From assembly GCA_963845185.1 (NCBI GenBank), contig CAWJRG010000009.1, positions 536,743 to 600,742 on the forward strand: a stretch of 64,000 bases of DNA, in the 5' to 3' direction. The position numbers and the translations under genes were made by a program. The notes under the pieces are model-generated. The model saw only the letters and a program-made list of their open reading frames with translations, had not been told where the DNA came from and did not search any database. The stretch comes from an uncultured bacterium. GTDB lineage: Bacteria; Oederibacteriota; PGYV01; CAWJRG01. Shown here piece after piece: positions 1 through 64,000 of the stretch (position 1 is its first letter; each line of letters opens with the position of its first letter).

Positions 1-58
1 TGCGAACGACATAATCCGGCATTATGAAGACAGGACAAAACTTATATAAGGCAAGGCA

Positions 59-1516
59 ATGATAGTGGCCATGAGCAGACGCATAGCAGTGGCGCTCTAT
101 GACGAAATAATAAAAATCAGGCCGCAGTGGCATTCGGAGGAATTAACAAAAGGGGCAATTAAGGTTGTTATGACGTCTTCGTCGTCGGACAAACTTCAAT
201 ATGACCCCGAAGACCCGGAAGGGCTCGTAATACCCGCTTATCACAGAACTGATAAAAAAGACAGGACTTTGCTCGCGGAAAGAATAAAAGACCCTGACGA
301 CCCTTTGAAAATTGTTATAGTAAGGGATATGTGGCTCACGGGTTTTGACGTGCCGTGCCTGCATACAATGTACATAGACAAGCTCATGAAAGGCCATACT
401 TTAATGCAGGCAATAGCAAGGGTAAACAGGGTATTTAAAGACAAGCCCGGCGGGCTTATTGTGGACTACATAGGCATAGGCAATGCCCTGAAAGAGGCCC
501 TGTCGTTTTATTCCGGCGCAGGAGGCAAAGGCAGGCCGGCAGAGACGGAAGAAAAGGCCGTGGGAATGCTGCTGGAAAAAATCGAGGTTGTGAGGCAGAT
601 GTTTCACGGCATTAATATTAAAAAGTTTTTTACGTCCTCGACATCCGAAAAATTATCCATCATATTGCAGGCCGAGGAGCATATTTTAGGGCTTGAAAAG
701 GGCAAGGAGAGATTCATAAGGGAATCCACAATACTATCGAGAGTTTACGCTATAGCAGGAACAAATGAAACCGCGCTGGATTTGAGGGATGAGGTAGCTC
801 TTTACCAGGCAATCAGGGCAAGGTTTCTTAAGTTCGAAGGCACAGATGAGGAGCAAAAAAACAGGAATTATGAATCGGCAATAAAGCAGATTATAAACGA
901 GGCGGTCGAGTCAACCGAAGTAATGGATATATTTGAGGCTGCCGGGATAAAAAGGCCTGAAATATCCCTGCTGTCGGACGAATTTTTGCAGGAAGTAAAA
1001 GACATGCAGCATAAGAACCTGGCTTTTGAGCTTCTAAAAAAAATACTCAATGATGAAATCAATGTCAGGGTAAAATTCAATATCACAGAAAGCAAAAGGC
1101 TGCTTGTAATGCTGGAAAACGCGATTAAAAAATACCAGAATAATTTACTTACAACAGCGGAAATAATAGAGGAAATGATAAAGATAGCCAAAGAAATAAA
1201 AGACATGGACGGGTGCGCTGAAAAACTTAATCTTTCAAAAGAGGAGTTTGCTTTTTACTCTGCGCTCGAGACAAACGACAGCGCGGTCAAAGTACTCGGT
1301 GATGATACGCTCAGGACAATAGCGAGGGAAATAGCGGAAAAGGTGAGGCAGAACGCGACAATAGACTGGACGATGAAAGAAAGCGCAAGGGCGAAGATAA
1401 TGGTTCTCGTAAAGCGCACTTTGAATAAATACGGCTATCCGCCGGATAAACAGCAAAAGGCCGTGGATATAGTACTGAAGCAGGCTGAAGTCATGGCGGA
1501 TTTCTGGACGAAATAA
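59..1516 (+). pseudogene. hsdR: Type I restriction enzyme R subunit (HsdR), C-terminal fragment only (helicase C-domain plus C-terminal helical region)
   Basis: The translation carries SF2 helicase motif VI (QAIARVNR) and HsdR-like flanking sequence ([15 protein letters not shown]). The ORF starts at an internal Met. All three forward frames contain stop codons within nt 1-58, so no N-terminal nuclease/motor half is contiguous in this window. Confidence 0.6.
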
Positions 1517-1534
1517 AATAAACAGGTAAAAGAA

Positions 1535-2233
1535 ATGAAAGAAAATAATCTAAAAAAAATAACAAAGCCATCCTTGTGGGATGCCGGACATGCTGTAATA
1601 ACCGGTATCCTGCCGCCTGTTGCCGCTCAGTTTTTTGGACTTATAGTTGCTCCACCAATTTCAAAACGAAGAGATGAATTTTTAGCAGGATTATATGAAG
1701 ACATAATGAAATTAAAAAAACAAATTAAAAGTTTCGACGAGAAGAAGCTGGAAAATAACGAGCTATTTCAAACAATGGTATTTAATGCCGCGAGGATCGC
1801 CATTTCTACACACCAAAAAGAAAAAATTGAAGCGCTAAAAAATGCCGTTTTAAACTCTATAATTGAGCCTGAAATTAATGAAAGCGTACAACTGCTTTTT
1901 TTAAACTATATTGATCGTTTGTTGCCGATTCATTTAATGTTACTCGATTTTTTTAAAAAACCGTATGACTATTGTCTGAATAAGAAAGTTGATATGCGCT
2001 TGCTTTCTAATGCTTCGATTTGGACTCTCTTAAATAAAGCTATTCCTGGCATTGAAAGATCCTTGCTTATGCAAATAATTAATGATCTTTATAACTATGG
2101 CTTTATTACTGTCTCTGGTTCAAATATTGAAGCTGCGATAGAGCCATTTTTTAGAGCGATTTATAACGAATGCACAACACCATTAGGAAATAGTTTTATT
2201 AAATTTATAACTTCCCCAATAAAAGAAAGTTAA
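1535..2233 (+). CDS. Hypothetical all-alpha protein, possibly associated with the R-M remnant
   Basis: 232-aa ORF starting 18 nt after the hsdR fragment stop. I recognise no motif. Its position suggests co-transcription with the R-M remnant. Confidence 0.45.
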   Translation: MKENNLKKITKPSLWDAGHAVITGILPPVAAQFFGLIVAPPISKRRDEFLAGLYEDIMKLKKQIKSFDEKKLENNELFQTMVFNAARIAISTHQKEKIEALKNAVLNSIIEPEINESVQLLFLNYIDRLLPIHLMLLDFFKKPYDYCLNKKVDMRLLSNASIWTLLNKAIPGIERSLLMQIINDLYNYGFITVSGSNIEAAIEPFFRAIYNECTTPLGNSFIKFITSPIKES

Positions 2234-2326
2234 ATCAATACCTGCAATTTAGTAACGAAGTTTTTCGGCTTAATGGCGCTGCGCAATTCGGGGGATTCAC
2301 TAACTTGTAGGCAAATAATTATTATA

Positions 2327-2454
2327 AGCCCGGGCTTGACCTCCACTATTTTGTAGAGATAACCCTCGGGGCTTTCTAGCTCTTAGACGCCCCTTAGGGG
2401 CGTCTCTACAACGACAAGAATGAGCGGCAGAAAGCCGCCGCTCTACAACAACAA
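2327..2454. repeat. Cluster of GC-rich palindromic hairpins in an AT-rich intergenic region, with 14-nt direct repeats
   Basis: Palindrome agcccgggct at 2327-2336. Hairpin agacgcccc-tta-ggggcgtct at 2385-2405. Hairpin gagcggc-agaaa-gccgctc at 2422-2443, flanked by direct repeats ctctacaacgacaa (2404-2417) and ctctacaacaacaa (2441-2454). Confidence 0.6.
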
Positions 2455-2551
2455 ATAAAGGCTGGAGCTCAAACGAACCACTATTATAAAAACGATTGAT
2501 ATGGCGTTGATGGGATTTGGAAAACCAAAAATAATATGATATAATTCTTGT

Positions 2552-5350
2552 ATGAAAAAAATATCAATCCTTATACTTGCAGCGGTTTTATTCGGCTTCA
2601 CATACCTGCACCCTGCATATTATGACATCCGCCTGAATTCCCTTGGCTTTCTCCCGACAGGCGACAAGAAAGCTTCCATTGACGTTTCCTGCACAACATT
2701 TAACCTGGTCAGGGCATCGGACGGCACAGCCGTCAGCACAGGCACAGTGAGCGGACCTTTTGCGGCAGCGGACAGCGGCGAGACAATATGGATCGCGGAT
2801 TTTTCATCATACACAACGCCGGGCACTTATTTTTTAAGCGTCCCGGGAGTCGGGAACTCCATTGATTTTAATATTGCGGACGGCATTTATAACAACGCTT
2901 TTTACATGGCAATGAAGGCGCTTTATTTGGCCCGCTGCGGCACGGCAGTATCGTATACATATCCTGCGGACAGCAACACGTACGCGCACGGTTTATGCCA
3001 TGACAACGACGCGTACCTTGACAATGTGGGAGGGCCGGCGGGCGCGACAAAAACCTCTAAGGAAGGATGGCACGACGCAGGCGATTATAACAAATACATT
3101 GTCGACGCAGGCGAGACGCTCGGCATGTTGTTCATCGGCTGGGAGCAGTTCCAGAATAAGATAAGCCAGATACCGTTAAACCTGCCGGTGACTGCTGCGG
3201 GATACCCTGAATACCTTGAGGAAATAAAATGGGAGACAGACTGGTTTTTGACCATGCAAACAGCAAACGGTGGGGTGTACGACAAAGTAAGCGAGGTTAC
3301 TTTCTGCGGTTTTATCATGCCTGAGGCAAACACGGTCAACAGGTATTTCTGGGGATACAATAACATCGGCACGGTTGAAACGGCAATATTCTGCGCAACA
3401 ATGGCCATGGCATCAAGGATTTTTGCGCCTTATGACTCAGCGTATTCTACAACTTGCCTTAATGAGGCTAATGCAGCGTACAGCTACCTTATAAATAATC
3501 CGGTCGATACAGTGGCAAACGTTTCCGGCTGCGGCACAGGCAATGCCACAAGCAGCGACCCGGAACAGGCCAGGCTGTGGGCAGCGGCAGAGATGTGGGA
3601 GACCACAGGGAACAGCGCAATGCTGACGGATTTTGAGACAAGGGCAGCCAGCTACGCTCCAAACTACGTTGACGTTGATTTTGACTGGGAAGGCGACAAA
3701 AACCTGGGCATGTACACATACGCGCTGTCAGCCAAAGCAGGCAGGAACCCTGCGCTGCTCGCCGCCATACAAAACAACATCATATACGACGCAAACAGCA
3801 TAACAACAACGACAGCAAGCCATCCTTACGGACGGCCGCTCGGCACGAATTATTACTGGGGCTGCAACGGCAGCAACGCAAGGACCTCGATGCTGCTGCA
3901 GATAGCAAACCAGCTGTCGCCCAGCACAAATTATATCAACGGAGTGATTGACGCAGTTTCGTATTTATACGGAAGGAACACGCACGACAGGTCGTATGTG
4001 ACAGGGGTAGGGATTTACGCGCCCATGAACCCGCACCACAGGCCGTCAGGTTCAGACGGAATAGTAAACCCCTGGCCCGGGTACCTTGTCGGAGGCTCAG
4101 CAGGCAATAACCAGCAGGACCCGGTATTGACGCTTACGCCGACAGGATTGCCGCCGGCTGAATACTGGGCGGACCAGCAAAATTCCTGGTCGTCGAATGA
4201 AGTATGCCTGAACTGGCAGGGCGCCCTTGTGTACGCGCTCAGCGGGTGCATAGGGAACGCAGGCCCCAGTCCTACGCCCACGCCTGCTGCAGTGCCTGCC
4301 TCATGCGGCACAGGCATAACAATAGACGGAAACCTGAACGACGCGGCATGGCAGACAGGCGACTGGGCGTCGTTTAACAGGCTTGTGTCGGGCTTGGACC
4401 CAAACGGCACGAGCGCGAAGTTCAAGGTGAGATGGGACAACAACTACCTTTATGTAGCTGTCGCGGTTTCGACAAGCTCACCGCATAATGACTCGGTAAA
4501 TTATTTCGACGACGACTCGGTCGAGATATACCTTGATATGTTTCACGACAAGTCAGCGGCATATAACCCGGGAGCCTTGAATGATTTTGAGTTTTCCATG
4601 CGGTATAACGACCAGACAATAAGGGGGCAATATACCACGGGCGTGCTGGGGCACACGGCCGCTACGCCTGACGGCTACGCAGTGGAGATGGCGTTTCCGT
4701 GGACAACGCTGAACGCCACGCCTTTGGCCGGAGCAATTTACGGTTTTGATGTGGGAATAAACGTAAATCCAAACGGAGGCACGCCGCGCGACGGGGTGCT
4801 CATGTGGCACGGGGACTCAAACAACTGGCAAGACACAAGCAAATTCGGCGATATGCAGCTGGGCCTGGCATGCGGTTCATCGCCTACTTATACAATATCA
4901 CCTACAGCCACGCAAACAGTGAGTGCCACGTGCACCGTGCCAGGCGCCACGTTAACTGCAACTGCTTTTGAAACAAATACTTTAACGCCGACGCCTGCAA
5001 TCACGGCTACGCCAACCAGTGTGACTTCCGGGAACCTGGAGATTGGCCCGATAAAGCCATATCCAAACCCGTACAATCCTGCGTTAGAGCCTTTAAAAAT
5101 CCGGGTTAACATGACCCCCACTGATATAGACAGCATAAAGCTGGAGATATATACAATGGCATACAGGCTAATAAAGGAAAAGACATTTGAGGGCACGGAA
5201 ATGGAACAAGTCGGGGACGGGGTTATTTTAACCTGTGAAAATAATGAACTCAGCGGACTCAGCTCAGGGACATATTATTATTTTGTAGTTGCTGAAAAAG
5301 ACGGAGCCAAGGCAAGATCCAGGGCAGACACGATTATCATATTAAGATAG
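2552..5350 (+). CDS. Secreted GH9 endoglucanase: CelD-type N-terminal Ig-like domain, GH9 catalytic domain, Pro/Thr linker, CBM9-like module, Thr-rich linker, T9SS/FlgD-Ig-like C-terminal sorting domain
   Basis: Signal peptide present. GH9 signature GWHDAGDYNKY and C-terminal NEVCLNWQGALVYAL. CBM9-like segment (DGNLNDAAWQ...YLYVAV...DSVEIYLD). C-terminal tail PYPNPYNP...IYTMAYRLI...GTYYYFVV...IIILR. Confidence 0.85.
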   Translation: MKKISILILAAVLFGFTYLHPAYYDIRLNSLGFLPTGDKKASIDVSCTTFNLVRASDGTAVSTGTVSGPFAAADSGETIWIADFSSYTTPGTYFLSVPGVGNSIDFNIADGIYNNAFYMAMKALYLARCGTAVSYTYPADSNTYAHGLCHDNDAYLDNVGGPAGATKTSKEGWHDAGDYNKYIVDAGETLGMLFIGWEQFQNKISQIPLNLPVTAAGYPEYLEEIKWETDWFLTMQTANGGVYDKVSEVTFCGFIMPEANTVNRYFWGYNNIGTVETAIFCATMAMASRIFAPYDSAYSTTCLNEANAAYSYLINNPVDTVANVSGCGTGNATSSDPEQARLWAAAEMWETTGNSAMLTDFETRAASYAPNYVDVDFDWEGDKNLGMYTYALSAKAGRNPALLAAIQNNIIYDANSITTTTASHPYGRPLGTNYYWGCNGSNARTSMLLQIANQLSPSTNYINGVIDAVSYLYGRNTHDRSYVTGVGIYAPMNPHHRPSGSDGIVNPWPGYLVGGSAGNNQQDPVLTLTPTGLPPAEYWADQQNSWSSNEVCLNWQGALVYALSGCIGNAGPSPTPTPAAVPASCGTGITIDGNLNDAAWQTGDWASFNRLVSGLDPNGTSAKFKVRWDNNYLYVAVAVSTSSPHNDSVNYFDDDSVEIYLDMFHDKSAAYNPGALNDFEFSMRYNDQTIRGQYTTGVLGHTAATPDGYAVEMAFPWTTLNATPLAGAIYGFDVGINVNPNGGTPRDGVLMWHGDSNNWQDTSKFGDMQLGLACGSSPTYTISPTATQTVSATCTVPGATLTATAFETNTLTPTPAITATPTSVTSGNLEIGPIKPYPNPYNPALEPLKIRVNMTPTDIDSIKLEIYTMAYRLIKEKTFEGTEMEQVGDGVILTCENNELSGLSSGTYYYFVVAEKDGAKARSRADTIIILR

Positions 5351-5436
5351 TTTAAAAAATTTGAAAATCCCGGAAAAGGAGCTTATTATTTTATCGCTCT
5401 TTTTCACTTTCTCATATTGAATTTGTATTTTATATC

Positions 5437-5465
5437 TTGAAACTTTTAATAGTTTGTGGTATACT
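5437..5465 (+). promoter_or_regulatory. Sigma70-type promoter for the GH5 gene (TTGAAA-17-TATACT, TG-extended -10)
   Basis: -35 ttgaaa at 5437-5442, 17-nt spacer, tg-g-tatact at 5457-5465. Sits about 90 nt upstream of the ATG at 5555. Confidence 0.6.
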
Positions 5466-5554
5466 TTAGCCAGATATTAATAAAAACGCTTTCGCTTGGT
5501 GATTTAAACGGTGAATTAGAAAAGTAAAATGCAATCAAAGTCCAGGGGCGTGTT

Positions 5555-7198
5555 ATGGCAACAAAGAAAACTTCAGTACCAATAAATTCAAATATTATTC
5601 CAATTATATTATTCTGTTTATTCTTATCAATTTCATCTTACCTGTCCGCAGCACCGGCCCAGCTCCAGATTTCAGGGACTCATTTTGTCACTGTAAGCAA
5701 CGGCTGCCAGATGAGACTGGTGGGCGTTGATGTGGACGCTTTGGAATGGTCTCCAAACGGTTATGGACCGCCGAGCGGGGCAAACGGCGACATGACGCAA
5801 TCTGTTACCGCTGCAGTAAACACCTGGAAAGCGAATATTGTGAGAATACCGGTAAGCCAGGATTTCTGGTTCGGTTACGGCAATTCGCACGGTACGCCGA
5901 CAAGCGCGGCAGCATACAGGACCCTGGTCGATAATGTAGTGACAGCCGCGTCAAATCTTAATTGCTATGTTGAGCTGGATTTACACTGGTCAGGTACCGG
6001 AACGTGGGGAACTGCAGCGCAGCAGGACAGCATGCCCGACAACAATTCCATAGCATTCTGGCAGGATGCAGCAACAAGGTACGCGAATAACCCGGCTGTA
6101 ATGTTCGACCTGTATAATGAGCCATTTCCAACCGCATGGAGTACATGGAAGAATGGTGGGACAAGTAACGAGGGTTTCACTTGCCCGGGATTCCAAACAC
6201 TGGTTCAGACTGTGCGGGATAAAGGCGCGAAAAATGTAATTATGGTCGGCGGCCTTGGATATTCATGGGACATGACAGGAATTTCAAGCAATGCTTTAAC
6301 CGATAAAAACACAGGCAACACCTTAACCGGTTACGGCATAGCGTATGAAGCCCACATATACGACAATAAAGGTGGAACAACCGAGTCTGATAAAATAAAT
6401 TTATGGAACACAAACGTAACTGTAGCGATAACAGCAGGGTATTGCGTAATAATATCGGAATTTGGGGCAGCCAGCGGCGAGGACAACAGCGGTTGCACGC
6501 CTTTTGAGTCTGACCTCATTTCATGGATAAACGGAAACAACACTGATAGTTACGTATACAGCGCAATGGCATGGGACTTTAATACGCAGGCAGCACCGTG
6601 CCTTATATCGGATTGGAACTTTACAGCTACAACGTGTCATGGAGCACAGGTGAAAAGCTGGCTGGCAGCGGTGACGCCTCCGAACTGCGGCGGCGGCTCC
6701 ACCCCAACAAACACACCCATTTTAACGCGTACTTTCACGCCTACTTTCACACGCACACCAATGCCTACCAGCACCATAACTTTCACGCCCACGCCCATGC
6801 CTGCAATGTCGCTGACAAAAACCGTAAATAAAGCTTCTCTTACGCTTGGAGACACGGTCACATTTACGCTTTCTTACCAGAATACAGGTTCTGTTGCAGC
6901 ACCTAATGTGCCGTTATGGGACACCATACCGGGCTGTGTTTCGTATATAGGCAGCAATCCTGCCGCGACGCAGAATGGGAGCCTGCTCAGCTGGAACCTG
7001 GGAAACATTAATTCGGGGAGCAACGGAAGCGTAACATGGTGGGGCGTGGTCACCTGCTATTCATATAACCCGCTTTTTAACAAAATGTTTTATTTTGCTT
7101 ATTATGACAAAAAGTTTTTTACGCACATATACAATTATTATTATGACTTTGCATGGGCTGACGGCCCGTATAAAAAGAAATTGCAGGAGATGGAGTAA
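5555..7198 (+). CDS. Secreted GH5 cellulase with Pro/Thr linker and a C-terminal DUF11-like conserved-repeat domain
   Basis: Signal peptide present. GH5 acid/base motif FDLYNEP and nucleophile region ISEFG. PT-rich linker (PTNTPILTRTFTPTFTRTPMPT). DUF11-like segment LTKTVNKASLTLGDTVTFTLSYQNTG. The 3' end overlaps the next ORF's upstream extension. Confidence 0.8.
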   Translation: MATKKTSVPINSNIIPIILFCLFLSISSYLSAAPAQLQISGTHFVTVSNGCQMRLVGVDVDALEWSPNGYGPPSGANGDMTQSVTAAVNTWKANIVRIPVSQDFWFGYGNSHGTPTSAAAYRTLVDNVVTAASNLNCYVELDLHWSGTGTWGTAAQQDSMPDNNSIAFWQDAATRYANNPAVMFDLYNEPFPTAWSTWKNGGTSNEGFTCPGFQTLVQTVRDKGAKNVIMVGGLGYSWDMTGISSNALTDKNTGNTLTGYGIAYEAHIYDNKGGTTESDKINLWNTNVTVAITAGYCVIISEFGAASGEDNSGCTPFESDLISWINGNNTDSYVYSAMAWDFNTQAAPCLISDWNFTATTCHGAQVKSWLAAVTPPNCGGGSTPTNTPILTRTFTPTFTRTPMPTSTITFTPTPMPAMSLTKTVNKASLTLGDTVTFTLSYQNTGSVAAPNVPLWDTIPGCVSYIGSNPAATQNGSLLSWNLGNINSGSNGSVTWWGVVTCYSYNPLFNKMFYFAYYDKKFFTHIYNYYYDFAWADGPYKKKLQEME

Positions 7199-7199
7199 A

Positions 7200-10100
7200 A
7201 TGCCAAAGGCTAGGGCAAAAGAAAAACGAAGCAGAGAAGGGGCGTGTAAAAATAATCTGATAATATTTTTTATTTTTTACGCAATTATACTAATGCCTTC
7301 CATGGCTTTTGCTACGACAACTGTCCAGAACATGGCAGTCTCACCGGGCACTGTATCCGCAGGCCAGAATGTAACGATAACATTTTCATTTATGAGCACA
7401 AATACAGGCTGTAAAATATCATATTTCGCGGCTTTATCAAACCAGTGCGCCCTGCAAAACGCGGGTACAGCGGGCCAGTCCATACTTGTTTCAGAATCAG
7501 GCATGGATGTATTAAACACAAGCGTTAACGGCGGCAGGACCAGCCTGTGCAACGGGGACAATACCTATCACGCTACAACAGAAACCACGTGCGGCATGGA
7601 AACAGGCGGGGGGCCTATTTACATGACCGTGCCGTCAAGCTGGGCAAACGGCACATATTACGCGATAGTTGCGGTCAGGGACTGCAATATATACATGAAC
7701 CCGGCATGCTGCTCAAATATGGACAACCAGTATTGCGTGTCATTTAATGTGGGTGTGGCGGGTTCGCCGACAAATACGCCCTTGCCGACGAGGACAACGA
7801 CGCCCACGCCCGTGCCTGTCGGGGTTATAGTCAATGTGGCGCAGATAGGTTTTGGCAATTCCAGCAGCGTTTCTTTTAATGTTTTATCGCCAACGCAGAC
7901 AAGCACGCAGCAGTCAAACCCGACTTTTACACGGACCTCAACAATGACAAATACAAAGACAAGCACACCATCTTTTACATTTACATGCACAAATACATTC
8001 ACTCCAACAAACACATTTACCGTAACAGGCACAAATACGCCGCAGAACACGGTTACATTAACCGCTACAGGCACAAGCACGGCATTGCCTACAGCTACAA
8101 ATACGGCAACGCCTACACTTTCGGCGACAAGGACAAATACTGTGACCCCGACATATACGGCTACGGCGACAAATTCGCAATTGCCTACAGCTACGCGCAC
8201 AAATACACCGACATATACAGTTACCTTAACGTGGACAAGCACGTTGCAGAACACGGTTACATTAACCGCTACAGGCACAAGCACGCCATTGCCTACAGCT
8301 ACAAATACGGCAACACCTACACTGTCAGCGACAAGGACAAATACTGTTACGCCTACATTTACCAGTACAACTACCGTGACTTATACAAATACCCTGACAT
8401 GGACAAACACGCCACAAAATACAGCAACATTAACAGCTACAGGAACAAATACGTTATTGCCGACAGGAACAAACACACAATCTCCTTCACCTTCGGCTAC
8501 GGTGAGCATGACAGCTACGAGGACGAGCACAGCGACAAATACGCCGACATATACAGCCACCCTGACATGGACAAACACACCACAGAACACAATAACTTTG
8601 ACAGCTACAGGAACAAATACACCATCAGCTACAGCTACATTTACAGCAACAAAGACAAGCACAGCAACAAATACACCGACATATACAGTTACCTTAACGT
8701 GGACAAACACACCACAGAACACGGTGACTTTAACCGGGACAGAAACGAATACACCCTCAGCTACAGCTACATTTACAGCGACAAGAACAAATACATTGAC
8801 ATATACGGCTACGATGACGTGGACCAACACACTGCAGAATACAATAACTTTAACAGTTACAGGAACGGATACATCCTCAGTTACGCCTACGTTTACGGTG
8901 ACAAAAACAAACACTGCATCTAATACACCGACATATACATGTACAATGACAGGCACAAGTACGGTGACGTTGACATTTACACTGACAAATACGCCTTCAT
9001 TAACAGTAACAGCAACTTTCACAAGAACAGTTACACCGACATTTACCAGTTCACCTGTGGTATCACCTACACCCACATTTACGAATATAATATTCACATG
9101 GACAATAACGCAAACATTTACCATATCCCCGACAATTACAATGACAAACACGTTATTGCCCACAGGAACAAACACAGCAACGCCTTCATTAACGGCGACA
9201 AGGTCAAATACGGCAACACCAACATTCACTTCGACACCCACGGCAACATATACAGTCACCCTGACGTGGACAAACACACCGCAGAACACGGCAACTTTAA
9301 CTGAGACAAGCACAAATACCCAGCTGCCAACAGGGACAAATACAGCAACGCCTTCATTAACGGCAACAAGGTCGAGCACGGCAACACCGACTTTAACTGT
9401 AACATCTACGGCGACGTATTCAGTCACCCTTACATTGACAAATACGCCGCAGAACACAGCGACTTTTACAGCAACAGAAACAAACACATCTTCTGCGTCG
9501 CCTACATTTACAATGACAAGGACAAATACTGCCACAAATACCCAGACAAACACACCTTCATTTACAACAACACTGACTTTTACAAGAACAGTTACATTGA
9601 CATTTACCAGTTCACCCGCGGTATCACCCACACCCACATTTACGAACATAATATTCACATGGACAATAACGCAAACATTTACAATATCCCCGACAATTAC
9701 CATGACAAACACGCCGATCCCGACAGAAACAAATACAGAGACGCCTACTTTTACAGCAACACGGACAAACACAGCAACGATGACTTTAACTACGACATTG
9801 ACGCAGACATATACAATTACTTTAACGTGGACAAGCACAGCGCTAGATACTGCTACTTCAACGGAAACAGGCACAAATACAATATTGCCAACATGGACAA
9901 GCACAGCGACATTAACGTTCACAGATACAAGGACATACACTGCGACAATTACGCCGACATATTCAGCAACATTGACCTGGACAAACACGCCGCAGAACAC
10001 AACAACCTTAACTGTTACTGCTACAAATAGCTGCGCCTGTACAGGGACTCCGACTTATACAGCAACTATTTTTACGCCTACAATTACTCCTACATATACA

Positions 10101-11312
10101 GTGTCATTGACAATTACCCTGACAAACACGCCTTCGCCTACAGCAACATATACAGCTACACCTACGGGAACAAAGACAATAACACCAACATGGAGCCCGA
10201 CGAATACACCGACACTGATAGATACACCTACATTCACCGGTACAGCAACTGCCACAATTACACTTACGTTTACAGGAACATCGACATTTACAGCAACAAT
10301 TATATACACACTTACCAATACTGAAATTGTATCGGAAACACCGACTTATACAGCCACAATTTACACGCCGACAATTTCGCCGACATCTACAATAACACCA
10401 ACAATAACATTAACGGAATCGCCTTCATTAACAGATACGGCAACGTACACTACAACAGGAACAAAGACATGGACAAATACACCATTACCTACGCTTACAA
10501 ATACGCCACAAAACACCGCAACAAGTACAGTCACGCCTACTGTAGGAGCAAATCTTGTAGCGGCTATTACTGTATCGCCGGGGAGTGCAATGATCGGCCA
10601 GGATATAACTGTAATAATGCAAGTAGTAAATACAGGGACAAATGGCGTGGATAACTTACAGCCTTCAACGCTGGCTCAAACAGGCGGTGGAACAGCTGTC
10701 CTTGTAAGCGGGCCCAGCCCTGCAAGTACTGCAATAGCCTCGGGGACAGCAGGATCATTTACGTGGATATATACAGTGACTTCTGTGGCAGGGAACATAA
10801 CATTCAGCGGCAGTGCAAGCGGCACAGACGCGGTAAACGGCATAATAGTTTCAACTTCATCAGTGTCGAGTAATCCTTTAATATGCGTTACAGCCACAGC
10901 AACATTAGCAAATTCGATTACAGTTACCATAACGGCGACAAATACAATAACGCCGAGTATTACGGCGACCAATCCAGTGGCGACAGCCAGCTTTACACCG
11001 ACAAACCAGGTTACTGTTTTGACTGTCACTGCTACTATTGTTATCGCAGAACCGCCACGGATATATCCAAACCCGGTGAAAGACAGGTTTAGATATGTAT
11101 TTACCCTGACAGAAGACGCGGATATAGAAATAACAATATATACAGCGGCATACAGGCTGATAGCAAAATTTGACCAGAGACAGAGCGCAGGGTTAAACAC
11201 TATTGTAATAGACACACAAGGTATGGCAAACGGAACATATTTTATCGTATATAAGCAAAAAGGGCAGACAACAAATACCAGAAGAATTGATAAATTTATT
11301 GTTTTAAAATAA
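7200..11312 (+). CDS. Giant secreted cell-surface protein: Cys-containing N-terminal domain, about 900 aa of Thr-x-Thr repeats, DUF11/CARDB-like domain, T9SS/FlgD-Ig-like C-terminal sorting domain
   Basis: ATG at 7200 is preceded by ggagatggag and followed by a signal peptide (LIIFFIFYAIILMPSMAFA). The long ORF drawn from 7095 lies in the same frame but overlaps the GH5 gene. Repeats such as TPTYTVTLTWTNTPQNTVTLTATGTNT recur throughout. The C-terminus reads YPNPVKDRF...IYTAAYRLI...GTYFIVY...FIVLK. Confidence 0.8.
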   Translation: MPKARAKEKRSREGACKNNLIIFFIFYAIILMPSMAFATTTVQNMAVSPGTVSAGQNVTITFSFMSTNTGCKISYFAALSNQCALQNAGTAGQSILVSESGMDVLNTSVNGGRTSLCNGDNTYHATTETTCGMETGGGPIYMTVPSSWANGTYYAIVAVRDCNIYMNPACCSNMDNQYCVSFNVGVAGSPTNTPLPTRTTTPTPVPVGVIVNVAQIGFGNSSSVSFNVLSPTQTSTQQSNPTFTRTSTMTNTKTSTPSFTFTCTNTFTPTNTFTVTGTNTPQNTVTLTATGTSTALPTATNTATPTLSATRTNTVTPTYTATATNSQLPTATRTNTPTYTVTLTWTSTLQNTVTLTATGTSTPLPTATNTATPTLSATRTNTVTPTFTSTTTVTYTNTLTWTNTPQNTATLTATGTNTLLPTGTNTQSPSPSATVSMTATRTSTATNTPTYTATLTWTNTPQNTITLTATGTNTPSATATFTATKTSTATNTPTYTVTLTWTNTPQNTVTLTGTETNTPSATATFTATRTNTLTYTATMTWTNTLQNTITLTVTGTDTSSVTPTFTVTKTNTASNTPTYTCTMTGTSTVTLTFTLTNTPSLTVTATFTRTVTPTFTSSPVVSPTPTFTNIIFTWTITQTFTISPTITMTNTLLPTGTNTATPSLTATRSNTATPTFTSTPTATYTVTLTWTNTPQNTATLTETSTNTQLPTGTNTATPSLTATRSSTATPTLTVTSTATYSVTLTLTNTPQNTATFTATETNTSSASPTFTMTRTNTATNTQTNTPSFTTTLTFTRTVTLTFTSSPAVSPTPTFTNIIFTWTITQTFTISPTITMTNTPIPTETNTETPTFTATRTNTATMTLTTTLTQTYTITLTWTSTALDTATSTETGTNTILPTWTSTATLTFTDTRTYTATITPTYSATLTWTNTPQNTTTLTVTATNSCACTGTPTYTATIFTPTITPTYTVSLTITLTNTPSPTATYTATPTGTKTITPTWSPTNTPTLIDTPTFTGTATATITLTFTGTSTFTATIIYTLTNTEIVSETPTYTATIYTPTISPTSTITPTITLTESPSLTDTATYTTTGTKTWTNTPLPTLTNTPQNTATSTVTPTVGANLVAAITVSPGSAMIGQDITVIMQVVNTGTNGVDNLQPSTLAQTGGGTAVLVSGPSPASTAIASGTAGSFTWIYTVTSVAGNITFSGSASGTDAVNGIIVSTSSVSSNPLICVTATATLANSITVTITATNTITPSITATNPVATASFTPTNQVTVLTVTATIVIAEPPRIYPNPVKDRFRYVFTLTEDADIEITIYTAAYRLIAKFDQRQSAGLNTIVIDTQGMANGTYFIVYKQKGQTTNTRRIDKFIVLK
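7900..10545 (+). repeat. In-frame ACN-codon tandem repeat array (period about 117-120 bp) with nested long repeats
   Basis: Diverged tandem units encode TLTWTNTPQNT-x-TLTATGTNT. Near-identical 123-bp copies lie at 9031-9153 and 9591-9713. A second repeated unit lies at 9176-9230 and 9341-9400. Confidence 0.85.
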
Positions 11313-11326
11313 CACACTAAAAATAA

Positions 11327-11354
11327 TTGACAAAATCGCAGAATAGTGTAAAAT
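11327..11354 (+). promoter_or_regulatory. Sigma70-type promoter of the gap-pgk-tpiA operon (TTGACA-16-TAAAAT)
   Basis: ttgaca at 11327-11332, 16-nt spacer, taaaat at 11349-11354. A 9-bp GC hairpin (gggaacggc/gccgttccc, 11379-11406) lies in the 5' UTR. Confidence 0.6.
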
Positions 11355-11418
11355 TTCACATAACCAAAATCCAAAGCAGGGAACGGCGACAAAAAGTGCC
11401 GTTCCCGCAATTATTTAA

Positions 11419-12462
<1,044 letters not shown>

Positions 12463-12529
12463 TTAAAAAAGTGTTTTAGGTTTTTAATCATAGAGATATT
12501 TATTAAGATAATTAACGGAGGTAATTTTT

Positions 12530-13756
12530 ATGGCTAAGTTAACCATTGAAGATTTGGGAAACAGCGGAGAACTGACAGGCAAAAGAGTATTGATGCGCGT
12601 TGATTTCAACGTGCCTCTTGACGAGAAACGCAACATAACTTCTGACAAGAGGATAACAGCGTCTTTGCCGTCCATAAAATATGTAATCGAAAAAAAGGGC
12701 AGGCTTATCCTGATGTCCCATCTCGGCAGGCCAAAAGGCAAGAAAGCCCCTGAATTCTCGCTTGACGTGGTGGCTAAAAAATTGTCCGAACTGCTCGGAA
12801 AAGAAGTAAAGTTTGCGCCTGACTGCATAGGGCCTGAAGTGAAAAAAATGGCGGATTCTTTAAAGGACGGCGACGTGATGCTGCTTGAAAACCTCAGGTT
12901 TTACAAGGAAGAGGAAGGCAATGACCCGGAGTTCGCGAAAAAACTCGCGGAACTCGGAGAAGTCTATATAAACGACGCATTCGGCACGGCACACAGGGCG
13001 CATGCGTCCACCGAGGGCGTGTGCAAGTACATGAAAAAATGCGCGGCAGGCTTTTTGATGCAGAAAGAACTGCAGTTCCTCGGCCAGATACTGACAAACC
13101 CGGCAAGGCCTTTTCTGGCAATACTCGGCGGGGCAAAAGTAAGCGATAAAATAATGGTTATAGAAAACCTTCTTAACAAGGTAAACTCCCTGATAATAGG
13201 CGGAGGAATGGCGTACACGTTTCTGAAAGCCCAGTCAAAAGAAATAGGCAATTCACTTTGCGAAAACGACAAGATTGACACGGCAAAGGATATAATTAAA
13301 AAGGCGCTGGACAAGGATGTTGCTATTTACCTTCCTATAGATCATATAGTGGCTAAAAGGCCTGCCGGCATACCGGATTTTATAGAATCCCTGAAAAAAG
13401 CCGAATACAAAGAGGTAATGAGGGATACCATAGACGAAGGATGGGAAGGTGTTGACATAGGGCCAATGACAATAGAAAAATTCAAAAATGTCATAAAGAA
13501 ATCTAAAACAATATTCTGGAACGGGCCTATGGGAGTATTTGAAGTCGAGCAGTTTGCAAAAGGCACACTTGAAATAGGAAAGGCAATGGCTGAGTCAGGC
13601 GCGGTTACCGTGGTAGGCGGCGGAGATTCGGCGTCTGCCTTAAAAAAGCTTAAACTTACGGATAAAATGACTCATGTATCTACTGGAGGAGGCGCTTCGA
13701 TGGAATTTATGGAAGGAAAAGAGCTTCCAGGTGTGGCAGCGCTGACTAATAAATAA
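12530..13756 (+). CDS. pgk: Phosphoglycerate kinase
   Basis: RVDFNVPLD near the N-terminus and full-length PGK-like sequence. RBS aacggagg. Confidence 0.96.
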   Translation: MAKLTIEDLGNSGELTGKRVLMRVDFNVPLDEKRNITSDKRITASLPSIKYVIEKKGRLILMSHLGRPKGKKAPEFSLDVVAKKLSELLGKEVKFAPDCIGPEVKKMADSLKDGDVMLLENLRFYKEEEGNDPEFAKKLAELGEVYINDAFGTAHRAHASTEGVCKYMKKCAAGFLMQKELQFLGQILTNPARPFLAILGGAKVSDKIMVIENLLNKVNSLIIGGGMAYTFLKAQSKEIGNSLCENDKIDTAKDIIKKALDKDVAIYLPIDHIVAKRPAGIPDFIESLKKAEYKEVMRDTIDEGWEGVDIGPMTIEKFKNVIKKSKTIFWNGPMGVFEVEQFAKGTLEIGKAMAESGAVTVVGGGDSASALKKLKLTDKMTHVSTGGGASMEFMEGKELPGVAALTNK

Positions 13757-13828
13757 ATTTGTATTGGTCTCTGACTGTAAATTTTGATAAAATTTTTTAG
13801 CAGATAGACAAATAATAGGAGGTTTAAT

Positions 13829-14590
13829 TTGCGGATTCCTTTAATAGCCGGTAACTGGAAAATGTATAAGACAATAGATGAAGCTGTGGAGCTGATAAAG
13901 ACCTTAAAAACGGTTTTAAAAGACGTTCCGCCACAGCAGGTTGAGATAGCTGTTTGCCCTCCTTTTGTTGATTTACAGGCAGTGGCAGCGCTTGTCGAAG
14001 GCACGAATATAATACTTGGAGCACAAAATATGTACGCTGCACAGGAAGGTGCATTTACAGGTGAAATATCGCCATTAATGCTCCGCGAAGTCGGGTGTGA
14101 ATATGTTATAATAGGGCATTCGGAAAGAAGGACTTATTTCAAGGAAACAAATGAGGATGTAAATAAAAAAGTAAAAATTGCGATAGAGCACGGCTTGAAG
14201 CCTATTATGTGTGTCGGAGAAACCCTTCAGGAAAGGGAAAAAGGCGTCACAAACGACGTTGTAAAAGACCATGTTCTGGGAGGGCTTAAGGACATACCAA
14301 AAGAAAAAGCGCAGGGTATAGTCATAGCATATGAACCTGTATGGGCCATTGGTACAGGCAAAACAGCCACGCCCGAACAGGCGCAGGAAGTCCATAAATA
14401 TATCAGGGGCTTGCTTGCAGGTTTATACGATGATAAAACTGCTGAGATAATGCGGATACAATACGGCGGAAGCGTAAAGCCGAACAATGCAAAGACATTG
14501 ATGGCACAGCCGGATATTGACGGCGCGCTTGTGGGCGGAGCATCCCTCGATGCAGGTTCGTTTGAACAGATTATAAAATTCTATAAATGA
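13829..14590 (+). CDS. tpiA: Triosephosphate isomerase
   Basis: IAGNWKMY, GHSERR and AYEPVWAIGTGKTAT motifs. TTG start 9 nt after aggagg. Confidence 0.95.
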   Translation: MRIPLIAGNWKMYKTIDEAVELIKTLKTVLKDVPPQQVEIAVCPPFVDLQAVAALVEGTNIILGAQNMYAAQEGAFTGEISPLMLREVGCEYVIIGHSERRTYFKETNEDVNKKVKIAIEHGLKPIMCVGETLQEREKGVTNDVVKDHVLGGLKDIPKEKAQGIVIAYEPVWAIGTGKTATPEQAQEVHKYIRGLLAGLYDDKTAEIMRIQYGGSVKPNNAKTLMAQPDIDGALVGGASLDAGSFEQIIKFYK

Positions 14591-14626
14591 TTTCGCACGG
14601 ATGATTTAGAAAATATCCATGCAATC

Positions 14627-14785
14627 ATACCGCTTGTCTGGGTAGTTTTTATATTAAATGAATTATGGATACTATCCGTCAAATAATCCACCGGATTATT
14701 TAACTGACCGCTCGGGACTTGAGCGGGTATAAGAGTCCGTAAAATTTTGTCCTTGCTGTTGACGCTCGACAAAATCAACGGACTC
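14627..14785 (+). promoter_or_regulatory. Conserved structured 5'-leader element, copy A (candidate novel cis-regulatory RNA); core 14708-14785
   Basis: Contains ccgctc-ggga-cttgagcgggta. Outer 8-bp stem gagtccgt/acggactc encloses inner stem aaaattttgtc/gacaaaat and a loop with ctgttgacg. Ends 5 nt before the secG RBS (gaggtg). Relative to copy B it carries an extra roughly 62-nt insert at 14646-14707. Confidence 0.55.
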
Positions 14786-14801
14786 TAAAAGAGGTGAGAA
14801 T

Positions 14802-15278
14802 ATGCTTTATTCAATAGTATGGTTTTTACACGTAGTAATCACATTTCTTCTTATAATCGTCGTTCTGTTGCAGACAGGTAAAGGTTCTGAAATAGGTTTT
14901 GCCCTTGGTGCAGGCACTGCACAGACAATGTTTGGCGCAAGCGGGGGCAGGACATTCATAACAAAGTTTACCGTAATTCTCGCAGTTTCCTTTATGTGCA
15001 CTTCGATATTCCTGGCCATATACCAGTCAAAAAGTCTGGAAGGGTATCATGGTGTTATTAAGCCTGTAAAAAGCTCGGGAATGCCCGAAGCTCCAGGAGC
15101 CCAACAGCAGGCACCGGCATCGAATGAACAGGGAAATGCAAATGAAATGGCAGTCCCAAATAATAAAGAAGGCGGAAAATCCCAGGCAAATTCACAGCCT
15201 GCGCCCGCGAATAAACCAGTAGTTCCGTCCGGTCAGAATTCAGGGTCAAATCCGCAACTGCCGGTGGAAGGAAAGTAA
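14802..15278 (+). CDS. secG: Preprotein translocase subunit SecG with a long low-complexity C-terminal extension
   Basis: N-terminal SecG signature LLQTGKGSEIGFALGAGTAQTMFGASGG and two TM segments. About 80 extra C-terminal residues are rich in Q/A/P/N/S. Confidence 0.8.
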   Translation: MLYSIVWFLHVVITFLLIIVVLLQTGKGSEIGFALGAGTAQTMFGASGGRTFITKFTVILAVSFMCTSIFLAIYQSKSLEGYHGVIKPVKSSGMPEAPGAQQQAPASNEQGNANEMAVPNNKEGGKSQANSQPAPANKPVVPSGQNSGSNPQLPVEGK

Positions 15279-15361
15279 TTTAAAGTATTTTGTATCCGTG
15301 TTTAACTTTTAGCAGGCTTGCTTTTGGCACATTTCTATAATTCAAAATATCAAGGGGTATT

Positions 15362-16990
15362 ATGAAAAAAACTTCAATTCTGATTTTATCGCTGCTTATA
15401 ATATTAATCTTTTATTCCTGCAATCAAAAACCAAAATATATCATGAAAAAAGACTATGTTGACAAACCGGCATATGGCGATATGCTGGTTGATTCAACTT
15501 CAAGCGACCCGATAGCGTTAAATCCTGTACTTGCCTCTGATTCAGCATCTTTTGCAGTTATAGACATGATTTTTAATGGTCTTGCCAAGTATGATAAGGA
15601 TTTGAACCTCGTCGGCGATTTGGCCAGCAAATGGATAATTTCGCCTGACGGTAAAATGATCACTTTTTACTTAAAAAAAGGCGTGAAATGGCAAGATGGA
15701 GTTGAATTTACTGCTGAAGACGTAAAATTCACTTATGAAAAATTTGTTGATCCCAAGATTAAGACCGCATATAGCAGCATGTTTCAAATGGTAGATAAGG
15801 TTGAAATTATTGATAAATATAAATTTAAAGTATTTTATAAGGAGCCTTTTGCGCCAGCTCTTGAAACATGGGGAATATCCATATTGCCCAAGCACCTTTT
15901 AAGTGGCAAGGATTTTAATACTGCTGAATTCAATAGAAATCCTGTAGGAACAGGCCCTTATAAGTTTAAAAAATGGATTACAGCCCAAAAAGTTGAACTT
16001 GTTGCCAATAAAGAGTATTTTGAAGGAGAACCATATATACAAAACCATACTTTTATGATAATACCTGACGAATCAGCCCAGTTCATGAACCTTCAAGCAG
16101 GCAATATTGATTTTATGGGATTAACACCAGACCTTTATTTTACAAAAGCAGCGACAAAAGAGCTAGAGCAAAGCTTTAACAAATACAATTATCCATCATT
16201 TTCATACACTTATATCGGATATAATGAAACTAATCCTTTATTTACAAGTAAAAATGTGAGGCAGGCATTATCATATGCTATTAATAAAGATGAGATTATA
16301 AAAGGTGTCAGGAGAGGCCTTGCTATGCCTATTACAGGTCCTTTTATACCTGGTTCCTGGGCTTATAATACAAAAGTCAAGAGTTATGACTATGATCCTG
16401 AAAAAGCAAAGAAAATGCTTGAAAAAGAGGGTTGGAAACAGGAAAAAGACGGTTTTCTTTATAAAGACGGCAAAAAGTTCTCTTTTACACTTATGACAAA
16501 TCAGGGAGTGAACGAAAGAATGCAGATTGCCACTATAGTCCAGCAGCAATTTGCCAAACTGGGAATAGAGGTTAACATTAGGGTTATTGCCTGGAACGTT
16601 TTTATACCTGAATATATAGACAAAAAAAAATTTGAAGCAGTAGTAATGGGCTGGCAATTATCGCGAGACCCCGACTGCTATGATATATGGCATTCATCAA
16701 AAACAAAAGAAGGCGAGTTTAATTTTATATCCTATAAAAATCCTGAGGTGGATAAGCTGCTTGTTCGGGGCAGAACAACCTATGACAAAAGCAAAAGAAG
16801 AGCTATTTACCATGAAATACATAAACTTATAGCAGAGGATTGCCCATATACATTTTTATACACGCCATATGAACTGCCCATTATTCATAAAAGGTTTCAC
16901 GGCATAGCACCGGCTCCTGCAGGAATTGGATATAATTTTATAAAATGGTATGTGCCGGCTGAAATACAAAAATATGAAATGATGCGATAA
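15362..16990 (+). CDS. ABC transporter substrate-binding lipoprotein, family 5 (oligopeptide/dipeptide/nickel type)
   Basis: Lipoprotein signal peptide with Cys (LIFYSC). Length and sequence are typical of the SBP_bac_5 family. No permease genes are adjacent. Confidence 0.8.
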   Translation: MKKTSILILSLLIILIFYSCNQKPKYIMKKDYVDKPAYGDMLVDSTSSDPIALNPVLASDSASFAVIDMIFNGLAKYDKDLNLVGDLASKWIISPDGKMITFYLKKGVKWQDGVEFTAEDVKFTYEKFVDPKIKTAYSSMFQMVDKVEIIDKYKFKVFYKEPFAPALETWGISILPKHLLSGKDFNTAEFNRNPVGTGPYKFKKWITAQKVELVANKEYFEGEPYIQNHTFMIIPDESAQFMNLQAGNIDFMGLTPDLYFTKAATKELEQSFNKYNYPSFSYTYIGYNETNPLFTSKNVRQALSYAINKDEIIKGVRRGLAMPITGPFIPGSWAYNTKVKSYDYDPEKAKKMLEKEGWKQEKDGFLYKDGKKFSFTLMTNQGVNERMQIATIVQQQFAKLGIEVNIRVIAWNVFIPEYIDKKKFEAVVMGWQLSRDPDCYDIWHSSKTKEGEFNFISYKNPEVDKLLVRGRTTYDKSKRRAIYHEIHKLIAEDCPYTFLYTPYELPIIHKRFHGIAPAPAGIGYNFIKWYVPAEIQKYEMMR

Positions 16991-17079
16991 TTAAAAAAAT
17001 AACCTTCTATTTCGGGGAGATAGGCACTAATATCCCGTTTGAAAAGCTTAATTTTTAAATTGTTTACTGGAGGTGAGGT

Positions 17080-18315
17080 GTGAAAAGGGCAGGTTACAGG
17101 CAGTCAAATACACGCTTAACATCTGCTTGTGCGTGTGCAATGGCTGTTCTTGCTATTGTTTTATGCCTTTTTAAAAATTCTATGGCTGAAAACCAAAAAA
17201 TTAGACTTGTCTGGCAGAGGCCGGTTGTGCCGTCGCAATATTCCGAAGCCTGCATGGCAATACATGACAATGAAATTTATTGTAATAATGCACGATTAAG
17301 CATTAAAACAGGAAATATAAAACATATCTTTCGCACGGAAACCATGCTGGGGGCAGGTATAGAAATCATTGGTTTCGCCGCGGGGACAATCATATTTGCT
17401 GCAAAGAATTACTTTGATGAGGAGGAAGAAAACCCAGGTTGTGAATTTTCTTGGCACGCATTTGATTTAAGAACAAACAGATTGCTGTGGACAACCGCAA
17501 ATGCAATAACCGGTCATTTTTTCAATGTCCGCACGAAAACACGGCCGGATGCAATACTTGCGGTATGCGGCGATACCGCGCTTCTCGTAAAGGGAGATGA
17601 ACAGGAGCAACTGGAGGCACTGAACGCAAGAACGGGAAAAACAATCTGGCTAAAGCATGATATGGCCGTATATGATATGGTTGCGGAAAATGACCGTGTT
17701 TTCATAACAACAAATGACAATAAAGCAATTGCGTTATCATTGGCAGATGGGAAACTTATATGGCAAGCAAAACTGCTTGGAGACCGGATAGAAAAAATAT
17801 CGCTCGGCAAAAAGCTGATATATATACCTTGCAGCAGGTCTGAAAACGAAGAAAGCCTGCTGACGGCTCTGGACAAGGAGACAGGCAAGCAGGTCTGGAA
17901 AAAAACATTTTCGAAAACAAACCTGTTTCCGGCAGCAGTATCCGATGATATGCTATGCATAACAGAGCAGCCGGTTGCCGACTTTAAACCGGGCAGTTTT
18001 CTTGCCCTGGACGCTGTCAACGGACAAGAAAAATGGAAATACGAAATAACCGCGGATTATAACGGGCATGATTTTCAGCCAGTTATAACGGAAGATAAGG
18101 TTATAATATGGTCGGGGGATCCTGAATATATGAGGAAAAACGGCTCAAGCGGCGATATCAGCATGCTGTGCCTGAACCGTTATGACGGGAAATTGATATG
18201 GAAATACAAGCCGCCTGAAAAGGAAAAATACATATATTCCAGGCTAATTGTTTGTGGAAAATATATTTTTTTCAACGACACGGAAGATGTATATTGCATA
18301 AAATCAGGTATTTGA
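17080..18315 (+). CDS. PQQ-like beta-propeller repeat protein (BamB-like), secreted
   Basis: Signal peptide present. Repeated GK(L/Q)(I/V)W(K/Q) motifs (GKLIWQAK, GKQVWKK, GQEKWKYE, GKLIWKYK) are typical of PQQ/BamB propeller blades. GTG start after ggaggtgagg. Confidence 0.7.
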   Translation: MKRAGYRQSNTRLTSACACAMAVLAIVLCLFKNSMAENQKIRLVWQRPVVPSQYSEACMAIHDNEIYCNNARLSIKTGNIKHIFRTETMLGAGIEIIGFAAGTIIFAAKNYFDEEEENPGCEFSWHAFDLRTNRLLWTTANAITGHFFNVRTKTRPDAILAVCGDTALLVKGDEQEQLEALNARTGKTIWLKHDMAVYDMVAENDRVFITTNDNKAIALSLADGKLIWQAKLLGDRIEKISLGKKLIYIPCSRSENEESLLTALDKETGKQVWKKTFSKTNLFPAAVSDDMLCITEQPVADFKPGSFLALDAVNGQEKWKYEITADYNGHDFQPVITEDKVIIWSGDPEYMRKNGSSGDISMLCLNRYDGKLIWKYKPPEKEKYIYSRLIVCGKYIFFNDTEDVYCIKSGI

Positions 18316-18413
18316 TAGGTCAGTGCTGGATGCGGAAGAAATCAGTATTAAGATACGCAATTAATTTCACCCGTGTATTAAATTATAATTTAAGGCGAGA
18401 GGTTTTAAATATA

Positions 18414-18441
18414 TTGCATTTTTTTTTGTTTATTATATAAT
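18414..18441 (+). promoter_or_regulatory. Sigma70-type promoter for argS (TTGCAT-16-TATAAT)
   Basis: ttgcat at 18414-18419, 16-nt spacer, tataat at 18436-18441. Confidence 0.55.
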
Positions 18442-18491
18442 AACGCGTCATTTCACATCTGATTCATTACATAAACACAAGGAGAATATTT

Positions 18492-20147
18492 TTGAAGATA
18501 GTGCTTTATCTAAAGGATAAAATTACAAAGATAATTAAAGAAAAATACAGCGTTGAAAACGCTGATTTTGACGTAACAAGGCCGCCGGAAAACCAGGCTG
18601 CTGATTATGCTGTAAACGCGGCTTTTATACTGGCGAAAACCGCAAAAAGGCCGCCGATGGAAATAGCCGGAGAACTGGCTGCTTTGTTGAAGAATGACAA
18701 CGATATCATTGCCGCTGGCACAACGAACGGATATGTAAATATTACGCTTAAAAATGAGGTTTATCTTGAAAATTTAAACGAGCTTTTAACTGAAACTGAT
18801 TATTTCAGCAATAATACGGGAAAAGGCAAAAAAATAAACCTTGAATTTGTAAGCGCAAACCCGGTGGGGCCTTTAAATATAGTCAGCGGCAGGGCCGGTG
18901 CATACGGCGATGCAATGGCCAACCTCCTTTCTTATTCGGGCTATAAAGTGCACAGGGAATACTATTACAACGACCATGGCAGACAGGCACATCTATTTGC
19001 GGCATCCATTTTAATGAGGTATCTTGAACTTTTTGGCCTGTCCACCGAGATACCCGAAGACGGGTATAAGGGCGATTATGTAATAGATATAGCGAAAAAA
19101 ATAAAAGATGAGAACGGCTCGCACCTGTTTTTTATTAAAGACAACAAAGTGCATGTTAAATTCAAGTTCTTCGTGAAATACGGCCTTGATTATGTATTAA
19201 ACTGGCAGAAACAAACTCTCGAAAAATACGGTGTCAATTTTGACGAATGGTTTTCCGAAAGCCGGCTTTTTGAACAGGGTACGGTTGATGAATCAATGAA
19301 AATTATTGAATCAAAAGGTTTGCTTTATGAAAATGAGGGGGCTTTATGGTTTAGGACAACAGATTTTGGCGATGACAAGGACAGGGTGGTGAGAAAAAGC
19401 GACGGAGGATATACTTATTTTGTGAGCGACATAGCGTATATGTACAACAAGATAAAAAGGGGCTTTGATAAAATGATAACCATACTCGGGCCGGATCATC
19501 ACGGGTATATATCAAGGCTTGAGTCAATAATACAGGCACTTGGATATCCGAAAGAAATGTTCCAGGTGATAATACTTCAGCAGGTTAACCTGATTGAATC
19601 GGGTGAAAAATTGAAGATGTCAAAAAGGGAAGGAAAGTTCGTGATGCTTGACGAACTGCTTGACTCTGCGGGAAGAGATGCTGCACGGTATTATTTTATA
19701 ATGAGAAATTTCAATTCCCATCTTGATTTTGACATGCAACTGGCTAAGGAGCAGTCTGAAAAAAATCCAGTATTCTACGTACAGTACGCATATGCCAGGG
19801 TATGTAATATATTAAAACACGCGAAAGAAAAGGGATTTGAATCTGAAAAATACCAATTACGTGAAATAGATTTTTCATATCTTGAGCCAGAGGAAAAAGA
19901 ATTGATATTTCATATTGTGGATATCCCGGCGGCAATAAAAGAGGCGGCTGACAAATATTCACCCTCTTTTTTAGTGCAACATATATACGACCTTGTGGCA
20001 AAGTTTCATTCTTTTTACAACAAGCACAGGGTTGTTTCGGAGAATATAAAAGATACTCAGAAAAGGCTTTTCATAATGCTTGCATTAAAAAGGGCTTTAT
20101 ACGAAAGTTTCACTATTATAGGTATTACCGCAAGGGAGAATATGTGA
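18492..20147 (+). CDS. argS: Arginine--tRNA ligase
   Basis: Class I tRNA-synthetase catalytic core plus an ArgS-specific C-terminal anticodon-binding region (AARYYFIMRN...NPVFYVQYAYARVCNILKHA). TTG start after caaggaga. Confidence 0.9.
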   Translation: MKIVLYLKDKITKIIKEKYSVENADFDVTRPPENQAADYAVNAAFILAKTAKRPPMEIAGELAALLKNDNDIIAAGTTNGYVNITLKNEVYLENLNELLTETDYFSNNTGKGKKINLEFVSANPVGPLNIVSGRAGAYGDAMANLLSYSGYKVHREYYYNDHGRQAHLFAASILMRYLELFGLSTEIPEDGYKGDYVIDIAKKIKDENGSHLFFIKDNKVHVKFKFFVKYGLDYVLNWQKQTLEKYGVNFDEWFSESRLFEQGTVDESMKIIESKGLLYENEGALWFRTTDFGDDKDRVVRKSDGGYTYFVSDIAYMYNKIKRGFDKMITILGPDHHGYISRLESIIQALGYPKEMFQVIILQQVNLIESGEKLKMSKREGKFVMLDELLDSAGRDAARYYFIMRNFNSHLDFDMQLAKEQSEKNPVFYVQYAYARVCNILKHAKEKGFESEKYQLREIDFSYLEPEEKELIFHIVDIPAAIKEAADKYSPSFLVQHIYDLVAKFHSFYNKHRVVSENIKDTQKRLFIMLALKRALYESFTIIGITARENM

Positions 20148-20211
20148 AATATTGGGAATGATTTTAACGAAAGCCCAAAACCAAATACCCGATATATTTC
20201 AGGGAGGATAA

Positions 20212-21198
20212 ATGGAAGAAAAAGAGATTGAAAAAGATATTAAAGAGATAAAGAAACAAAATGAGTCTTTGTCCGGCGAAATAGCGAGCATAAAGCAGGA
20301 AATAGTAAATCTTAAAAAGATAAAGGATGAAATACAGGAACGATATGAAGACCTTTTGCGTAAGGAAGAATCCTTTTTGAACGACGTCAACGACCAGATA
20401 GAACGCGAAATATTTGTTGTCGTGCTCGGCACAATAAAAAAATATGTCAACAAGGAAATGGTTGCACTTAAATTGCTGCGCAGGCGCATAAGAGCTCAGG
20501 TAAGGCACCAGGTAAAAAGAGAAACTGACAAGGAAGTAAGAAACCTGCTGCCAGGCATAAAGAAAGAAATGCAAAAAATAGCACTCGATATATTAAATCA
20601 GCTGAAACGGCAGACGGGCAAACAACTTGAAAAAGAAGTGCAGGAGCAGGTTAAGGAAACAGCACAGATATTGATTGAGAAAATGGAAGAAAGCGAAATA
20701 AAAGCTATAACAGACGCATTGACAGGCGTTTTTAACCGCAGGTATTTTGAGACAAGAATAGAGCAGGAATTGAAACTTGCCAAAAGGTTTCAGAACCAGC
20801 TTTCCCTGATAATGCTTGATATAGACCATTTTAAAGATATAAATGACACTTACGGGCACCAGACAGGGGATCTTGTGCTGCAGGAAATAGTTACGGTAGT
20901 GAAAGGAACTATAAGCAGCACGGATTTTCTTTTCAGATACGGCGGTGAGGAATTCGCTGTAATAATGCAGGAAACACCGGTGGATAAGGCGTTCGAGATT
21001 GCCGAGAACATGAGAAAAGCCGTGCAGGAACATACTTTTTACGGCGGAAATAAAGTAATAAACGTCACAATAAGTCTCGGAGTTGCCGAATATCCAGCAC
21101 ACGCAATCATAAAACACGTGCTTGTAGAAAAGGCCGACGACGCTCTTTATTATGCCAAACAAACAGGCAGGAATAACACGAAAATAGCTGTTAAATAA
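20212..21198 (+). CDS. Diguanylate cyclase (GGDEF domain) with N-terminal coiled-coil region
   Basis: RRYFETRIEQE...DIDHFKDINDTYGH...RYGGEEFAVIM. Confidence 0.9.
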   Translation: MEEKEIEKDIKEIKKQNESLSGEIASIKQEIVNLKKIKDEIQERYEDLLRKEESFLNDVNDQIEREIFVVVLGTIKKYVNKEMVALKLLRRRIRAQVRHQVKRETDKEVRNLLPGIKKEMQKIALDILNQLKRQTGKQLEKEVQEQVKETAQILIEKMEESEIKAITDALTGVFNRRYFETRIEQELKLAKRFQNQLSLIMLDIDHFKDINDTYGHQTGDLVLQEIVTVVKGTISSTDFLFRYGGEEFAVIMQETPVDKAFEIAENMRKAVQEHTFYGGNKVINVTISLGVAEYPAHAIIKHVLVEKADDALYYAKQTGRNNTKIAVK

Positions 21199-21218
21199 TC
21201 CTTATATTCAAGGTAAAA

Positions 21219-22001
21219 ATGGACAAAAAAAATTTTAAGTGTACGGTTGCATATAAAGGCACGGTTTACTACGGATGGCAGAAACAGAAAAATTTTCTGA
21301 CAATCCAGGGGATAATAGAATATGCGCTGGGAAAAATATTTGCAAAAGAAATAAGCACTTATGCAGCCAGCAGGACAGATGCTGGCGTGCACGCCTTTGG
21401 CCAGGTTTTTAATTTTAAAACAGAAACTTCGTTAGAGCCTGAAAATATAAAAAATATTTTAAACGACCTGCTTCCTGAAGACGTGGTGATAAAAAACATA
21501 GAAGAAGCAGATTCCAGTTTTAATCCGCGCCAAAATGTGAAAAAAAAATTCTACAGGTATTTGATCTTCAACGCCAATTTTTTACATCCTGTTTATAAAG
21601 GCCTGTGCTGGCAAGTCATAAAACCCATAAAAATCGACGAAATTATGAAAATTCTGCCGGCCTTTTTAGGTATAAAAAACTATTTTTCTTTTTCAAAATC
21701 CGGTTCTGATGATAAACAGTTTGAACGTACGATTGATAAAATAAGGGTAAAAAGGAAAAACAAGTGGGTTTATTTTGATTTTGAGGGGCAGAGTTTTTTA
21801 TACCAGATGCTGCGTAAAATCACAGCGGTTTTGGTGATGTTTGCACATGGCAAAGTGAGCAGGGAGACAATTGAAGAAATGTTCAAAAAAGAGGACAGAA
21901 CAATTTCGGGGCATATAGCGCCACCTGATGGGCTGTATCTTATGAAAATAACTTACGATAAAAATCGGCGTACAAAAATTTCGGCTGCATATGACAGGTA
22001 A
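21219..22001 (+). CDS. truA: tRNA pseudouridine(38-40) synthase
   Basis: YKGTVYYGWQKQ and the catalytic region RTDAGVHAFGQV. Confidence 0.9.
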   Translation: MDKKNFKCTVAYKGTVYYGWQKQKNFLTIQGIIEYALGKIFAKEISTYAASRTDAGVHAFGQVFNFKTETSLEPENIKNILNDLLPEDVVIKNIEEADSSFNPRQNVKKKFYRYLIFNANFLHPVYKGLCWQVIKPIKIDEIMKILPAFLGIKNYFSFSKSGSDDKQFERTIDKIRVKRKNKWVYFDFEGQSFLYQMLRKITAVLVMFAHGKVSRETIEEMFKKEDRTISGHIAPPDGLYLMKITYDKNRRTKISAAYDR

Positions 22002-22054
22002 TAAAGTTTTGCAAGCACCGGATTTGAAGTCTTTATTTCTTAAAAGGAGATAGT

Positions 22055-24655
22055 TTGGACAAAACATTTTATATTATTGACGCTAATTCTTTTGCGTACA
22101 GGGCTTTTTACGCCCTTCCGCCGCTTACTACAAAAGACGGCATTGAAATACAGGCTGTTTACGGGTTTTACAACATGCTGCAGAAAATTATGAAAGAAAA
22201 AAAGCCAGATTACATAGCTTTGACTTTTGATTATCCCGGGCCCACCAAACGGCATAAGATGTTTGCCGAATATAAAATCCAGCGTGAGAAAATGCCTGAG
22301 TCACTGCAAATCCAGATGAAAATTATAAAAGAAATAGCCGGAAAAGGCAAAATCCCTGTTTTTGAAAAAGAAGGTTATGAAGCAGACGATATAATAGCCG
22401 CTGTGGCGGATATTTCCCAAAAAACAGCAAACGTGGTTGTCCTCACGGGCGATAAGGATATTTTGCAGATAGTAAATAAAAATATCAGCGTAATGAAAAT
22501 AAAAAAAGACGGCGATATATATTTTACACCCGAGAAAATGAAGGAAGAATACGGAATTGAACCGGCAAATATAGTCGATGTGCTTGCTTTAATGGGTGAC
22601 TCATCTGACAATATACCCGGGGTAAAGGGCATAGGTGAAAAAACAGCTTATACGCTTGTCCGTGAATTTAAAACCGTCGAAAATCTTATTGAAAATTCTA
22701 GCAAAATCAAGCGGGAAAAAATTAAACAACTTGTAGAGGCCAATGTCGAATCTATAAAATTAAGCAAAAAACTTGCTGAATTAAAGCCCGATAAAGAACT
22801 GATAGATTTAATAAATTTTGATATAAACGAATGCGCATCAGAAAAGATAAATAACGAAGGCTTGAGTGCGGAATTTCTGAATTATAATTTTAAAACACTT
22901 GTTGGCAACAAAAGCCCTGTAGACGCTGAAATCAAAATGAATAAGGAAGTTAGCAAAATAAATGATTTTGAGGAAATAACCGGTTATATTAAAAAAGCCG
23001 AAGAAATTACAATATTCTTTTCGGGGGTGGAGGATGATATTGAAATTATATCTGCCGGGGTAAATGATAAATTTTATTATTTTATAAATGATTTTAAAGC
23101 CTTACCTGAAGAAATAAATAAAAAAAATATAATAACGAACTCGGTAAAGCATATTTTCCGGCATTTAAAAACTACAATGAATAAACCGGTGTATGACCTT
23201 ACGATTATGAGTTATCTGCTTGACCCGGATAAAACGTACAGGGATTTGTCATATGTGTTGACGGCGTATTTGGGCAGGACATTTCTTTCTTTTGAGGATG
23301 TTGCGGGCAAAGGCGTAAAGAAAATAACGCTGCAGGATGTGGACGAAAAATTGCTTAAAAAATATGTCTTTTTACTGCTTGATTCGGCAGGTGAAGCAAA
23401 AAACAAACTTTATAATGAAATAGAAAGCAATAATTTAAAGAAGGTTTATGAAAATATAGAAATCCCGCTTTCGAGGGTGCTGGCCGATATGGAAAAAAAC
23501 GGTATAAAGATAGATACGGCATACCTTGATGAACTCATAACAAAAACGGGCAATTCCATAAAAGAACTTGAAAAAGGTATTTATGAAGACGCGGGCACTG
23601 AATTCAATATAAACTCGCCAAGGCAAATCGGCGAAATACTTTTTGAAAAGTTAAATTTACCAAAAGGGAAAAAGATAAAAACAGGATATTCGACGGACGT
23701 GGATGTCCTGGAATCGCTTTCCGGGATACATCCGGTAGTGGAAAAAATCCTGCGGTACAGGTCTTTGAATAAATTTAAAAACAGCTATCTAGACGTGATA
23801 AAGGGATATGTTGATAAGGACAATAAAACTTATCCGGTATATAACCAGACCACTGCAGCTACCGGCAGGCTATCAACATCAAGGCCTAACATACAAAGTA
23901 CGCCTGTTCGCGGGATTGAGGGCAGGGAAATAAGAAAGATTTTTATACCGCTTGAGGATAAGCAGATTGTTATAAGCGCGGATTATTCGCAGATTGAGTT
24001 GAGAATCCTTGCACACTTTTCAAAGGATAAAAAACTAAAGCAGGCCTTTGTGGAAAATATAGATATACATACGCTTACGGCTTCGGAAATATTTGAAGTC
24101 CTGCCAGGGTTTGTAACAAAAGACCAGCGCAGGGCAGCTAAAACTATTAATTTCGGTATAATATACGGCATGAGCCCTTTTGGACTTTCAAAAGAACTGA
24201 GAATTTCAAACCGAGATGCGCAGAGGTACATAGAAAAATTCATTTTAACTTTTCCGGGTGTAAAAACATACCAGAATGATATAATAGATGCGGCCAGAAA
24301 AAACGGTTTTGTGGAAACTCTGACCGGAAGGCGAAGATACATGGCAAATATTAACAGCGCAAACAGGACAATAAGGGAATTCGCGGAACGGGCAGCCATA
24401 AATGCGCCCATACAAGGGACTGCCGCGGATATAATTAAAATAGCGATGATAAACATATTTGACAAATTTTCAAAGTTTAAGTTAAAAACAAAGATGATTC
24501 TACAAATTCACGATGAGCTTGTTTTCAGCACTGTGCCCGAGGAGAAGGAAAAAGTCAAAGAAATAGTTAAGGAATCCATGGAGACCGCGTTGAAAATTGA
24601 TGTGCCGCTTGTTATTTCAATGGGGGAAGGAAAAAACTGGTATGAGTGCGGGTAG
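22055..24655 (+). CDS. polA: DNA polymerase I (5'-3' exonuclease plus polymerase; 3'-5' exonuclease region appears degenerate)
   Basis: 5'-nuclease N-terminal domain (GDSSDNIPGVKGIGEKTA). Polymerase motifs RRAAKTINFGIIYGMS and QIHDELVF. The region corresponding to Exo I shows no obvious D-x-E. TTG start after aaaggaga. Confidence 0.95.
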   Translation: MDKTFYIIDANSFAYRAFYALPPLTTKDGIEIQAVYGFYNMLQKIMKEKKPDYIALTFDYPGPTKRHKMFAEYKIQREKMPESLQIQMKIIKEIAGKGKIPVFEKEGYEADDIIAAVADISQKTANVVVLTGDKDILQIVNKNISVMKIKKDGDIYFTPEKMKEEYGIEPANIVDVLALMGDSSDNIPGVKGIGEKTAYTLVREFKTVENLIENSSKIKREKIKQLVEANVESIKLSKKLAELKPDKELIDLINFDINECASEKINNEGLSAEFLNYNFKTLVGNKSPVDAEIKMNKEVSKINDFEEITGYIKKAEEITIFFSGVEDDIEIISAGVNDKFYYFINDFKALPEEINKKNIITNSVKHIFRHLKTTMNKPVYDLTIMSYLLDPDKTYRDLSYVLTAYLGRTFLSFEDVAGKGVKKITLQDVDEKLLKKYVFLLLDSAGEAKNKLYNEIESNNLKKVYENIEIPLSRVLADMEKNGIKIDTAYLDELITKTGNSIKELEKGIYEDAGTEFNINSPRQIGEILFEKLNLPKGKKIKTGYSTDVDVLESLSGIHPVVEKILRYRSLNKFKNSYLDVIKGYVDKDNKTYPVYNQTTAATGRLSTSRPNIQSTPVRGIEGREIRKIFIPLEDKQIVISADYSQIELRILAHFSKDKKLKQAFVENIDIHTLTASEIFEVLPGFVTKDQRRAAKTINFGIIYGMSPFGLSKELRISNRDAQRYIEKFILTFPGVKTYQNDIIDAARKNGFVETLTGRRRYMANINSANRTIREFAERAAINAPIQGTAADIIKIAMINIFDKFSKFKLKTKMILQIHDELVFSTVPEEKEKVKEIVKESMETALKIDVPLVISMGEGKNWYECG

Positions 24656-25247
24656 GCAAAAAGTAATCATAGGGGTTACGGGAACAATAAGGTCCGGGAA
24701 AACCGAAGCATGCAGGCATCTTGAAAAAGCCGGCTATTATGTTATAGATGTGGATGAATTTGCCCATAAATTATATAAAAAAGGCAACAGGCTGTGGAAT
24801 ATATTAAAAAATGAATACGGAAGTGTGATACTAAGTAAAACCGGGGAAATTGACAGAGAAACACTTGCAGAAATTGTATTTGAAACCAAAAAAAAATACC
24901 GAACGTTTGCCTCGCTTATATTTCCTTTTTTGAACGATATGCTTTTAAGGTATATCAAAAAACTCAAAAAAAGAGTTATTGTACTTGATATGGCTGTGCT
25001 TTTTGAGTCGGGATTTTACAAATATGCTGATTTTATATTAATAATCCGGGTCAATAACAGTATATGGATAAAAAGAATGAAAAAGAGACAAAACATAGAA
25101 AAGGCCAAAAAAATCATGGGTTTTCAGAATATATTTTCGATATCAAAAAAGATTGCATTAAGCGATATTGTCATATATAATGATAAAAGTAATAGAGAAC
25201 TCGGTAAAAACATAAAAAGGGCCGTAGAAAATTTACTCAGGAGATAA
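24642..25247 (+). CDS. coaE: Dephospho-CoA kinase
   Basis: Walker A motif in VIIGVTGTIRSGKTE. ATG at 24642 follows gggggaagg and overlaps the polA stop by 14 nt. Confidence 0.8.
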   Translation: MSAGRQKVIIGVTGTIRSGKTEACRHLEKAGYYVIDVDEFAHKLYKKGNRLWNILKNEYGSVILSKTGEIDRETLAEIVFETKKKYRTFASLIFPFLNDMLLRYIKKLKKRVIVLDMAVLFESGFYKYADFILIIRVNNSIWIKRMKKRQNIEKAKKIMGFQNIFSISKKIALSDIVIYNDKSNRELGKNIKRAVENLLRR

Positions 25248-25253
25248 TTAGTA

Positions 25254-26120
25254 ATGAATCTCAAGGAAAAAGAAGAGCAAATAAAGAAAATAGTGGACAG
25301 AATGAAGGCTTTGCCTACACTTTCTATAGTTGTTGCTAATGCAATTCAAGTTGTTTCTAATCCTTTGACCTCTGCTTCCGATTTAAGCAGGATAATATCG
25401 GTTGACCAAGCCTTGACGGCTAAAGTTTTAAGGCTTGCAAATTCAGCATTTTATGGGTTTCCTTTTAGAATTAAAAATATAACCCAAGCCATAGCTATCC
25501 TGGGGTTTGATACCATCAGAAACTTGGTACTTACGGTGTCAGTATATAAAATATTCACGAAAGATATTAATATAGAGTTTTCACACCAGGAATTTTGGAA
25601 ACACTGCGTGGGCGTGGCAATATGCGCAAAATTACTGGCAAAAAGAATAAAATATAAGTCAATTGAAGGTGCATTTACCGCAGGGCTTTTGCATGATATA
25701 GGAAAAAATTTCTTTGAAGAGTATATGACAAATGAATTTCAGCAGGTTTTAAAATATGTAAAGGAACACAATACAAGCATTTATAACGCTGAAAAGGAAG
25801 TGATAGGGGTTGACCATGCGACTGTTGGGAAATGGATGGCTGAAAAGTGGAACCTGCCCCAGGAACTTGTCGCGGGGATAGGATATCATCACAATCCTAA
25901 TGAAGAAAAAGAAGAATATGTAATAGCAACAATAATAAATGCAGCAAATATATTATGCAAACAAAAAGGGATAGGTTTCTCGGGGGATAATTCGATAATG
26001 CCTTTGAACAGAGAGAATAGAAACCTCCTTAACCTTGATGAAAATAATGAAAAGGCACTTATTGAATCGCTTGATGGCGAGCTTAAAGAGGCTGAGGCAT
26101 TTTTATCAATACCACAGTAG
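25254..26120 (+). CDS. HDOD domain signalling protein
   Basis: HDOD-type degenerate HD motif LLHDIGK, with surrounding helices of typical HDOD length. Confidence 0.8.
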   Translation: MNLKEKEEQIKKIVDRMKALPTLSIVVANAIQVVSNPLTSASDLSRIISVDQALTAKVLRLANSAFYGFPFRIKNITQAIAILGFDTIRNLVLTVSVYKIFTKDINIEFSHQEFWKHCVGVAICAKLLAKRIKYKSIEGAFTAGLLHDIGKNFFEEYMTNEFQQVLKYVKEHNTSIYNAEKEVIGVDHATVGKWMAEKWNLPQELVAGIGYHHNPNEEKEEYVIATIINAANILCKQKGIGFSGDNSIMPLNRENRNLLNLDENNEKALIESLDGELKEAEAFLSIPQ

Positions 26121-26294
26121 TGATGTCATAAATGGCAGCTGAAAGTCATAAAATATATACTATGGGGATTTGTGGAGCCAGAGGTTATAGGTTAAAAATA
26201 AAAGATTAAAATTCCAAGCTTAAAACCAAAAGCAGAAACAACTGTATTTGCTAAGAAATTTTCACAGAACAATGACGCAGGAGGTCGCAATATT

Positions 26295-27428
26295 ATGCCT
26301 GACAGTGAAGGAACCAGCGAACTAAAAGATTATATAAAAAATTTAGAGGTCATAAATGAAGGGTTAAGGCAATCGTTTGAGGATTTGACTACCCTTTACC
26401 GTCTTGTTGACATCATTACAGAAGCCAAAACACTTGAACGAGTTTTAAATTCCTTGATGGATCTTACAGCTGAAATAATATCCTATGTCGGTGCCGAGCT
26501 TTTTTTAATAGACGAAAAAACAGGCGAGCTTGATGTGGGAATAAAAAGGAATATAAGCAAAAGTATTGAAGCAAAAATAAACCTTCAAAATAAAAGAAAA
26601 GTAATTGACTGGGCTTTAAAAGAGGGCAGAACAATAGCCATGCCGGATATTGAGGAAGAAATACCGGAGTCTCAGAAAATGACCATTGTGTTGGTGCCTT
26701 TAATTGCCCACGACAAGTCAATAGGCATACTTGATATCATTACCGATACAGGAGAAGGTAATATCACCAGCAGGGATTTATCACTGCTGACAGTACTTGC
26801 CAAACAGGCAGCTCTTGCAATTGAAAATGTCAAGCTTTATGAGAGTATGAAGAAGGATCAGATCAGCATAATAAGGGCGCTTGCATCGACAGTTGACGCA
26901 AAGGATCATTACACACTCGGCCATTCACAAAAAGTTTCCGAGTTATCTGTATCAATAGCCGAAGAACTCGGGCTGCCGGAAAGGGAAATTGAAATAATTC
27001 AATATGCAGGGCTTTTACATGACGTAGGAAAAATAGCGATACCTGATGAAGTGATAAAAAAACCGACAAAGCTTACAGCAGAGGAATTTGAGATTGTAAA
27101 GAATCATCCTGCTGTCGGCGCAAAAATTATAAAAGAAATAGAGGCTCTTTCGCCAATGGTGCCTATAGTGCTTCACCATCATGAGCGCTTTGACGGGAAA
27201 GGATATCCCAACGGGTTAAAGGGGGAAGAAATACCTATCGGAGCTCGCATAGTTCTTGTCGCTGATGCATTTGATACAATGGTATCAGCAAGAGCATACA
27301 GGGATATGATGCCGAATGAGCTGGCAATTTCCGAACTGCGTAAAAACGCAGGGACCCAATTTGATCCAAATGTGGTGGACGCTTTAATCATACGTTTGAG
27401 GAAAAAAGCGGTGGATAATGAGCGATAG
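26295..27428 (+). CDS. GAF domain plus HD-GYP domain protein (putative c-di-GMP phosphodiesterase)
   Basis: HD-GYP motifs HSQKVSELS...LLHDVGKIAIPD...HHERFDGKGYPNGL. Confidence 0.85.
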   Translation: MPDSEGTSELKDYIKNLEVINEGLRQSFEDLTTLYRLVDIITEAKTLERVLNSLMDLTAEIISYVGAELFLIDEKTGELDVGIKRNISKSIEAKINLQNKRKVIDWALKEGRTIAMPDIEEEIPESQKMTIVLVPLIAHDKSIGILDIITDTGEGNITSRDLSLLTVLAKQAALAIENVKLYESMKKDQISIIRALASTVDAKDHYTLGHSQKVSELSVSIAEELGLPEREIEIIQYAGLLHDVGKIAIPDEVIKKPTKLTAEEFEIVKNHPAVGAKIIKEIEALSPMVPIVLHHHERFDGKGYPNGLKGEEIPIGARIVLVADAFDTMVSARAYRDMMPNELAISELRKNAGTQFDPNVVDALIIRLRKKAVDNER

Positions 27429-28878
27429 TTTTTCATTCGAAAAATTATTCTATAAAGAAAACGACAGCATCCCTTTTATAGTAGCCAACATTATTTTAAT
27501 AGCATTTATAACCGTGGTTTTATTTATAATTGCATTGGACCCAAGAAAAGCACTTATAATGATTCTGGGATATTTTTTAATTGTCTATGCTTTCTATACT
27601 ATGGGAAAAGGTATATGCGTTATATACGGAATAATTTACAATTTTTTTATACTTGCCCTAATGCTTACCGCCCATAAAAACGCAAGTGCTCTATGGGGAT
27701 ATTTTTTTATTATGGTTTCAAGCATAGGTCTTATTTTTCAGGTTATAAGTTATATTAATGAAATAGAAGAAGAAAAGAGTTTAATTGAGATAAAAGAAAC
27801 TGAATTTTTAAAGGAAATGAACGACACCAAAAAAAATATTGAAAAAAATAGAAATATGATGGAAGGAAACGAAACAAGGATAGAAAACTATAACCTATTG
27901 AATAAAATAGCCCAGAAGCTTTCCAGCACGCTTCGCAGGACAGATATTGTGAAAATAATTTCTACTGAAATGTCGCGGATAGCTGGAAATAAAAAAATCA
28001 ATTTTCAAGTCATTATCTGGGATGAGGATGCGCAGGCATATTTTCCGGTAGAAACGGATAATATTGAATACGGCACAATGAAAATTTATAAGAAAGACGC
28101 TTTTGATGAGTGGATATTTACTAATAAATTTACTCTGCTGATCAAGAATATCGACGAAGATTTCAGGTTTAAAATGCTTGAAAAGGAAGATTTGAAATTT
28201 AAATCCATGGTAGCTGTTCCGCTTGTGGAAGAAAAAAAAATTATTGGAATTTTAAAGTTTATGGCGGAGGAAGCCAATGTATTCGACACAGAAGACGCCA
28301 GACTTTTTAATTATCTTGGCGATGTGTGCACAACAGCTGTTGAAAACGCTATTCTTTATAAAAAAACCGAGGATCTTGCAATAAAAGACGGACTCACAGG
28401 GCTATTTATACGAAGATATTTTATTGAAAAACTTGAAGAAGAAGTAAGAAGGGCAAGACAAAGCGGAAGTACTTTTTCCTTTTTAATGATTGACCTCGAC
28501 CATTTCAAGGAATGCAATGATACTTACGGGCATCTTGCGGGCGACAGCGTATTAAAAGATCTGGGAACATATTTAGGAAGCTTTGTAAGAGATGTGGATA
28601 TAATAGGCAGGTATGGAGGAGAGGAATTCGCCATTATACTTCCCGATACTTCCTTGAATGGCGCAAGGTTTGTAGCGGAAAGAATCAGGGCCGATTTTGA
28701 AAAGCACCAACTAAAAATATCCGACGAGAAAACTATAAAACTTACATTGAGCATTGGCGGTGTTGAATTCAAAAAGGACCATAAACTTATGGAAATAGTA
28801 AACATGGCCGACAAAGCGCTATATTACTCAAAAGGAAACGGCAGAAATATGGTAACTTTCTGGGAGGACATAAATTGA
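27418..28878 (+). CDS. Membrane-anchored GAF-GGDEF diguanylate cyclase
   Basis: N-terminal TM helices. GGDEF region RRYFIEKLEEE...DLDHFKECNDTYGH...RYGGEEFAIIL. Overlaps the upstream gene by 11 nt. Confidence 0.85.
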   Translation: MSDSFSFEKLFYKENDSIPFIVANIILIAFITVVLFIIALDPRKALIMILGYFLIVYAFYTMGKGICVIYGIIYNFFILALMLTAHKNASALWGYFFIMVSSIGLIFQVISYINEIEEEKSLIEIKETEFLKEMNDTKKNIEKNRNMMEGNETRIENYNLLNKIAQKLSSTLRRTDIVKIISTEMSRIAGNKKINFQVIIWDEDAQAYFPVETDNIEYGTMKIYKKDAFDEWIFTNKFTLLIKNIDEDFRFKMLEKEDLKFKSMVAVPLVEEKKIIGILKFMAEEANVFDTEDARLFNYLGDVCTTAVENAILYKKTEDLAIKDGLTGLFIRRYFIEKLEEEVRRARQSGSTFSFLMIDLDHFKECNDTYGHLAGDSVLKDLGTYLGSFVRDVDIIGRYGGEEFAIILPDTSLNGARFVAERIRADFEKHQLKISDEKTIKLTLSIGGVEFKKDHKLMEIVNMADKALYYSKGNGRNMVTFWEDIN

Positions 28879-30299
28879 ATAGACCCAGGATAAACCTGCT
28901 AATACTTAGCTTGATTTTATACACAGTAACTATCATCAGCAATAAATTATTGGTTAAAGATTCTGATTATAATTCACTTGTATTAAGCCTGCCACTTCTA
29001 ATGCCTGAAATCAGGAGGAGATTTGATAAAATAGGGGCTTTAGTTTTCAGTATAATTTTAGTTGCCGCAACGCTTGTCCTTGCTTTGCCTTCGATAAATG
29101 TCATTTCACGTGAAATTTTCATTATTGTTTTTCTTTTTTTTCTCACGCTTTATTTTTATCCGGATTTTTTTACGGCGTATATAAGAAAAATAAATCAAAA
29201 AGAATTATCGCTTCAGCAAAAAATACATGAGCTTAAAAAGATGAAAGATGAAATTGGATCGCTATCCAAGATTAACGAAGACCTAGAAAAAGAAATAAAG
29301 GATGTAACTTCACTTTATGGCATGATAAAAGAATTAGGTTCCCGGTCCCTGACGCTGACAGACAGCATTGGCAATATAACGGAGACTATAAAAAGAATAA
29401 TCAAATATAACTTCAAAATAAACCTCGATGAAATAAATTTTTTTATGATTGTGAAAAAAGGAAACATTTTTTCGGTAGCGCAGTCATTTGGGTACGATGA
29501 GAATTATTTGAAAGAAAACGAAAAAACAATAATTGAGGCCGTACTGAAAAGAATATCCGATAAGCGCGATATGATATATAGCAATAAACTTGACAATAAA
29601 GAATGGGATAAAAACGAGGCTTTTTTTAATAAAAGTGTGTTATACGTTCCTTTTTATGTGGAAAATAAACTGCTTGGAGTTTTATTCTTTTCCGGGAGCA
29701 AAGAAAATATTTTTGACGAAAAGCAAATTGCAAGCATAAGAATTTTAACAAACCAGATTGCGATATTACTGGAAAAAGTTTCTCTTTACGAAGAAGAAGC
29801 TATGATGTCAAAAATAGACAGTTTAACAGGACTTTATGTACACAGAGAATTTCAGGAACGGCTTGAAAATGAATTAAAGCGAAGTTCCAGATACCAAAAA
29901 GAACTGGGGCTTATAATGGGAGATATTGATTTTTTTAAAAAGATGAACGATTATTACGGGCATCTGGCAGGCGATTATGTACTTAAAACAATAGCACTTA
30001 TTTTAAAAAATAATACGGACCCGGCAGATTCAGTGGCTAGATATGGCGGCGAGGAATTTGTTATTATTTTGCCTGATTCAGACAAGAAAAAAGCTTTTTT
30101 AAAAGCAGAATCAATTAGAAAAGTAATTGAGGATTATGGATTTGCATATAAAGGGACAAAAATGGGCGTAACAATGAGCTTTGGTGTTGCGGCATATCCT
30201 GGCGATGCTATAACGCGAAGATCATTAATTGATAAAGCAGACAAGGCACTTTATAAAGCTAAAGAAACAGGCAGAAATAAAGTATTAAAAAGCGAATGA
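28875..30299 (+). CDS. Membrane-anchored GAF-like-GGDEF diguanylate cyclase
   Basis: TM helices, coiled coil, then HREFQERLENE...DIDFFKKMNDYYGH...RYGGEEFVIIL. The start overlaps the previous stop (ATGA). Confidence 0.85.
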   Translation: MNRPRINLLILSLILYTVTIISNKLLVKDSDYNSLVLSLPLLMPEIRRRFDKIGALVFSIILVAATLVLALPSINVISREIFIIVFLFFLTLYFYPDFFTAYIRKINQKELSLQQKIHELKKMKDEIGSLSKINEDLEKEIKDVTSLYGMIKELGSRSLTLTDSIGNITETIKRIIKYNFKINLDEINFFMIVKKGNIFSVAQSFGYDENYLKENEKTIIEAVLKRISDKRDMIYSNKLDNKEWDKNEAFFNKSVLYVPFYVENKLLGVLFFSGSKENIFDEKQIASIRILTNQIAILLEKVSLYEEEAMMSKIDSLTGLYVHREFQERLENELKRSSRYQKELGLIMGDIDFFKKMNDYYGHLAGDYVLKTIALILKNNTDPADSVARYGGEEFVIILPDSDKKKAFLKAESIRKVIEDYGFAYKGTKMGVTMSFGVAAYPGDAITRRSLIDKADKALYKAKETGRNKVLKSE

Positions 30300-30575
30300 A
30301 TGCATTAACAAAATTTAAGCCTATAATTACATGATATGCATAAAAATGAAGGGGCAAATATTTTCGGACATAACAAAATATTTTTTTAGTTAAAGCTTTT
30401 GAGAATATGATGCATAATTATTCACCGTGGTTGAGTAATAATACACTGGATAATCATTTTTTTGTTCTAATTTTTTTTGAAATATTAATGCGTTAAAAAT
30501 CAAATTTAAGGGCGTTGTGCGCTTATAAATATTTATTTTAGATAGCAGTTATTAATATACATGCCAAAAATATCC

Positions 30576-30600
30576 GCAACTTTTTTATAATTCAGTCGTA
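30576..30600 (+). promoter_or_regulatory. ECF-type promoter candidate upstream of the ECF sigma gene (GCAAC-N16-CGTA)
   Basis: gcaac at 30576-30580 and cgta at 30597-30600, 32 nt upstream of the ATG. This resembles the AAC-N16/17-CGT(A/C) architecture of autoregulated ECF promoters. Confidence 0.4.
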
Positions 30601-30631
30601 CTAATAAGAAGTCGAAATATAAAGGTGAAAA

Positions 30632-31222
30632 ATGGATATTGAAAAAGAAAATGAATTAATTGAACAATCAAAATCAGATCCGAAAGCATTTGAAAAGTTG
30701 TTTGATAATTATTATCATGCCGTTTTTAGATATGCAGCACACAGAACGGGAAATATAGAAGTCTCAAGCGATATTGCGGCTGAAACATTTTTTAAAGCAT
30801 TTAATAAAATTTATACTTATAATCCTAAAATAGCCCCGTTTTCGGCATGGCTTTTTAAAATAGCCAATAATGAAACAAATTATTATTTCAGGAAACACAA
30901 ATATACACCCTTTTCTTATAATGCCGCAGTTGAAGATGGTGGATTCAGGGAACCGGCATCGCCAGTCGATATTGAAAAGGAATTTATGGATGCGCAGGAA
31001 GAAATGGAAAAAAACAAGGATTTTTTACAGGTAAAGGAAGCTATATGCAAATTACCCGCAAGATATCAGGAGGTAATAGTTCTTAAGTTTCTGGAGGATA
31101 AAAAAATTTCCGAAATCAGTTTAATCCTGAATAAAAAAGAAGGAACAATAAAATCACTTATATCCAGGGGTTTGGCAAGATTGCGAAAATATTTTTCCCG
31201 AAAAAGACGCAACCATTTATAA
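30632..31222 (+). CDS. RNA polymerase ECF-type sigma factor (sigma-70 regions 2 and 4)
   Basis: Region 2 sequence YHAVFRYAAHRTGNIEVSSDIAAETFFKAF. Region 4 helix-turn-helix ISEISLILNKKEGTIKSLISRGLARLRK. Confidence 0.85.
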   Translation: MDIEKENELIEQSKSDPKAFEKLFDNYYHAVFRYAAHRTGNIEVSSDIAAETFFKAFNKIYTYNPKIAPFSAWLFKIANNETNYYFRKHKYTPFSYNAAVEDGGFREPASPVDIEKEFMDAQEEMEKNKDFLQVKEAICKLPARYQEVIVLKFLEDKKISEISLILNKKEGTIKSLISRGLARLRKYFSRKRRNHL

Positions 31223-31271
31223 TCTGAAGCATATATTAAGTAACAGCAAGAATAACGAAAGGCGGCTTTAA

Positions 31272-32099
31272 ATGGAAGAAAAAGATATAATTAAAAAGCT
31301 GGAAAAAGCAAGGCTTTCAATGCATGGGTTTAAAGCCCACGGCGCCAGAGTTAAAGCAGTGCTTTTTAGCAGGAAAATTAAAGAGGAAAGAAAATATATA
31401 CCCGAATATTTTAAAATTTTAACAGCCATGGCTGGCATGTTTGTTTTGGCAATTGCGTCTTATTATGTAGTTGATAACATGGATAAAGGTAATAAATTCA
31501 ATAAAAACGGTGGAATCTGGTCAACCTACAGCGATGTTCAGGAAGGTGGAGATTCAAAGGTATGGCCTCCGCCGGCTTCAGCAACTGGAAATGATTTTGT
31601 GATGTCAAAGCCCGGTTACGGAGGAGAGGGTTACGCAGTAAGGATTACAGGCATGACAGGCTCCAAACTCGGCTTAAATTATAATTATTTTGGCGTGGTA
31701 AACAGATTTAGCAGTGATTCTTCCTGCCCCAAATGTAAAGGTGCAAATATTAAAAAATATTCCGGCATAATGTTCAGGATTAAGGGAAAAATACTGTCAG
31801 GCAATCTTTTTTTTATACTGCCTTATGAAGGCAATGAGTGCGTAGCTGAAAGGCTTACATGCAAGAGTTTGACCGGCTATGCGGATTACGAAAAGGACAT
31901 TACAAATGAAGTCAAGCAAAACTGGAACTTTATTGTTATTGATTTCAGAAGAGATTTAAGGCAACCTTATTGGACGCCAAACAATGCAGTTGTGCCGATT
32001 GAGAAAGTACTTGAAAATGTTCACCTTTTCAAGTGGCAGTTTAAAAACGGGGACGGCAATTTAGTGGATATTTGGATTGATAATGTCCGACTTTTCTAA
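31272..32099 (+). CDS. Putative anti-sigma factor/sensor: short cytoplasmic segment, one TM helix, extracytoplasmic CBM-like beta-sandwich domain
   Basis: TM helix ILTAMAGMFVLAIASYYVV. The C-terminal domain ends in NLVDIWIDNVRLF, echoing the xIYVDNVKA ending of the CBM-like N-domain in the downstream hydrolase. Confidence 0.55.
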   Translation: MEEKDIIKKLEKARLSMHGFKAHGARVKAVLFSRKIKEERKYIPEYFKILTAMAGMFVLAIASYYVVDNMDKGNKFNKNGGIWSTYSDVQEGGDSKVWPPPASATGNDFVMSKPGYGGEGYAVRITGMTGSKLGLNYNYFGVVNRFSSDSSCPKCKGANIKKYSGIMFRIKGKILSGNLFFILPYEGNECVAERLTCKSLTGYADYEKDITNEVKQNWNFIVIDFRRDLRQPYWTPNNAVVPIEKVLENVHLFKWQFKNGDGNLVDIWIDNVRLF

Positions 32100-32198
32100 C
32101 GTAAAGATTGAAAAAAGACCGAAAGGAGGCATGTACAGAGTTTAAATCTAGATTATTTGCGAAGTAATTAATTTGCTGAAGAAAATACTGAAAAAAAT

Positions 32199-32228
32199 GT
32201 GGACAAAAAAAAATATATTACTTATAAT
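32199..32228 (+). promoter_or_regulatory. Sigma70-like promoter for the glycoside hydrolase gene (TGGACA-18-TATAAT)
   Basis: tggaca at 32199-32204 and tataat at 32223-32228. Confidence 0.45.
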
Positions 32229-32268
32229 AACAGCACTTAATTGAAAAATATAAAAAGGAGGAAGGAAA

Positions 32269-34590
32269 ATGAAAAAAAGCAAGAAAACATTATTTTTATC
32301 GGCAATTGTTTTTTCTTTATTGTTTATTTTATGTTTTAGTAAGATAGCGTTTGCTGCGGACACCACGCAAGATGCAAAAGCAGTTGAAGCAATGAAAGCA
32401 AGCCATAATATTGTACTGTGGAATTTCGAAGATGGCACAACAGATGGGTGGCATGGTGCAGGCGCAAAATGGGGAAAAGCTTCCTCGGTCAACAACAAAT
32501 CTGATTTTGTAAGCGAAGGAAAATACTCTTTGGAAATTAATTGTAAGGGTTCGACGGACTGGAACCAGGATGCTGCGGTCAATGATGGGCCGTTTCCGAA
32601 AGAGTTTCAAAAACTTGTCGAGATCACAATGGATGTATTCGTGCCAGCAGAGACATTAAAAGGAATGGAATATGCCGAGCTTTATTTCGTGATTTCTGGC
32701 GCTGCAAATACATGGTATCAGCTCAAACAACAGTTAAATCAGGGCTGGAACAATCTGGTATTTAAGGTTGACACGGCAAATGTAAGAGGAGAGATATGGC
32801 ATACGTATATTGTAGTAAATTCAACCGAGCCTTTTAACGGGCCAATCTATGTTGACAATGTAAAAGCAAGGGTACAGGGACCATTGGGCGAAATTAAAGG
32901 TAAAGCCATTGATAAAGACAGTAAACAGCCATTAAAAGGAGCATGTTTTGTAATTGGTGATACTTTGGTTAAAACCGACGACGGTGGAAATTTTCAGGCA
33001 AATGTATACGAGGATGAATATAGTAAATTGGCAATTATTATGCCGGGATATATGGATAAGACAATGGATAAAGTTGTTGTTTGGGGTGGAAAAACCACTG
33101 ATTTAGGAGAAGTTTTAGTCACTAAGAAAAGCGAGCCTAAAGAAGAGCAGGTAAATGTTACAGTAGATGCGTCAAAGGTTATAAGGGAATTTGATCCGCA
33201 CAAGGTTTATGGCAACAACGCAGCAGTGTGGGATAAAAAAGACGGATTTGTTGACAATATTGCACTTGAAAAAATAAGAAAATCAGGTGCCACACTTATT
33301 AGGTTCCCTGGCGGTGATTACGGCAACCTTTATAACTGGAAAACAGGTGAGGTTTATAAATGGGATGGTTCTGTTTCATGGACGCCGGAAATGAATTATT
33401 ATATGTTTATAGCCTTCATGAAAAGGCTTGACCCAATAAATGCCGAAGTACTTCCAACCTTAAATGTAATGACACCTCCAAACAAGACATTAGTGGAAAG
33501 AGTTAAATTTCAGATAGAATGGCTTAAGGACATGAGGGAAAAAGGTCTTAAATTCCGGTACGTTGAAATCGGAAACGAGCCTGATAACAAGCCTGCGGTA
33601 AAAGCACCATCCGATATGAAAAAATTGGCGAAGAAAAAAGACGGTACGGAATTCTGGACAAGTATTGATGATTACTGCGCTGTTTTTAACGAAGCAGCAA
33701 GCATTATAAAAAAAGAGATTCCTGATGTAAAAATTTTGGGTCCAGTTCCAATGCAACCAATGAATCAACTTAGATTGGAAGGAGAGCCATGGAAAGCCGA
33801 AGGCGACCCAAAAGCGCCTTTCTGGCTTGAAAGGTTTTTAAAACTTTCGGGTAAATATGTAGATGTCTTGGTGACACATGAATATCCATTATGGGCAAAT
33901 AACAGCACTGTGGCACTTTTGAAAAGGCCGCAGGAAACATGGCCGGTATATATGCCGAAAATAAAAGCATGGATGAAAAAGTACGTGCCTGAAAAAGCTG
34001 ACACTATGGAAGTTGCCTTAACCGAATGGAACTCGGGGCAAGAAAATCCGACAACGGCACAGCTTATAAACGGTTTGTTTGCGGCAGACTATCTTGCATC
34101 TTTTATTAAGTCGGGTGGAGATATAGCTTGTATCTGGGACATGTATACACAGAAAGCTGGCCAGGGTGGAGGGCACGGAGTTCTTGATGAAGAGTTTGAT
34201 CCTAGCAATAAATATGCGGAAAGGTCATCTTACTGGGCGCTATATATGATGTATAACATGTTGGGTAAAAAAATGGTTAAAGCAGATTCAAATAACCAGG
34301 ATCTTTCCGTTTACGCTACAATGCTTGACGACGGAAATTTGGCGATAATGGCTATAAACAAAACAAGCTTGTCGAAATGCAAGGCAACAATAGATATTTC
34401 CGGCTTTAACGTGGGAAATGGCACTGCGGATGCTTGGCAATTTTCAGATAAGGAATATGTATGGAGCACAATGCTTTTTAGGGCAATTATTAACTCGGGC
34501 CCATCTCAGTTCCAGATTAACAATGTGAAAAACACGTTTACTGAAGATTTCCCGCCTTATTCAATCACGATATTGCATATAAAAAAGTAA
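32269..34590 (+). CDS. Secreted clan GH-A glycoside hydrolase (GH51/GH39/GH79-like) with N-terminal CBM-like domain and CarbopepD_reg-like domain
   Basis: Signal peptide present. Catalytic-domain motifs LIRFPGGDYGNLYNW, YVEIGNEPD (acid/base) and LTEWNSG (nucleophile-like DEWN). Confidence 0.7.
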   Translation: MKKSKKTLFLSAIVFSLLFILCFSKIAFAADTTQDAKAVEAMKASHNIVLWNFEDGTTDGWHGAGAKWGKASSVNNKSDFVSEGKYSLEINCKGSTDWNQDAAVNDGPFPKEFQKLVEITMDVFVPAETLKGMEYAELYFVISGAANTWYQLKQQLNQGWNNLVFKVDTANVRGEIWHTYIVVNSTEPFNGPIYVDNVKARVQGPLGEIKGKAIDKDSKQPLKGACFVIGDTLVKTDDGGNFQANVYEDEYSKLAIIMPGYMDKTMDKVVVWGGKTTDLGEVLVTKKSEPKEEQVNVTVDASKVIREFDPHKVYGNNAAVWDKKDGFVDNIALEKIRKSGATLIRFPGGDYGNLYNWKTGEVYKWDGSVSWTPEMNYYMFIAFMKRLDPINAEVLPTLNVMTPPNKTLVERVKFQIEWLKDMREKGLKFRYVEIGNEPDNKPAVKAPSDMKKLAKKKDGTEFWTSIDDYCAVFNEAASIIKKEIPDVKILGPVPMQPMNQLRLEGEPWKAEGDPKAPFWLERFLKLSGKYVDVLVTHEYPLWANNSTVALLKRPQETWPVYMPKIKAWMKKYVPEKADTMEVALTEWNSGQENPTTAQLINGLFAADYLASFIKSGGDIACIWDMYTQKAGQGGGHGVLDEEFDPSNKYAERSSYWALYMMYNMLGKKMVKADSNNQDLSVYATMLDDGNLAIMAINKTSLSKCKATIDISGFNVGNGTADAWQFSDKEYVWSTMLFRAIINSGPSQFQINNVKNTFTEDFPPYSITILHIKK

Positions 34591-34610
34591 AGATAAACAG
34601 TAGAAAATAT

Positions 34611-34652
34611 AAGCCCTCTTTGCGGAAACGCCGAGAGGGCTTTATATTTTTA
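34611..34652 (+). terminator. Rho-independent terminator
   Basis: Hairpin gccctct-ttgcggaaacgccg-agagggc followed by tttatattttt. Confidence 0.8.
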
Positions 34653-34725
34653 TATTCATTTTATTCCGGAAAATTTCCAATTTTTTTGACAGAATTTCGC
34701 TAAATAGTAAAACAATTGAAAATTA

Positions 34726-34753
34726 TTGACAAAAATACCGATTTTTATATAAT
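34726..34753 (+). promoter_or_regulatory. Sigma70 promoter of the polyamine/GT-C operon (TTGACA-16-TATAAT)
   Basis: ttgaca at 34726-34731 and tataat at 34748-34753. Confidence 0.65.
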
Positions 34754-34795
34754 TAATCACGCGTTTATGATGTTACAATACGAAGAGGAGATAAA

Positions 34796-35302
34796 ATGAA
34801 AAACGGAAATAAATCTAAAGTACCTAATCAAGGCATAAGCCAAATAATCCCGACAAAATTTTTTCTTGTGGCAGGACATTCCGAAGGCATGACGCCTCTT
34901 AATGCTTTTGACAGCGCACTTCTTGATGCGGGCATTGGCAACACTAATCTGGTAAAGATGAGCAGTATACTGCCACCCGGAGCGAAAAAAATTAAACCGA
35001 TAAAATTACCTTTAGGAGCGCTCGTGCCCGTAGCTTATGCATCAAAAGTCAGCACACAGGTTGATGAAATTATATCTGCAGGAGTGGCTGTTGCGATACC
35101 AAAAGACCCTAAGAAAAACGGGCTGATTATGGAGTATTCAGGTGCAGGACACAAGGAAGAAATTGAAAGAATAGTCCGCCATATGGCTGAAGAGGGCATG
35201 AGATACAGGGGATATTCGATTAAGGAAATACAGAGCATAGCGGCACAACATAATATTAAAAAAATAGGTGCTGCATATGCTGCAGTAGTGCTGTGGTGGT
35301 AA
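34796..35302 (+). CDS. pdaD: Pyruvoyl-dependent arginine decarboxylase
   Basis: The sequence matches the PdaD family throughout ([40 protein letters not shown]...GLIMEY). The Ser-Ser self-cleavage site is present. Confidence 0.88.
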
Positions 35303-36144
35303 AAGTGAAAGAAATTAGCAGGAAATGGGCTCGTGAAATTTACAAGGATACGGCCTTATCTTATGAAATAATCAAAAAGCTTTACGGCAAGCGAAGCAAA
35401 TTTCAAATGGTGGAGGTCTATAAGACAAAAAAACACGGAAATTTAATGGCGCTTGACGGTTGTTTTATGCTGACTGAAAAAGAAGAATTTGTTTATCATG
35501 AAATGATAGCACATATCCCGCTCTTTTCTCATCCCAACCCACAAAATGTACTAGTTATAGGAGGAGGCGACGGAGGTACAGTAAGAGAAGTCTTGAAGCA
35601 CAAAACAGTCAAGAAAATAGATTTTGTCGAGATTGACGAAGATGTTTACAAAGTTTCTTTAAAATATTTTAAAACTCTTACGGATCCGGTTAAAGATAAC
35701 AAAAAAGTTAATTTTCTTTTTGGGGATGGCATAAAATTTGTTACTGAAACAAGCAATAAATATGATGTTATTTTGATTGATTCAACAGATCCTTCGAATA
35801 TAAGCGGCGGGCTTTTTGGTACAGAATTTTTTAAAAATATCTACAGAATTTTGAATAAAAACGGTATTATGGTAAGCCAGTCTGAAGATCCGTTTTTTGA
35901 TGGGCATATAATAAAAAATGTTCATTCCCGCCTAAAAAAAATATTTAAGCATGTGAGGCTTTATCTTGCTTTTATTCCGACTTATCCATCCGGTTGCTGG
36001 AGTTTTATTTTTGCCTCAAAGCGCCTTACCCCCGATGTAATAAGAAATAAATTTTTAAATAAATTTAAGACAAAATACTATAACTCTGAACTCCATAAAG
36101 CGGCTTTTATTTTGCCGGAATTTGTAAAGGGGCTTACAAAATGA
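35293..36144 (+). CDS. speE: Spermidine synthase
   Basis: [18 protein letters not shown] and ILIDSTDP motifs. GTG start overlaps the pdaD stop. Confidence 0.88.
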
Positions 36145-36992
36145 AACTAACAAAAGAAACTAATTTTATTGGTTGTGATTACGATTTTGAAGAATCCCAA
36201 CTTGTATTGGCAGGAATTCCTTATGATGGTACTTCTTCGTTTAGGCCGGGATCTCGTTTTGCGCCGGATAGCATCAGGAAATTTTCATATTCAATAGAGA
36301 CTTTTTCACCAGATGCCGTTCTTGATATTACTGATTTTAAAATAAGCGATATTGGAAATGTGGAATTACCTTTTGGCAACAGGGAAGAGGTTATTGGTGA
36401 TATAAAAAATCTTGCTGCATATATATTAAAAAACAAAAAAAAAGCTGTATTCATGGGTGGTGAACATCTTTTAAGCTATCCTGTCATAGAAAAGTATAAA
36501 GAAAGGTATAAAGACCTGAAAGTCATATATTTTGATGCGCATGCTGACATGCGTGACGATTATTTGAATGATAAACTATCACATGCATGCGTAGCCAGGC
36601 GTATTACAGAAAATATAGGTAAGGAAAATATTTTTATGTTCGGCGTCAGGTCCTTTGAGAAACAAGAATTTAATTATATAAGGAACAACAATATTTTTTG
36701 CGATTCAAAATGTGAACAAATATGGAACGTTATCGATACTGTAAAATCTTTTCCTGTTTATCTATCACTTGACCTCGATGTTTTTGATCCGGCATGCCTG
36801 CCGGGACTTGGCACGCCTGAAGCCGGTGGTATTTTTTATAATGATTTTGTCGAAATCCTTGAAGGCTTGTCTGAAATTAAAAATATAGTAGCAGCTGACG
36901 TAGTTGAATTATCCCCGACTTTTGACCCATGTGGAAATTCTAGTGTTTTTGCCGCAAAAGTCATGAGGGAACTTATTTTACGTTTAATTTAA
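36141..36992 (+). CDS. speB: Agmatinase (arginase family)
   Basis: Mn-binding motifs GGEHLLSYPV, DAHADM and SLDLDVFDPA. The start overlaps the speE stop by 4 nt. Confidence 0.85.
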   Translation: MKLTKETNFIGCDYDFEESQLVLAGIPYDGTSSFRPGSRFAPDSIRKFSYSIETFSPDAVLDITDFKISDIGNVELPFGNREEVIGDIKNLAAYILKNKKKAVFMGGEHLLSYPVIEKYKERYKDLKVIYFDAHADMRDDYLNDKLSHACVARRITENIGKENIFMFGVRSFEKQEFNYIRNNNIFCDSKCEQIWNVIDTVKSFPVYLSLDLDVFDPACLPGLGTPEAGGIFYNDFVEILEGLSEIKNIVAADVVELSPTFDPCGNSSVFAAKVMRELILRLI

Positions 36993-36993
36993 A

Positions 36994-39369
36994 ATGACTA
37001 GAAAAGATAAATTACTAATATCGACTTTCTTGTTGTTCTCTTTTTTAATATTTTATCCCCAATACATTTCAAATAAAATAATAGCTTGGCTTGACATGAC
37101 ATATTATTTTTTCCCGTTCAGGTTTATAGTTGCGGAATTAGTCAAATCCAATATTTTACCTTTATGGAATCCATATATATACTGCGGAAACCCGTTGATG
37201 GCTAATATGCAATCCGCGGTTTTCTATCCACTTAATGTCTTTTTCTATATAATGCCAATGGATTTGGCCCTTAAAATAACTACGTTTATATCTTTTTTTT
37301 TATTTGCATTTTTTACCTACGCTTTCCTAAGACTACATAAAATATCGGAAGAGGGAAGTTATATTGGAGCAGTGTCTTTTGTTTTTACTTTTTACATTAC
37401 TGCTAAAGCAGTTGAACTAGCTGATTTTAATGTGCTTTTGTGGATGCCTGCGGTCTTGTATTTTACGCGAAAGTATTCTTTTAAGAAAAGGATTTTTGAT
37501 GCTATATTTCTGGTAGGAACACTTTCTATGTCTTTTTTAGGAGGGCATCCGCAAGTTTTTTCTTGCGTTTATTTCATTTTTTTTGCCTTATTTTTTTACC
37601 ATCAACTTTTCGATAGCAAGGATTTTCGTGGCAGTATAAAACCGTTTTGCTTAATAAATGCCTTATTTTTATTTATTGTATTATTGCAGCTACTGCCTAC
37701 AGTAGAATTTATGAAATTATGCAACAGAATAACAACTGGTGTGGATTTTTTAAGAAGTCAACAAAGTTTTATGGAATTAGAACATTTTATATTATTTATT
37801 TTCCCGCCTGCCACGATTTTTATTTCGAAATATACTAGTTTTTTAAATTGGGTATCGCTTATAGAACTGGGAATTTTATCTATTTTACTGTTTGTTTTGG
37901 GAACCTGGAAAACAACCGAAAAAAGATATAGGAATTTTCTTTTTGTTTTATTTGTTTTTTCATTTTTTATTTCATTCTTGGGAAATATGCCTTTTTACAA
38001 ATGGATATACGATACGGTACCTCTTTTGAAAATGATAACCTATCCAAGTAAGATTAATGTATTATGGTTTTTTATAACCTGCATGATGGTAGGTTACGGT
38101 TATGATATTTTATTTCAAGCCAAATCTGTAGAAACTAAAAATTTTAGGATACTAGTTTATTCAGCTGGATTCTTTATTTTTGTTCTTTATTTGATTTGCA
38201 GCGTTTATGAAAGGCAAATCCTGTGGTATTGGAAAAAGTTATTCGACCCGTTAATTAAATTTCAAAAATTATACGAAATAACTGAAAATTATGAAATTTT
38301 TCTTCGCAGTTTTTTTATTTATATGTTTATGCTGTCAGTGTCGTGTTTTTTTGTATATTTAATTTCAGCAAAGGGAATTAAACAACAATATATACAAATA
38401 GCCGTAATATTATTTGTAATTTTTAATATTTTTATTTATCATTGGGGCGGATTTGAAGTTTATGTTGATTATAAAATTTTTACTACGGAATCAAAAACTA
38501 TAAATTTTCTTTTTAAAGACAAGGAAATGAAATTTCGAAGAATTCTTGCTCCGGGAATAAAAAACAGGATTGAGTTTGAAACAAGAGGAACCGATTCGGA
38601 ATCTATATTTGCCTATATTTTTGATACTTTAACCCCGAACATTGGCATGGCAAATCACCTTATTAATGTTGATGGTTTTGATTCGCTTGTAATTTCGAAT
38701 TTTAGCATGTTTAAAAAAAACTTGGCCAGGCTTGATAAGCCATGGGATAACGATGCTTTTAAAATATTAGGTGCTAAATACATATCAAGCAGATCATTGA
38801 TAAATGGTAAAAAAATAAAATTTAGTTTTTCGACGGCAACAAATATTTATCAATATAAAAATCCTGCAGATATTATATTTTTTGTGCCTGCCGTCAATAG
38901 CGACATATTATTTACTGATAATGAAAAGAATATTATTGACGAAATGTTTAACAAGCCTTACAACTGTTTTAATAAGATTTTTTTAAATAAGGAATACGAA
39001 AAATACTTTAAAGATGTTTTAAACCTGAAATCTTCACAAGGAAGCGATAGAACGACAGTAATTAAATACAACATGGTCAATGTAAATACATACTCTGTTT
39101 TTGCTAAAATAAAAGAGCCCGGTTTCTTGATTTGTACGGATAATTATTATCCGGGATGGAATGTATATGTTGACGGCAAAAAAGAAAAATTGTTAAAAGC
39201 GGATTTGACATTTAAAGCTGTATTTTTGAAGGCAGGCGAACATTTTATCAAATTTATATATGAACCGATTAATTTCTATATTTGCGCGTTTGTATCAGTT
39301 ATTTCTCTTTTTATTTTGATTCTGTTTGGATTATTTTACTATAAAAAGGATATAAATTATGCAAACTAA
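36994..39369 (+). CDS. YfhO-family polytopic membrane protein (GT-C-like putative glycosyltransferase)
   Basis: About 13 predicted TM helices. The YfhO-type C-terminal motif is YPGWNVYVDGKKEKLLKADLTFKAVFLKAGEHFIKFIYEP. The start lies 1 nt after the speB stop. Confidence 0.75.
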   Translation: MTRKDKLLISTFLLFSFLIFYPQYISNKIIAWLDMTYYFFPFRFIVAELVKSNILPLWNPYIYCGNPLMANMQSAVFYPLNVFFYIMPMDLALKITTFISFFLFAFFTYAFLRLHKISEEGSYIGAVSFVFTFYITAKAVELADFNVLLWMPAVLYFTRKYSFKKRIFDAIFLVGTLSMSFLGGHPQVFSCVYFIFFALFFYHQLFDSKDFRGSIKPFCLINALFLFIVLLQLLPTVEFMKLCNRITTGVDFLRSQQSFMELEHFILFIFPPATIFISKYTSFLNWVSLIELGILSILLFVLGTWKTTEKRYRNFLFVLFVFSFFISFLGNMPFYKWIYDTVPLLKMITYPSKINVLWFFITCMMVGYGYDILFQAKSVETKNFRILVYSAGFFIFVLYLICSVYERQILWYWKKLFDPLIKFQKLYEITENYEIFLRSFFIYMFMLSVSCFFVYLISAKGIKQQYIQIAVILFVIFNIFIYHWGGFEVYVDYKIFTTESKTINFLFKDKEMKFRRILAPGIKNRIEFETRGTDSESIFAYIFDTLTPNIGMANHLINVDGFDSLVISNFSMFKKNLARLDKPWDNDAFKILGAKYISSRSLINGKKIKFSFSTATNIYQYKNPADIIFFVPAVNSDILFTDNEKNIIDEMFNKPYNCFNKIFLNKEYEKYFKDVLNLKSSQGSDRTTVIKYNMVNVNTYSVFAKIKEPGFLICTDNYYPGWNVYVDGKKEKLLKADLTFKAVFLKAGEHFIKFIYEPINFYICAFVSVISLFILILFGLFYYKKDINYAN

Positions 39370-41362
39370 TTTCAGGAAAAGATTAATATCAATTATCTAT
39401 TTATTAATTGCATTTATTTTGGTTTGGATCGCCAGTGTTAATATGGTTGCGCCCACATTTAATTCCGACGATAGCCCGGAAACAACAGTTGCTTTTCAAA
39501 CTATGGGAATTCAGCATCCTCCCGGTTATCCTCTTGACACTTTAATAGGTAAAATATTTACAATGATTCCTGTTGGTAACGTAATGTTTAGAAGCAATCT
39601 CATGGCAATGTTTTTTAATATTATAACAGCTTTTTTTATATTTATTTTTGTCAAAATAAATCTTCGCATTGATACCAAGGAAAGCCTGGTCAATTATATC
39701 TTTGCTGGGTTATCGGCTCTTTTCTATTTATTCAGTAATTCGGTTTTTTTACAATCGACTTTTGCCAAAGGCAGTATTTACACTCTGAATTCTTTTTTTA
39801 CTATTACAATAGTGGCGCTTCTATTAAATCTAAAAAAGAACATTAAATACTTTTTTCTTTTTTCGTTTTTATACGGGTTATCATTAGGCAATCACTGGCA
39901 AAGCATTATAGTGATTTTTCCGGCGGTTGCTTTTTACCTTTTTATTAACTGGAAGTATTTAAACGCAGGAGCCATTGTTAAAAGCATTTTTTTCTTTATG
40001 ATTGGGATTTCAATCTATATTTTTATTTTTATAAGAAGCACGGAGCAGCCAATTTATTCATGGGGGGATATTAAAAGCCTTAAGGATTTTATTTGGCTGA
40101 TAAGTAGAGCCCAGTATTCTACAGTGGAAGGAGTACATACAATACATAACACAATAAATTTATTAAGGTTCTATATTAATGACCTTTTTTCGAGTCAATA
40201 TCCATTTTTTATTGCCATATTTTTATTCCCGGGAGGTTATTTTCTGTTAAAGAAATTGCGAACAGAAACAATTACGATCTTAATTGCTTACTTATTCCTC
40301 ATCGCAAGCGTAGTAAGGTTTGCAACACCGCCGCCGAATACGGAATGGCTTATTAAAGCATATTTAATTTCGTCCTATATTTTTATTGCAATATTCATGT
40401 CAGCAGGAATATGTTATATAATAAATTCCATAAAAGGATTAAGTAATATAGTAAAACTTTCAGTTTATTTGTTGGTAACTGTTATTATTATTATTTCGCT
40501 AAGGCTTCATGTGCCTGATTATTCACGATATTTTATAGGGTATGATTATTCGGAAAATATTGTTAAAAGTATGCCCCAAGGTTCAATATTTATTGCTGAA
40601 GGAGACATGAATATCGGAGCGGCGCTCTATGAACGTTTAATCAAAAAGGAAAATTTTATATCCATAATACCTGTTGTACTTGGTTATTCGTGGTACCGAG
40701 ATCAATTGATGCGTATTTATGATGGTGATTTAAAGCTTGCGCCGCTTGCGCCCAATATGATAGAGGAGCTTAATAATATTATGATGAATAACAAGGAAAA
40801 GAATATTTATTATTCTAATGTGTACACAAAAGAATGGCAAAAACTTTTACTGAAACCTGAGGGAATCGTTTATAAGGTCTTGACGGATACCTCGATTAAA
40901 AACTATGTCAGCGATGCAAATTTTAATATCTACTCGTACAGGGGTATTATTGATAATGGGGTAAAATACGATGATTTTACAAAAAGGCTCGTTGTCGAAA
41001 ATTATGGGGTTAGTTATTATATGACAGGCGATATTTTTAGGAAATCAGGCAGGAATGATGTGGCTGTAAAATTATATAAAAATGGCTTTGTTTTTTTGCC
41101 GAGCGATTCTGCCTTGCTTAATATAGGTATTTGTTATTACACCATGAAAGATATGCCAAACGCTGAAAAATACTGGAGGGAAGCATTAGAATTGAACCCA
41201 CGCTTGTCTGTTGCTTATTCAAACCTAGCTTTCATTTATTTAAATAAAAATGAAACTGCGAAAGCCTTAGAATATGTTGATAAAGCTTTGGAATATGACC
41301 AAAATAATTCGTCTGCACGCCAGTTAAAAGACGTGCTTAATAAAGCTGGTATTCATAGATAA
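39359..41362 (+). CDS. DUF2723/TMEM260-like GT-C-fold membrane protein with C-terminal TPR repeats (O-mannosyltransferase-like)
   Basis: N-terminal motif DSPETTVAFQTMGIQHPPGYPL, a polytopic TM region, and C-terminal TPR repeats (NAEKYWREALELNP...AYSNLAFIYL). Overlaps the yfhO-like gene by 11 nt. Confidence 0.75.
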   Translation: MQTNFRKRLISIIYLLIAFILVWIASVNMVAPTFNSDDSPETTVAFQTMGIQHPPGYPLDTLIGKIFTMIPVGNVMFRSNLMAMFFNIITAFFIFIFVKINLRIDTKESLVNYIFAGLSALFYLFSNSVFLQSTFAKGSIYTLNSFFTITIVALLLNLKKNIKYFFLFSFLYGLSLGNHWQSIIVIFPAVAFYLFINWKYLNAGAIVKSIFFFMIGISIYIFIFIRSTEQPIYSWGDIKSLKDFIWLISRAQYSTVEGVHTIHNTINLLRFYINDLFSSQYPFFIAIFLFPGGYFLLKKLRTETITILIAYLFLIASVVRFATPPPNTEWLIKAYLISSYIFIAIFMSAGICYIINSIKGLSNIVKLSVYLLVTVIIIISLRLHVPDYSRYFIGYDYSENIVKSMPQGSIFIAEGDMNIGAALYERLIKKENFISIIPVVLGYSWYRDQLMRIYDGDLKLAPLAPNMIEELNNIMMNNKEKNIYYSNVYTKEWQKLLLKPEGIVYKVLTDTSIKNYVSDANFNIYSYRGIIDNGVKYDDFTKRLVVENYGVSYYMTGDIFRKSGRNDVAVKLYKNGFVFLPSDSALLNIGICYYTMKDMPNAEKYWREALELNPRLSVAYSNLAFIYLNKNETAKALEYVDKALEYDQNNSSARQLKDVLNKAGIHR

Positions 41363-41396
41363 AAGCAAGGCATCAAAAATCAAAAGGAAACATAAA

Positions 41397-43484
41397 ATGA
41401 GAATAATTTTCGCTTTTATATCGTTGATAATATTTTTTGTTTTCCTTAGAACAGCGCCACCTACAATTTACCTTGGCGATAGCGGCGAAATCGTAGCTGC
41501 CGCATATAATATGGGTATAGGTCATCCACCGGGCTATCCTTTATTTATGCTTGGGGCTAAAATAGCTTCTTTTGTGCCATTGGGTGATATTGGTTTCAGA
41601 ATTAATCTTTTTTCTGTTTTTTTAGGCATACTTTGTTTTCTGTTATTTTATTTAACAGGCGTCGAATTTGTAAAATTCCTCTTTAAAATAAATAAAAAAG
41701 GGATACTGCCTGTTAAATTAACAGCACTTGCCTTGGCGCTTATATATACCTTTTCAAATATTTTTTGGTTCCAGGCAGTTCATGCAAAAGGCGCTATATA
41801 TACCTTTATGCATCTCGCAGTCTTACTTGCCATTTTTGTAGTTTTAAAATTTAAAACAACAAAAGAAAATAAATATTTTTATCTTGCTTTTTATTTGGCC
41901 GGCTTTTTAACCGTTGTTCACCAATCAACGCTGCTTTTTACGGTTTTTATAGTTGCCATTCTACTGGCAGACAATATAAAAAAATTATATTATAAACGAA
42001 CTTTTTTAGGAATACTGTTTTTTTTGACAGCAGCGATCTCGCCGTATCTATATTTATTTATCAGAATGAAAACCAGGGCTGCTGTTCAGTGGTCAAATAT
42101 AAGCACATTTTCTCAGCTAATCAGCCATATTTTAAGAAGAATTTATTTTCCTAACAGTAGTTATATTTGGGTTTTACCAGATGTTCTGATTTTCAGGCTT
42201 AAATACTATATGGAGGAATGTGTTAGAAATTATAATATATTAGTAATATTTTTTTTAATCGGGCTTTTTATTTTATACAAAAAAAACAAAAAATTGTTTA
42301 TAGGTATATCCGGATTTCTTGTTTTAAACTATACTGCGCTTGTTTTAGGCGTTAACACGGTCGCCGGTTTTGCGCCGAATTCCATATCACCATTTTTTAT
42401 GTATACAACAAAAAATTTTTACATGATGAACGAGATTCTAGCCATGATTATTAGTATTGCTGGACTTTATGGAGCTGTTGAATTATTCATACGAAACGAC
42501 AATTCAAAAAAAACACCATTGTTTATATTTTTGTTTATGGTACCTGTGGCCATGGTTTTGGGTAATTATAAATTAAACGACCTTTCCAGGAATTATCTTA
42601 CCTACGACCGTGCAGAAAATATTTTTAAAACACTGAAAAACGGTGATATTTTATTTGCGAATGAAGATTTTGATGTATTTTCAATACTTTATACTCAATA
42701 TGTTAGGCGCGCTTATAGAAATATACGCACAATTGACATGGCTGGAACTTTTCTGGACACATCAATATACAAAGATTTGAAAAACTCCGAAATAAAAGTT
42801 GTTTTTAATAATAAGGTGCCGGGAGCTGAGAAGTTCAAGTTTCAGCTAACACAGATGATTAAAAATAACGCCGAATTGGATATTTTTAAACAAAACCCTA
42901 GAAAAGTTTACTATGCTTCTTTTACCGAATATACAAAAGAAAAATTCAGGACTAAGCCATATAGCGTAATATTCAAATTATATAAAGAAGATGAAAAAAC
43001 TCCTGATTCGGAACGATTACTAAAATTTTGTTCAATAAGAGACTATTACAACAATAAGAACCTGGATTTATATTGTAAGGATGTACTGGCTAGGTATTTT
43101 TTGCAGAAAGCGCGATTTGCAGCTGTAAATAGCGATATTGAGGTCTTTGAGAAGTATCGGCAGGTAGCTGAGGAATTGGCAGGCGAATGCGGTGACATAT
43201 TAAACCTTATATGTTCAATTTACCTATATGATCTAAAAAAACCGGAATATGCTGTAAAATATATGGAAAAAATTCTAGAATTGGATCCTTATGATTATAA
43301 ATCCTTAAATGTTTTAATAAAACTCTGCATGGAATACGATCCGGAAAAGGCAATTGAATGGCTAAAATATTTATATTCCAAAATAGATGACGAACAGCAA
43401 AGGAATAACATTTTAGTAACGATAACCAAAATAAAAGAAATGCTAGAAAAGGAAACTAATGGAGCCGGAAGTAACCTGCATTAG
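41397..43484 (+). CDS. Second DUF2723/TMEM260-like GT-C-fold membrane protein with C-terminal TPR-like region
   Basis: N-terminal motif GDSGEIVAAAYNMGIGHPPGYPL, then a polytopic TM region and a helical C-terminal repeat region. Confidence 0.75.
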   Translation: MRIIFAFISLIIFFVFLRTAPPTIYLGDSGEIVAAAYNMGIGHPPGYPLFMLGAKIASFVPLGDIGFRINLFSVFLGILCFLLFYLTGVEFVKFLFKINKKGILPVKLTALALALIYTFSNIFWFQAVHAKGAIYTFMHLAVLLAIFVVLKFKTTKENKYFYLAFYLAGFLTVVHQSTLLFTVFIVAILLADNIKKLYYKRTFLGILFFLTAAISPYLYLFIRMKTRAAVQWSNISTFSQLISHILRRIYFPNSSYIWVLPDVLIFRLKYYMEECVRNYNILVIFFLIGLFILYKKNKKLFIGISGFLVLNYTALVLGVNTVAGFAPNSISPFFMYTTKNFYMMNEILAMIISIAGLYGAVELFIRNDNSKKTPLFIFLFMVPVAMVLGNYKLNDLSRNYLTYDRAENIFKTLKNGDILFANEDFDVFSILYTQYVRRAYRNIRTIDMAGTFLDTSIYKDLKNSEIKVVFNNKVPGAEKFKFQLTQMIKNNAELDIFKQNPRKVYYASFTEYTKEKFRTKPYSVIFKLYKEDEKTPDSERLLKFCSIRDYYNNKNLDLYCKDVLARYFLQKARFAAVNSDIEVFEKYRQVAEELAGECGDILNLICSIYLYDLKKPEYAVKYMEKILELDPYDYKSLNVLIKLCMEYDPEKAIEWLKYLYSKIDDEQQRNNILVTITKIKEMLEKETNGAGSNLH

Positions 43485-43738
43485 GCTGAAATATTTTTAT
43501 AGTTATGTATATCCGGATGCCAAAGGGCATAGGAGACTACATAAATATTTTTTTAAATAACTGCAGAATGCAATAAATACATTATATAAAGGTGCAATTG
43601 GCGAAAAATTAGCTGCGGAAATAAAAGAACGGCTAACATACTGGTTTATTCTGCATATCCGGAAAAGTGGCATAAAACTCAGTTCATATGTGTTGAAAAA
43701 GCAGCTCCTATGCTGCTTTTAAGCTAAAAACATGCATA

Positions 43739-43767
43739 TTGACAAAGATTTAAATAGCGGATATAAT
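43739..43767 (+). promoter_or_regulatory. Consensus sigma70 promoter (TTGACA-17-TATAAT) for the orphan gene at 43805
   Basis: ttgaca at 43739-43744, 17-nt spacer, tataat at 43762-43767. A terminator-like hairpin agcagc-tcctat-gctgctttt sits about 20 nt upstream. Confidence 0.8.
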
Positions 43768-43804
43768 TAGCCCATAAAATTTCGGAAAATGAGGAGGCAT
43801 ATAA

Positions 43805-44260
43805 ATGAAGATAGGACATGCAGTAAAAATAACAAATCTTGATTACTTTAACGATCCTAACGCTAAAAAAAGAAGCAAATCATTGGTTGGGAAAGTAGGT
43901 AAAATAGTCAATATTACGCTTGGTGTTTTTAAGGTGCAATTTGACGACGGCGAGGTTGATTTTTTTGACGGAAGGGAACTTGAATTCGCTGAAAAATTGG
44001 AACCAAGGGCTATTGACCTTGTTTTTGTATCCTGGCAAAAAGAGGGAAAAAGCGTATACGACACAGAAGAGGGCGACAAACTTTTTATAGGTGATTTTCA
44101 TCATGGAACAATTTTTAAAGGAACTATTGAACTTGACGAAGAAGAAACAAGTAGAATAAAACAGGCTTGGAAAGCAGGAATACATCCTGTTTTTGATATA
44201 AGGGTAAGGGAAGAAGATGACAAAAGAAAAAACAGGCGGGAAGATAAGCCTAATTCCTGA
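43805..44260 (+). CDS. Hypothetical acidic cytoplasmic protein, 151 aa
   Basis: ATG after RBS gaggagg. I recognise no motif. Two loosely similar halves (GKVGKIVNITLGVFKVQFDDGE and GDKLFIGDFHHGTIFKGTIELDEE). Confidence 0.5.
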   Translation: MKIGHAVKITNLDYFNDPNAKKRSKSLVGKVGKIVNITLGVFKVQFDDGEVDFFDGRELEFAEKLEPRAIDLVFVSWQKEGKSVYDTEEGDKLFIGDFHHGTIFKGTIELDEEETSRIKQAWKAGIHPVFDIRVREEDDKRKNRREDKPNS

Positions 44261-44348
44261 TAGAATTTTGGCTGCTAATCCCTTTTGAAAACCGAAATCC
44301 TTTAAATATTTCAAATATAATGAATATAAATTTTGTATATTATTTAGT

Positions 44349-44425
44349 GGGCGCATAGCTCAGTTGGTTAGAGTATCAGCTCGACAAGCTGAGGGTCACT
44401 GGTTCGATCCCAGTTGCGCCCACCA
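44349..44425 (+). tRNA. tRNA-Val (anticodon GAC) with encoded CCA
   Basis: Acceptor stem gggcgca/tgcgccc. D-arm gctcagttggttagagt. Anticodon stem tcagc/gctga with loop tcGACaa. T-arm gggtcactggttcgatcccagt. 3' acca. Confidence 0.9.
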
Positions 44426-44447
44426 TAATTTAATAGGAGACAATACA

Positions 44448-46562
44448 ATGAAATTTAAGATTAACTTGAATGGTAAATGGAAATTCAAAGTTCAGGGTAA
44501 AGAAACAAAAATTAAGGTGCCATCAAACTGGTATTTGCAGGGGCATGATATTTTCGGCAAAGCAGAGTACTCGAGGGATTTTATAGTTAAAAAAATCAAA
44601 TCAACTAATTATTTTGTTATTTTTGACGGTGTTGATTATTTCACCGATGTCTATATCAACAACAAGCCGGCAGGCAGGCATGAAGGGTATTTCCAACGAT
44701 TCAGATTTGACATAACAAAATTGCTGAAAGATGGAAAGAACGAAATAAAAGTTATTGTCGATTCTCCCAAGGAATCTGAAGAAATATGGCCAGATAAAAA
44801 GATACTTATCAAGGGCATATTTAACCATCACGATACCAGGCCGGGCTCATGGAGTAAAAAATTCGGGCAGGATAAAAATACAGGCGGTATATGGAATAAT
44901 GTTTATATTACTGCAGTTAATTCTGTTGAGATTGAAAGAGTCAAGATAACGCCTTTGTTAAAAGACGATGAAAATTGGAATGTGTCGCATGAATTGCTTA
45001 TAAATAATTACACAGGAAAAGCACTGGAATGTGCAATAAACGCGCTGATTGTCTCGGTTAATTTCAGGGGAGCTTCAAAAGAGATTAAAAACAGCGTATT
45101 GCTGCAGCCCGGTGTGAATAAAATCCAATTAAGTAATGACATGAAAAATCCGGCTTTGTGGTGGACCTGGGATTTCGGCAAGCAGAATCTTTATAAGTTT
45201 ACTTACCTTATTAACGCAGGAGGTATTAAAGACAGTTATTCGGACATCAGCGGCATAAGGGAATTTAAACGCAGAGAGGACAAGTGCTGGTATTTAAACG
45301 GCAAAAGAATATTTCTGCGCGGAACGAATATCATACCTACGCAGTGGCTTTCCGAATACACCAATGCCAAGATAAGAAAAGACGCTGAACTTTTAAAAGG
45401 TGCTAACATGAATATAGTGAGGATTCATGCCCACGTCAACAGGGAAGAACTTTACAGGGAAATGGACAGGGCAGGCATTATGGTGTGGCAGGATTTTGCC
45501 CTTCAGTGGGCATATGAAGAAACCGAGGAATTTACACGCAATGCATCAGCACAGATAAAGGACATGGTAAACCAGCATTATAACAGGCCTTCGATAACAA
45601 TTTGGTGCTGCCATAACGAGCCGTTTGTTAATTTAAAACAACTCGACCCTGTTCTTGTGACAAAAGTAAGGGAAGAAGACCCTGTGAGATATATTGAAAA
45701 GGCTTCGGATTTCGGACAGCATTTTTATCCTGGCTGGTATGTTGACGCGACGCCCGGGAATTTCAGCAGGGACATGTTGAATGCGAAAAAACAGCTGCTT
45801 GCATCCGAATACGGGGCACAGGCACTGCCTTGCCTTGCCTCCATGAAAAAAATATTCAAACCGTGCGAGCTTTTTCCTCCTGACCTGGAAAAGTGGATGT
45901 ACCATGATTTCCAGCCAGAACAAACATTTAATCAGGCTCACATTAACATAGGAAAAAATATAAGTGAATTTATCGAAAATTCCCAGCAGTACCAAGCAGA
46001 TCTTTTAAAAGATATTACCGAGACATTCAGGAAAGCAAGGTACGAAGTTGTCGGCGGTTTGCTGCAGTTTATGTTTTCCGAATGCTGGCCGTCTATAGCA
46101 TGGGGGGTTGTCGATTATTTCAGGGTGCCTAAAAAAGGATATTATTATTTAAAAACAGCTTTTCAGCCGGTTTACCCCGGATATGTGCTGACAAGAAAAA
46201 ACAAGTCAAAAGGAGAAAGAATAAGCTGGGGGACTTTATGGGATTCATTTTTTATAATAAACGACCTTCCTTATCCGTTGAAAAATATTACTGCGAGAAT
46301 GAAGTTTATTGATGCAAAAGGGAAAGTTTATTATGATGTTAAAAGTGTTGCGAAAAATATTCAGGCAGATTCCATGATTTATCCTTTTGAAGAAAAAGAG
46401 TTGCGTGCTGGAGAAAGGGACTCCTTTGAGATACCTGAAGATTCGGCTGCAGGCCAGCATAAAATTGTAATTGATTTATACGACAAGAGGAATAAAAAAA
46501 TGGCGCATAATTATTATGATTTTTTTGTTAATGAGCACTATGTGGCTCATAAATACAGATAA
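44448..46562 (+). CDS. Glycoside hydrolase family 2 (beta-mannosidase/beta-galactosidase-like), no signal peptide
   Basis: GH2 sugar-binding N-domain (FVIFDGVDYFTDVYINNKPAGRHEGYF). TIM-barrel segment NMNIVRIHAHVNREELYREMDRAGIMVWQDF. Acid/base motif WCCHNEP. ATG at 44448 follows taggaga. The longer upstream ORF would overlap the tRNA. Confidence 0.8.
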   Translation: MKFKINLNGKWKFKVQGKETKIKVPSNWYLQGHDIFGKAEYSRDFIVKKIKSTNYFVIFDGVDYFTDVYINNKPAGRHEGYFQRFRFDITKLLKDGKNEIKVIVDSPKESEEIWPDKKILIKGIFNHHDTRPGSWSKKFGQDKNTGGIWNNVYITAVNSVEIERVKITPLLKDDENWNVSHELLINNYTGKALECAINALIVSVNFRGASKEIKNSVLLQPGVNKIQLSNDMKNPALWWTWDFGKQNLYKFTYLINAGGIKDSYSDISGIREFKRREDKCWYLNGKRIFLRGTNIIPTQWLSEYTNAKIRKDAELLKGANMNIVRIHAHVNREELYREMDRAGIMVWQDFALQWAYEETEEFTRNASAQIKDMVNQHYNRPSITIWCCHNEPFVNLKQLDPVLVTKVREEDPVRYIEKASDFGQHFYPGWYVDATPGNFSRDMLNAKKQLLASEYGAQALPCLASMKKIFKPCELFPPDLEKWMYHDFQPEQTFNQAHINIGKNISEFIENSQQYQADLLKDITETFRKARYEVVGGLLQFMFSECWPSIAWGVVDYFRVPKKGYYYLKTAFQPVYPGYVLTRKNKSKGERISWGTLWDSFFIINDLPYPLKNITARMKFIDAKGKVYYDVKSVAKNIQADSMIYPFEEKELRAGERDSFEIPEDSAAGQHKIVIDLYDKRNKKMAHNYYDFFVNEHYVAHKYR

Positions 46563-46614
46563 TGTAAGCTTGGATTGAAAAAAACCTTTATTCAAAACTT
46601 AAATAGAGGCAGAT

Positions 46615-47829
46615 ATGGCAACGGATGATACAAAAAAATCAATACAGTTGTTAATGCTTTTCGGGCTTATAAGTCTTTTTGGGGATATTGTATATGAAGG
46701 TGCAAGGAGCGTAAATGGTCCATACCTTAAAACCCTTGCCATGAACGCAGCGATGGTAGGCTTTATAACCGGGCTTGGGGAATTCGCCGGTTACGCGCTG
46801 CGTCTTTTGACAGGCTTTTATTCCGATAAAACAAAAGCTTACTGGTTTTTTACTTTTTTGGGTTACGGTCTTATAATTGCAATACCAATGCTTTCCTTGA
46901 CCGGTGTATGGCAGATAGCGGCTGTTTTAATGGTCATGGAAAGGGTTGGAAAGGGAATAAGGGCGCCTGCCAAAGATTCCATCGTGTCAAGCGCGGCAAA
47001 AAGAATAGGCACAGGTAAGGGGTTTGCAATACAGGAGGTTATGGACCAGTTTGGCGCGATGATTGGGCCGCTTATTTTCGCAGGATATTTTGCGCTGACC
47101 GGAGGCGGTTCGAAAAACGCACTGGACTACAGGCACGCTTACGGTCTGTTCTGGATTCCATTTCTTCTTGTTATGTTCTTTGCCGTAATTGCTTATACAC
47201 GCGTGCCTGACCCGAGTAAACTGGAGCCTCCAAAGAAGGCGCAGGAACCGGACCGCATAACAAAACTTTTCTGGATTTATAATATATTTTCTTTTATTAC
47301 ATCGCTTGGTTTTATAAGTTATGCCTTAATCGGTTTTCATTTTAAAGCGGATAACGTGATAAGCGATGCCATGATACCTGTATTTTACGCAATCGCCATG
47401 GCAGTTGACGGCGCGGCAGCTTTTATAATCGGAAACTTATATGATAAAATAAAAGATAAATCAGGGCATCCCGGCGGCGGTCTTACAACCCTTATAATGA
47501 TACCACTGCTTTCCGCAATCATTCCTTTTCTTGCTTTTACGAAGAGCGCATATCTTGCACTTGGGGCAGCAGTATTGTGGGGTATAGTAATGGGCTCGCA
47601 CGAAACCATAATGAAAGCAGCCATCGCAGATATAACACCTATTAAGAAAAGGGGCACTGGTTATGGAATATTTAATTTTTCCTACGGCATGGCAATGCTT
47701 GCGGGCGGTTATCTTGCCGGCCTTATGTATGATATTTCCATACCTGTTTTATGCTGGGCGGTCGCAGGCCTGCAGACAATAGGTCTTGGTATGTTTTTTG
47801 TTATGAAAAAAGAAATACAGAGTAATTAA
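46615..47829 (+). CDS. MFS transporter
   Basis: About 12 TM helices, with an MFS-like loop motif RVGKGIRAPAKDS between TM2 and TM3. Confidence 0.75.
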   Translation: MATDDTKKSIQLLMLFGLISLFGDIVYEGARSVNGPYLKTLAMNAAMVGFITGLGEFAGYALRLLTGFYSDKTKAYWFFTFLGYGLIIAIPMLSLTGVWQIAAVLMVMERVGKGIRAPAKDSIVSSAAKRIGTGKGFAIQEVMDQFGAMIGPLIFAGYFALTGGGSKNALDYRHAYGLFWIPFLLVMFFAVIAYTRVPDPSKLEPPKKAQEPDRITKLFWIYNIFSFITSLGFISYALIGFHFKADNVISDAMIPVFYAIAMAVDGAAAFIIGNLYDKIKDKSGHPGGGLTTLIMIPLLSAIIPFLAFTKSAYLALGAAVLWGIVMGSHETIMKAAIADITPIKKRGTGYGIFNFSYGMAMLAGGYLAGLMYDISIPVLCWAVAGLQTIGLGMFFVMKKEIQSN

Positions 47830-47883
47830 GTTACGTAGGTTTTATTACAGTATGGCTTCATCATAATGTATAAAGGGGATTAA

Positions 47884-49155
47884 ATGCCAACAACAGAACA
47901 GATTAAAAAATTATTAAAAACTGGATTAGACTCAAAAACTTTTTATTTAATAAAAAAAACAGGCGCTTTTGCCGATAAAGAAGGCATAAAAGCATATATT
48001 GTCGGCGGCATGGTGCGCGATATGCTCCTTAAAAGAAAAACACTTGATATTGATATAGTTGTCGAAGGCGATGGTACTGAATTTGCGAGGCGCCTTGCCG
48101 ACAGTTTACGTGGAGCATATAAGAAATTCGACAAGTTTAAAACAGCAAAAATTTTCCTCAAAAACAGGCGGATAGACATAGCGAGCGCAAGGACTGAGAT
48201 ATACGCAAACCCTGCTGCTCTGCCTGACGTTGATTTTACTGATTTAAAAAAAGATTTATTCCGTAGGGATTTTACAATAAATGCCATGTCTGTATGCATT
48301 AACAGGGGAAGATTCGGCGAGTTTATAGATTATTTTTACGGGTATAAGGATTTAAAAACAGGAATTTTAAAAACGCTTCATGATAAAAGTTTTATGGATG
48401 ACCCTACACGGATACTGAGGCTTGTTAGGTTTGAAACGAGGTTTGATTTTAAAATAGAGCATAAGACTTTGTTGCTTTTAAAAGATGCGCTAAAAAAAGA
48501 TATATTTGACATAGTGCCGGGAGAAAGGTTAAGAGACGAGATTTTGATATTGCTCGACGAAAAAGATCCGTTAAAAGCATTGTTGCGGCTTCAACAGCTA
48601 AAAATACTAAAAAAATTAAATAAAAATTTCTTTATAGATTCAAATACAATAAAATTATATAAAAAATTGGAAACTATAAAATTCAGGGAAACCGAAAGCG
48701 ATTCCATTATTATTCTCTTCATGGTTTTTACAACGGAACTGGATATTAAATCTATCATTGACTTATTAAACAGATTAAAATTCAGCAATGACTGGAAAAA
48801 GATAGTGCTTGATGCTAAGCGTGATAGTGCCAGGGTTTTAAAGAGCCTCGATGCTAAAAAAATAAGAGACAGCAGAATATATGATTTGTTAAAAAAATAT
48901 AGGATTGAAACCCTGCTTTATTTTGCTTTAATTTCAGACAATAAAAAAGTAAATGACAGGATAAAACTATATATTAAGGTTTTAAAAAACTCCAAGATTG
49001 CCATATCCGGAAAAGACCTTAAGGATATGGGCGTAAAAGAAGGGCCAAAATACGGCAAGATACTTGATAAAGTAATGGCAGCAAAAATCGACGGAAAGGT
49101 AAAAGGAAGAGCGCAGGAGCTAGCACTGGCCGGGAGATTATTTAAAATTGAATAA
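47884..49155 (+). CDS. cca: CCA-adding tRNA nucleotidyltransferase / poly(A) polymerase family
   Basis: Pol-beta-like head domain GGMVRDMLL...DIDIVV and RRDFTINAMS. Confidence 0.8.
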   Translation: MPTTEQIKKLLKTGLDSKTFYLIKKTGAFADKEGIKAYIVGGMVRDMLLKRKTLDIDIVVEGDGTEFARRLADSLRGAYKKFDKFKTAKIFLKNRRIDIASARTEIYANPAALPDVDFTDLKKDLFRRDFTINAMSVCINRGRFGEFIDYFYGYKDLKTGILKTLHDKSFMDDPTRILRLVRFETRFDFKIEHKTLLLLKDALKKDIFDIVPGERLRDEILILLDEKDPLKALLRLQQLKILKKLNKNFFIDSNTIKLYKKLETIKFRETESDSIIILFMVFTTELDIKSIIDLLNRLKFSNDWKKIVLDAKRDSARVLKSLDAKKIRDSRIYDLLKKYRIETLLYFALISDNKKVNDRIKLYIKVLKNSKIAISGKDLKDMGVKEGPKYGKILDKVMAAKIDGKVKGRAQELALAGRLFKIE

Positions 49156-49161
49156 AAGTAG

Positions 49162-49195
49162 AGACGTTGCGCCGCAACGTCTTTACTGTAATGGT
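49162..49195 (+). terminator. Terminator-like hairpin after cca
   Basis: agacgttgcg/cgcaacgtct inverted repeat followed by ttactgtaatggtttt. The U-tract is weak. Confidence 0.5.
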
Positions 49196-49208
49196 TTTAT
49201 GAAGGAGG

Positions 49209-49715
49209 TTGAACATGGAAACATTTAATGCAATCAAAGGCAGGCGCAGCATAAGAAAGTATAAAAAGGGGGCAGTTATTGATAAAAAAACACTTGAAGA
49301 AATTGTTGAGACAGGAAAGTATGCGCCAAGCGCAAGAGCGGAATATCCTTGGCAATTTATAATCATCACTGAACCGGATCGTATTAAAGAATTAACTAAA
49401 ATAGTTGGTCAGTACGGCAAATTTATGGTAAATGCTGCGGCTTCCATAGTTGTAACTAGCAAAGACGCGAAATATTATCTCGAGGATGGCTCGGCCGCGA
49501 CACAGAATATACTGCTTGCCGCGTACGCAAAAGGCATAGGAACATGCTGGATTGCAGGCGATAAAAAGGATTATTGCCCAAAAGTGATGGAATTCATCAA
49601 TGCGCCTGCAGGCTACAAACTTGTCAGCATAATATCAGTAGGCGTACCTGACGAAAAACCCAAGAAACTGAAACCTAATAACAGTGAAATAATACATTGG
49701 GAAAAATTTAAATAA
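49209..49715 (+). CDS. NAD(P)H nitroreductase-family protein
   Basis: N-terminal RRSIRKY motif. Length and fold are typical of the family. Confidence 0.8.
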   Translation: MNMETFNAIKGRRSIRKYKKGAVIDKKTLEEIVETGKYAPSARAEYPWQFIIITEPDRIKELTKIVGQYGKFMVNAAASIVVTSKDAKYYLEDGSAATQNILLAAYAKGIGTCWIAGDKKDYCPKVMEFINAPAGYKLVSIISVGVPDEKPKKLKPNNSEIIHWEKFK

Positions 49716-49788
49716 GACAGATGACATATTCTTTGTAATCAATTGCAATATAAGGTATTAGCGATTTTCAAAATGCCTTTCAAAACGC

Positions 49789-49815
49789 TTGACAGTTTGC
49801 TGGTTTTATTATAAT
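49789..49815 (+). promoter_or_regulatory. Sigma70-type promoter of rplM-rpsI (TTGACA-15-TATAAT)
   Basis: ttgaca at 49789-49794 and tataat at 49810-49815. Confidence 0.55.
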
Positions 49816-49821
49816 ATTTGT

Positions 49822-49991
49822 TATTCCTGAATTAACTTTGAATCGGGAAATTTTTTGTTTGTGGAACCCCGCCGACAGGATTCGGCGGTCTTTAAAAACC
49901 ACCGGAGGTCTATCATAAGTTCCCTCCGGAAAGGCATAATACATCCCCCAACTGGGAGTTGGGGGATTTCTTTCTGGATTAAAGGAGGACT
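49822..49991 (+). promoter_or_regulatory. Structured rplM leader with three hairpins, the last terminator-like (candidate L13 autoregulatory leader)
   Basis: Hairpins ccgccga/tcggcgg (49869-49888), ccggagg/cctccgg (49903-49929) and cccccaact-ggg-agttggggg (49945-49965) followed by atttctttct. RBS aaaggagg comes next. Confidence 0.5.
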
Positions 49992-50426
49992 TTGAATCAG
50001 ATGAACAGTTACATGGCAAAAACAGAGGAAATAAAAAGAAAATGGTATGTAATAGACGCCAGCGATAAAATACTCGGAAGGCTGGCGAGCAGAGTAGCAA
50101 GCATTTTAAGAGGTAAACACAAACCTATTTTTACGCCCCATGTGGACACGGGTGATTTTGTTATAGTAATCAACGCGGCTAAGGTGAAACTTTCCGGGAA
50201 GAAAGAATCGTTAAAGACCTATATTTCACACAGCGGTTATCCGGGCGGCTTGAAAATGGAAAAATTCGAGCATTTAAAACAGAGATATCCGGAAAAAATA
50301 ATAGAGCTTGCCGTAAAAGGCATGCTTCCCAAAGGCAAGCTGGGGAAGAAAATATATCAAAAACTTAAAATATATAAAGGCGCTACGCATCCTCACAAGA
50401 CGCAAAAGCCTGAAGTTCTAAATTAA
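49992..50426 (+). CDS. rplM: 50S ribosomal protein L13
   Basis: [29 protein letters not shown]. Confidence 0.95.
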
Positions 50427-50439
50427 GGAGGAAATAAAA

Positions 50440-50829
50440 TTGAGCTCAGTATTAACTGCAACAGGAAGAAGAAAGACATCAATCGCTAAAGTATGGCTTA
50501 AAAGCGGCGACGGCAAGATTACCGTAAACAAGAAAGACGTGAAGGTTTTTTTTAACAGGGATACACATATAGCGCATATTATGGAGCCTCTGGAGGCGAC
50601 ATCAACCGTTGGAAAATATGACATAAATTGCACGGCGATGGGAGGAGGGCAGACAGGCCAGTCAGGCGCTATAATGATGGCCATAGCAAGGGCGCTTTCC
50701 AAATCAGACGAAAGCATGAAAGTAATTCTCGCAAAGGGAGGGTTTTTAACAAGGGATTCCAGGATGGTTGAAAGAAAGAAATACGGCAGGATGAAAGCAA
50801 GAAGGAGATACCAGTTCTCAAAAAGATAA
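50440..50829 (+). CDS. rpsI: 30S ribosomal protein S9
   Basis: GRRKTSIAKVWLKSGDGKITVN...KYGRMKARRRYQFSKR. TTG start after aaggagg. Confidence 0.95.
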   Translation: MSSVLTATGRRKTSIAKVWLKSGDGKITVNKKDVKVFFNRDTHIAHIMEPLEATSTVGKYDINCTAMGGGQTGQSGAIMMAIARALSKSDESMKVILAKGGFLTRDSRMVERKKYGRMKARRRYQFSKR

Positions 50830-50862
50830 TTGCGGATTCTTCTTCACGAAAAAATATAATAC

Positions 50863-50893
50863 AAAGGCGGCCTTCATGGCCGCCTTTTGTTTT
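50863..50893 (+). terminator. Rho-independent terminator after rpsI
   Basis: aaaggcggcc-ttcat-ggccgccttt followed by tgtttt. Confidence 0.85.
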
Positions 50894-51116
50894 AGAGGTG
50901 CAGGATGCTTAACACAAGAAATTTAAGGCACGGCAAGAAGCCTTTTATGGCTGCCAGGTTTAAGGATGCGGCGAAATTCGGCAAAGGCGCAGTGCCGAAA
51001 GGATACGCAAGCACAAAAAAGCAAAAACAATTTAATCAACCAACACAAAAATCCGATAGTTCCGCAAATCAAAAATAATACTTAATTTCATGGTGGGTTT
51101 TATTGATTGACAGAGC

Positions 51117-51145
51117 CATAAACAGGGGGTATAATTTTATACGGT
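51117..51145 (+). promoter_or_regulatory. Perfect consensus sigma70 promoter (TTGACA-17-TATAAT) for the NHL gene
   Basis: ttgaca at 51117-51122, 17-nt spacer, tataat at 51140-51145, 29 nt before the ATG. Confidence 0.85.
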
Positions 51146-51173
51146 AATTGATTCTAATTTCAGGAGGGCAAGT

Positions 51174-52304
51174 ATGAAAAAACTTTTCATATCAGTTTGT
51201 TTTACTTGGTTTTTATTTATGTTATTCACTATGGGGTGCAGCAAGAAAAGTCCAACTCAAGCAGAACCTACTAACACGCCATATGTAATCACAGCAACAT
51301 TCACAAACACACCAAATATGACAGCAACCACACAGACTGCAGCAACGCAAACAGTTATTGCCTTAAAAACAGCTGGCCCTTCAGCACAAGCTACAGCAAC
51401 AGCCCAGGTACAACAAACAGCAACCATGACTGCGATGTTTGTAACACAATGGGGTAGCGTTGGAAGCAACAACGGACAACTTTATCATCCTTTTGGAGTA
51501 GCAGTAGACAACAGTGGTGGAAGTAGTAACGGAGATGTATATGTTGCAGATAATGGTAATAACAGAATTCAAAAATTCAGCAATACAGGTGCATTTATAG
51601 CCTCATGGGGAATTGTTGGTGGGCAGGCGGGAAGTGGTGATGGGCAGCTTAATTGGCCTCAGGGAGTAGCTGTAGATAGTGGTGGAAATGTGTATGTTTC
51701 AGAAGTAGGTAATGATCGAATACAAGAATTTAATAGCGCAGGAACATATATAACTAAATGGGGTAGTAGCGGAAGCGGCAACGGGCAGTTTAATTATCCC
51801 GTTGGAGTTGCGATAGACAATATTAGTGGAGATGTATATATTGCCGATACTGGGAATAGCAGGATCCAAAAATTCAACAGTACAGGAACATATATAACAC
51901 AATGGGGTGGTTCTGGAACAGGCAATGGACAATTTAAGGGTTTCGGAGTGGCAGTTGACAGCAACGAAGATGTTTATGTCGCAGATACAAGTAATAACAG
52001 AATTCAAAAATTTGATAGTACGGGAACATATATAACACAATGGGGTGGTTCTGGAACTGGTAACGGGCAGTTTAACCAACCCACAGGGGTAGCAATAGAC
52101 AGCAACGGAAACGTGTATGTTGCAGACTCTGTTAATAGCAGAATACAAGAATTTAACAGTACAGGTACATATATAACACAATGGGGTAGTAGTGGAACCG
52201 GTAATGGGCAATTTGTTAGTCCTTATGGAGTAGCAGTAGACAGTAGTGGAGATGTTTATGTTGCTGAATGGACTAATAACAAAATTGATAAATTTCATCC
52301 ATAA
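51174..52304 (+). CDS. NHL-repeat beta-propeller lipoprotein with Thr/Ala/Gln-rich N-terminal linker
   Basis: Lipobox FTMGCS. Six NHL repeats of the form GQFNxPxGVAVDSxGxVYVADxxNxRIQKF. Adjacent repeats are nearly identical at the nucleotide level. Confidence 0.85.
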   Translation: MKKLFISVCFTWFLFMLFTMGCSKKSPTQAEPTNTPYVITATFTNTPNMTATTQTAATQTVIALKTAGPSAQATATAQVQQTATMTAMFVTQWGSVGSNNGQLYHPFGVAVDNSGGSSNGDVYVADNGNNRIQKFSNTGAFIASWGIVGGQAGSGDGQLNWPQGVAVDSGGNVYVSEVGNDRIQEFNSAGTYITKWGSSGSGNGQFNYPVGVAIDNISGDVYIADTGNSRIQKFNSTGTYITQWGGSGTGNGQFKGFGVAVDSNEDVYVADTSNNRIQKFDSTGTYITQWGGSGTGNGQFNQPTGVAIDSNGNVYVADSVNSRIQEFNSTGTYITQWGSSGTGNGQFVSPYGVAVDSSGDVYVAEWTNNKIDKFHP

Positions 52305-52334
52305 GGTTTTTAGGTTTAAGTAGTAAAATCTGAT

Positions 52335-52429
52335 ACCGCTTGTCCGGTTTGAAACCGGACTTGAGCGGGTACATGATTTCGTAATACTTTGCTTGCACCT
52401 GTTGACGGCTTGTCAAAGTAAACGAAATC
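52335..52429 (+). promoter_or_regulatory. Conserved structured 5'-leader element, copy B
   Basis: ccgcttgtcc, then hairpin ggtttgaaacc, then ggacttgagcgggta. Outer stem gatttcgt/acgaaatc. Inner stem tactttg/caaagta. Loop contains ctgttgacg. Ends 1 nt before RBS agggagg. Confidence 0.55.
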
Positions 52430-52443
52430 AAGGGAGGCGGTCA

Positions 52444-53416
52444 ATGAAAAAAGTTTTAATTCCAGTGTTAATTCTCATCGTAATTTTAATTTCAATTACT
52501 TGCTCAAAAAAATCCTCACCTACTTCCCCTGCGGCAACAGCGATTCCAACAATTAACTATTTGGCGCTTGTGTCGGTTCCTGGCGGGACATTTACCCAAA
52601 CTGACGGCACAAATATGTTCAGTAATACAATTTCCACTTTCAGTATTGGAAAGTATCAAGTCACATATGAATTGTGGTACACAGTATATCAATGGGCTAT
52701 TGCTAACGGTTATACCTTCCAAAACTCAGGTACCGAAGGCAGCGTAGGAACAGCCGGCGCAGCACCAACCACTTTAAATCAACCAGTAACTACTATAAAT
52801 TGGCGGGATGCCATAGTGTGGTGTAATGCTTACAGCATGAAAACCGGATTAACGCCTTTGTATTATCAAGATTCAGGTTTCACTACATTGATCAAAGATT
52901 CTACAAACGGAGCATATGGCAGCAGTATAAATACAACAGCAGGAAGTTTTGATAACCCATATGTGGATTGGAACGCAAACGGATATAGGTTACCAACAGA
53001 AGGAGAATATCAATACACGGCAAGTTATATAGACGGAACGAACTGGACGCCGTATAACTATGCCAGCGGCGCAACAGACGCCTATACCGACACCACGGCA
53101 ACCGCGCTTGTAGCGTGGTATAGCGGGAATTGCAGCAATACGCAGGCTATAGGCACATTAGCCGCGAATAAGCTTGATATCTATGGATGATATGTCAGGT
53201 AATGTTTGGGAATGGTGCTTTGATTGGTATGGAGCATATCCAACAACTTCAGAAGTAAATTATACAGGACCTACAAGCGGATCTGCTCGTATGAATAGGG
53301 GCGGTGGTTTTGTTGATGCCGCAGTAAACTTACAAGTGGGCTACCGCCACACTAGTTTTATGCCAGGACCGTATCAAGCGTTAGTCAACTACGGCTTTCG
53401 CATTGCACAGCATTAA
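52444..53416 (+). pseudogene. FGE-sulfatase (formylglycine-generating-enzyme) family lipoprotein, interrupted by a +1 frameshift near 53180
   Basis: Signal peptide with lipobox (SITCSKK). The N-terminal part (52444-53190) ends ...ANKLDIYG*. The +1 frame continues with the family hallmark MSGNVWEWCFDWYG...RGGGF (53174-53416). Together the two parts give a full-length FGE-like domain. Confidence 0.7.
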
Positions 53417-53451
53417 TAATAAATATAATTAGTTTAAAAGGAGGATTCAAT

Positions 53452-53901
53452 ATGAGTAAATTAATCAAGAAATGCGAACATCCGATATTCAAATTTGAAT
53501 TATATGATGATTGTATTATTTATAAAAGGACGAACTCGGCGGGTAATAAATTTATTGGAGCATTAACTGGATATGAAATGTTAAAATCTGATATAAATCA
53601 AACCATATTTTTAAAAGATATTACGGATATTGAAATAAAGAAAACTACTTGGTTGGAACCTGGTTATTTTAGAATAAAAGCAGGCGGTGTCACACAAGTT
53701 GAAATTGTTTATATAAAGGATTTTTGTGAGAAGCTGCAAGAAGATATTAATAAAATAAAAAATGATTATAGTCAACGTACCAATATTGCATCGGGTAAAA
53801 GCGATTTAAATGATTTAGAAAAATTGGCCGAATTAAAATCAAAAGGGATTATAACTGAAGAGGAATTTCAAGCGAAGAAAAAACAAATACTTGGTTTATA
53901 A
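53452..53901 (+). CDS. Hypothetical protein with PH-like N-terminal region and C-terminal SHOCT domain
   Basis: The C-terminus SDLNDLEKLAELKSKGIITEEEFQAKKKQILGL matches the short SHOCT motif. RBS aaaggagg. Confidence 0.55.
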   Translation: MSKLIKKCEHPIFKFELYDDCIIYKRTNSAGNKFIGALTGYEMLKSDINQTIFLKDITDIEIKKTTWLEPGYFRIKAGGVTQVEIVYIKDFCEKLQEDINKIKNDYSQRTNIASGKSDLNDLEKLAELKSKGIITEEEFQAKKKQILGL

Positions 53902-53959
53902 ATAATAATTGCTGTTTTAATCTTATCTCAAAATGATGAATGCGGAGAGGAAAAAATAA

Positions 53960-54538
53960 GTGGAAACAGAAAAAGTTTGGTATGCTGCGTATGGTTCGAA
54001 TATATTTTATGATAGATTTTTATATTATATTAAAGGTGGGAAATTTGAAAAAGAGAATGGAACATCTAAGTATTATCCCAAGTGCGAGGGCGATTCCGAG
54101 CCATCTGATAAAATTTTTAAAAGGGTAAATGGGTTTTCACTTATATTTGGAAACGAATCAGGGACATGGATAGAAAAGAATGAAAGAAAACCAGGCGTGG
54201 CATTTATTGATGAAAAGAATGATTGTTCAACATTTGTTTATATGAAGTATTATTTGATTTCAAGATTGCAGTTTGAACATTGTTGGGAACAAGAAGTAAA
54301 AAGCCCGGAATGGTATGGAAAAAAAATCCCTCTTACAAAGAGGGGTGACATCCCTGTTTATACTTTTTCTTATGAAATAAGACCTGAAATCAATAAACCT
54401 TCTGATAGATATTTAACAACGATAATAAAAGGGCTAAAATCAGAGGGACTTGAAGATGAAAATATAATAGAATATATGATTGGGGCGCAAGGCGTCGGCC
54501 GTTCAAAAGAACAATTGATAAAATTACTTGCTATATAG
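53960..54538 (+). CDS. GGCT/AIG2-like (gamma-glutamyl cyclotransferase fold) hypothetical protein
   Basis: N-terminal WYAAYGSN matches the YxxYGSN motif of the family. GTG start after ggagagg. Confidence 0.5.
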   Translation: METEKVWYAAYGSNIFYDRFLYYIKGGKFEKENGTSKYYPKCEGDSEPSDKIFKRVNGFSLIFGNESGTWIEKNERKPGVAFIDEKNDCSTFVYMKYYLISRLQFEHCWEQEVKSPEWYGKKIPLTKRGDIPVYTFSYEIRPEINKPSDRYLTTIIKGLKSEGLEDENIIEYMIGAQGVGRSKEQLIKLLAI

Positions 54539-54585
54539 TTTTGCCGGAAGGAACGAAAAGATGTGTAAATAATTTTAAATTTTAT

Positions 54586-54614
54586 TTGACATTAACCAAT
54601 ATTTTTGTTATACA
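54586..54614 (+). promoter_or_regulatory. Sigma70-like promoter of the ilv-leu leader (TTGACA-17-TATACA)
   Basis: ttgaca at 54586-54591, 17-nt spacer, tataca at 54609-54614, 31 nt upstream of the leader-peptide ATG. Confidence 0.55.
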
Positions 54615-54645
54615 TATATCAACTCAAAACAGGAGGCTGTTGAAA

Positions 54646-54780
54646 ATGAAAGCAGGAAGAAGCAAGAAAAATTTCAAAAATTCTCCTGCTATAATTCTGC
54701 CCTCCGCTTTGAATCCGAAGACACTAACACTCGTAGTAGTACTCTTATTGGTCGTTCTGCGACTTACAGTCGTCCTGTAA
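54646..54780 (+). CDS. ilv-leu operon leader peptide (44 aa), rich in Leu/Val/Ile/Thr regulatory codons
   Basis: Translation MKAGRSKKNFKNSPAIILPSALNPKTLTLVVVLLLVVLRLTVVL. RBS caggagg lies 7 nt upstream. The last 19 codons include 8 Leu, 7 Val and 3 Thr. Confidence 0.7.
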   Translation: MKAGRSKKNFKNSPAIILPSALNPKTLTLVVVLLLVVLRLTVVL

Positions 54781-54895
54781 TATCGGGCGAAAGTAAGCGC
54801 AGGATAAGGCTAAAACCCCGAAAAAACCCCTTATTTTACGCTTACGCCCGAATAAACAGGATTGTTTTATAGGGCAAAAAAGCCTTGTTTTTTAG
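54781..54895 (+). promoter_or_regulatory. Attenuator region with alternative hairpins downstream of the leader peptide
   Basis: Long-range pairing tcgggcg-aaag-taagcg (54783-54799) with cgcttacgcccga (54839-54851). This encloses ataagg...ccttat-ttt (54804-54837). A further gccc/gggc pairing is followed by aaaaaagccttgttttttag (54871-54893). Confidence 0.5.
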
Positions 54896-54974
54896 CTGTT
54901 TCGTATGGTAATATATAACGCTTTTCAATAAATATTGGATTGCGGGTATATAAAAGATATTGAGATATAAGAAG

Positions 54975-55071
54975 CACCACTTGTCCTCGGCTTTACAGCC
55001 TCGGACTGGAACGGGTGCAAGCAAGAGTAATATTTTGCTGCGCCCTGTTAGCTTGCAAAATAAACTCTTGC
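54975..55071 (+). promoter_or_regulatory. Conserved structured 5'-leader element, copy C (between the attenuator and ilvD)
   Basis: ccacttgtcc...cggactggaacgggtg. Outer stem gcaagagt/actcttgc. Inner stem tattttgc/gcaaaata. Loop tgcgccctgttagctt. Ends 2 nt before RBS aggagg. Confidence 0.55.
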
Positions 55072-55085
55072 ATAGGAGGCTTATT

Positions 55086-56765
55086 ATGAGAAGCGATAAA
55101 ATGAAAAAAGGAATAGAAAGGACGCCGCATAGGGCGCTTTTTAAAGCAATTGGATACACTGAAGAGGAATTGAAAAGGCCTATTATCGGAGTTGTCAACT
55201 CATTTAATGAAGTAATACCCGGACATATACATTTGAATACCATATGCCAAGCAGTAAAAGACGGCATTAGGATGGCAGGCGGTACTCCTATGGAGTTTCC
55301 GACAATAGGAATTTGCGACGGAATTGCCATGGGGCTTGAAGGCATGAAATATTCCCTTGTCAGCAGGGAACATATAGCAGACAGTGTTGAGATAATGGCC
55401 AGTGCTTATCTTTTTGACGGGCTTGTGTTTATACCGAACTGCGACAAGATAATTCCGGGTATGTTAATGGCAGCGGCGCGATTGAATATACCGGCAATAT
55501 TTGTGTCCGGCGGGCCCATGCTCAAAGGCAGATTCAAGGATAAAGTTTACGATCTGATTTCCGGCGGTTATGAATCAGTCGGCGAGTTTATGGCAGGCAA
55601 GATAGACGAAGAGACATTGAAAATCAGGGAGGATATCATGTGCCCGACCTGCGGCTCGTGCTCGGGCATGTACACGGCAAACACGATGAACTGCATGACC
55701 GAAGCAATAGGCATGGGGTTGCCTGGGAACGGCACGATACCGGCTGTGTATTCGGCAAGAATCAGGCTCGCCAAAGAAACAGGCATGAAAATAATGGAGC
55801 TGTTGGAAAAGGACATTAAACCGCGGGACATAATGACGGAAAAGGCGTTTAACAACACTTTTACTGTTGATATGGCCCTTGGCGGGTCTACCAACACGGT
55901 TCTGCATCTTCCGGCCATTGCCAATGAGTGCGGAATAAAATTCGACCTGGCAAAGATTAACGCGATATCGGAAAAAACACCGACACTTTGTAAACTGTCG
56001 CCTTCAAAACTTCCGTCAGGCGGCCAGCACCACATAGAGGACCTTTGCGCGGCAGGCGGCGTGCAGGCAGTCATGAAAGAACTTTCGAAGAAAAAACTTA
56101 TAAATCTCGACCTGATTACCGCGACAGGCAGAAAAGTAAAGGATAATTTAAAAACCACGCAGAACATGGATGCGAATGTAATCAGGACGCCTGAAAACGC
56201 ATATTCGCAGCAGGGCGGCCTTGCAATACTTTTTGGAAACCTGGCACCTGAAGGAGCTGTAGTCAAACAGTCGGGCGTGGCGCCTGAAATGATGAAGCAG
56301 GAATGCAAAGCAAGGGTTTTTGATTCTGAAGACGACGCACAAAAAGCAATATTCGGAAAAAAAATAAAGCCGGGCGACTGCGTTGTCATAAGGTACGAAG
56401 GCCCAAAAGGAGGGCCGGGCATGAGGGAAATGCTCGGGCCAACTTCGGCAATAGAGGGCATGGGGCTTGATACGCAGGTATCTCTTATAACAGACGGCAG
56501 GTTTTCCGGCGGCACAAGAGGAGCGGCGATAGGCCACATATCCCCAGAAGCAATGGAAGGCGGGCCCATAGGTTTGATAAACGAAGGTGATATTATATCA
56601 ATAGACATAGCGGCGAAAAAAATAGAACTCAAAGTAAGCGACGAGGAACTGGAAAAACGGAAAAAAGAATGGAAACAGCCGCCTTATAAAATAACAGAGG
56701 GCGTGTTATATAGATATGCGCAGATGGTGACATCTGCAAGCACAGGTGCGGTTTTTAAGAAATAA
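55086..56765 (+). CDS. ilvD: Dihydroxy-acid dehydratase
   Basis: N-terminal [40 protein letters not shown]. [2Fe-2S] Cys ligands in [19 protein letters not shown] at 55086 follows taggagg. Confidence 0.95.
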
Positions 56766-56942
56766 GCGGTTGTTTTTATGAACGGCGCGAAGATACTTAT
56801 TAATTCTCTGCTGTGCGAAGGAGTGGATACGATATTTGGTTATCCAGGCGCAGCTATTATAAACTTGCTTGATGAATTGTATAAAATCGAACCCAGAGCC
56901 CGGGATTCAAATGGCATGGGCCGAAAAAAAAGGAGTGAAGAT

Positions 56943-58616
56943 ATGAAAGGCTCCAAAATACTTCTTGAAAGCTTAAAGAAAGAAGGCGTGGACACGATAT
57001 TCGGCTATCCTGGCGGAGTTGTGCTGCCTTTATTTGACGAGATATATTCCGAAAAAGAAATAAACCTTTATCTTGTGCGGCATGAGCAGGGAGCTGCACA
57101 CATGGCTGACGGATATGCACGCTCGTCCGGCAAGGTTGGTGTATGTCTCGCTACATCAGGCCCTGGTGCGACAAACCTTGTTACCGGCATTGCGACAGCA
57201 TATATGGATTCCATTCCTATAGTTGCCTTGACGGGTCAGGTTGCCACAAACCTCATTGGAAATGACGCTTTTCAGGAAGCTGACATTACAGGCATTACAC
57301 GGCCAATTGTAAAGCATAATTACATTGTAAAAGATGTGCAGCATCTCGCGCAGACTGTGAAGAATGCTTTTTATATAGCTAGGACAGGCAGGCCCGGGCC
57401 TGTTGTCATTGACTTGCCAAAGGACGTGTTTACTACAGAGGCGGATTTTGTTTATCCTGAAAGGCCAAACCTTCGCGGCTATAAGCCGACTTATGAAGGC
57501 AATAAAATGGCCATAAAAAAGGCTGTAGAAATGATTGACAAATCCGAGAAGCCGCTTTTATATGTGGGCGGTGGCGTGGAGCTTTCAAACGCTTCTTCTG
57601 AACTTATGGAATTTGTTGAAAAGACAGGCATACCGTTTACGACAACTTTGATGGCAATGGATGTCGCTCCGTACGATCATCCGCTGAACATGAATATGCT
57701 CGGTATGCACGGTACAAAATACGCGAATTACGCCGTGCAGCAGGCTGACCTTTTGATAGCGGTAGGCGCGCGTTTTGACGACAGAGTTACAGGGAAGGTG
57801 GAGGAATTCGCATCTCACGCAAAAATAATTCATATAGACATAGACCCGTCATCCGTCAGCAAGATTATAAGGGTTGACGTGCCTGTCGTTGGCGACGCTA
57901 AATATGTTTTAAAGGAAATGACCACTATGGTGAAAAAAATAGACAGAAAAAAATGGGACGAACAGGTGCAGCAGTGGAAGAAGGAATTCCCGCTTGTGTA
58001 CAAACAAAACGGCGACATCATAAAACCGCAGTATGTCATTGAGAAGATTTCCGAGATTACAGGCGGAGACTGTATAATAACAACCGAAGTGGGTCAGAAC
58101 CAGATGTGGACCGCTCAGTTTTTTAAATTCAAAAGGCCAAGGACTTTTTTAACGTCAGGAGGCCTTGGCACTATGGGCTACGGGTTCCCGGCAGCTCTGG
58201 GCGCGCAGGCCGCAAACCCGGGAAAACTGGTAATAGACATTGCGGGCGACGGCTCCATACAGATGAATATACAGGAAATGGCAACAGCCGTTAAATATAA
58301 CCTTCCTGTGAAAATAGCGATATTAAACAACGGGTACCTTGGAATGGTAAGGCAGTGGCAGGAGCTTTTTTACGGCAAGAGATATTCGCACACGCATATA
58401 GAGCACAGCGTTGATTTTGTTAAACTAGCCGAAGCCTACGGTGCGAAAGGCATACGCGTTGACAAAAAAGACGCGGTTGAAAGCTCGTTAAAGGAAGCGT
58501 TCAACCATAAAGGCCCGGTCATGATTGATTTTGTGGTGGAACAGGAAGAAAACGTTTATCCCATGGTGCCGACAGGCGCTGCTTTACATTCAATGCTGGA
58601 CGGCGGATTGGCATAA
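56943..58616 (+). CDS. ilvB: Acetolactate synthase large subunit (an in-frame ORF extends upstream to 56778)
   Basis: TPP-enzyme motifs [12 protein letters not shown] and [14 protein letters not shown] at 56943 follows aaaaggag. The upstream in-frame extension from 56778 encodes a diverged copy of the first 35 residues. Confidence 0.9.
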
Positions 58617-58668
58617 AATTTTGCAGGCAAAATTTTCGGAAGGTTGATAACCGAAAAAGGAGAAAAAT

Positions 58669-59166
58669 ATGGAACTAAAGAAAACGATTTCAATTCTAGT
58701 GGAGAACCAGCCCGGTGTGCTTGCCAGGATAGCAAGCCTTTTCTCAGGCAGGGCTTTTAATATAGACAGCCTTGCGGTCGGAGAAACCGAGGACCCGACT
58801 ACTTCCAGGATGACTATAGTGGCGAAAGGCGATGAGCAGGTTTTGGAACAGATAATGAAACAGCTTAACAAGCTTATAGACGTAATCAAGGTTGTTGACA
58901 TGACTGCGGAAACCCATGTTGAGAGAGAGCTTGCGATAGTAAAAATAAACGCAGGCAAAAAAAAGGCAGACCTCTTGAACATATTCAAGCTTTTCAAGGC
59001 AAAGGTACTGGATGTAGCAAAAGATGCGTATATTGTGGAGGTTACAGGCTCTGACGAAAAGATTAATTCATTCCTGGAATCAGTGGAGGAATTCGGAGTG
59101 AAGGAAATGGTAAGGACAGGCACAATAGCGATGACAAGGACAAAGAAGGCGAAAGCAAATAAATAA
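58669..59166 (+). CDS. ilvN: Acetolactate synthase small (regulatory) subunit
   Basis: ACT domain ISILVENQPGVLARIASLFSGRAFNIDSLAV. Confidence 0.93.
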   Translation: MELKKTISILVENQPGVLARIASLFSGRAFNIDSLAVGETEDPTTSRMTIVAKGDEQVLEQIMKQLNKLIDVIKVVDMTAETHVERELAIVKINAGKKKADLLNIFKLFKAKVLDVAKDAYIVEVTGSDEKINSFLESVEEFGVKEMVRTGTIAMTRTKKAKANK

Positions 59167-60285
<1,119 letters not shown>

Positions 60286-60320
60286 AAGCCTGCTAAATAA
60301 ATAAAACAGAAGGTGATGTC

Positions 60321-61853
60321 ATGAGTACCAATGAAAAGATATTAATTTTTGATACAACTTTACGCGACGGCGAGCAGGTTCCAGGAGCATCTCTAACAAA
60401 AACAGAAAAATTAGAGATAGCGTTTCAGCTCGAAAAGCTTAATGTGGACATTATAGAGGCTGGATTTCCTATATCTTCTCCGGGCGACTTGGAATCTGTC
60501 AGGGAGATAGCTACGCTCGTCAAGAAGCCTATAATAGCAGGGCTTTGCCGTGCGGTAAAAAAAGACATTGATGCCTGTGCTGAAGCTTTTAAAAAGGCAA
60601 AAAAGCCAAGGATACACACATTCATCGGTACTTCACCTCAGCATGTAAAGTTTATCACCAGGACAACTGACGAGGAAGTTTTAAGGCGCTCAATAGAGTC
60701 TGTCAAGTACGCCAGGACTCTGTGCGATGATGTTGAGTATTCTGCAATGGATGCTACAAGGACAGGTTTTGATTACTTGTGCAGGATAGTCGAGGAGACA
60801 ATAAAGGCAGGCGCACAGACAATAGACATACCTGACTCTGTAGGCTACACAACCCCAGAGGAATACGGTGCCTTAATAAAAAAGCTAATGAACACGGTAC
60901 CAAACATAAACAAGGCAGTGATAGCAGTGCATTGCCATAATGACCTTGGCATGGCGACTGCAAACTCGCTTGCTGCTGTAATGAACGGAGCACGCCAGAT
61001 CGAATGTACCATAAACGGGCTTGGCGAGAGGGCCGGAAATGCGTCGCTTGAAGAAGTAGTTATGGCGCTCAAGACAAGGAAAGATGTTTATGGTTTTGAC
61101 ACAAACATAAAAACAGAGGAGATATACAAAGCATCAAAAATGGTCACGCATCTGACAGGCATTCCTGTGCAGCCAAACAAGGCTATAGTAGGTGCAAATG
61201 CTTTTGCGCATGCCTCGGGTATACACCAGGACGCCATACTTAAGGACGAGTCGACTTTCGGCATAATGACGCCGAAGTCAATAGGTATACCGGGCCACGA
61301 GCTTGTGCTTACTAGCCGCTCAGGCAGGCATGCGCTGGCACACAGGCTTGAGTACCTTGGCTTTAAGGTAAAGGAAGAGCAGCTTAACGACATATATACG
61401 AAGTTTTTGACCATAGCAGACAAGAAAAAAGAGGTATTTGACGAGGACCTGCTTTCTTTGATGCCGTCTGAAGGGCAAAAGGGTGCAGATATTTATAAAT
61501 TAAATTATTTGTACGCAGCCACAGGCACAAGCATGATACCTACAGCCACGGTTGAAGTAAAAAAAGGAGATAAAGTTTCCAGGCAGGCTTCTTTAGGGGA
61601 CGGCCCGGTTGACGCGACTTTCAAGGCCATTAACGAGATAGTGAAGGAACACGTTGTCCTGCTTGATTACCAGATAAAATCAGTGACAAAGGGTGAGGAA
61701 GCCCAGGGCGAAGTAACTGTCAGGGTAAAAAAAGGCAATACTGAGGTAAACGGCAGGGGCGTTTCGACCGATATTATTGAAGCGAGTGCAAAGGCTTACC
61801 TCGACGCGCTGTCAAAGCTGGAAAGAGCAAAGGCAGTGAAAATAAGAAAATAA
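60321..61853 (+). CDS. leuA: 2-isopropylmalate synthase (LeuA/CimA family with C-terminal regulatory domain)
   Basis: DTTLRDGEQ and HCHNDLGMATANSLAAV motifs. 510 aa. Confidence 0.9.
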   Translation: MSTNEKILIFDTTLRDGEQVPGASLTKTEKLEIAFQLEKLNVDIIEAGFPISSPGDLESVREIATLVKKPIIAGLCRAVKKDIDACAEAFKKAKKPRIHTFIGTSPQHVKFITRTTDEEVLRRSIESVKYARTLCDDVEYSAMDATRTGFDYLCRIVEETIKAGAQTIDIPDSVGYTTPEEYGALIKKLMNTVPNINKAVIAVHCHNDLGMATANSLAAVMNGARQIECTINGLGERAGNASLEEVVMALKTRKDVYGFDTNIKTEEIYKASKMVTHLTGIPVQPNKAIVGANAFAHASGIHQDAILKDESTFGIMTPKSIGIPGHELVLTSRSGRHALAHRLEYLGFKVKEEQLNDIYTKFLTIADKKKEVFDEDLLSLMPSEGQKGADIYKLNYLYAATGTSMIPTATVEVKKGDKVSRQASLGDGPVDATFKAINEIVKEHVVLLDYQIKSVTKGEEAQGEVTVRVKKGNTEVNGRGVSTDIIEASAKAYLDALSKLERAKAVKIRK

Positions 61854-61945
61854 AGTGTTAAGTGGGAAGTGGTAGGTGGTAAGCAAAAGATTTTTCACAC
61901 ACCACTTAGCACATACCACATATCACTTCGATAAGGAGCAAAACA

Positions 61946-63205
61946 ATGAAGATGACCATAGCTGAAAAAATATTAGCCGCGAAATGCGGCAAGAAATATG
62001 TGGAGCCGGGCGAGCTTATCATAGCCAATGTCGATATAGTATTGGCAAACGACATTACCGCACCTTTTGCCATAAAAGAATTCAGGGCATCGGGCGCGAC
62101 AAAAGTATTTGACAGGAAAAAAATAGTGCTTTTGTCCGACCATTTCACTCCGAATAAGGATATAAAATCAGCGGAGCAGGCAAAAATTCTGCGTGACTTT
62201 GCGCATGAACAGAAGCTCACGCATTATTACGAGCAGGGAGAGGTAGGCATAGAGCACGCCTTATTGCCTGAGCAGGGAGTTGTGGTGCCGGGCGACCTGG
62301 TTATTGGCGCAGACTCACACACGTGCACCTACGGCGCGCTTGGGGCTTTTGCCACAGGCGTCGGCTCGACTGATGTTGCATTTGCCATGATTACAGGCAA
62401 GCTCTGGTTTAAGGTCCCACAATCCATAAAGTTTATTTATAACGGTAAGCTAAAAAAATGGGTAAGTTCAAAGGACCTGATACTTTATACCATAGGAAAG
62501 ATAGGCGTGGACGGAGCCCTTTACAGGGCAATGGAGTTCACAGGACCGGTGATTGACAGCCTTTCTGTTGATGCAAGGCTCACCATGTCAAACATGGCAA
62601 TAGAAGCAGGTGGCAAGGCAGGGCTCATGGAAGCTGACGCCAAAACCATAGCCTATGAAAAAACAAGGGCCGAGAGAAAGTGGAAGGTTTACAGGAGCGA
62701 CAAGGATGCCAAATATGAGAAGGTTATAGAGTTTGACTGCTCAAAAATAGAGCCGCAGGTGTCTTTCCCGCACCTGCCTGAGAATACAAAGCCCATATCA
62801 AAGGTTGGCAACATAAAAATAGACCAGTCTGTTATAGGTTCCTGCACAAATGGCAGGATAGAGGATTTAAGGATAGCAGCAGGCATTTTAAAGGGCAAGA
62901 AGGTGAATTCCAGGGTCAGGTGCCTTATTTTCCCGGGCACACCCGCAATATACCTCCAGGCGCTTAAGGAAGGCCTGATAGAGGCCTTTGTGAAGGCTGG
63001 CGCAGTGGTTTCTCCGCCTACATGCGGCCCATGCCTTGGCGGGCATATGGGCATACTTGCAAAGGGCGAGACAGCCATTTCCACCACAAACAGGAACTTT
63101 GTAGGCAGGATGGGCAGTCCGGGAAGCTTTGTTTATCTTGCTTCACCTGCAATAGCTGCGGCGAGCGCAGTACTTGGCAGGATTGCTTCGCCTGAAGAGC
63201 TGTAA
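61946..63205 (+). CDS. leuC: 3-isopropylmalate dehydratase large subunit (short aconitase-family type)
   Basis: Aconitase-family Fe-S ligand regions ([33 protein letters not shown]). 419 aa. Confidence 0.9.
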
Positions 63206-63317
63206 ATACGTGCAACGTGCGACGTGAGGCGTGCGACGCAAAGATAGTTTTTCGCAGTACGTGGCACACAGCACGCATCACATTTAAAGTAAAGAATAAA
63301 GCAAAAGGAGAATGCTT

Positions 63318-63815
63318 ATGAAGATAACCGGAAAGACGTGGAAGTTCAAGGATGACATTAACACGGATTTGATCATACCTGCAAGATATTTGAATACTTC
63401 TGACCCTGTAGAGCTTGGCAGGCACTGCATGGAAGACGAGGACAAGGACTTTGTGAAGAAGATAGCCAAAGGCGACATCATAGTGGCAGGCAAGAACTTT
63501 GGCTGTGGCTCGTCCAGGGAACATGCTCCTGTGACCATAAAGGCAGCAGGCATATCCTGCGTCATTGCAAAGGACTTTGCCAGGATATTCTACAGGAACT
63601 CGTTTAATATAGGACTACCCATATTCGAGTCAGAAGAGGCGTCAAAAAATATATCCCAGGGCGATAAGGTCGAAATAGACGCTAACAGCGGCATTATAAA
63701 GAATCTGACCAAGGGTGAGGAATATACGGTAAAGCCGATACCGCCTTTTATGCAGGAGCTGGTCAGTGCAGGCGGCCTCATGGCATACGCAAAGAAGAAA
63801 TTCACGATAAAGTAG
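63318..63815 (+). CDS. leuD: 3-isopropylmalate dehydratase small subunit
   Basis: Aconitase swivel-domain sequence [15 protein letters not shown] chose the ATG at 63318 because it has 7-nt spacing from aaaggag. The in-frame ATG at 63312 sits too close to the RBS. Confidence 0.88.
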
Positions 63816-63823
63816 ATGGTTTT

Positions 63824-63914
63824 CCCTTCTCCCCTTGAGGGAGAAGGTGAGGATGAGGGGTGCGGAGAAAAGGATTTCACCCTCACCCTGGCCCTCTCCC
63901 GTCGAGGGAGAGGG
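63824..63914. repeat. GC-rich palindromic hairpin cluster (REP-like) between leuD and leuB
   Basis: Hairpins ccttctccc-cttga-gggagaagg (63824-63848), ggtgagg...cctcacc (63846-63887) and ccctctccc-gtcga-gggagaggg (63892-63914). GC-rich islands in AT-rich DNA. Confidence 0.6.
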
Positions 63915-63963
63915 AATTGATTGAGAATAACACATATCACACACTCTCGAGAGGAGAACAGAA

Positions 63964-64000
63964 ATGGCAAAGAGTTACAACATTGCAGTAATGGGCGGAG
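63964..64000 (+). CDS. leuB: 5' end of probable 3-isopropylmalate dehydrogenase (truncated by window end)
   Basis: MAKSYNIAVMGG follows RBS gaggag. Position in the leu operon and an IAV-x-GDG-like start are consistent with LeuB. Only 12 codons are visible. Confidence 0.4.
   Translation, partial: MAKSYNIAVMGG

Follow-up and report, generated by a model that had tools for sequence, protein, structure and literature searches.

We analyzed a threonine-rich gene in a 64,000-nucleotide stretch of DNA (the window) from an uncultured cellulose-degrading bacterium that belongs to the Goldbacteria/FCPU426 group and not to Bacteroidota. The gene probably encodes a stalked cell-surface protein, in which a globular head would be presented on a long (Thr-x)n spacer and held by a T9SS-type anchor. 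An earlier sequence-only reading had already proposed a surface protein in which a huge Thr-rich spacer separates a globular head from a T9SS-type tail, and this architecture is supported by the sequence, by Pfam and TIGR04183 matches and by an AF2 model.

A threonine-rich gene next to two cellulase genes

The ORF table and direct reading agree on a single uninterrupted frame, with an ATG at 7200 and a stop codon at 11310–11312, bearing out the claim of a hyper-threonine ORF of about 1370 residues. Threonine occupies 448 of the 1370 positions, with ACA serving as the codon at 277 of them. The gene and its immediate surroundings are as follows:

2552–5350, + strand: GH9 cellulase in the same cluster, carrying CelD_N and CBM9 domains, a TxT linker and, at its C-terminus, a related sorting domain (Pfam, tail scan)
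5555–7198, + strand: coupled upstream gene, GH5 cellulase with a TxT linker, DUF11 and an aromatic C-terminal tail (Pfam)
7192–7195, + strand: GGAG resembling a Shine-Dalgarno site, 4 nt upstream of the ATG (read directly)
7200–11312, + strand: complete coding sequence of the stalk protein, 1370 aa, 32.7% Thr (ORF table), with the head domain and the Pfam/TIGRFAM tail in the same frame
11379–11406, + strand: terminator-like hairpin in the interval from the stop codon to gap, with 10 pairs including 7 GC (consensus scan only)

Since the stop codon of the GH5 gene occupies 7196–7198, the stalk gene starts only 1 nt away, and it is predicted to be co-transcribed or coupled with the GH9 and GH5 genes. 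Two other ORFs over the same DNA, a Val-rich one on the minus strand (8381–10000) and one in another frame (7985–8923), were discarded as shadow ORFs of the ACN repeat. PADLOC gave no match for either end of the protein, and Rfam gave none over positions 6500–12000.

In the closest genome that we found (PGK 97% identical in protein and ~80% in DNA), synteny is kept from gap onward and the whole GH9-GH5-stalk cluster is absent at this site; in two further relatives, the region upstream of gap is different as well. Among these three genomes, no allelic copy of the array was found for a strain-level comparison of copy number.

A head domain of a rare family

The N-terminal part of the protein comprises two features:

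7200–7313, + strand: probable Sec signal peptide, aa 1–38 (read by eye from the translation)
7314–7790, + strand: head domain, a Cys-containing Ig-like beta-sandwich of a rare, lineage-restricted family (AF2 model)

Read by eye, the N-terminus shows the usual n/h/c organization: the n-region is basic, the hydrophobic stretch is LIIFFIFYAIILMP, and an AFA precedes TTT, so that a Sec signal peptide with its cleavage site is probable. The AF2 model of the head was poor when 3 sequences were supplied (pLDDT 57), and rerunning it with 15 sequences yielded a beta-sandwich at pLDDT 84.6, in agreement with the proposal of a Cys-containing globular N-terminal module. The fold is generic and points to no ligand, and a sequence-profile search of the PDB with the head returned chance-level matches only. 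Matches to AA9 proteins were likewise at chance level (E 0.07–0.26). We rejected an AA9/AA10 lytic polysaccharide monooxygenase because the copper histidine brace needs a mature N-terminal His, and the predicted mature N-terminus is TTTVQN; the whole stalk protein has a single His.

The head family is very rare (28 clusters among 1.84 billion representatives), and its identifiable members come from Goldbacteria/FCPU426-type MAGs. The head is usually found at the end of the protein that lies away from the anchor: proteins with a CTD have it at the N-terminus (the window, L003, L017/P0008, P0013, P0015, P0017 and L020), and proteins of the lipobox type (L004, L005, L006, L008 and P0001) have it at the C-terminus, behind a Thr-rich linker.

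A (Thr-x)n array of almost 900 residues

Behind the head, the protein is dominated by a repeat array with two tandem sections:

7872–10562, + strand: (Thr-x)n array, aa 225–1121 (897 aa), 42% Thr, 8% Pro, 317 overlapping TxT
8522–8950, + strand: 3.3 tandem copies of a 132-nt (44-aa) unit, 75% matches (TRF)
9157–9466, + strand: 1.8 tandem copies of a 168-nt (56-aa) unit, 82% matches (TRF)

Threonine makes up 38–48% of every 50-residue block from about aa 250 to 1100, serine 7% of the array, and 601 residues sit in (T-x)n runs with n ≥ 5, broken by Pro or Gly every 8–20 residues. Autocorrelation of the non-Thr residues peaked at a lag of 56 aa (0.18 vs. a null of 0.065 ± 0.014), followed by 187, 44 and 68 aa. 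The period of 39–40 aa given by the sequence-only reading is thus replaced by dominant periods of 56 and 44 aa, matching the TRF periods, and lag 40 is weak; similarly, the long unit of the TLTWTNTPQNT type, put at more than 12 copies, was counted 8–10 times.

Hydrophobic or aromatic residues (A, L, F, V, I, Y or W) fill about 45% of the x positions. Such a share is unusual in a disordered, mucin-like region, and amphipathic beta-strands would accommodate it as well. An unlikely alternative to the stalk is that the array folds into a beta-rich fibre, such as a beta-solenoid or a stacked beta-meander, with one flat Thr face and the other face forming a mixed hydrophobic core; in this reading, the array would itself provide the functional surface and might bind, e.g., crystalline cellulose, mineral or ice. 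With strict alternation over 601 residues, Thr would fall on one face of any beta-strand, aromatic residues make up 10–17% of the arrays of relatives, and the Pro/Gly breaks resemble inter-strand turns. In insect antifreeze beta-helices, moreover, TxT ladders form the ice-binding faces, and the 317 overlapping TxT motifs recall the insect and bacterial ice-binding beta-solenoids. Membership in that class was nonetheless rejected, as there is no regular coil period of 12–16 residues (lags 12–16 gave 0.06–0.10, with 0.10 at lag 12), no Cys or Ca2+-binding scaffold and no conserved sequence. Against a folded fibre more generally, the real periods of 44–56 aa are not short coil lengths. The arrays of relatives (209, 268, 347, 474, 895 and 897 aa including this one, with 42–47% Thr throughout) retain no sequence similarity after composition filtering and vary more than four-fold in length, which is typical of spacers and not of folded cores. 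Finally, neighbouring enzymes use the same motif style for short inter-domain linkers: TxT-style linkers occur in the GH9 and GH5 proteins and also in lipoproteins encoded at 51174 and 52393. Under the stalk model, it would be the composition and length of the array that matter, not its sequence.

Young in-frame duplications and integrity of the array

Self-comparison revealed three young duplications, every one of them offset by a multiple of 3:

8013–8143 vs. 8217–8347, + strand: in-frame duplication, offset 204, 90% identical (self-comparison within 8013–8347)
8199–8268 vs. 8667–8736, + strand: in-frame duplication, offset 468, 90% identical, containing a 40-nt exact match
8991–9152 vs. 9552–9713, + strand: segmental duplication, offset 561, 90% identical

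The last of these had been reported before as a recent, nearly identical 123-bp duplication about 560 bp apart. The pair is real, with an offset of exactly 561, but 'nearly identical' is too strong, as 114 of the 123 bases match (93%), and the core of the pair (9015–9152 vs. 9576–9713) is likewise 93% identical; the other two young pairs had been missed. These duplications, together with arrays of 209 to 897 aa in relatives, uphold the proposed ongoing gain and loss of repeats, and array length would shift through in-frame tandem and segmental duplication.

We also asked whether the array, or even the long ORF as a whole, could be a product of misassembly or a pseudogene in decay. Repetitive arrays do break assemblies, and the contigs of two relatives (L002 and L018) terminate inside such arrays; an exact-sequence look-up also returned no record for the stalk protein, nor for the neighbouring GAPDH. 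Nevertheless, the 4.1-kb frame is unbroken with functional domains at both ends, the repeat copies differ at many sites, with synonymous outnumbering non-synonymous changes by 6:2 in the youngest pair, and an independent MAG encodes a similar protein with an 895-aa array, so that we regard an artefact or a pseudogene as extremely improbable. The 'likely assembly-collapse hazard' of the sequence-only reading is similarly overstated for this copy, given the independent MAG and the fact that the longest exact repeat inside the gene is only 40 nt, which makes the risk of collapse low. Since such arrays do fragment the metagenome assemblies of this lineage, MAG-based inventories of its surface proteins are expected to be incomplete.

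A C-terminal module and a T9SS-type sorting domain

Three features follow the array:

10536–10895, + strand: C-terminal globular module, aa 1113–1232 (homologues P0003–P0005)
10872–11039, + strand: second short Thr-rich linker, aa 1225–1280 (composition)
11061–11309, + strand: T9SS type A C-terminal sorting domain (CTD), reaching the last residue (PF18962 and TIGR04183)

The globular module had been described as DUF11/CARDB-like, which we could not confirm: a Pfam scan of aa 1101–1284 gave no match even at E = 10, and an hhalign comparison with DUF11 domains from this gene family and locus gave a probability of 12% over 30 columns. The true DUF11 domain of the locus is in the upstream GH5 protein. 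Apart from a weak match to a filamin Ig-repeat (E = 0.0025), a PDB sequence-profile search with the module yielded only chance-level matches; we consider the module to be probably Ig-like.

The proposed T9SS-type sorting tail, in contrast, exceeds the curated cut-offs of both models. PF18962 matches aa 1288–1359 with 34.1–36.8 bits (cut-off 27), and TIGR04183 matches the isolated tail with 37 bits (cut-off 23). In scans of the whole protein, Pfam reported the tail only and NCBIfam reported no match; as TIGR04183 was recovered once the tail was scanned alone, the composition of the protein appears to mask the tail in NCBIfam. The putative N-terminal signal peptide and the CTD of ~80 residues are features of T9SS type A cargo of Bacteroidota and allied phyla, and PorV/PorQ-family genes adjoin related cargo genes in related contigs: in L016 and L023 they lie directly upstream of CTD-bearing head-family proteins (NF033709, 151 and 137 bits; cut-off 90). 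These neighbours support a T9SS pathway for the lineage and not for this genome, and no component of the T9SS machinery (SprA, PorU, PorV, GldK/L/M/N) was recognised within the 64-kb window. Unlike the type A cargo of Bacteroidota, the stalk protein belongs to a Goldbacteria/FCPU426 host and has a passenger dominated by the 900-residue array; its processing as cargo, in which PorU would remove the CTD and the passenger would be linked to anionic LPS, is putative.

A model for the stalk and its head

We propose that the Sec signal peptide would take the protein across the inner membrane, and that the type A CTD would direct it into a T9SS-like sorting pathway, which would export it and leave its C-terminal end attached to the outer membrane. 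From the membrane outward, there would then be the small Ig-like module, the array of ~900 residues in which about every second residue is Thr, and the 150-residue Ig-like head at the free tip. The array would serve as a long spacer, probably O-glycosylated and protease-resistant, on the order of 0.2–0.3 μm if fully extended. The head would be the functional end and, given the coupling to GH5 and GH9 cellulase genes, most likely binds a plant polysaccharide or a partner surface protein.

A more specific arrangement, which we think improbable, is that the stalk protein acts as an enzyme-tethering scaffold, the head binding, in a cohesin/dockerin manner, the aromatic C-terminal tail that follows DUF11 in the co-transcribed upstream protein (here GH5), so that the enzyme would sit at the stalk tip. 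At five loci, the gene immediately upstream of the head-stalk gene, or overlapping it, ends in DUF11 (the window, L002 and L003) or in a similar aromatic, charged tail of 30–50 aa (L017 and L018, which lie outside the Pfam scan); in L005, P0012 and P0019, a single polypeptide carries both a head and a DUF11 domain; and Pfam and NCBIfam scans recognised no anchor in the GH5 protein itself. However, this co-occurrence may merely reflect two common surface modules of the phylum, and the tail is poorly conserved.

Returning to the stalk model, such a design would resemble the sugar-coated stalks of bacterial adhesins, yet it is undescribed in this form, and a search of the literature on threonine-rich T9SS proteins or Goldbacteria T9SS found nothing relevant. 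Stalks of hydroxy amino acids are well known in Gram-positive pathogens, but not as Thr-based, T9SS-tail-anchored proteins of an uncultured cellulolytic candidate phylum. If true, the model would show how such bacteria reach insoluble plant polymer past their own surface layers, and the array would be a molecular spacer of natural origin that can evolve in length (from 209 to 897 residues among relatives).

Relation to glycosylated stalks and linkers

In bacterial cellulases (e.g., those of Cellulomonas fimi), Pro/Thr-rich linkers are O-glycosylated, and in Actinobacteria, Thr/Pro-rich secreted proteins undergo PMT-dependent O-mannosylation. The array shares with these linkers and PMT substrates the Thr-rich inter-domain sequence within a cellulolytic cluster and the presence of GT-C mannosyltransferase-like genes in the window. 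It differs from them in being ten to forty times longer, with no more than 8% Pro and with hydrophobic residues at many x positions, in having hierarchical repeats and in joining non-catalytic domains.

In the serine-rich repeat adhesins (Fap1, GspB, PsrP and Srr1/2), a glycosylated repeat stalk projects the binding region (PMC7661464), which supports the stalk model as an established design. As in these adhesins, a putative signal peptide is followed in the stalk protein by a non-repeat domain close to the N-terminus, then by a very long stalk of hydroxy amino acids whose repeat length varies among relatives, and finally by a predicted C-terminal anchor. Unlike them, it is built on Thr and not on Ser, ends in a T9SS-type domain and hence has no LPxTG, and comes from a diderm organism, where any glycosylation of the stalk would have to be periplasmic instead of cytoplasmic. 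Among the window ORFs, examined by eye and, for ten of them, by a Pfam scan, no SecA2/Y2 or GtfA/B was recognised. Because it shows neither Ser-rich repeats nor LPxTG, nor an accessory Sec/GtfA/B system among the window ORFs so examined, we did not assign the protein to the serine-rich repeat glycoproteins (SRRP).

Dense O-glycosylation of the array is a reasonable inference, nothing more. The Bacteroidota O-glycosylation sequon D(S/T)(A/I/L/V/M/T) matches only twice in its 897 residues. Two GT-C proteins encoded in the window are TMEM260-like (Pfam); one of them has TPR repeats, and their genes lie 28 kb from the stalk gene. A further one is YfhO-like. In humans, TMEM260 acts as a protein O-mannosyltransferase, and it has distant homologues in bacteria (PMC10214176). 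If the stalk model is true, the array could be tested as a candidate substrate of the TMEM260-like and PMT-like glycosyltransferases of bacteria. A still more improbable combination of these elements is a non-cellulosomal display of enzymes, in which the head, on a T9SS-anchored stalk of ~0.2 μm that is O-mannosylated in the periplasm by the TMEM260-like GT-C enzymes, would capture the aromatic tail of GH5; were it true, it would provide the first substrate class for bacterial relatives of a human disease gene.

Architecture of the stalk protein

The best-supported reading of the gene described here is that it encodes a surface protein, which would be exported by Sec, sorted to the surface by its T9SS-type tail, and would carry a rare Ig-like head at the far end of a very long Thr-rich spacer. 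In this it would work in the same way as known stalked adhesins; it does not belong to the SRRP family. The protein is encoded by a single open frame:

7200-11312, + strand, stalk-protein CDS (1370 aa)

The ATG at 7200 is the most plausible start, with a GGAG 4 nt earlier and the stop of the upstream ORF 1 nt earlier. Threonine makes up 448 of the 1370 residues (32.7%) and, between residues ~250 and 1100, 38-48% of each 50-residue block. Unbroken (T-x)n runs (n at least 5) account for 601 residues of the array, the x positions being chiefly A, N, L, P, F, V, S, G, Y, I, R, or W. ACA serves as the Thr codon in 64% of cases in the array vs. 43% in the window's other genes, which accounts for the strongly negative GC skew between 8 and 10 kb. 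An Rfam scan of the stalk-gene region (6500-12000) returned no match. Two other ORFs were rejected on composition as shadow frames of the ACN repeat, and could be annotated falsely by automatic gene callers:

8381-10000, - strand, Val-rich antisense ORF (539 aa)
7985-8923, + strand, His/Lys/Tyr/Asp-rich ORF (312 aa)

Head family and the role of the array

A profile search with the head among 1.84 billion representatives retrieved 28 proteins, indicating that the domain is rare. Genome and metagenome scans placed its relatives in MAGs labelled as candidate division FCPU426, "binchicken" MAGs, and JGI metagenome contigs. The window PGK shares 76-82% identity with proteins named Candidatus Goldbacteria or Goldiibacteriota; Goldbacteria, to which FCPU426 16S sequences have been assigned, is a phylum that includes a cellulose degrader with experimental support (PMC7031533).

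The common layout in the family is head, (Thr-x)n array, FlgD-type Ig domains, and CTD (the type A sorting domain), with arrays of 209, 268, 347, 474, 895, and 897 aa. In lipobox-type relatives, the Cys is followed by a Thr-rich linker and the same head at the C-terminus. The head is thus usually opposite the predicted anchor, as expected of a head-on-stalk design; exceptions with internal or duplicated heads are P0006, P0007 (locus L016), and L023. Across the family, composition is conserved, length and sequence vary freely, and the head is distal to both kinds of anchor; we therefore interpret the array as a spacer. Among the closest heads found is that of L003, from an independent MAG (60-66% identity), whose array is 895 aa long (~10526-13210) compared to 897 aa in the window (7872-10562). 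In a composition-filtered comparison the two proteins aligned only in the head, the arrays being unalignable. The near-equal lengths reflect either selection on length or coincidence.

The main rival that suggests itself is a folded, Thr-faced beta fibre. It would suit the strict alternation of Thr and the many hydrophobic x residues, but the short period of a coil is missing and the array sequence is unconserved among relatives. We also observed that a short hydrophobic segment of the type GVQN.G...G..N.V..I (here PVGVIVNVAQIGFGNSSSVSFNV) joins head to array (7770-7919) and is kept across the family, at equivalent positions in L002, L003, P0013, P0015, and P0019.

Repeat anatomy of the array

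The sequence-only reading had described hierarchical repeats with a period of 39-40 aa. A hierarchy is present, with different numbers: autocorrelation of the non-Thr residues was highest at a lag of 56 aa (0.18, vs. a shuffled mean of 0.065, sd 0.014), followed by peaks at 187, 44, and 68 aa, whereas 40 aa barely exceeded background. In the stalk gene, TRF reported tandem arrays that repeat every 132 and 168 nt. The TLTWTNTPQNT-type unit, put at more than 12 copies, was counted 8-10 times. A near-identical duplication about 560 bp apart had also been proposed; the duplication exists (9015-9152 vs. 9576-9713), at an offset of 561 nt and 93% identity. Two further young duplications in the array have offsets of 204 and 468, and all three offsets are divisible by three; the spacer would evolve via in-frame duplication.

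Because the longest exact repeat inside the gene is only 40 nt, this copy should pose no serious collapse hazard to modern assemblers, contrary to what had been suspected, and an assembly artefact is an unlikely source of the ORF and its array. The related contigs L002 and L018 both terminate within Thr arrays of the same type.

C-terminal tail, sorting components and glycosyltransferases

The predicted T9SS-type sorting tail was borne out: the last ~80 residues match Por_Secre_tail (PF18962) at 34-37 bits (cut-off 27) and, scanned by themselves, TIGR04183 at 37 bits (cut-off 23). The module before the tail (aa 1113-1232) has homologues and no match in Pfam, and its supposed likeness to DUF11 found little backing (hhalign probability 12%); a weak filamin-repeat match suggests an Ig-like fold. 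The C-terminal domain of the neighbouring GH9 cellulase (5039-5347) is clearly similar to the stalk tail (YPNP ... IYT.AYRLI); with TIGR04183 it scores 14.7 bits, below the cut-off, and it is weakly similar to the C-terminal end of the PorU model. In the homologue P0003, a stalk-type C-terminal module is joined to a GH9-type tail.

No T9SS genes were found within the 64-kb window. At two related loci, PorV/PorQ-family genes lie directly 5' of related CTD cargo genes, whose products belong to the head-domain family:

L016 6193-7095, PorV/PorQ-family outer-membrane protein (NF033709, 151 bits)
L023 151-1059, PorV/PorQ-family outer-membrane protein (NF033709, 137 bits)

These matches are evidence for T9SS-like sorting components beyond Bacteroidota, in this lineage.

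Three large membrane-protein genes stand in succession at 36994-43484:

36994-39369, YfhO-like protein
39359-41362, TMEM260-like (PF11028) GT-C protein with C-terminal TPR repeats
41397-43484, TMEM260-like (PF11028) GT-C protein

In humans, TMEM260 acts as a protein O-mannosyltransferase, and it has distant homologues in bacteria (PMC10214176); the TMEM260-like proteins of the window are candidate modifiers of Thr-rich linkers. In relatives, PMT/PMT_2-PA14 genes occur near the same housekeeping block (gap-pgk-tpi-secG). O-glycosylation of the array is plausible from the parallel with cellulase linkers and with serine-rich repeat adhesins (PMC7661464), the more so given the GT-C genes in the window. 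The Bacteroidota O-glycosylation sequon is essentially absent from the array.

Searches of the literature found no description of stalk proteins that are made of threonine dipeptide repeats and carry T9SS-type tails, nor of the head-domain family.

Neighbouring genes and locus variability

The stalk gene lies on one strand with, and 3' of, two cellulase genes, one for a GH9-CBM9 enzyme whose CTD is related, the other for a GH5 enzyme that carries a DUF11 domain. Both enzymes contain short TxT linkers. At L002, L003, L017, and L018, a gene with an aromatic, charged tail likewise directly precedes the head-stalk gene (at most ~25 nt away, or overlapping); the stretches listed contain the tails:

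window 6797-7198, aromatic charged tail, Pfam DUF11
L002 ~9450-9849, aromatic charged tail, Pfam DUF11
L003 ~9480-9823, aromatic charged tail, Pfam DUF11
L017 7422-9875, aromatic charged tail
L018 8836-9885, aromatic charged tail

DUF11 ahead of the tail is Pfam-confirmed in the first three, and several proteins fuse head and DUF11. The tail (30-50 aa) is loosely conserved as YPF/NPLF ... YFA ... acidic/basic, and is possibly a sorting or docking signal that has gone unrecognised. An alternative, suggested only by the gene pairing and the fusions, is a scaffold role in which the head would bind the upstream DUF11 enzyme by its tail.

The closest relative found (L009) is syntenic from the gap-pgk-tpi-secG block onward and lacks the GH9-GH5-stalk cluster; relatives carry unrelated genes 5' of gap. 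The synteny break at 11318 marks the cellulase-stalk cluster as a variable region, and 1-11318 may be an island or variable region. GC is 0.47-0.49 at 2-8 kb vs. 0.34-0.40 downstream, and 59-1516, at the segment start, apparently encodes just the C-terminal portion of a type I restriction R subunit. At 32269-34590, 3' of an ECF-type sigma factor recognised by eye and of an adjacent gene (30632-32099), lies the gene for a 773-aa protein that has a signal peptide and matches nothing in Pfam. Two probable lipoproteins, one an NHL-repeat propeller (51174-52304) and the other with an FGE-sulfatase-like domain (52393-53190), have Thr-rich TxT-style linkers immediately past the lipobox Cys, suggesting that the same spacer style is used with lipid anchors.

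Follow-up and report, generated by a model that had tools for sequence, protein, structure and literature searches.

We describe a three-gene unit in a 64-kb stretch of DNA (the whole stretch that was analysed, 64,000 nucleotides, hereafter the window) which encodes, all on the + strand, an ECF sigma factor, then a single-pass membrane protein and then a secreted glycoside hydrolase. This three-gene unit of a cellulose-degrading bacterium from the candidate phylum Goldbacteria is most likely a carbohydrate-sensing switch, and we consider it probable that the first two genes form an ECF sigma/single-pass anti-sigma pair with the glycoside hydrolase as its output. All the sequence features named in the original prediction for this locus were recovered where it had placed them. 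Experiments have captured Goldbacteria on cellulose, and for a single Goldbacteria genome 24 CBM11 copies have been reported alongside GH5, 8, 9 and 44 (PMC7031533).

The sigma factor and its membrane-protein neighbour

The first gene (30,632–31,222, + strand) encodes a bona fide ECF (group IV) sigma factor of 196 aa. Its only Pfam domains are Sigma70_r2 (E = 5e-11) and Sigma70_r4_2 (E = 2.5e-14), regions 1 and 3 were not found in it with Pfam, and its 89.7 bits with the TIGR02937 ECF model clear the cutoff of 42.9. It reaches no NCBIfam equivalog, scoring 105.7 bits with the BldN-family, 98.8 with the SigW and 87.9 with the SigY model, where the cutoffs are 194–243.

The second open reading frame (31,272–32,099, +) encodes a 275-aa membrane protein which ends in DIWIDNVRLF. 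A cytoplasmic N-terminus of 45 residues (31,272–31,406, +), with 13 K/R and a conserved helix motif, E-K-D-I-I-K-K-L, is followed by a single transmembrane helix at residues 46–66 (31,407–31,469, +; hydrophobic stretch YFKILTAMAGMFVLAIASYYV) and a CBM11-like beta-sandwich sensor domain at residues 67–275 (31,470–32,099, +, including the stop codon); the AlphaFold model has a helix at 46–62 and then an all-beta domain at 65–275 (pLDDT >90). We regard this protein, with its 45-aa cytoplasmic segment, as an anti-sigma candidate: its gene lies directly 3' of the sigma gene and is co-conserved with it, and the protein spans the membrane once, N-in, as is standard for anti-sigma factors. Searches of the window protein and 32 homologs against Pfam and NCBIfam returned no anti-sigma domain (class I ASD/ZAS with its HxxxCxxC motif, RskA, RsiV-type and others) at E ≤1, and residues 1–45 lack a Cys/His motif. 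Short anti-sigma segments of 30–45 aa are known, for example in RsiV (PMC5014341).

Two paralogous cassettes occur in Goldbacteria, often both in one genome: sigma/anti-sigma/hydrolase, and sigma/anti-sigma/secreted copy of the sensor domain. The membrane proteins form two paralog clades, diverged to ~40% identity, both of which keep the N-terminal helix motif. The sigma gene is immediately 5' of the membrane-protein gene in 29/29 loci with readable upstream sequence, the two often overlapping or sitting 1–2 nt apart, and in nine relatives no more than 55 nt separate the anti-sigma gene from the hydrolase gene after it. As the original prediction expected of a genuine switch, the sigma/anti-sigma pair is present with the hydrolase in every readable orthologous locus; synteny across these genomes spans the whole neighbourhood (CoaE, HDOD, HD-GYP and two GGDEF genes on one side; PvlArgDC, speE, speB and YfhO on the other), so this co-conservation is not independent of general gene-order conservation.

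The proposal that the ectodomain resembles a carbohydrate-binding module, which a non-carbohydrate-binding fold would have contradicted, was borne out by structure prediction and fold search: CBM11 was the best structural match by two methods, and the beta-sandwich superimposes on the CtCBM11 fold. By sequence, the window protein falls below the Pfam CBM_11 threshold with no match, only 2/32 homologs match (best E = 0.0018), and 1v0a (CtCBM11) lies beyond the reach of sequence profiles A1 and A3. Homology to CBM_11 is supported transitively, because a profile of the ectodomain matches Pfam-validated CBM_11 regions of P0096, P0112, P0087 and P0104 at iE 1e-14 to 1e-23. Pfam-validated CBM_11 modules of GH5, GH8 and GH9 enzymes are picked up by that profile, and a GH10 enzyme has the domain too (GH5, P0107; GH8, P0096, P0104 and P0116; GH9, L037; GH10, P0100), the family being found overwhelmingly in carbohydrate-active enzymes. 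Since type IX secretion substrates are encoded by the organism, the CBM11-like domain is probably periplasmic. Specific kinship between the sensor and the CBM-like module of the hydrolase was rejected (BLASTP E = 0.3–1.3; hhalign profile–profile probability 0.5%): the likeness of IWIDNVRLF to PIYVDNVKA, on which the original prediction had drawn, goes no further than the general beta-sandwich class, the sensor being CBM11-like and the enzyme module CBM4/9-like.

The hydrolase gene and the ECF-type promoter motifs

The third gene (32,269–34,590, +) encodes a secreted clan GH-A glycoside hydrolase of 773 aa, in which a Sec signal peptide precedes a CBM4/9-like module (~residues 47–202, nt 32,407–32,874, with GPIYVDNVKA at residues 191–200), a CarboxypepD_reg-like domain (residues 206–284, nt 32,884–33,120) and a (beta/alpha)8 barrel with beta-sandwich (residues 291–773). 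Its clan GH-A catalytic pair is intact, with putative acid/base E437 (nt 33,577–33,579) in N-E-P after strand 4 and putative nucleophile E586 (nt 34,024–34,026) after strand 7. The enzyme belongs to no Pfam GH family; its nearest relatives by sequence and structure are GH44, GH51 and GH79, residues 521–721 partially match GH44 CelM2 by profile (E = 9e-8), and PF12891 (Glyco_hydro_44) matches neither the window hydrolase nor 22 orthologs. No type IX sorting domain was found in it. The sigma70-like promoter ascribed to this gene is indeed present 5' of it (TGGACA-N17-TATAAT, 32,200–32,228, +; 11/12 consensus positions), and the closest relative, L001, has a similar TAGACA-N17-TATAAT. The 169-nt spacer between the anti-sigma and hydrolase genes of the window holds no terminator and no stable hairpin, and the two genes are probably co-transcribed.

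Two promoter-like sequences of ECF type are present: P1 (GCAAC-N16-CGTA, 30,576–30,600, +), 32 nt 5' of the sigma ATG, and P2 (GCAAC-N16-CAT, 31,209–31,232, +), which overlaps the final sigma codons and lies 63 nt 5' of the anti-sigma ATG. The exact GCAAC-N16-CGTA that had been noted before the ECF gene occurs once in the window, a count not significant by itself (0.30 expected; at least one in 29% of shuffles). The placement of P1 is significant: by a weight matrix trained on sites from other genomes only, 31,209 ranks first and 30,576 second of ~128,000 positions on both strands, and the score of P1 exceeds the 99th percentile of the null. Both are weak matches (scores of 9–11 vs. 18–39 for the training sites), and P2 of the window has a weaker -10 (CATATA).

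Across relatives, GCAAC(C)-N16/17-C(G/A)TTATA lies 30–65 nt 5' of the anti-sigma gene in 27/30 loci, covering both cassette types, vs. a chance expectation of ~0.14 loci; its spacer sequence varies, and its distance to the sigma stop codon ranges from -73 to +46. Sites homologous to P1 were found 5' of the sigma gene in 7 of the 9 paralog-type loci and in 4 of 18 hydrolase-type loci; P1 is absent from most of the latter. Judged by sequence, P2 is the best-conserved copy of the putative ECF motif and P1 a second, less conserved copy. Both are present in L040, an out-of-sample locus found via its hydrolase. The ECF-type promoters that the original prediction required 5' of glycoside hydrolase genes were found, before the preceding anti-sigma gene in these 27 loci and, in the two relatives L002 and L018, directly before the hydrolase gene itself; no ECF motif lies directly 5' of the window hydrolase gene. 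The regulon, which it had called unknown, can be narrowed, as the best-conserved ECF promoter stands before the anti-sigma gene, from which the hydrolase gene is separated by no terminator.

A proposed circuit and its alternatives

In the circuit that we propose, the basic N-terminus (residues 1–45) of the 275-aa protein would tether the sigma at the inner membrane, and the ligand of the periplasmic CBM11-like domain would be a chain or oligosaccharide of beta-glucan type, as suggested by the fold and by the appending of the same domain family to GH5, GH8, GH9 and GH10 enzymes. Binding would free the sigma, by analogy with RsgI or RsiV most likely via regulated proteolysis of the anti-sigma, and the free sigma would steer RNA polymerase to GCAAC-N16/17-C(G/A)T promoters, P2 being the site conserved phylum-wide and P1 a second one. 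With no terminator in the spacer, transcripts from P2 would continue into the hydrolase gene, for which the sigma70-like promoter would provide basal expression. In this way the circuit would raise enzyme production and restock the anti-sigma, a negative feedback, and in this genome it would also amplify the sigma.

More tentatively, the unit might belong to an undescribed class of ECF switch, in which a minimal 45-aa anti-sigma segment is joined to a periplasmic CBM11-like receptor through which a diderm directly detects the beta-glucan oligosaccharides that it imports. Were this so, the switch would work without the TonB-dependent transducer of Bacteroidetes and without the autoproteolytic RsgI module, the promoter between the sigma and anti-sigma genes would make every activation pulse yield new anti-sigma along with the output gene, and the secreted free receptor domain that is the output of the sister cassette would act as a ligand buffer or decoy tuning the switch.

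The genes around the unit invite another reading, in which it monitors not food but exopolysaccharide or envelope glycan made by the cell itself, the sensor binding self-made beta-glucan, the hydrolase being a BcsZ/PslG-like periplasmic processing enzyme and the unit being functionally tied to the c-di-GMP genes and membrane glycosyltransferases around it. Directly 5' are two GAF-GGDEF genes, one HD-GYP gene and one HDOD gene, and 3' are YfhO-like and TMEM260-like membrane glycosyltransferases, in an order kept across genomes; the sigma gene starts <60 nt after a GGDEF gene in most relatives, and the hydrolase, with a Sec signal peptide and without a type IX sorting domain, may remain periplasmic. 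Nevertheless we think this unlikely, as the hydrolase is nearest to catabolic GH44, GH51 and GH79 and not to PslG or BcsZ, the enzymes that carry the sensor domain family (GH5, GH8, GH9 and GH10) are catabolic, canonical GH44 genes adjoin paralog-type cassettes in two or three genomes in unrelated neighbourhoods, a distant hydrolase paralog adjoins a LacI-family sugar regulator, and the phylum is cellulolytic (PMC7031533).

It is rather improbable that the 275-aa protein, instead of being an anti-sigma, is a membrane-anchored glycan-binding protein, a mere target of a sigma that is controlled otherwise. Its pairing with an ECF sigma at all 29 loci in two such diverged clades, often with overlapping start and stop codons, argues against this, as do a helix motif that is common to both clades though it lies outside the glycan-binding domain, the N-in topology and a tail of known anti-sigma length; for it speak the lack of a recognised anti-sigma domain, the shortness of that 45-aa tail, a conserved ECF promoter 5' of the gene such as a target would have, related 280-aa proteins elsewhere that are lipoproteins with the same domain, and the soluble secreted copy of the domain encoded next in the paralog cassette. 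A true sigma/anti-sigma pair could also sense a protein or general envelope perturbation, with the hydrolase an unrelated neighbour under its own sigma70 promoter, which we regard as very improbable. The second-best structural match of the ectodomain is CIA30, a protein-binding assembly factor or chaperone, and in the window the hydrolase gene is preceded by a strong sigma70-like promoter and a 169-nt spacer and not directly by an ECF motif, but the domain family sits overwhelmingly in carbohydrate-active enzymes, the hydrolase gene closely follows the anti-sigma gene in nine relatives, an ECF motif stands directly before the hydrolase gene in two, and the window spacer is free of terminators.

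Comparison with known systems

Read as a carbohydrate-sensing switch, the unit resembles SigI/RsgI of Clostridium thermocellum, in which the anti-sigma spans the membrane once, bears a CBM-type sensor outside the cytoplasm and is encoded adjacent to its sigma, and autoregulated operons and control of glycoside hydrolase genes are found (PMC10328401, PMC6056542), the latter two being predicted on the window side. It differs in its sigma, a two-domain ECF and not sigmaI, in its CBM11-like sensor, in its cytoplasmic segment of 45 aa and in its probably diderm host, in which the sensor would meet periplasmic oligosaccharides, not insoluble substrate. RsgI_N and the conserved autoproteolytic periplasmic domain were not found with Pfam in the window protein or its homologs; by the domains tested the pair lies outside the SigI/RsgI family, although its working may be RsgI-like. 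For RsgI logic built on an ECF sigma, to which the original prediction had pointed, there are precedents in sigma24C/Rsi24C of C. thermocellum (PMC3990059, PMC3526467) and in ECF52/53, on whose proteins carbohydrate modules are present (PMC10766802). Like the window pair, sigma24C/Rsi24C joins an ECF-type sigma to a membrane anti-sigma with a carbohydrate-recognising module, there an inactive, cellulose-binding GH5 module (PMC3990059, PMC3526467); its sensor is a degenerate GH5 barrel and its host a monoderm of another phylum, and we liken the two by layout without claiming homology.

In size and layout the membrane protein is nearly equal to RsiV of the SigV/RsiV system, with a short cytoplasmic segment, one transmembrane helix and a ~200-aa extracytoplasmic ligand-binding domain, and RsiV is a direct ligand receptor whose proteolysis is licensed by ligand binding (PMC5014341). 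Unlike the window protein, RsiV binds lysozyme through another fold; no RsiV or DUF4179 signature was found in the window protein or its homologs, and by NCBIfam the window sigma is no nearer to SigV than it is to SigW or BldN. The ECF10/ECF240 sigmas of Bacteroidetes polysaccharide utilisation loci likewise serve a diderm in scavenging carbohydrates (PMC7826278, PMC10766802), but they signal via a TonB-dependent outer-membrane transducer (SusC-like) and a FecR-like anti-sigma, whereas the window anti-sigma itself would bear the putative glycan-binding domain and has no SusC-like gene adjacent. The sensor domain compares most directly with CtCBM11 (PDB 1v0a, 6r3m), the beta-1,4/beta-1,3-1,4-glucan-binding module of Lic26A-Cel5E, to which it shows 16–20% identity; unlike CtCBM11, it bears additional conserved cysteines (C152-P-x-C155 and C197) and is fused not to an enzyme but to a candidate anti-sigma N-terminus.

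The sigma factor, its membrane partner and the hydrolase

Three co-directional open-reading frames fill positions 30632-34590 and encode proteins of 196 aa (30632-31222), 275 aa (31272-32099) and 773 aa (32269-34590). The first contains Sigma70 regions 2 and 4 only and scores 89.7 bits with the ECF superfamily model TIGR02937, well above the cutoff (42.9), which bears out its original assignment as an ECF sigma factor, and it reaches no named equivalog among the NCBIfam models. The second has no match in Pfam or NCBIfam; its exact sequence is not on record, and homologs were used in its place. Thirteen Lys/Arg residues among its first 45, a hydrophobic stretch at residues 46-66 and an AlphaFold model built from a 32-sequence alignment (helix 46-62, all-beta domain 65-275, pLDDT above 90) agree with the 45-aa cytoplasmic part, single transmembrane helix and beta-sandwich of the original prediction. 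Upstream sequence could be read at 29 loci, and at every one of them an ECF sigma gene lies directly before the gene for the membrane protein, the two genes often overlapping or standing 1-2 nt apart. Within the sandwich (residues 67-275, the sensor domain), C152-P-x-C155 and C197 are invariant across both anti-sigma clades and could form a disulfide or bind metal.

Structure prediction of this domain followed by a Foldseek search, the check proposed along with the original prediction, placed CBM11 entries first, including a complex with a mixed-linkage glucan tetrasaccharide (E 2.5e-8). The 275-aa protein itself falls below Pfam CBM_11, which gives weak matches in only two of 32 homologs. A profile of the ectodomain alone matches regions of other proteins that are above threshold for CBM_11 in Pfam (iE 1e-14 to 1e-23), and a scan of 1.84 billion representatives gathered 285 members of the family (E up to 1e-3), of which many are internal or repeated modules inside large proteins, with GH8, GH10 and GH5 enzymes among the carriers sampled. 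For example, a 1410-aa CelD_N-GH9 cellulase in a Goldbacteria genome (L037:3025-7257) carries a sensor-type domain at residues 974-1203, where the family serves as an ordinary enzyme-appended CBM. The fold match, the profile matches and the presence in glycoside hydrolases together identify the sensor domain as a divergent CBM11-superfamily module, deployed in typical CBM manner. PDB sequence searches from the family profile, and from a profile broadened with CBM11 modules, did not reach CtCBM11 (1v0a), so its cleft and ligand residues could not be mapped onto the sensor.

The 773-aa protein matched no GH family of Pfam or NCBIfam. A 22-sequence profile aligns with the GH44 enzyme CelM2 (3fw6, E 9e-8) over the strand that carries the nucleophile and over the C-terminal sandwich, and matches GH51 weakly at an R-F-P-G-G motif; N436-E437 is invariant and T585-E586-W587-N588 is at least 90% conserved. 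Its N-terminal sandwich matches CBM_4_9 in nine of 22 orthologs (best E 1.5e-5), and a CarboxypepD_reg domain follows in 19 of the 22. These matches and conserved catalytic residues agree with the secreted, CBM-bearing clan GH-A hydrolase proposed before, and its predicted place is between GH44, GH51 and GH79.

The sensor had also been said to resemble the CBM of the adjacent enzyme. The strings IWIDNVRLF and PIYVDNVKA are indeed both present at the C-terminal ends of the two sandwiches, but a 'hydrophobic-x-(I/V)DNV' ending of this sort is generic to last strands, and we rejected it as evidence of kinship. BLASTP between the two domains gave matches of 7-10 residues only (E 0.3-1.3) and hhalign of the two family profiles a probability of 0.4-0.5%, so a specific relationship is not borne out; the sensor sandwich is CBM11-like and that of the hydrolase CBM4/9-like. 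With the reading frames, both strings, the ECF motif and a sigma70-like promoter all present, the three-gene unit is a real feature and the observation behind it is confirmed.

Two cassette types and their promoters

Almost all homologs of the 275-aa and 773-aa proteins are from Candidatus Goldbacteria/FCPU426 metagenome bins, some of which carry a 'Spirochaetia' label from binning pipelines. We pooled loci from exact-protein look-ups and a scan of one genome per species and annotated them with custom HMMs, which revealed two cassettes. Type A, in about 20 distinct loci, comprises the sigma, the anti-sigma and a ca. 770-aa hydrolase, all three genes always present where the contig permits. Type B, in 11 distinct loci (L006:6867-7550, L008:6009-6677, L025, L027-L031 and L033-L035), replaces the hydrolase with a ca. 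222-aa secreted protein. This is a stand-alone paralog of the sensor domain, matching the anti-sigma profile at E 1e-38 to 1e-63, and could be a decoy, buffer or co-receptor. Both types occur together in nine genomes. The surroundings of type B cassettes vary; in at least two genomes the cassette directly follows a canonical GH44 gene (Pfam Glyco_hydro_44; L008:1396-4335 and L029:2601-4802), and neither of these two GH44 genes showed an ECF motif upstream. Long inverted or direct repeats, such as GAGACAAGAGA...TCTCTTGTCTC and AATTACTAATTAC...GTAATTAGTAATT, fill expanded intergenic regions around some cassettes (L002:6829-7116, L018:5230-5360 and L040:2260-2350) and may be small mobile or REP-like elements.

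A scan of all loci for GCAAC-N16/17-C(G/A)T located the motif in nearly every locus of both types, 30-65 nt before the start of the anti-sigma gene. Of 30 loci, 27 have a strict match, where the background rate predicts about 0.14, and the remaining three keep GCAAC with a variant -10 element; the sites give a consensus of GCAAC(C)-N16-(G)C(G/A)TTATA, with a spacer sequence that is not conserved. We considered whether GCAAC reflects a coding constraint on the sigma C-terminus and rejected this, as the position of the motif ranges from within the sigma reading frame to 73 nt past the stop codon of that frame; it is therefore a signal at the DNA level. In the window this element (P2) is at 31209-31232, overlapping the last sigma codons. 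The GCAAC-N16-CGTA motif predicted before the sigma gene (P1) is likewise present, at 30576-30600. A matrix trained without the window ranked 31209 first and 30576 second among all positions on both strands of the 64 kb; their scores are modest (10.7 and 9.3) because the -10 elements deviate (CATATA and CGTACT). The third-best match, GCAACCTTATTGGACGCCAAACAAT at 31961-31994 (score 8.8), lies in the 3' part of the anti-sigma gene, some 300 nt before the hydrolase gene begins; it has no C(G/A)T -10 core and overlaps conserved QPYW codons, and is therefore probably chance or coding. P1 recurs upstream of the sigma in seven of nine type B but only four of 18 type A loci, those without it having the sigma abutting a GGDEF gene. 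We therefore rejected P1 as a general feature and regard it as lineage-specific, with P2 the conserved element; L040, retrieved via its hydrolase after the pattern had been defined, has both.

In nine relatives no more than 55 nt separates the anti-sigma and hydrolase genes. In the window the gap is 169 nt, contains no terminator or hairpin, folds less stably than its shuffles (z +1.8) and holds the predicted sigma70-like promoter (TGGACA-N17-TATAAT, 32200-32228). At L002 and L018, which have long spacers, the hydrolase gene has its own GCAAC-N16-CGTTAA, so the idea that ECF motifs precede CAZyme genes holds there; it fails for the window's GH9 and GH5 genes, and apart from the sigma and anti-sigma genes no other window gene has GCAAC-N16-C(G/A)T upstream, the five other relaxed matches all being inside coding regions.

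A proposed polysaccharide switch in a cellulolytic host

To our knowledge, nothing is known of enzyme regulation in Goldbacteria, an uncultured phylum. The window encodes a 932-aa GH9 cellulase (CelD_N-GH9-CBM9, 2552-5350), preceded by a 320-nt region with GC-rich inverted repeats, an adjoining 547-aa GH5 cellulase with a DUF11 domain (5555-7198), and a 1405-aa reading frame (7095-11312) of mostly Thr-rich degenerate repeats (TNTPTYTATLTWTNTPQNT...) ending in a type IX secretion C-terminal sorting domain. The Thr-rich frame accounts for a GC skew of -0.30, high AT skew and long spurious antisense reading frames at 8-10 kb. The cellulases and the type IX tail indicate that the host is cellulolytic and probably diderm, so the 'ectodomain' would sit in the periplasm. 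Doud et al., who do not discuss regulation, captured Goldbacteria on labelled cellulose by substrate-capture single-cell genomics, showing that these bacteria attach to and degrade it, and one genome had 24 CBM11 copies plus GH5, 8, 9 and 44 (PMC7031533). Elsewhere in the window, the TTG listed as start codon of a GH2-family reading frame (44364-46562) falls within a tRNA gene (44349-44422). The true start of that frame is therefore further downstream; an MFS transporter gene comes after it.

The computed core is an ECF sigma with a co-conserved, N-in, single-pass partner bearing an outer domain of the CBM11 superfamily, a conserved ECF-type promoter before the partner gene (in this genome also before the sigma), and an intact GH-A hydrolase gene immediately downstream of the partner with no terminator. 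We propose that the 45-aa tail would sequester the sigma, that the sensor domain would bind a beta-glucan-type ligand in the periplasm, and that binding would release the sigma, probably through regulated proteolysis of the kind seen in RsgI (PMC10328401, PMC12203970) or RsiV (PMC5014341); no site-2 protease was found among the larger window reading frames scanned. The free sigma would then transcribe the anti-sigma and hydrolase genes, plus its own. Taken whole, we consider this reading reasonably probable.

The neighbourhood offers another reading. A c-di-GMP block (HDOD-HD, GAF-HD-GYP and two tandem GAF-GGDEF membrane proteins, 25254-30299) lies directly upstream of the sigma gene, a position kept across Goldbacteria, and in most relatives the sigma gene begins <60 nt after the second GGDEF gene, which suggests co-transcription. 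The partner might then sense a self-made exopolysaccharide, tied to the c-di-GMP and glycosyltransferase neighbours, which we regard as unlikely. A 733-aa paralog of the hydrolase (L038:1580-4893, 35% identity, CBM9 replacing the CBM4/9-like module) is directly downstream of a LacI-family regulator, not of a sigma/anti-sigma pair, and points to a catabolic role for the enzyme family. In a further reading the 275-aa protein is no more than a glycan-binding protein whose gene depends on the sigma. That sensor-family members of ca. 280 aa elsewhere are lipoproteins speaks for it, and the short N-terminal helix motif (E-K-D/E-I/L-I-K-K-L) that the partner keeps across both cassette clades speaks against it; it seems quite improbable. 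The co-conservation of the sigma/anti-sigma pair with the hydrolase, whose absence would have refuted the original prediction, stands in all readable type A loci, but synteny there extends from CoaE, HDOD, HD-GYP and two GAF-GGDEF genes upstream to PvlArgDC, speE, speB and YfhO downstream, which weakens it as an argument for a functional link. A non-carbohydrate signal with an unrelated hydrolase we consider very improbable.

Comparison with known systems

The beta-glucan switch would make the locus a concrete regulatory module that comprises a sigma, a receptor whose small soluble domain lends itself to binding assays, two promoters and an output enzyme, duplicated within genomes with differing outputs. 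If true, the use of a CBM as transmembrane sensor, an idea that comes from the sigmaI systems of Gram-positive bacteria, would extend to the ECF sigmas of a diderm candidate phylum, and synthetic biology would gain an orthogonal carbohydrate-responsive ECF/promoter pair; the output enzyme, a clan GH-A protein which no Pfam GH model recognises, is also of interest. A literature search of limited reach, covering CBM11 with an anti-sigma and Goldbacteria with cellulose, returned no prior description. Three features appear to be new: a minimal anti-sigma that bears a CBM11-like receptor, within a diderm candidate phylum; a duplicated cassette whose alternative output is a secreted paralog of the receptor; and a promoter located between sigma and anti-sigma. 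The original comparison with SigI/RsgI stands as to logic, which is the same, but these proteins fall outside that family and the sandwich kinship drawn into the parallel falls away. Nor is the ECF basis without precedent, as sigma24C/Rsi24C carries a carbohydrate module, a GH5 module (PMC3990059, PMC3526467), and ECF52/53 fusions carry carbohydrate modules too (PMC10766802), whereas the Bacteroidetes ECF10/240 groups work through SusC-like transducers (PMC7826278).

Follow-up and report, generated by a model that had tools for sequence, protein, structure and literature searches.

The window (the whole stretch of DNA analysed, positions 1-64000) carries essentially all of its long open reading frames (ORFs) on the + strand, a bias that confounds gene orientation with replication orientation. 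On this strand, a gene for an NHL-repeat lipoprotein (51174-52304), which has its own TTGACA/TATAAT promoter near 51100-51135, is followed by a structured leader element (LE), here termed copy B (52331-52429), and then by a gene for a lipoprotein of the FGE-sulfatase family (52444-53416). Copy B starts 26-29 nt downstream of the NHL stop codon (52302-52304), close to the roughly 30 nt given in the original prediction. Because no promoter or terminator was found between that stop codon and the first hairpin of copy B, the element is probably intercistronic and not a stand-alone leader.

Copy B folds into two hairpins, P1 and P2. The first (52334-52371) has a base helix UACC/GGUA, a conserved asymmetric internal loop, a helix GUCC/GGAC and the cap GGUUUGAAACC, with AUACCGCUUGUCC as its 5′ strand and GGACUUGAGCGGGUA as its return strand; in the DNA, ccgcttgtcc lies at 52336-52345, the cap ggtttgaaacc at 52346-52356 and ggacttgagcgggta at 52357-52371. 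The second (52375-52429) is closed by an 8-bp outer stem, GAUUUCGU/ACGAAAUC (gatttcgt/acgaaatc, 52375-52382 and 52422-52429), which leads through an AAUA/UAA internal loop to an inner helix CUUUG/CAAAG and a loop with CCUGUUGACG. From the end of P2 to the start of the Shine-Dalgarno sequence (SD) is 1 nt, and the segment that follows, AAGGGAGG (52430-52446, + strand), holds the SD at 52430-52437 (GGGAGG at 52432-52437) and the ATG of the FGE-sulfatase gene at 52444-52446. The P1 strands, cap, outer stem and ribosome-binding site ascribed to copy B beforehand are therefore all present in the sequence. The predicted fold of copy B (-40.9 kcal/mol) is better than that of shuffled sequences (z = -3.7), in support of the claim that a structured element occupies the leader of this gene, and the SD is unpaired in the minimum-free-energy folds of copy B and of a further copy, C.

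The downstream gene is indeed frameshifted, as had been proposed. It is divided into two frames (ORF1 52444-53190 and ORF2 53174-53416), its Pfam profile is split into 5-179 and 180-254 at the frame change, and homologues of 320-342 aa span the repaired protein from end to end, reading ...ALGIYDMSGNVWEW (...ALGIY-DMSGNVWEW) across the break where the window reads ...LDIYG* / ...MDDMSGNVWEW. Since homologues read straight across, the comparison implies a putative 4-nt insertion at ~53185-53188 (TATG-GATG-ATATG) as the break. The change looks like a 4-nt tandem duplication, not a homopolymer slip, and an assembly error is a possible source of it. As the lesion is single, the gene is otherwise conserved and both halves keep the invariant residues, the lesion looks young and unrelated to the LE. 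The further suggestion that this is a decaying locus with a retained leader was not upheld: besides the lesion being single, LEs precede more than 50 open ORFs and copy B scores as well as any copy. Upstream of FGE homologues with 52-70% identity, including that of a Goldbacteria metagenome-assembled genome (MAG), no full LE was found. In another genome of the same sequencing run (contig L087, 190-316), half an LE, comprising the P2 loop CCTGTTGACGGCT, the 3′ strand AAACAAACGCTATC and ATAGGGAG, lies behind a TTGACA promoter and before an FGE paralogue.

Copies A and C and the nested module

Two more copies lie on the + strand of the window. Copy A (14625-14785) stands between tpiA and secG, with its SD, GAGGUGA, at 14791-14797 and the secG ATG at 14802; copy C (54972-55071) precedes ilvD, with the SD AGGAGG at 55074-55079 and the ATG at 55086. 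The likeness of A and B, which had been set out as refutable by alignment, withstood that comparison: the two have in common an exact 12-mer, ATACCGCTTGTC, and an exact 15-mer, GGACTTGAGCGGGTA, and their P2 hairpins have the same architecture with different stem sequences linked by compensatory changes. In a structural alignment of A, B and C, 94.9% of cells pair and 9 of the 26 pairs are changed on both sides, among them 5 of the 8 pairs of the P2 outer stem.

The region of copy C has some features of its own. A mechanically called ORF (54960-56765, 601 aa, TTG start) reads through the copy, which means that LEs can mislead gene callers; several IlvD homologues in databases are called at 568-598 aa, not 559, and may carry a similar extension. 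Just past the ORF at 54541-54780 lies an imperfect inverted repeat of ~90 nt (54773-54861), found almost identically in contig L091 from a relative, followed by a terminator-like hairpin at 54869-54888.

Copy A was predicted to be a B-type element with an insertion of ~62 nt at 14646-14707. A profile search placed the insert close by, at 14640-14706 on the + strand (67 nt), in the apical loop of P1, and the inverted repeat reported inside it was recovered with arms at 14675-14689 and 14693-14707. The insert is a separate nested two-hairpin module (IE), in copy A made up of the hairpins GGGUAG...CUAUCC and GUCAAAUAAUCC-ACC-GGAUUAUUUAAC. Further IE copies occur on metagenome contigs (L038 837-905; L029 641-705; L008 1226-1298; L012 4645-4710 and 10882-10947; L045 5535-5600; L024 234-299). 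Across copies the module measures ~67 nt and reads GGGUAG...CUACCC plus GUCAAAUAGUCC-ACA-GGACUAUUUGAC; 93% of its cells pair, and the second hairpin has three pairs with compensatory changes. All eight full copies in the ~1.06 Mb searched lie inside or beside an LE and in the same orientation, in the P1 cap in copy A, L008 and L024 and in the P2 cap in L038, L029, L012 and L045. Orthologous LE copies in L007 and L008 differ by the presence of the module.

A third repeat type, an AT-rich imperfect hairpin of GGGATTT / AAATNCC-like heptamers, often lies just upstream of an LE. It interrupts P2 of a broken LE in L024 (minus strand, ~198-130) and stands in the upstream flanks of the elements at L025:11429, L012:10618, L036:961 and L045:5662; it was looked for in the window and is absent there.

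A multi-copy family with covarying stems

To define the family, we built a degenerate DNA pattern from copies A, B and C; it found 46 loci in four JGI metagenome samples, many of them on large contigs of one sample. A first covariance model gave 65 matches at E<0.01 in these loci, one of which is on a Logan contig identical to the window (L001), where it represents a truncated duplicate of copy A, and the four metagenomes hold 64 further copies beyond A, B and C. From the 65 matches, without copy B or C and with the truncated duplicate of A, we built a second model, R2. The covariance-model search envisaged at the outset singled out all three copies in the window: R2 scored C at 96.8, B at 95.6 (E ~6e-19) and A at 77.3 bits, and the next best match in the window reached 14 bits.

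Searches further afield returned nothing comparable. R2 had no match in 604 kb of other, unrelated genomes, including the nearest GTDB genome (55% identity in ArgRS), the pattern had none in a scan of one genome per GTDB species, and the nearest genomes by ArgRS (≤55% identity) lack the LE. Neither the LE nor the nested module matched the viral contigs searched, and blastn against plasmid and phage collections gave no match. A scan of the whole window with Rfam 15 at gathering thresholds returned one tRNA only, permissive scans (E up to 10) of A, B and six metagenome loci gave only sub-threshold chance matches, for example to snoRNA and miRNA families, and we found no description of the element in the literature. 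Copy B is a real member of a multi-copy, lineage-restricted family of ~100-nt two-hairpin elements, and this family is undescribed and absent from Rfam and from the literature searched. The window proteins IlvD and FGE are 75-76% and 52-58% identical, respectively, to proteins of Candidatus Goldbacteria/Goldiibacteriota MAGs, and ArgRS is at most 55% identical to that of any GTDB representative; judging from these comparisons, the family appears confined to one uncultured lineage related to Candidatus Goldbacteria.

The pairing of both hairpins is well maintained across the family. In the 65-sequence alignment, 90.7% of cells are paired, compared with 78% in shuffles, and double changes occur in 17 of the 26 pairs (199 cells), concentrated in P2; the covariation signal is lost when the partner strand is slid. 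Each hairpin is an autonomous domain. In P1, a short helix at the base is followed by an asymmetric internal loop that is invariant, by the helix GUCC/GGAC and by a cap that varies; two modelled pairs that are unpaired in about half of the copies are part of that conserved loop. P2 starts with an 8-bp stem of variable sequence, above which come the AAUA/UAA internal loop, likewise invariant, a helix rich in U and another variable cap. Nineteen positions are at least 97% invariant (ACC.CUUGUCC, GGACU.GA.CGGGU, GUAA...UUUG and CAAA.UAAAC), and these near-invariant positions are concentrated in the two internal loops, whereas covariation marks the stems. The outer stems of P2 can be sorted into a small number of discrete sequence classes, and every class has an SD flavour of its own. 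This looks like descent within a repeat family, and for this reason recent spread may lie behind part of the sequence conservation. At L083 11060-11140 and L010 330-260 (minus strand), another conserved hairpin, GUAAUACUGCAGAUCG...CGAGAUGCAGUCCUGUG, replaces P2, and the family may be broader than R2 detects.

Placement beside start codons and turnover between relatives

The position of the element is highly regular. In 51 of 67 copies, the SD lies 0-3 nt past P2, the start codon 11-18 nt past P2 (mode 13-14) and the ORF is open; the other copies are mostly upstream members of tandems, cut by contig ends or degenerate. More than 50 open ORFs are preceded by an LE, and all 20 that were scanned matched ordinary full-length protein families. 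The products are functionally unrelated, including AtpD, acyl-CoA dehydrogenase, UvrC, TypA, Obg, Rrf2, GatC, RibH and HPF, as well as GalT-GalK, SSB, EF-P, KdpF, KdpA, SecG, IlvD, the ABC binding protein SBP_bac_5 and many lipoproteins. The LE stands on the sense strand, in some places downstream of a promoter and in others between two cistrons. Upstream of it, sigma-70-like promoters are over-represented (20% of copies, 3% in shuffles), with predicted -10 boxes at a variable distance of 10-36 nt, and about a quarter of the copies are intercistronic; 16 of 62 copies start ≤40 nt after the stop of an upstream same-strand ORF. The copy before atpD begins 1 nt past such a stop, the upstream ORF being probably atpG by conserved operon order; another such copy occupies the space that lies 3 nt before the efp leader; and copies are found both upstream of kdpF and in the kdpF-kdpA spacer. 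No conserved upstream ORF was found in the LE, a three-codon AUG-AUU-UCG-UAA being present in one class only. The SD behind a native LE has a predicted unpaired probability of 0.49, compared with 0.36 behind a shuffled one (p = 8e-4), a modest effect that would fit an insulating role.

Tandem LE arrays also occur. The junction ...ACGNNAU-UAUAUC-AAGCACC recurs in L024 and L042, which suggests either the spread of dimers as units or the repeated use of one joining mechanism. The idea that the SD-distal tandem copy is always the more decayed one was ruled out, as the distal copy scores higher in L009 and L028.

Comparison with relatives revealed that the element comes and goes at individual genes. 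The secG site is empty in contig L088, which is 88-89% identical to the window at the nucleotide level in tpiA and secG and has only TAA-ATAATT-AAAGGTGAAAAT-ATG between the two genes; the window has ~193 extra nt, made up of 35 nt of unique filler and copy A, and keeps the native SD, and no target duplication was seen at this filled/empty pair. At ilvD, L091 (IlvD 93% identical) matches the window up to ~54933 and then has its own 49-nt leader and SD, whereas in the window 42 nt of filler are followed by copy C and AUAGGAGG; the whole 5′ UTR has been replaced. The fillers at secG and ilvD had no match elsewhere in the sequences compared, and neither 21.7 kb of L091 nor the more distant relatives searched, a Candidatus Goldbacteria MAG among them, contained an LE. 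The orthologue of the SBP_bac_5 gene carries an LE in L012 and none in the window, and an NHL lipoprotein gene has a B-type LE in L011, where the window NHL gene has a plain promoter and leader. Because of the empty sites in relatives, the LE is dispensable at a given gene.

Where the element is kept, it is well conserved. Two orthologous pairs in L007 and L008 retain LEs that are 83% identical, with compensatory substitutions in the caps, next to third codon positions that are 56-58% identical. Retained LEs are thus under purifying selection, and the empty sites together with this conservation make the element both dynamic and constrained where kept.

L011 (2-745, minus strand) matches window 52331-52540 in a B-type LE followed by a near-identical signal peptide (MKKVLIPVLIL...CSKKSSP), which heads an NHL-repeat protein in L011 and the FGE protein in the window; a 5′ module of leader and signal peptide appears to be common to different lipoprotein genes.

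Known relatives in kind and the possible role of the element

Several known families of repeats invite comparison. BOX elements of Streptococcus pneumoniae and ERIC/IRU elements of enterobacteria are co-transcribed intergenic structured repeats with tens to hundreds of copies per genome that form stable RNA hairpins, differ in presence or absence between strains and have proposed effects on flanking mRNA stability and expression. The LE resembles them in being multi-copy, in its hairpins, in its modularity (boxA-B-C there, LE plus nested IE here), in its presence/absence differences and in lying in spacers in gene orientation, with transcription taken from position only. It has no sequence relation to them that we could find and, unlike them, is strictly sense, ends 0-3 nt before the SD, has orthologous copies under measurable purifying selection and is seen in one lineage related to Candidatus Goldbacteria. 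The Correia elements (CREE) of Neisseria, which are bounded by terminal inverted repeats of 26 bp and make a TA target duplication, occur in both orientations, are co-transcribed, fold as an RNA hairpin and alter the processing and expression of the neighbouring gene. They share with the LE the character of a mobile repeat of ~100-150 nt that is often upstream of genes; the LE, however, consists of two unlike hairpins, lacks terminal inverted repeats and shows no target duplication at the only filled/empty pair that is clean. The mycobacterial MIRUs, direct repeats with small overlapping ORFs for translational coupling, likewise lie between operon cistrons, oriented with the genes and in variable tandem number, whereas the LE has a covarying two-hairpin structure and no conserved ORF. 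The LE belongs with these co-transcribed intergenic structured repeats (BOX, ERIC, Correia, MIRU), its own transcription being judged from position, and it differs from them in that it lies strictly in sense and directly against the SD, in that its two hairpins are unlike and lack terminal repeats, and in carrying a second module nested within it. The E. coli ompA 5′ UTR, B. subtilis aprE and the RNase III sites of phage T7 shield or define the 5′ end of the mRNA and promote translation, and, like the LE, place hairpins directly upstream of a strong SD. Those leaders are single-locus or phage-specific, whereas the LE is a dispersed family and, unlike the 5′ stabilisers, does not seem to be fixed at the transcript 5′ end, with predicted -10 boxes 10-36 nt upstream of it.

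The LE might be a purely selfish DNA repeat of the MITE or REP kind with no role at the RNA level, its hairpins serving transposition, for example through a Y1 transposase that recognises single-stranded DNA, and its survival beside the SD marking the one tolerated spot in tight intergenic spacers. The patchy distribution with empty sites in a close relative, the tandem and truncated copies, the second module inserted within the LE and the discrete sequence subfamilies would all be expected of such a repeat; strand counts give no strand-specific G·U signal (20 G·U, 34 A·C, the A·C cases mostly at terminal pairs), and the extreme same-strand gene bias in the window could tie LE orientation to the direction of replication. 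Of the features of a classical MITE, however, we found dispersed copies with presence/absence polymorphism and neither of the other two. The 5′ end, UACCGCUUGUCC, and the 3′ end, ACGAAAUC plus the SD, are not complementary, the repeats being internal to P1 and to P2, and the dissimilarity of P1 and P2 argues against one protein recognising both ends as in IS200/IS605 or REP/RAYT systems; no target-site duplication is seen at secG, the 5′ UTR of ilvD is wholly replaced, and insertions bring 35-42 nt of unique filler. Moreover, the adjacency to the SD holds even where tens of nucleotides of leader are free after the promoter, and the conservation of orthologous copies far exceeds that of third codon positions. 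We consider a purely selfish origin of the pattern unlikely. It is still somewhat less probable, in our judgement, that the LE is a regulatory leader that responds to a ligand or to an RNA-binding protein, either as a riboswitch-like sensor or as a translational operator that puts many genes under one global signal. Invariant nucleotides clustered in two internal loops between covarying stems, tandem arrangements such as some riboswitches have and a site at the SD that suits translational control would be in keeping with it. Against this stand downstream genes without a common pathway, copies inside conserved operons (just before atpD and between kdpF and kdpA), orthologous sites that are empty in a ~90% identical relative and the lack of an expression platform: there is no terminator after copy B and no alternative helix that would sequester the SD, which the minimum-free-energy folds leave unpaired in both B and C. 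A metabolite riboswitch in particular was ruled out by the unrelated genes, the missing platform and the empty secG and ilvD sites.

Two further readings concern RNA processing and DNA. A processing module, whether a self-cleaving ribozyme of a new type or an RNase III-type site, would cut the leader or the spacer between cistrons, leaving the downstream cistron a defined 5′ end protected by a hairpin, and would be a natural counterpart of synthetic RBS insulators. It would account for two helix/internal-loop/helix domains with invariant loop nucleotides, many copies and tandem copies beside unrelated genes, frequent intercistronic placement and a P2 that forms a ~20-bp stem with an internal loop directly before the SD, as do the RNase III sites of phage T7; but permissive scans with E up to 10 matched no Rfam ribozyme, the loops differ in size from those of the hairpin ribozyme, and we regard it as very unlikely. 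Compared by eye, K-turn, loop E and hairpin-ribozyme loop patterns did not fit. The conserved GGACUU and (C)GUAA at a fixed spacing of 17 nt, together with the frequent TTGAC in the P2 loop, could instead be a signal at the level of DNA, either an operator or an alternative-sigma (ECF-like) promoter of the form GGACTT-N17-CGTAAT. That reading is hardly tenable: GUAA may be preceded by C, A or U, and every such change is compensated on the far P2 strand, the P1 5′ strand is equally conserved and the stems covary, neither of which a promoter explains, and sigma-70-like promoters lie upstream of the LE. The ECF-like promoter was ruled out because its putative -10 base varies and covaries with P2.

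The reading that we favour, with a confidence of about one half, is that the LE is a mobile or duplicative cis-acting leader cassette of mRNA that would insulate, stabilise or process the start of translation; a function of the sense-strand RNA is suggested by position and orientation only. As a portable cassette acting in cis within the mRNA, the LE would fold on itself and so buffer the ribosome-binding site that follows from the sequence upstream, and it would give the downstream cistron a structured 5′ flank that could protect against 5′-end-dependent decay or offer a processing site. A shared trans-acting factor may recognise the invariant internal loops. A stronger version, in which the LE is a domesticated portable translation-start module that is read by a dedicated host factor or cleaves itself, seems to us rather improbable. 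If it were true, dozens of unrelated genes would receive a standard mRNA 5′ end and standard ribosome access from one RNA cassette, and a translation-start cassette swapped between genes as a unit would be the natural equivalent of engineered RBS insulators.

For this uncultured lineage, the immediate gain is a covariance model with which genomes related to Candidatus Goldbacteria can be annotated. If the LE acts in cis, the organism would re-use one portable structured leader, ribosome-binding site included, in front of many unrelated genes, some of them cistrons within conserved operons, and genes would exchange entire 5′ UTRs over short evolutionary times. The family would then provide a natural test bed for how upstream structure affects translation initiation and mRNA stability, and a ready-made insulator part.

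Follow-up and report, generated by a model that had tools for sequence, protein, structure and literature searches.

The question that this locus raises is what fills the ~440 nt of seemingly 'empty' DNA in front of its ilv-leu operon. The original prediction for the 64,000-nucleotide stretch of DNA from an uncultured bacterium that is analyzed here (the window) was a leader-peptide transcription attenuator. What follows makes it probable that the element is just that, a ribosome-mediated transcription attenuator of the ilv-leu operon, which would account for the empty region. The core of the claim is supported, at the level of prediction, by conservation of the leader's reading frame, by its promoter and ribosome-binding site, by strict synteny with ilvD, and by three overlapping, covarying helices.

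The operon had been expected to read ilvD-ilvB-ilvN-ilvC-leuA-leuC-leuD-leuB. Its first seven genes, all downstream of the leader ORF at 54646-54780, are identified in this order by NCBIfam equivalog matches; of leuB, the N-terminus starts at ~63964 and just ~12 codons lie inside the window. The leader's own expression signals, its ORF and the first gene of the operon are:

54586-54591, + strand: -35 hexamer TTGACA of promoter P1, read directly; in 22/22 loci TTGAC stands 52 to 63 nt upstream of the leader ATG.
54606-54614, + strand: extended -10 element TGtTATACA of P1, after a 17-nt spacer (TATACA at 54609-14, TG at 54606-07).
54631-54636, + strand: Shine-Dalgarno sequence AGGAGG of the leader ORF, 9 nt 5' of its ATG.
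54646-54780, + strand: leader ORF of 44 codons plus TAA, translated as peptide MKAGRSKKNFKNSPAIILPSALNPKTLTLVVVLLLVVLRLTVVL, with homologous ORFs in 22 distinct loci.
54691-54705, + strand: codons for Ile-Ile-Leu and then CCCTCC; as 3' arm of 'helix 0' this stretch base-pairs with the leader's own SD/AUG region (54630-54636).
54721-54777, + strand: regulatory run, codons 26-44, reading T L T L V V V L L L V V L R L T V V L.
55074-56765, + strand: ilvD (NCBIfam), the first gene of the operon, with SD AGGAGG at 55074-79 and ATG at 55086.

The sigma70-like promoter that had been predicted is found as TTGACA-17-TGtTATACA. TTGAC is paired with a TGnTAnnnn element at the equivalent position in all 22 relatives, and the -10 region is 100% conserved in the closely related loci L081 and L165. 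Judged from these elements, transcription from P1 would start near 54621. The -10 hexamer of P1 ends in A, which kept P1 off the list of a generic promoter scan. The ribosome-binding site is strong, as claimed, and GGAG recurs at -10 to -15 from the leader ATG in 22/22 loci. The 44-codon ORF, presumably translated in the cell, is present with exactly the amino acid sequence given for it. Leu, Val or Thr make up 18 of the 19 codons of its regulatory run, the remaining one being Arg (CGA), and the run is enriched in codons that the window's genes seldom use. The description of the run needs one correction: Ile-Ile-Leu, said to come immediately before it, is codons 16-18, 8 codons upstream. At least 16 L, V, I or T residues per 20-residue window occur in 2 of 1767 six-frame ORFs of at least 100 amino acids in ~1.2 Mb of related loci, and a strict leader scan of the window's + strand has this ORF as its sole match.

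Homologous leaders lie at 22 distinct loci, every one of them upstream of ilvD and in a metagenome or MAG (the family comprises L001-L012, L081-L086 and L161-L173, MAGs of uncultured bacteria). The linkage to ilvD is strict while the upstream neighbors differ, and in some relatives a methyltransferase gene stands between leader and ilvD. The nearest relatives in genome collections are MAGs labelled Spirochaetia, FCPU426, Goldbacteria and others; a strict scan of ~135 ilvD loci outside this clade found no leader. The ORFs, of 36-46 codons, retain promoter, RBS and Leu/Val/Thr tail, and their peptides align with that of the window. Across 21 peptides the tail is 38% L, 31% V and 11% T (80% L+V+T), with F, A, M, I, G and W each at no more than 4%. 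Indels within the ORF are of 3 or 6 nt, all multiples of 3; indels after the stop codon are not. L081 and L165 share 82-92% DNA identity with the window over 54586-54900. In the three closest sequences the N-terminal half of the ORF varies, while the 3' half and the hairpins are 100% identical, synonymous sites included; such synonymous identity next to N-terminal drift is the signature of constraint at the RNA level. L004 shares 22 of 24 nt at the end of the ORF, as well as the ...RLTVVL tail.

The RNA elements that may bear this constraint, from the end of the ORF onward, are:

54730-54736, + strand: segment 1, CTCGTAG, which pairs with CUGCGA(C) of segment 2 if segment 2 is free of segment 3.
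54748-54777, + strand: segment 2, the last 10 sense codons (35-44), 5' arm of the antiterminator.
54778-54780, + strand: stop codon TAA, in the apical loop of the antiterminator hairpin.
54783-54813, + strand: segment 3, the common arm, 3' in the antiterminator and 5' in the terminator.
54810-54828, + strand: A/C-rich, G-free loop of the terminator hairpin, CUAAAACCCCGAAAAAACC.
54829-54861, + strand: segment 4, 3' arm of the terminator hairpin (54773-54861).
54862-54870, + strand: U-rich tract UUGUUUUAU directly 3' of the terminator hairpin, kept in L081 and L165.
54869-54895, + strand: second, small terminator-like hairpin, (A)UAGGGC-AAAAAA-GCCUUGU, then U6, from a terminator scan.

Folding of the leader, which had been proposed as a check, yields two competing hairpins: the antiterminator at 54748-54813 (-30.6 kcal/mol) and the terminator at 54773-54861 (-35.4 kcal/mol), each with a z-score of -6.1 against dinucleotide shuffles (0/200 as good). 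They have 41 nt in common, 54773-54813. The overlapping alternative pairings and U-runs that had been read after the stop codon are indeed there. What is observed is the features of the sequence, how well these are conserved, and the competing pairings. The ACAGGA end of segment 4 pairs with UCCUGU at 54773-78, that is, with codons 43-44 and the U of the stop codon. The base of the hairpin, at 54861, is followed at once by UUGUUUUAU, in the form of an intrinsic terminator, and we propose 54862-54870 as the first point of termination. The second hairpin is kept with pair changes in L165 (CAGGGC/GCCCUUG), and also in L081; in folds that enforce the antiterminator, GCCC of segment 4 pairs with the 5' arm of this second hairpin. 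In MFE structures, helix 0 encloses an inner hairpin (54651-57 with 54684-90). The pairing of segments 1 and 2 is weak in the window, in the MFE folds of the full leader and of growing transcripts alike.

Growing transcripts fold into the 2:3 hairpin until nt 54845 is reached, and thereafter into 1:2 together with 3:4. In equilibrium folding with ribosome masks, the terminator fold prevails at every ribosome position from codon 16 to codon 38, and once the A site is at codons 40-45, the bottom stem is masked and unable to close. Because the terminator fold prevails at codons 16-38, the switch cannot be shown thermodynamically, and the antiterminated state depends on an assumed kinetic (co-transcriptional) preference.

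The relatives speak to the helices directly. RNAalifold on mixed alignments gave no structure because two subfamilies cannot be aligned in register; in its place stand subfamily alignments, explicitly specified helices, and permutations of cognate against non-cognate duplexes. Helix 2:3 (21 bp) is 89.7% paired in the relatives, with 5 compensatory pairs and 0/500 shuffles as good; for helix 3:4 the figures are 86.5% and 2 compensatory pairs; helix 1:2 (CCGGUA/UACCGG) is 91.3% paired, with compensatory changes. Slid controls for the three are 20-51% paired. Cognate 2:3 duplexes are better than non-cognate ones in 5000/5000 permutations; for 3:4 the means are -25.8 (cognate) and -20.3 (non-cognate), with 0/5000 permutations as good. 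Helix 0, the pairing of the SD with the ORF, is found in 22/22 loci (cognate mean -19.7 against -15.7 kcal/mol, 0/5000 as good). Pairing between the final ~12 codons and the ~30 nt 3' of the stop codon is seen at all loci, and those ~30 nt can alternatively pair further downstream. The hairpin between ORF tail and post-stop RNA has 19-27 cross pairs in 22/22 loci, and the stop codon lies in or beside its apical loop in 21 of them, L002 being the exception. Conserved residues of the peptide sit on these pairings: NAIIxS is the anti-SD arm, LTG or LR are the G/C-rich parts of segment 2, and Pro is the CCG of segment 1. The terminator loops of the relatives are A/C-rich and 20-40 nt long, of like composition without a common sequence.

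The window belongs to the minor branch of this family. A covariance model built on 16 sequences of the larger subfamily, with helices 1:2 and 3:4 and the stop-codon hairpin, gives the window element 2.8 bits (E 0.46) when run with filters off; the same model gives L081 13 bits and L004 47.6 bits. The low score marks the window, L081 and L165 as a divergent subfamily of like architecture with different helix sequences. The peptide, the architecture and the bridging sequence L004 argue for homology to the larger subfamily.

The mechanism that these elements suggest would run as follows. Transcription would start from P1 (54586-54614), and a ribosome would load at AGGAGG/ATG (54631/54646) to translate the 44 codons. 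A shortage of charged Leu, Val, Thr or Ile tRNAs would make the ribosome lag on codons 16-34; segments 2 and 3 would zip as soon as segment 3 is made, and the resulting antiterminator would carry the stop codon at its tip. The 5' arm of the small second terminator may then be masked by segment 4, which is left unpaired, and RNA polymerase would continue into ilvD. With an ample supply of these tRNAs, the ribosome would traverse segment 2 and melt the antiterminator, leaving segment 3 to pair with segment 4; once the ribosome is off the stop codon, the bottom stem UCCUGU/ACAGGA would close and transcription would terminate at 54862-70, with the hairpin and U6 at 54869-95 as a possible back-up. 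Because a 5' helix ties up the leader's SD/AUG with codons 16-20, a transcript is probably translated by only about one ribosome. We infer how ribosome and polymerase are timed, where transcription actually ends and, below, the activity of P2. Under this scheme, ilv-leu in an uncultured lineage is predicted to be under multivalent control, with Leu, Val, Thr and Ile as the signals.

A second potential source of transcripts lies between attenuator and operon:

54885-54914, + strand: P2, a promoter-like TTGTTT-N18-TGgTAATAT between attenuator and ilvD, kept in L081 and L165.

P2 may supply basal, unregulated expression of the operon, and transcription of ilvD may, through this putative promoter, be largely independent of the leader; 'controlling the operon', as originally worded, may thus amount to regulated read-through added to a basal promoter. 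Taken to its limit, this becomes an alternative that we consider unlikely, in which the leader is a separate small unit that always ends at 54862-95, ilv-leu is transcribed only from P2, and the ORF and its RNA have another role or none. It draws on the two terminator-like structures that follow the leader in the window, and on the relatives, all of which have P2-like TTGAnn-17/18-TAnAAT sites with a preceding small hairpin before ilvD (analogous TTGAnn-17-TATAAT sites in relatives other than the closest). In those with the methyltransferase insertion, the small hairpin and the P2-like site lie downstream of the methyltransferase gene, which parts them from the leader. Yet a cis element of Leu/Val/Thr/Ile codons kept beside ilvD in 22 loci with differing upstream genes is hard to explain without co-transcription, and helix 2:3, the one best supported by covariation, would be purposeless if termination were constitutive. 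P2 activity, moreover, is read from a consensus match of a kind that the promoter scan finds about as often in shuffled sequence. The ~100-nt insert before ilvD matched neither repeats nor known RNAs.

The attenuator reading leaves the manner of termination to be considered, and here the relatives diverge from the window. A U-rich stretch follows the hairpin at 17 of 22 loci (base rate 26.5%) and is lacking at 5. In most relatives it begins 8-11 nt past the main 3:4 stem, and a conserved (G/A)AUAGGUCU(A/G)U box (the AGGUCU box) lies in between. The bottom stem formed with the last codons and the stop is confined to the window, L081 and L165. Since the U-tract is offset or absent in most relatives, intrinsic termination is convincing only for these three. 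Inspection and folding reveal no classical fourth segment downstream of 3:4 that pairs with its 3' arm. Pairing of the box with last codon and stop as a universal bottom stem of the terminator was tried and dropped (-4.8 against -4.3 kcal/mol, with the MFE favoring a small stop-codon hairpin), as was the box as a general operator or repeat, for which there is no enrichment in the window or the loci.

It is decidedly unlikely, in our estimate, that the same leader ORF and RNA switch serve a different regulated step, namely factor-dependent termination or pausing (by Rho, NusA or NusG) at the box that follows 3:4, or translation or stability downstream. The box that takes the place of an adjacent U-tract in most relatives, together with the five loci that have no U-rich stretch, speaks for it, as do a hairpin loop that is always A/C-rich, G-poor and rut-like and a spacing of 8-11 nt that recalls hairpin-dependent pause sites; those of his and trp have comparable spacing. 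The box region of L001 is able to pair with the SD of the gene that follows. The hairpin base in the window, L081 and L165 nevertheless reaches the U-tract in the regular shape of an intrinsic terminator; the A/C-rich loop is single-stranded in both conformations, so that no simple rut-masking logic applies; and a search for a pairing partner or second copy of the box found neither. The box in the relatives is a concrete lead on non-canonical termination or pausing.

It is very improbable that the ORF just encodes a small peptide that spans the membrane once, basic at its N-terminus and with a hydrophobic helix at its C-terminus, incidentally adjacent to ilvD and with the hairpins as its terminator: the Lys/Asn/Ser-rich head and ~20-residue hydrophobic tail have the shape of a small membrane protein, and several public annotations call it a hypothetical protein, but a tail made almost solely of L, V and T (a composition shared by 2/1767 ORFs) is unlike ordinary transmembrane helices, the conserved residues fall on RNA pairings, close relatives keep the synonymous sites of the 3' half but show amino acid changes in the N-terminal one, and the linkage to ilvD is strict.

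How does the proposed attenuator compare with known systems? All 4227 Rfam 15 models, amino acid operon leaders and BCAA riboswitches included, give noise only (best, TLS-PK6 at 18.9 bits against a gathering threshold of 44), and T-box RF00230 has no match at E values up to 10, either in 52000-64000 or, under lax filters, in 54560-55110. The enterobacterial attenuators (ilvGMEDA/ilvL, ilvBN/ivbL and leu/leuL, with trp, his, thr and pheA) are alike in having a short translated leader rich in the pathway's amino acids, and helices 1:2, 2:3 (antiterminator) and 3:4 (terminator, with U-tract) among which ribosome position selects; ilvGMEDA shares multivalent sensing of Leu, Val and Ile (and Thr). 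In trpL, too, the leader's RBS is sequestered after the first round of translation. There is, however, no similarity to the window element in sequence or by Rfam model. The window's leader has 44 codons rather than 14-32, and its ~19-codon regulatory run reaches the stop codon; the 5' arm of the antiterminator is wholly coding, the stop codon sits in the apical loop, and the last two codons enter the bottom stem of the terminator. The protector helix 1:2 is weak, so that, in a transcript that is not being translated, read-through may take place instead of super-attenuation. The operon starts with ilvD, and its host comes from an uncultured, non-proteobacterial lineage.

Such attenuation had been called characteristic of Proteobacteria and Actinobacteria, with T-box leaders the rule in low-GC lineages. 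That overstates its rarity: experimentally supported ribosome-mediated attenuators lie upstream of ilvD in low-GC Firmicutes, in Staphylococcus aureus (PMC5794164) and in Listeria monocytogenes as Rli60, for which a reporter assay in an E. coli ilvC mutant was used (PMC5864092). These share with the window the location upstream of ilvD in an ilvD-ilvB-ilvN(H)-ilvC-leuA... operon, a BCAA-rich ORF with its own RBS, terminator/antiterminator alternatives, and a low-GC genome without a T-box. By their published descriptions they differ in peptides of 26 (S. aureus) and 13 (Listeria) amino acids with few regulatory codons, against ~20 in the window's family, and in terminators well downstream (52 nt past the stop in S. 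aureus), whereas the window's antiterminator overlaps the end of the ORF; CodY sites accompany both. The three-hairpin attenuator of the Corynebacterium glutamicum ilvBNC leader (PMC11857589, PMC10272879) and other actinobacterial leaders (PMC1262725) are similar in their BCAA-rich upstream ORF, several alternative hairpins, ilv genes and non-proteobacterial host; the ilvBNC leader is set apart, by description, through its operon, its sequences and the composition of its genome. The Bacillus subtilis ilv-leu T-box resembles the window in operon content and in read-through of a leader terminator at low tRNA charging, and differs in sensing uncharged tRNA directly, without a leader ORF. Nothing in the analysis ties the leader element to the T9SS.

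The principle is thus a known one, confirmed and extended here, not a new one. We offer more tentatively, as a possibility on the doubtful side, that these leaders form an undescribed, lineage-restricted attenuator family of at least 22 distinct loci. It would be defined by a 36-46-codon leader with ~20 Leu/Val/Thr(+Ile) codons, an RBS that sequesters itself (for about one ribosome per transcript), an antiterminator that has an all-coding 5' arm and carries the stop codon at its tip, last codons in the base of the terminator, and an AGGUCU box replacing the adjacent U-tract in most members; in some genomes the leader would also govern a Tam/UbiE-like methyltransferase. If this is correct, any ribosome still on the ORF would block termination through the last codons in the terminator base, and the box would imply non-canonical termination aided by pausing or a protein factor. 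As a well-sampled, covariation-supported family of predicted attenuators, these leaders extend the picture beyond Proteobacteria, Actinobacteria and Firmicutes, and their unusual layout, with regulatory codons up to the stop, the stop at the apex of the antiterminator and a sequestered RBS, makes them a clean test bed for how ribosome position directs RNA folding.

In public data, 23 of the leader ORFs are called as small proteins, several of them annotated as hypothetical protein; the small ORF at 54646-54780 is better labelled a regulatory leader. Elsewhere in the window, canonical sigma70 promoters and intrinsic terminators are in use.

The leader ORF proposed to precede the ilv-leu operon is borne out by the reading frame itself, its Shine-Dalgarno sequence, its promoter and the NCBIfam calls of the genes downstream: ilvD, ilvB, ilvN, ilvC, leuA, leuC and leuD, with leuB starting at ~63964 and continuing beyond the window edge. 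Ile-Ile-Leu occupies leader codons 16-18, and codons 26-44 read T L T L V V V L L L V V L R L T V V L. In the leader, Leu and Val codons little used by the window's genes are over-represented. A strict compositional scan of the window's + strand returns 54646-54780 as its sole match. The leader region has no match in Rfam, T-box and amino-acid leaders included (E up to 10, lax filters); promoters of the canonical sigma70 type and terminators of the hairpin-plus-U type are in use elsewhere in this genome.

Features of the leader region
54586-54591, +: -35 element TTGACA of the leader promoter, with a 17-nt gap to TATACA
54606-54614, +: -10 element TATACA with preceding TG, read from the sequence
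54631-54636, +: Shine-Dalgarno AGGAGG of the leader ORF, ATG 9 nt further on
54646-54780, +: leader ORF, ATG to TAA, translating as MKAGRSKKNFKNSPAIILPSALNPKTLTLVVVLLLVVLRLTVVL
54630-54705: helix 0, in which GGAGG pairs with CCUCC at 54701-54705
54748-54813: helix 2:3, -30.6 kcal/mol, z -6.1
54773-54861: helix 3:4, -35.4 kcal/mol, z -6.1; UUGUUUUAU directly 3'
54885-54914: P2, promoter-like TTGTTT-N18-TGgTAATAT, conserved, between attenuator and ilvD
55086-56765: ilvD, identified by NCBIfam

Upstream of all these, a terminator-like hairpin (CCCTCTTTGTAAGAGGG, 54328-54344) with an A-run and a T-run on its flanks falls within a mechanically listed ORF (53960-54538) that has no family match and may be mis-delimited.

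Relatives were gathered by ilvD scans of genome and metagenome collections, which find a small clade (ilvD identity 72-93%) made up of MAGs and metagenome contigs only, the MAG labels varying among Spirochaetia, FCPU426, Goldbacteria and others. Its loci have a 36-46-codon ORF of like build upstream of ilvD. A leader-peptide profile search of a protein collection retrieves 23 small called ORFs, on whose contigs the leader again lies upstream of ilvD; the distinct leader regions total 22, and the genes upstream of the leader differ in every locus (TPR protein, transposase, aldo-keto reductase, PIN protein, others). Outside the clade, the strict compositional scan gives 0 matches among ~135 ilvD loci. 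Two loci with a more distant ilvD (L134 and L135, 60% identity) have a different 49-codon ORF, ending ...NVSLCILIVSVSLLIVVGILS, ~380-125 nt upstream of ilvD; it may represent an independent BCAA leader family. In one sub-group of the clade (L001, at ~1009-1930, L003, L005, L083, L161-L164, L167 and L171) a SAM methyltransferase gene (~263 aa, class I; Pfam matches Methyltransf_23/11/25 and Ubie; DLIFSNACLHW motif) is inserted between leader and ilvD; behind the gene come a hairpin plus U-run of its own and a P2-like promoter. Because it sits between the BCAA leader and ilvD, this gene would fall under the same leader as ilvD. Loci at first judged leaderless do have the leader, ahead of the methyltransferase gene.

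Conservation and composition favour a regulatory leader over a protein gene as the role of the ORF. Every one of the 22 loci keeps the promoter elements (TTGAC between -52 and -63, then TGnTAnnnn as the -10) and a GGAG between -10 and -15. Indels inside the leader ORF measure 3 or 6 nt, whereas past the stop codon their length is unrestricted. L makes up 38%, V 31% and T 11% of the final 20 residues in the 21 distinct peptides (others each ≤4%), and a content of at least 16/20 L/V/I/T is reached by 2 of the 1767 six-frame ORFs of at least 100 aa in all fetched DNA. Compared with L081 and L165, the two relatives nearest to it, the window shows amino-acid changes in the N-terminal half of the leader; the ORF's 3' half and the subsequent hairpins are identical, synonymous positions too. 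The conserved non-BCAA residues (Pro, Gly or Arg in the tail, Asn-Ala-Ile-Ile-x-Ser upstream) coincide with RNA pairings.

A single long hairpin (helix 2:3, the proposed antiterminator) joins the 3' end of the ORF (~35 nt) to the ~35 nt past the stop codon in all 22 loci; it has 19-27 pairs spanning the stop codon (-23 to -39 kcal/mol across loci), and the stop codon lies in or beside its apical loop in every locus but L002 (21 of 22). The post-stop arm has an alternative partner in a later segment (helix 3:4, the proposed terminator). The two hairpins have 54773-54813 in common and are therefore mutually exclusive.

Pairing scored in a 16-sequence subfamily alignment
Helix 2:3 (ORF end : post-stop), 21 bp: 89.7% of cells paired; 5 compensatory pairs; 0/500 shuffles equal
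Helix 3:4, 12 bp: 86.5% of cells paired; 2 compensatory pairs
Helix 1:2 (upstream, within the ORF), 7 bp: 91.3% of cells paired; G-C to A-U and to U-A

Slid controls for the three helices are just 20-51% paired. Because the helix sequences of the window's subfamily differ, cognate and non-cognate arms were compared across the 22 loci: -30.9 vs -22.9 kcal/mol for helix 2:3 and -25.8 vs -20.3 kcal/mol for helix 3:4, with 0/5000 permutations equal in each case. Against a covariance model of the larger subfamily, L004 reaches 47.6 bits, L081 13 bits and the window just 2.8 bits; the window's leader is a divergent subfamily, tied in through its peptide, architecture, synteny and L004.

The ribosome-mediated attenuator originally predicted here finds support in silico, and from these data we infer the following as the most likely mechanism. 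A ribosome slow on Ile, Leu, Thr or Val codons before codon 35 would leave segment 2 (the ORF end) free to capture the emerging segment 3 (the post-stop arm), blocking the terminator so that polymerase continues; a ribosome keeping pace would melt segment 2, and segment 3 would pair with segment 4. When the growing window transcript is folded, the 2:3 hairpin persists up to nt 54845, where segment 4 is completed, and the fold then switches to 1:2 plus 3:4. Equilibrium folding retains the terminator fold with the ribosome at any codon between 16 and 38, so the switch has to be kinetic. The bottom stem of the window's terminator (UCCUGU/ACAGGA) takes in codons 43-44 together with the stop codon's first base and could therefore close only after ribosome departure, which would account for regulatory codons reaching the ORF end. 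With the antiterminator enforced, segment 4 is predicted to pair with the 5' arm of a small second hairpin plus U6 (54869-54895), so that both stops would be relieved together.

Helix 0 pairs the leader's Shine-Dalgarno sequence and AUG with ORF nt ~38-57 (codons ~13-20) in all 22 loci; cognate duplexes average -19.7 vs -15.7 kcal/mol for non-cognate ones (0/5000 permutations equal). This pairing accounts for the conserved NAIIxS peptide motif as a constraint on the RNA. In trpL, the leader RBS is shut after the first ribosome. Here, passage of the first ribosome would let helix 0 close the leader RBS, likely limiting leader translation to a single round.

The window, L081 and L165 make a convincing case for textbook intrinsic termination, whereas the family as a whole does not, because in most relatives the U-rich stretch begins 8-11 nt past the 3:4 stem or is absent: it is found in 17/22 loci (base rate 26.5%) and missing from 5. 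Where the window has its hairpin-adjacent U-tract, most relatives have a conserved (G/A)AUAGGUCU(A/G)U box, 1-3 nt past the 3:4 hairpin (e.g., L005 1871-1881, L004 2842-2852, L167 2178-2188), the U-rich stretch coming later. Pairing checks find no partner for this box, and it is not enriched above chance elsewhere. P2-equivalent sites exist in all relatives (3' of the inserted gene in the methyltransferase group), each preceded by a small A-tract/hairpin/U-tract element; their conservation suggests that ilvD may possess a separate basal promoter.

The principle is that of the classical attenuators of ilvGMEDA, ilvBN, leu, trp, his, thr and pheA. Functionally, two leaders upstream of ilvD are the nearest precedents: in S. 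aureus, a 26-aa peptide, with peptide and terminator mutations derepressing the operon (PMC5794164), and in Listeria, the 13-aa Rli60 leader, whose ATG and RBS mutants super-attenuate (PMC5864092); Corynebacterium ilvBNC is a further precedent. Because such ilvD precedents exist, the surprise attached to peptide attenuation in a low-GC genome was overstated. Specific to the window's leader are its great length, with ~19 regulatory codons running up to the stop codon, a stop codon placed at the antiterminator's apex, a helix that sequesters the RBS, the tandem stops, the possible second promoter and the host lineage. The leader appears to belong to an undescribed sequence family within a well-known regulator type.

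A structured insert of ~100 nt (54974-55071) separates the P2-like promoter from the ilvD Shine-Dalgarno sequence; it is unique across the window and all fetched loci and has two or three hairpins, the last stopping just short of AGGAGG. L081 and L165, the closest relatives, lack this insert, and it has no Rfam match. For the putative P2 5' UTR (54921-55090) the folding energy is -47 kcal/mol (z -2.3). The ilvB ORF starts with an in-frame extension of ~56 aa (56778-56945) that repeats the true N-terminus and looks like a partial tandem duplication remnant; ilvB family models match from residue ~52-56 onward only, so the real start is probably ATG 56946, with AAAGGAG ahead of it. The leuD-leuB spacer contains a long inverted repeat (63823-63914, 62% GC) that draws spurious miRNA-model matches and could be either a REP-like element or a hairpin internal to the operon.
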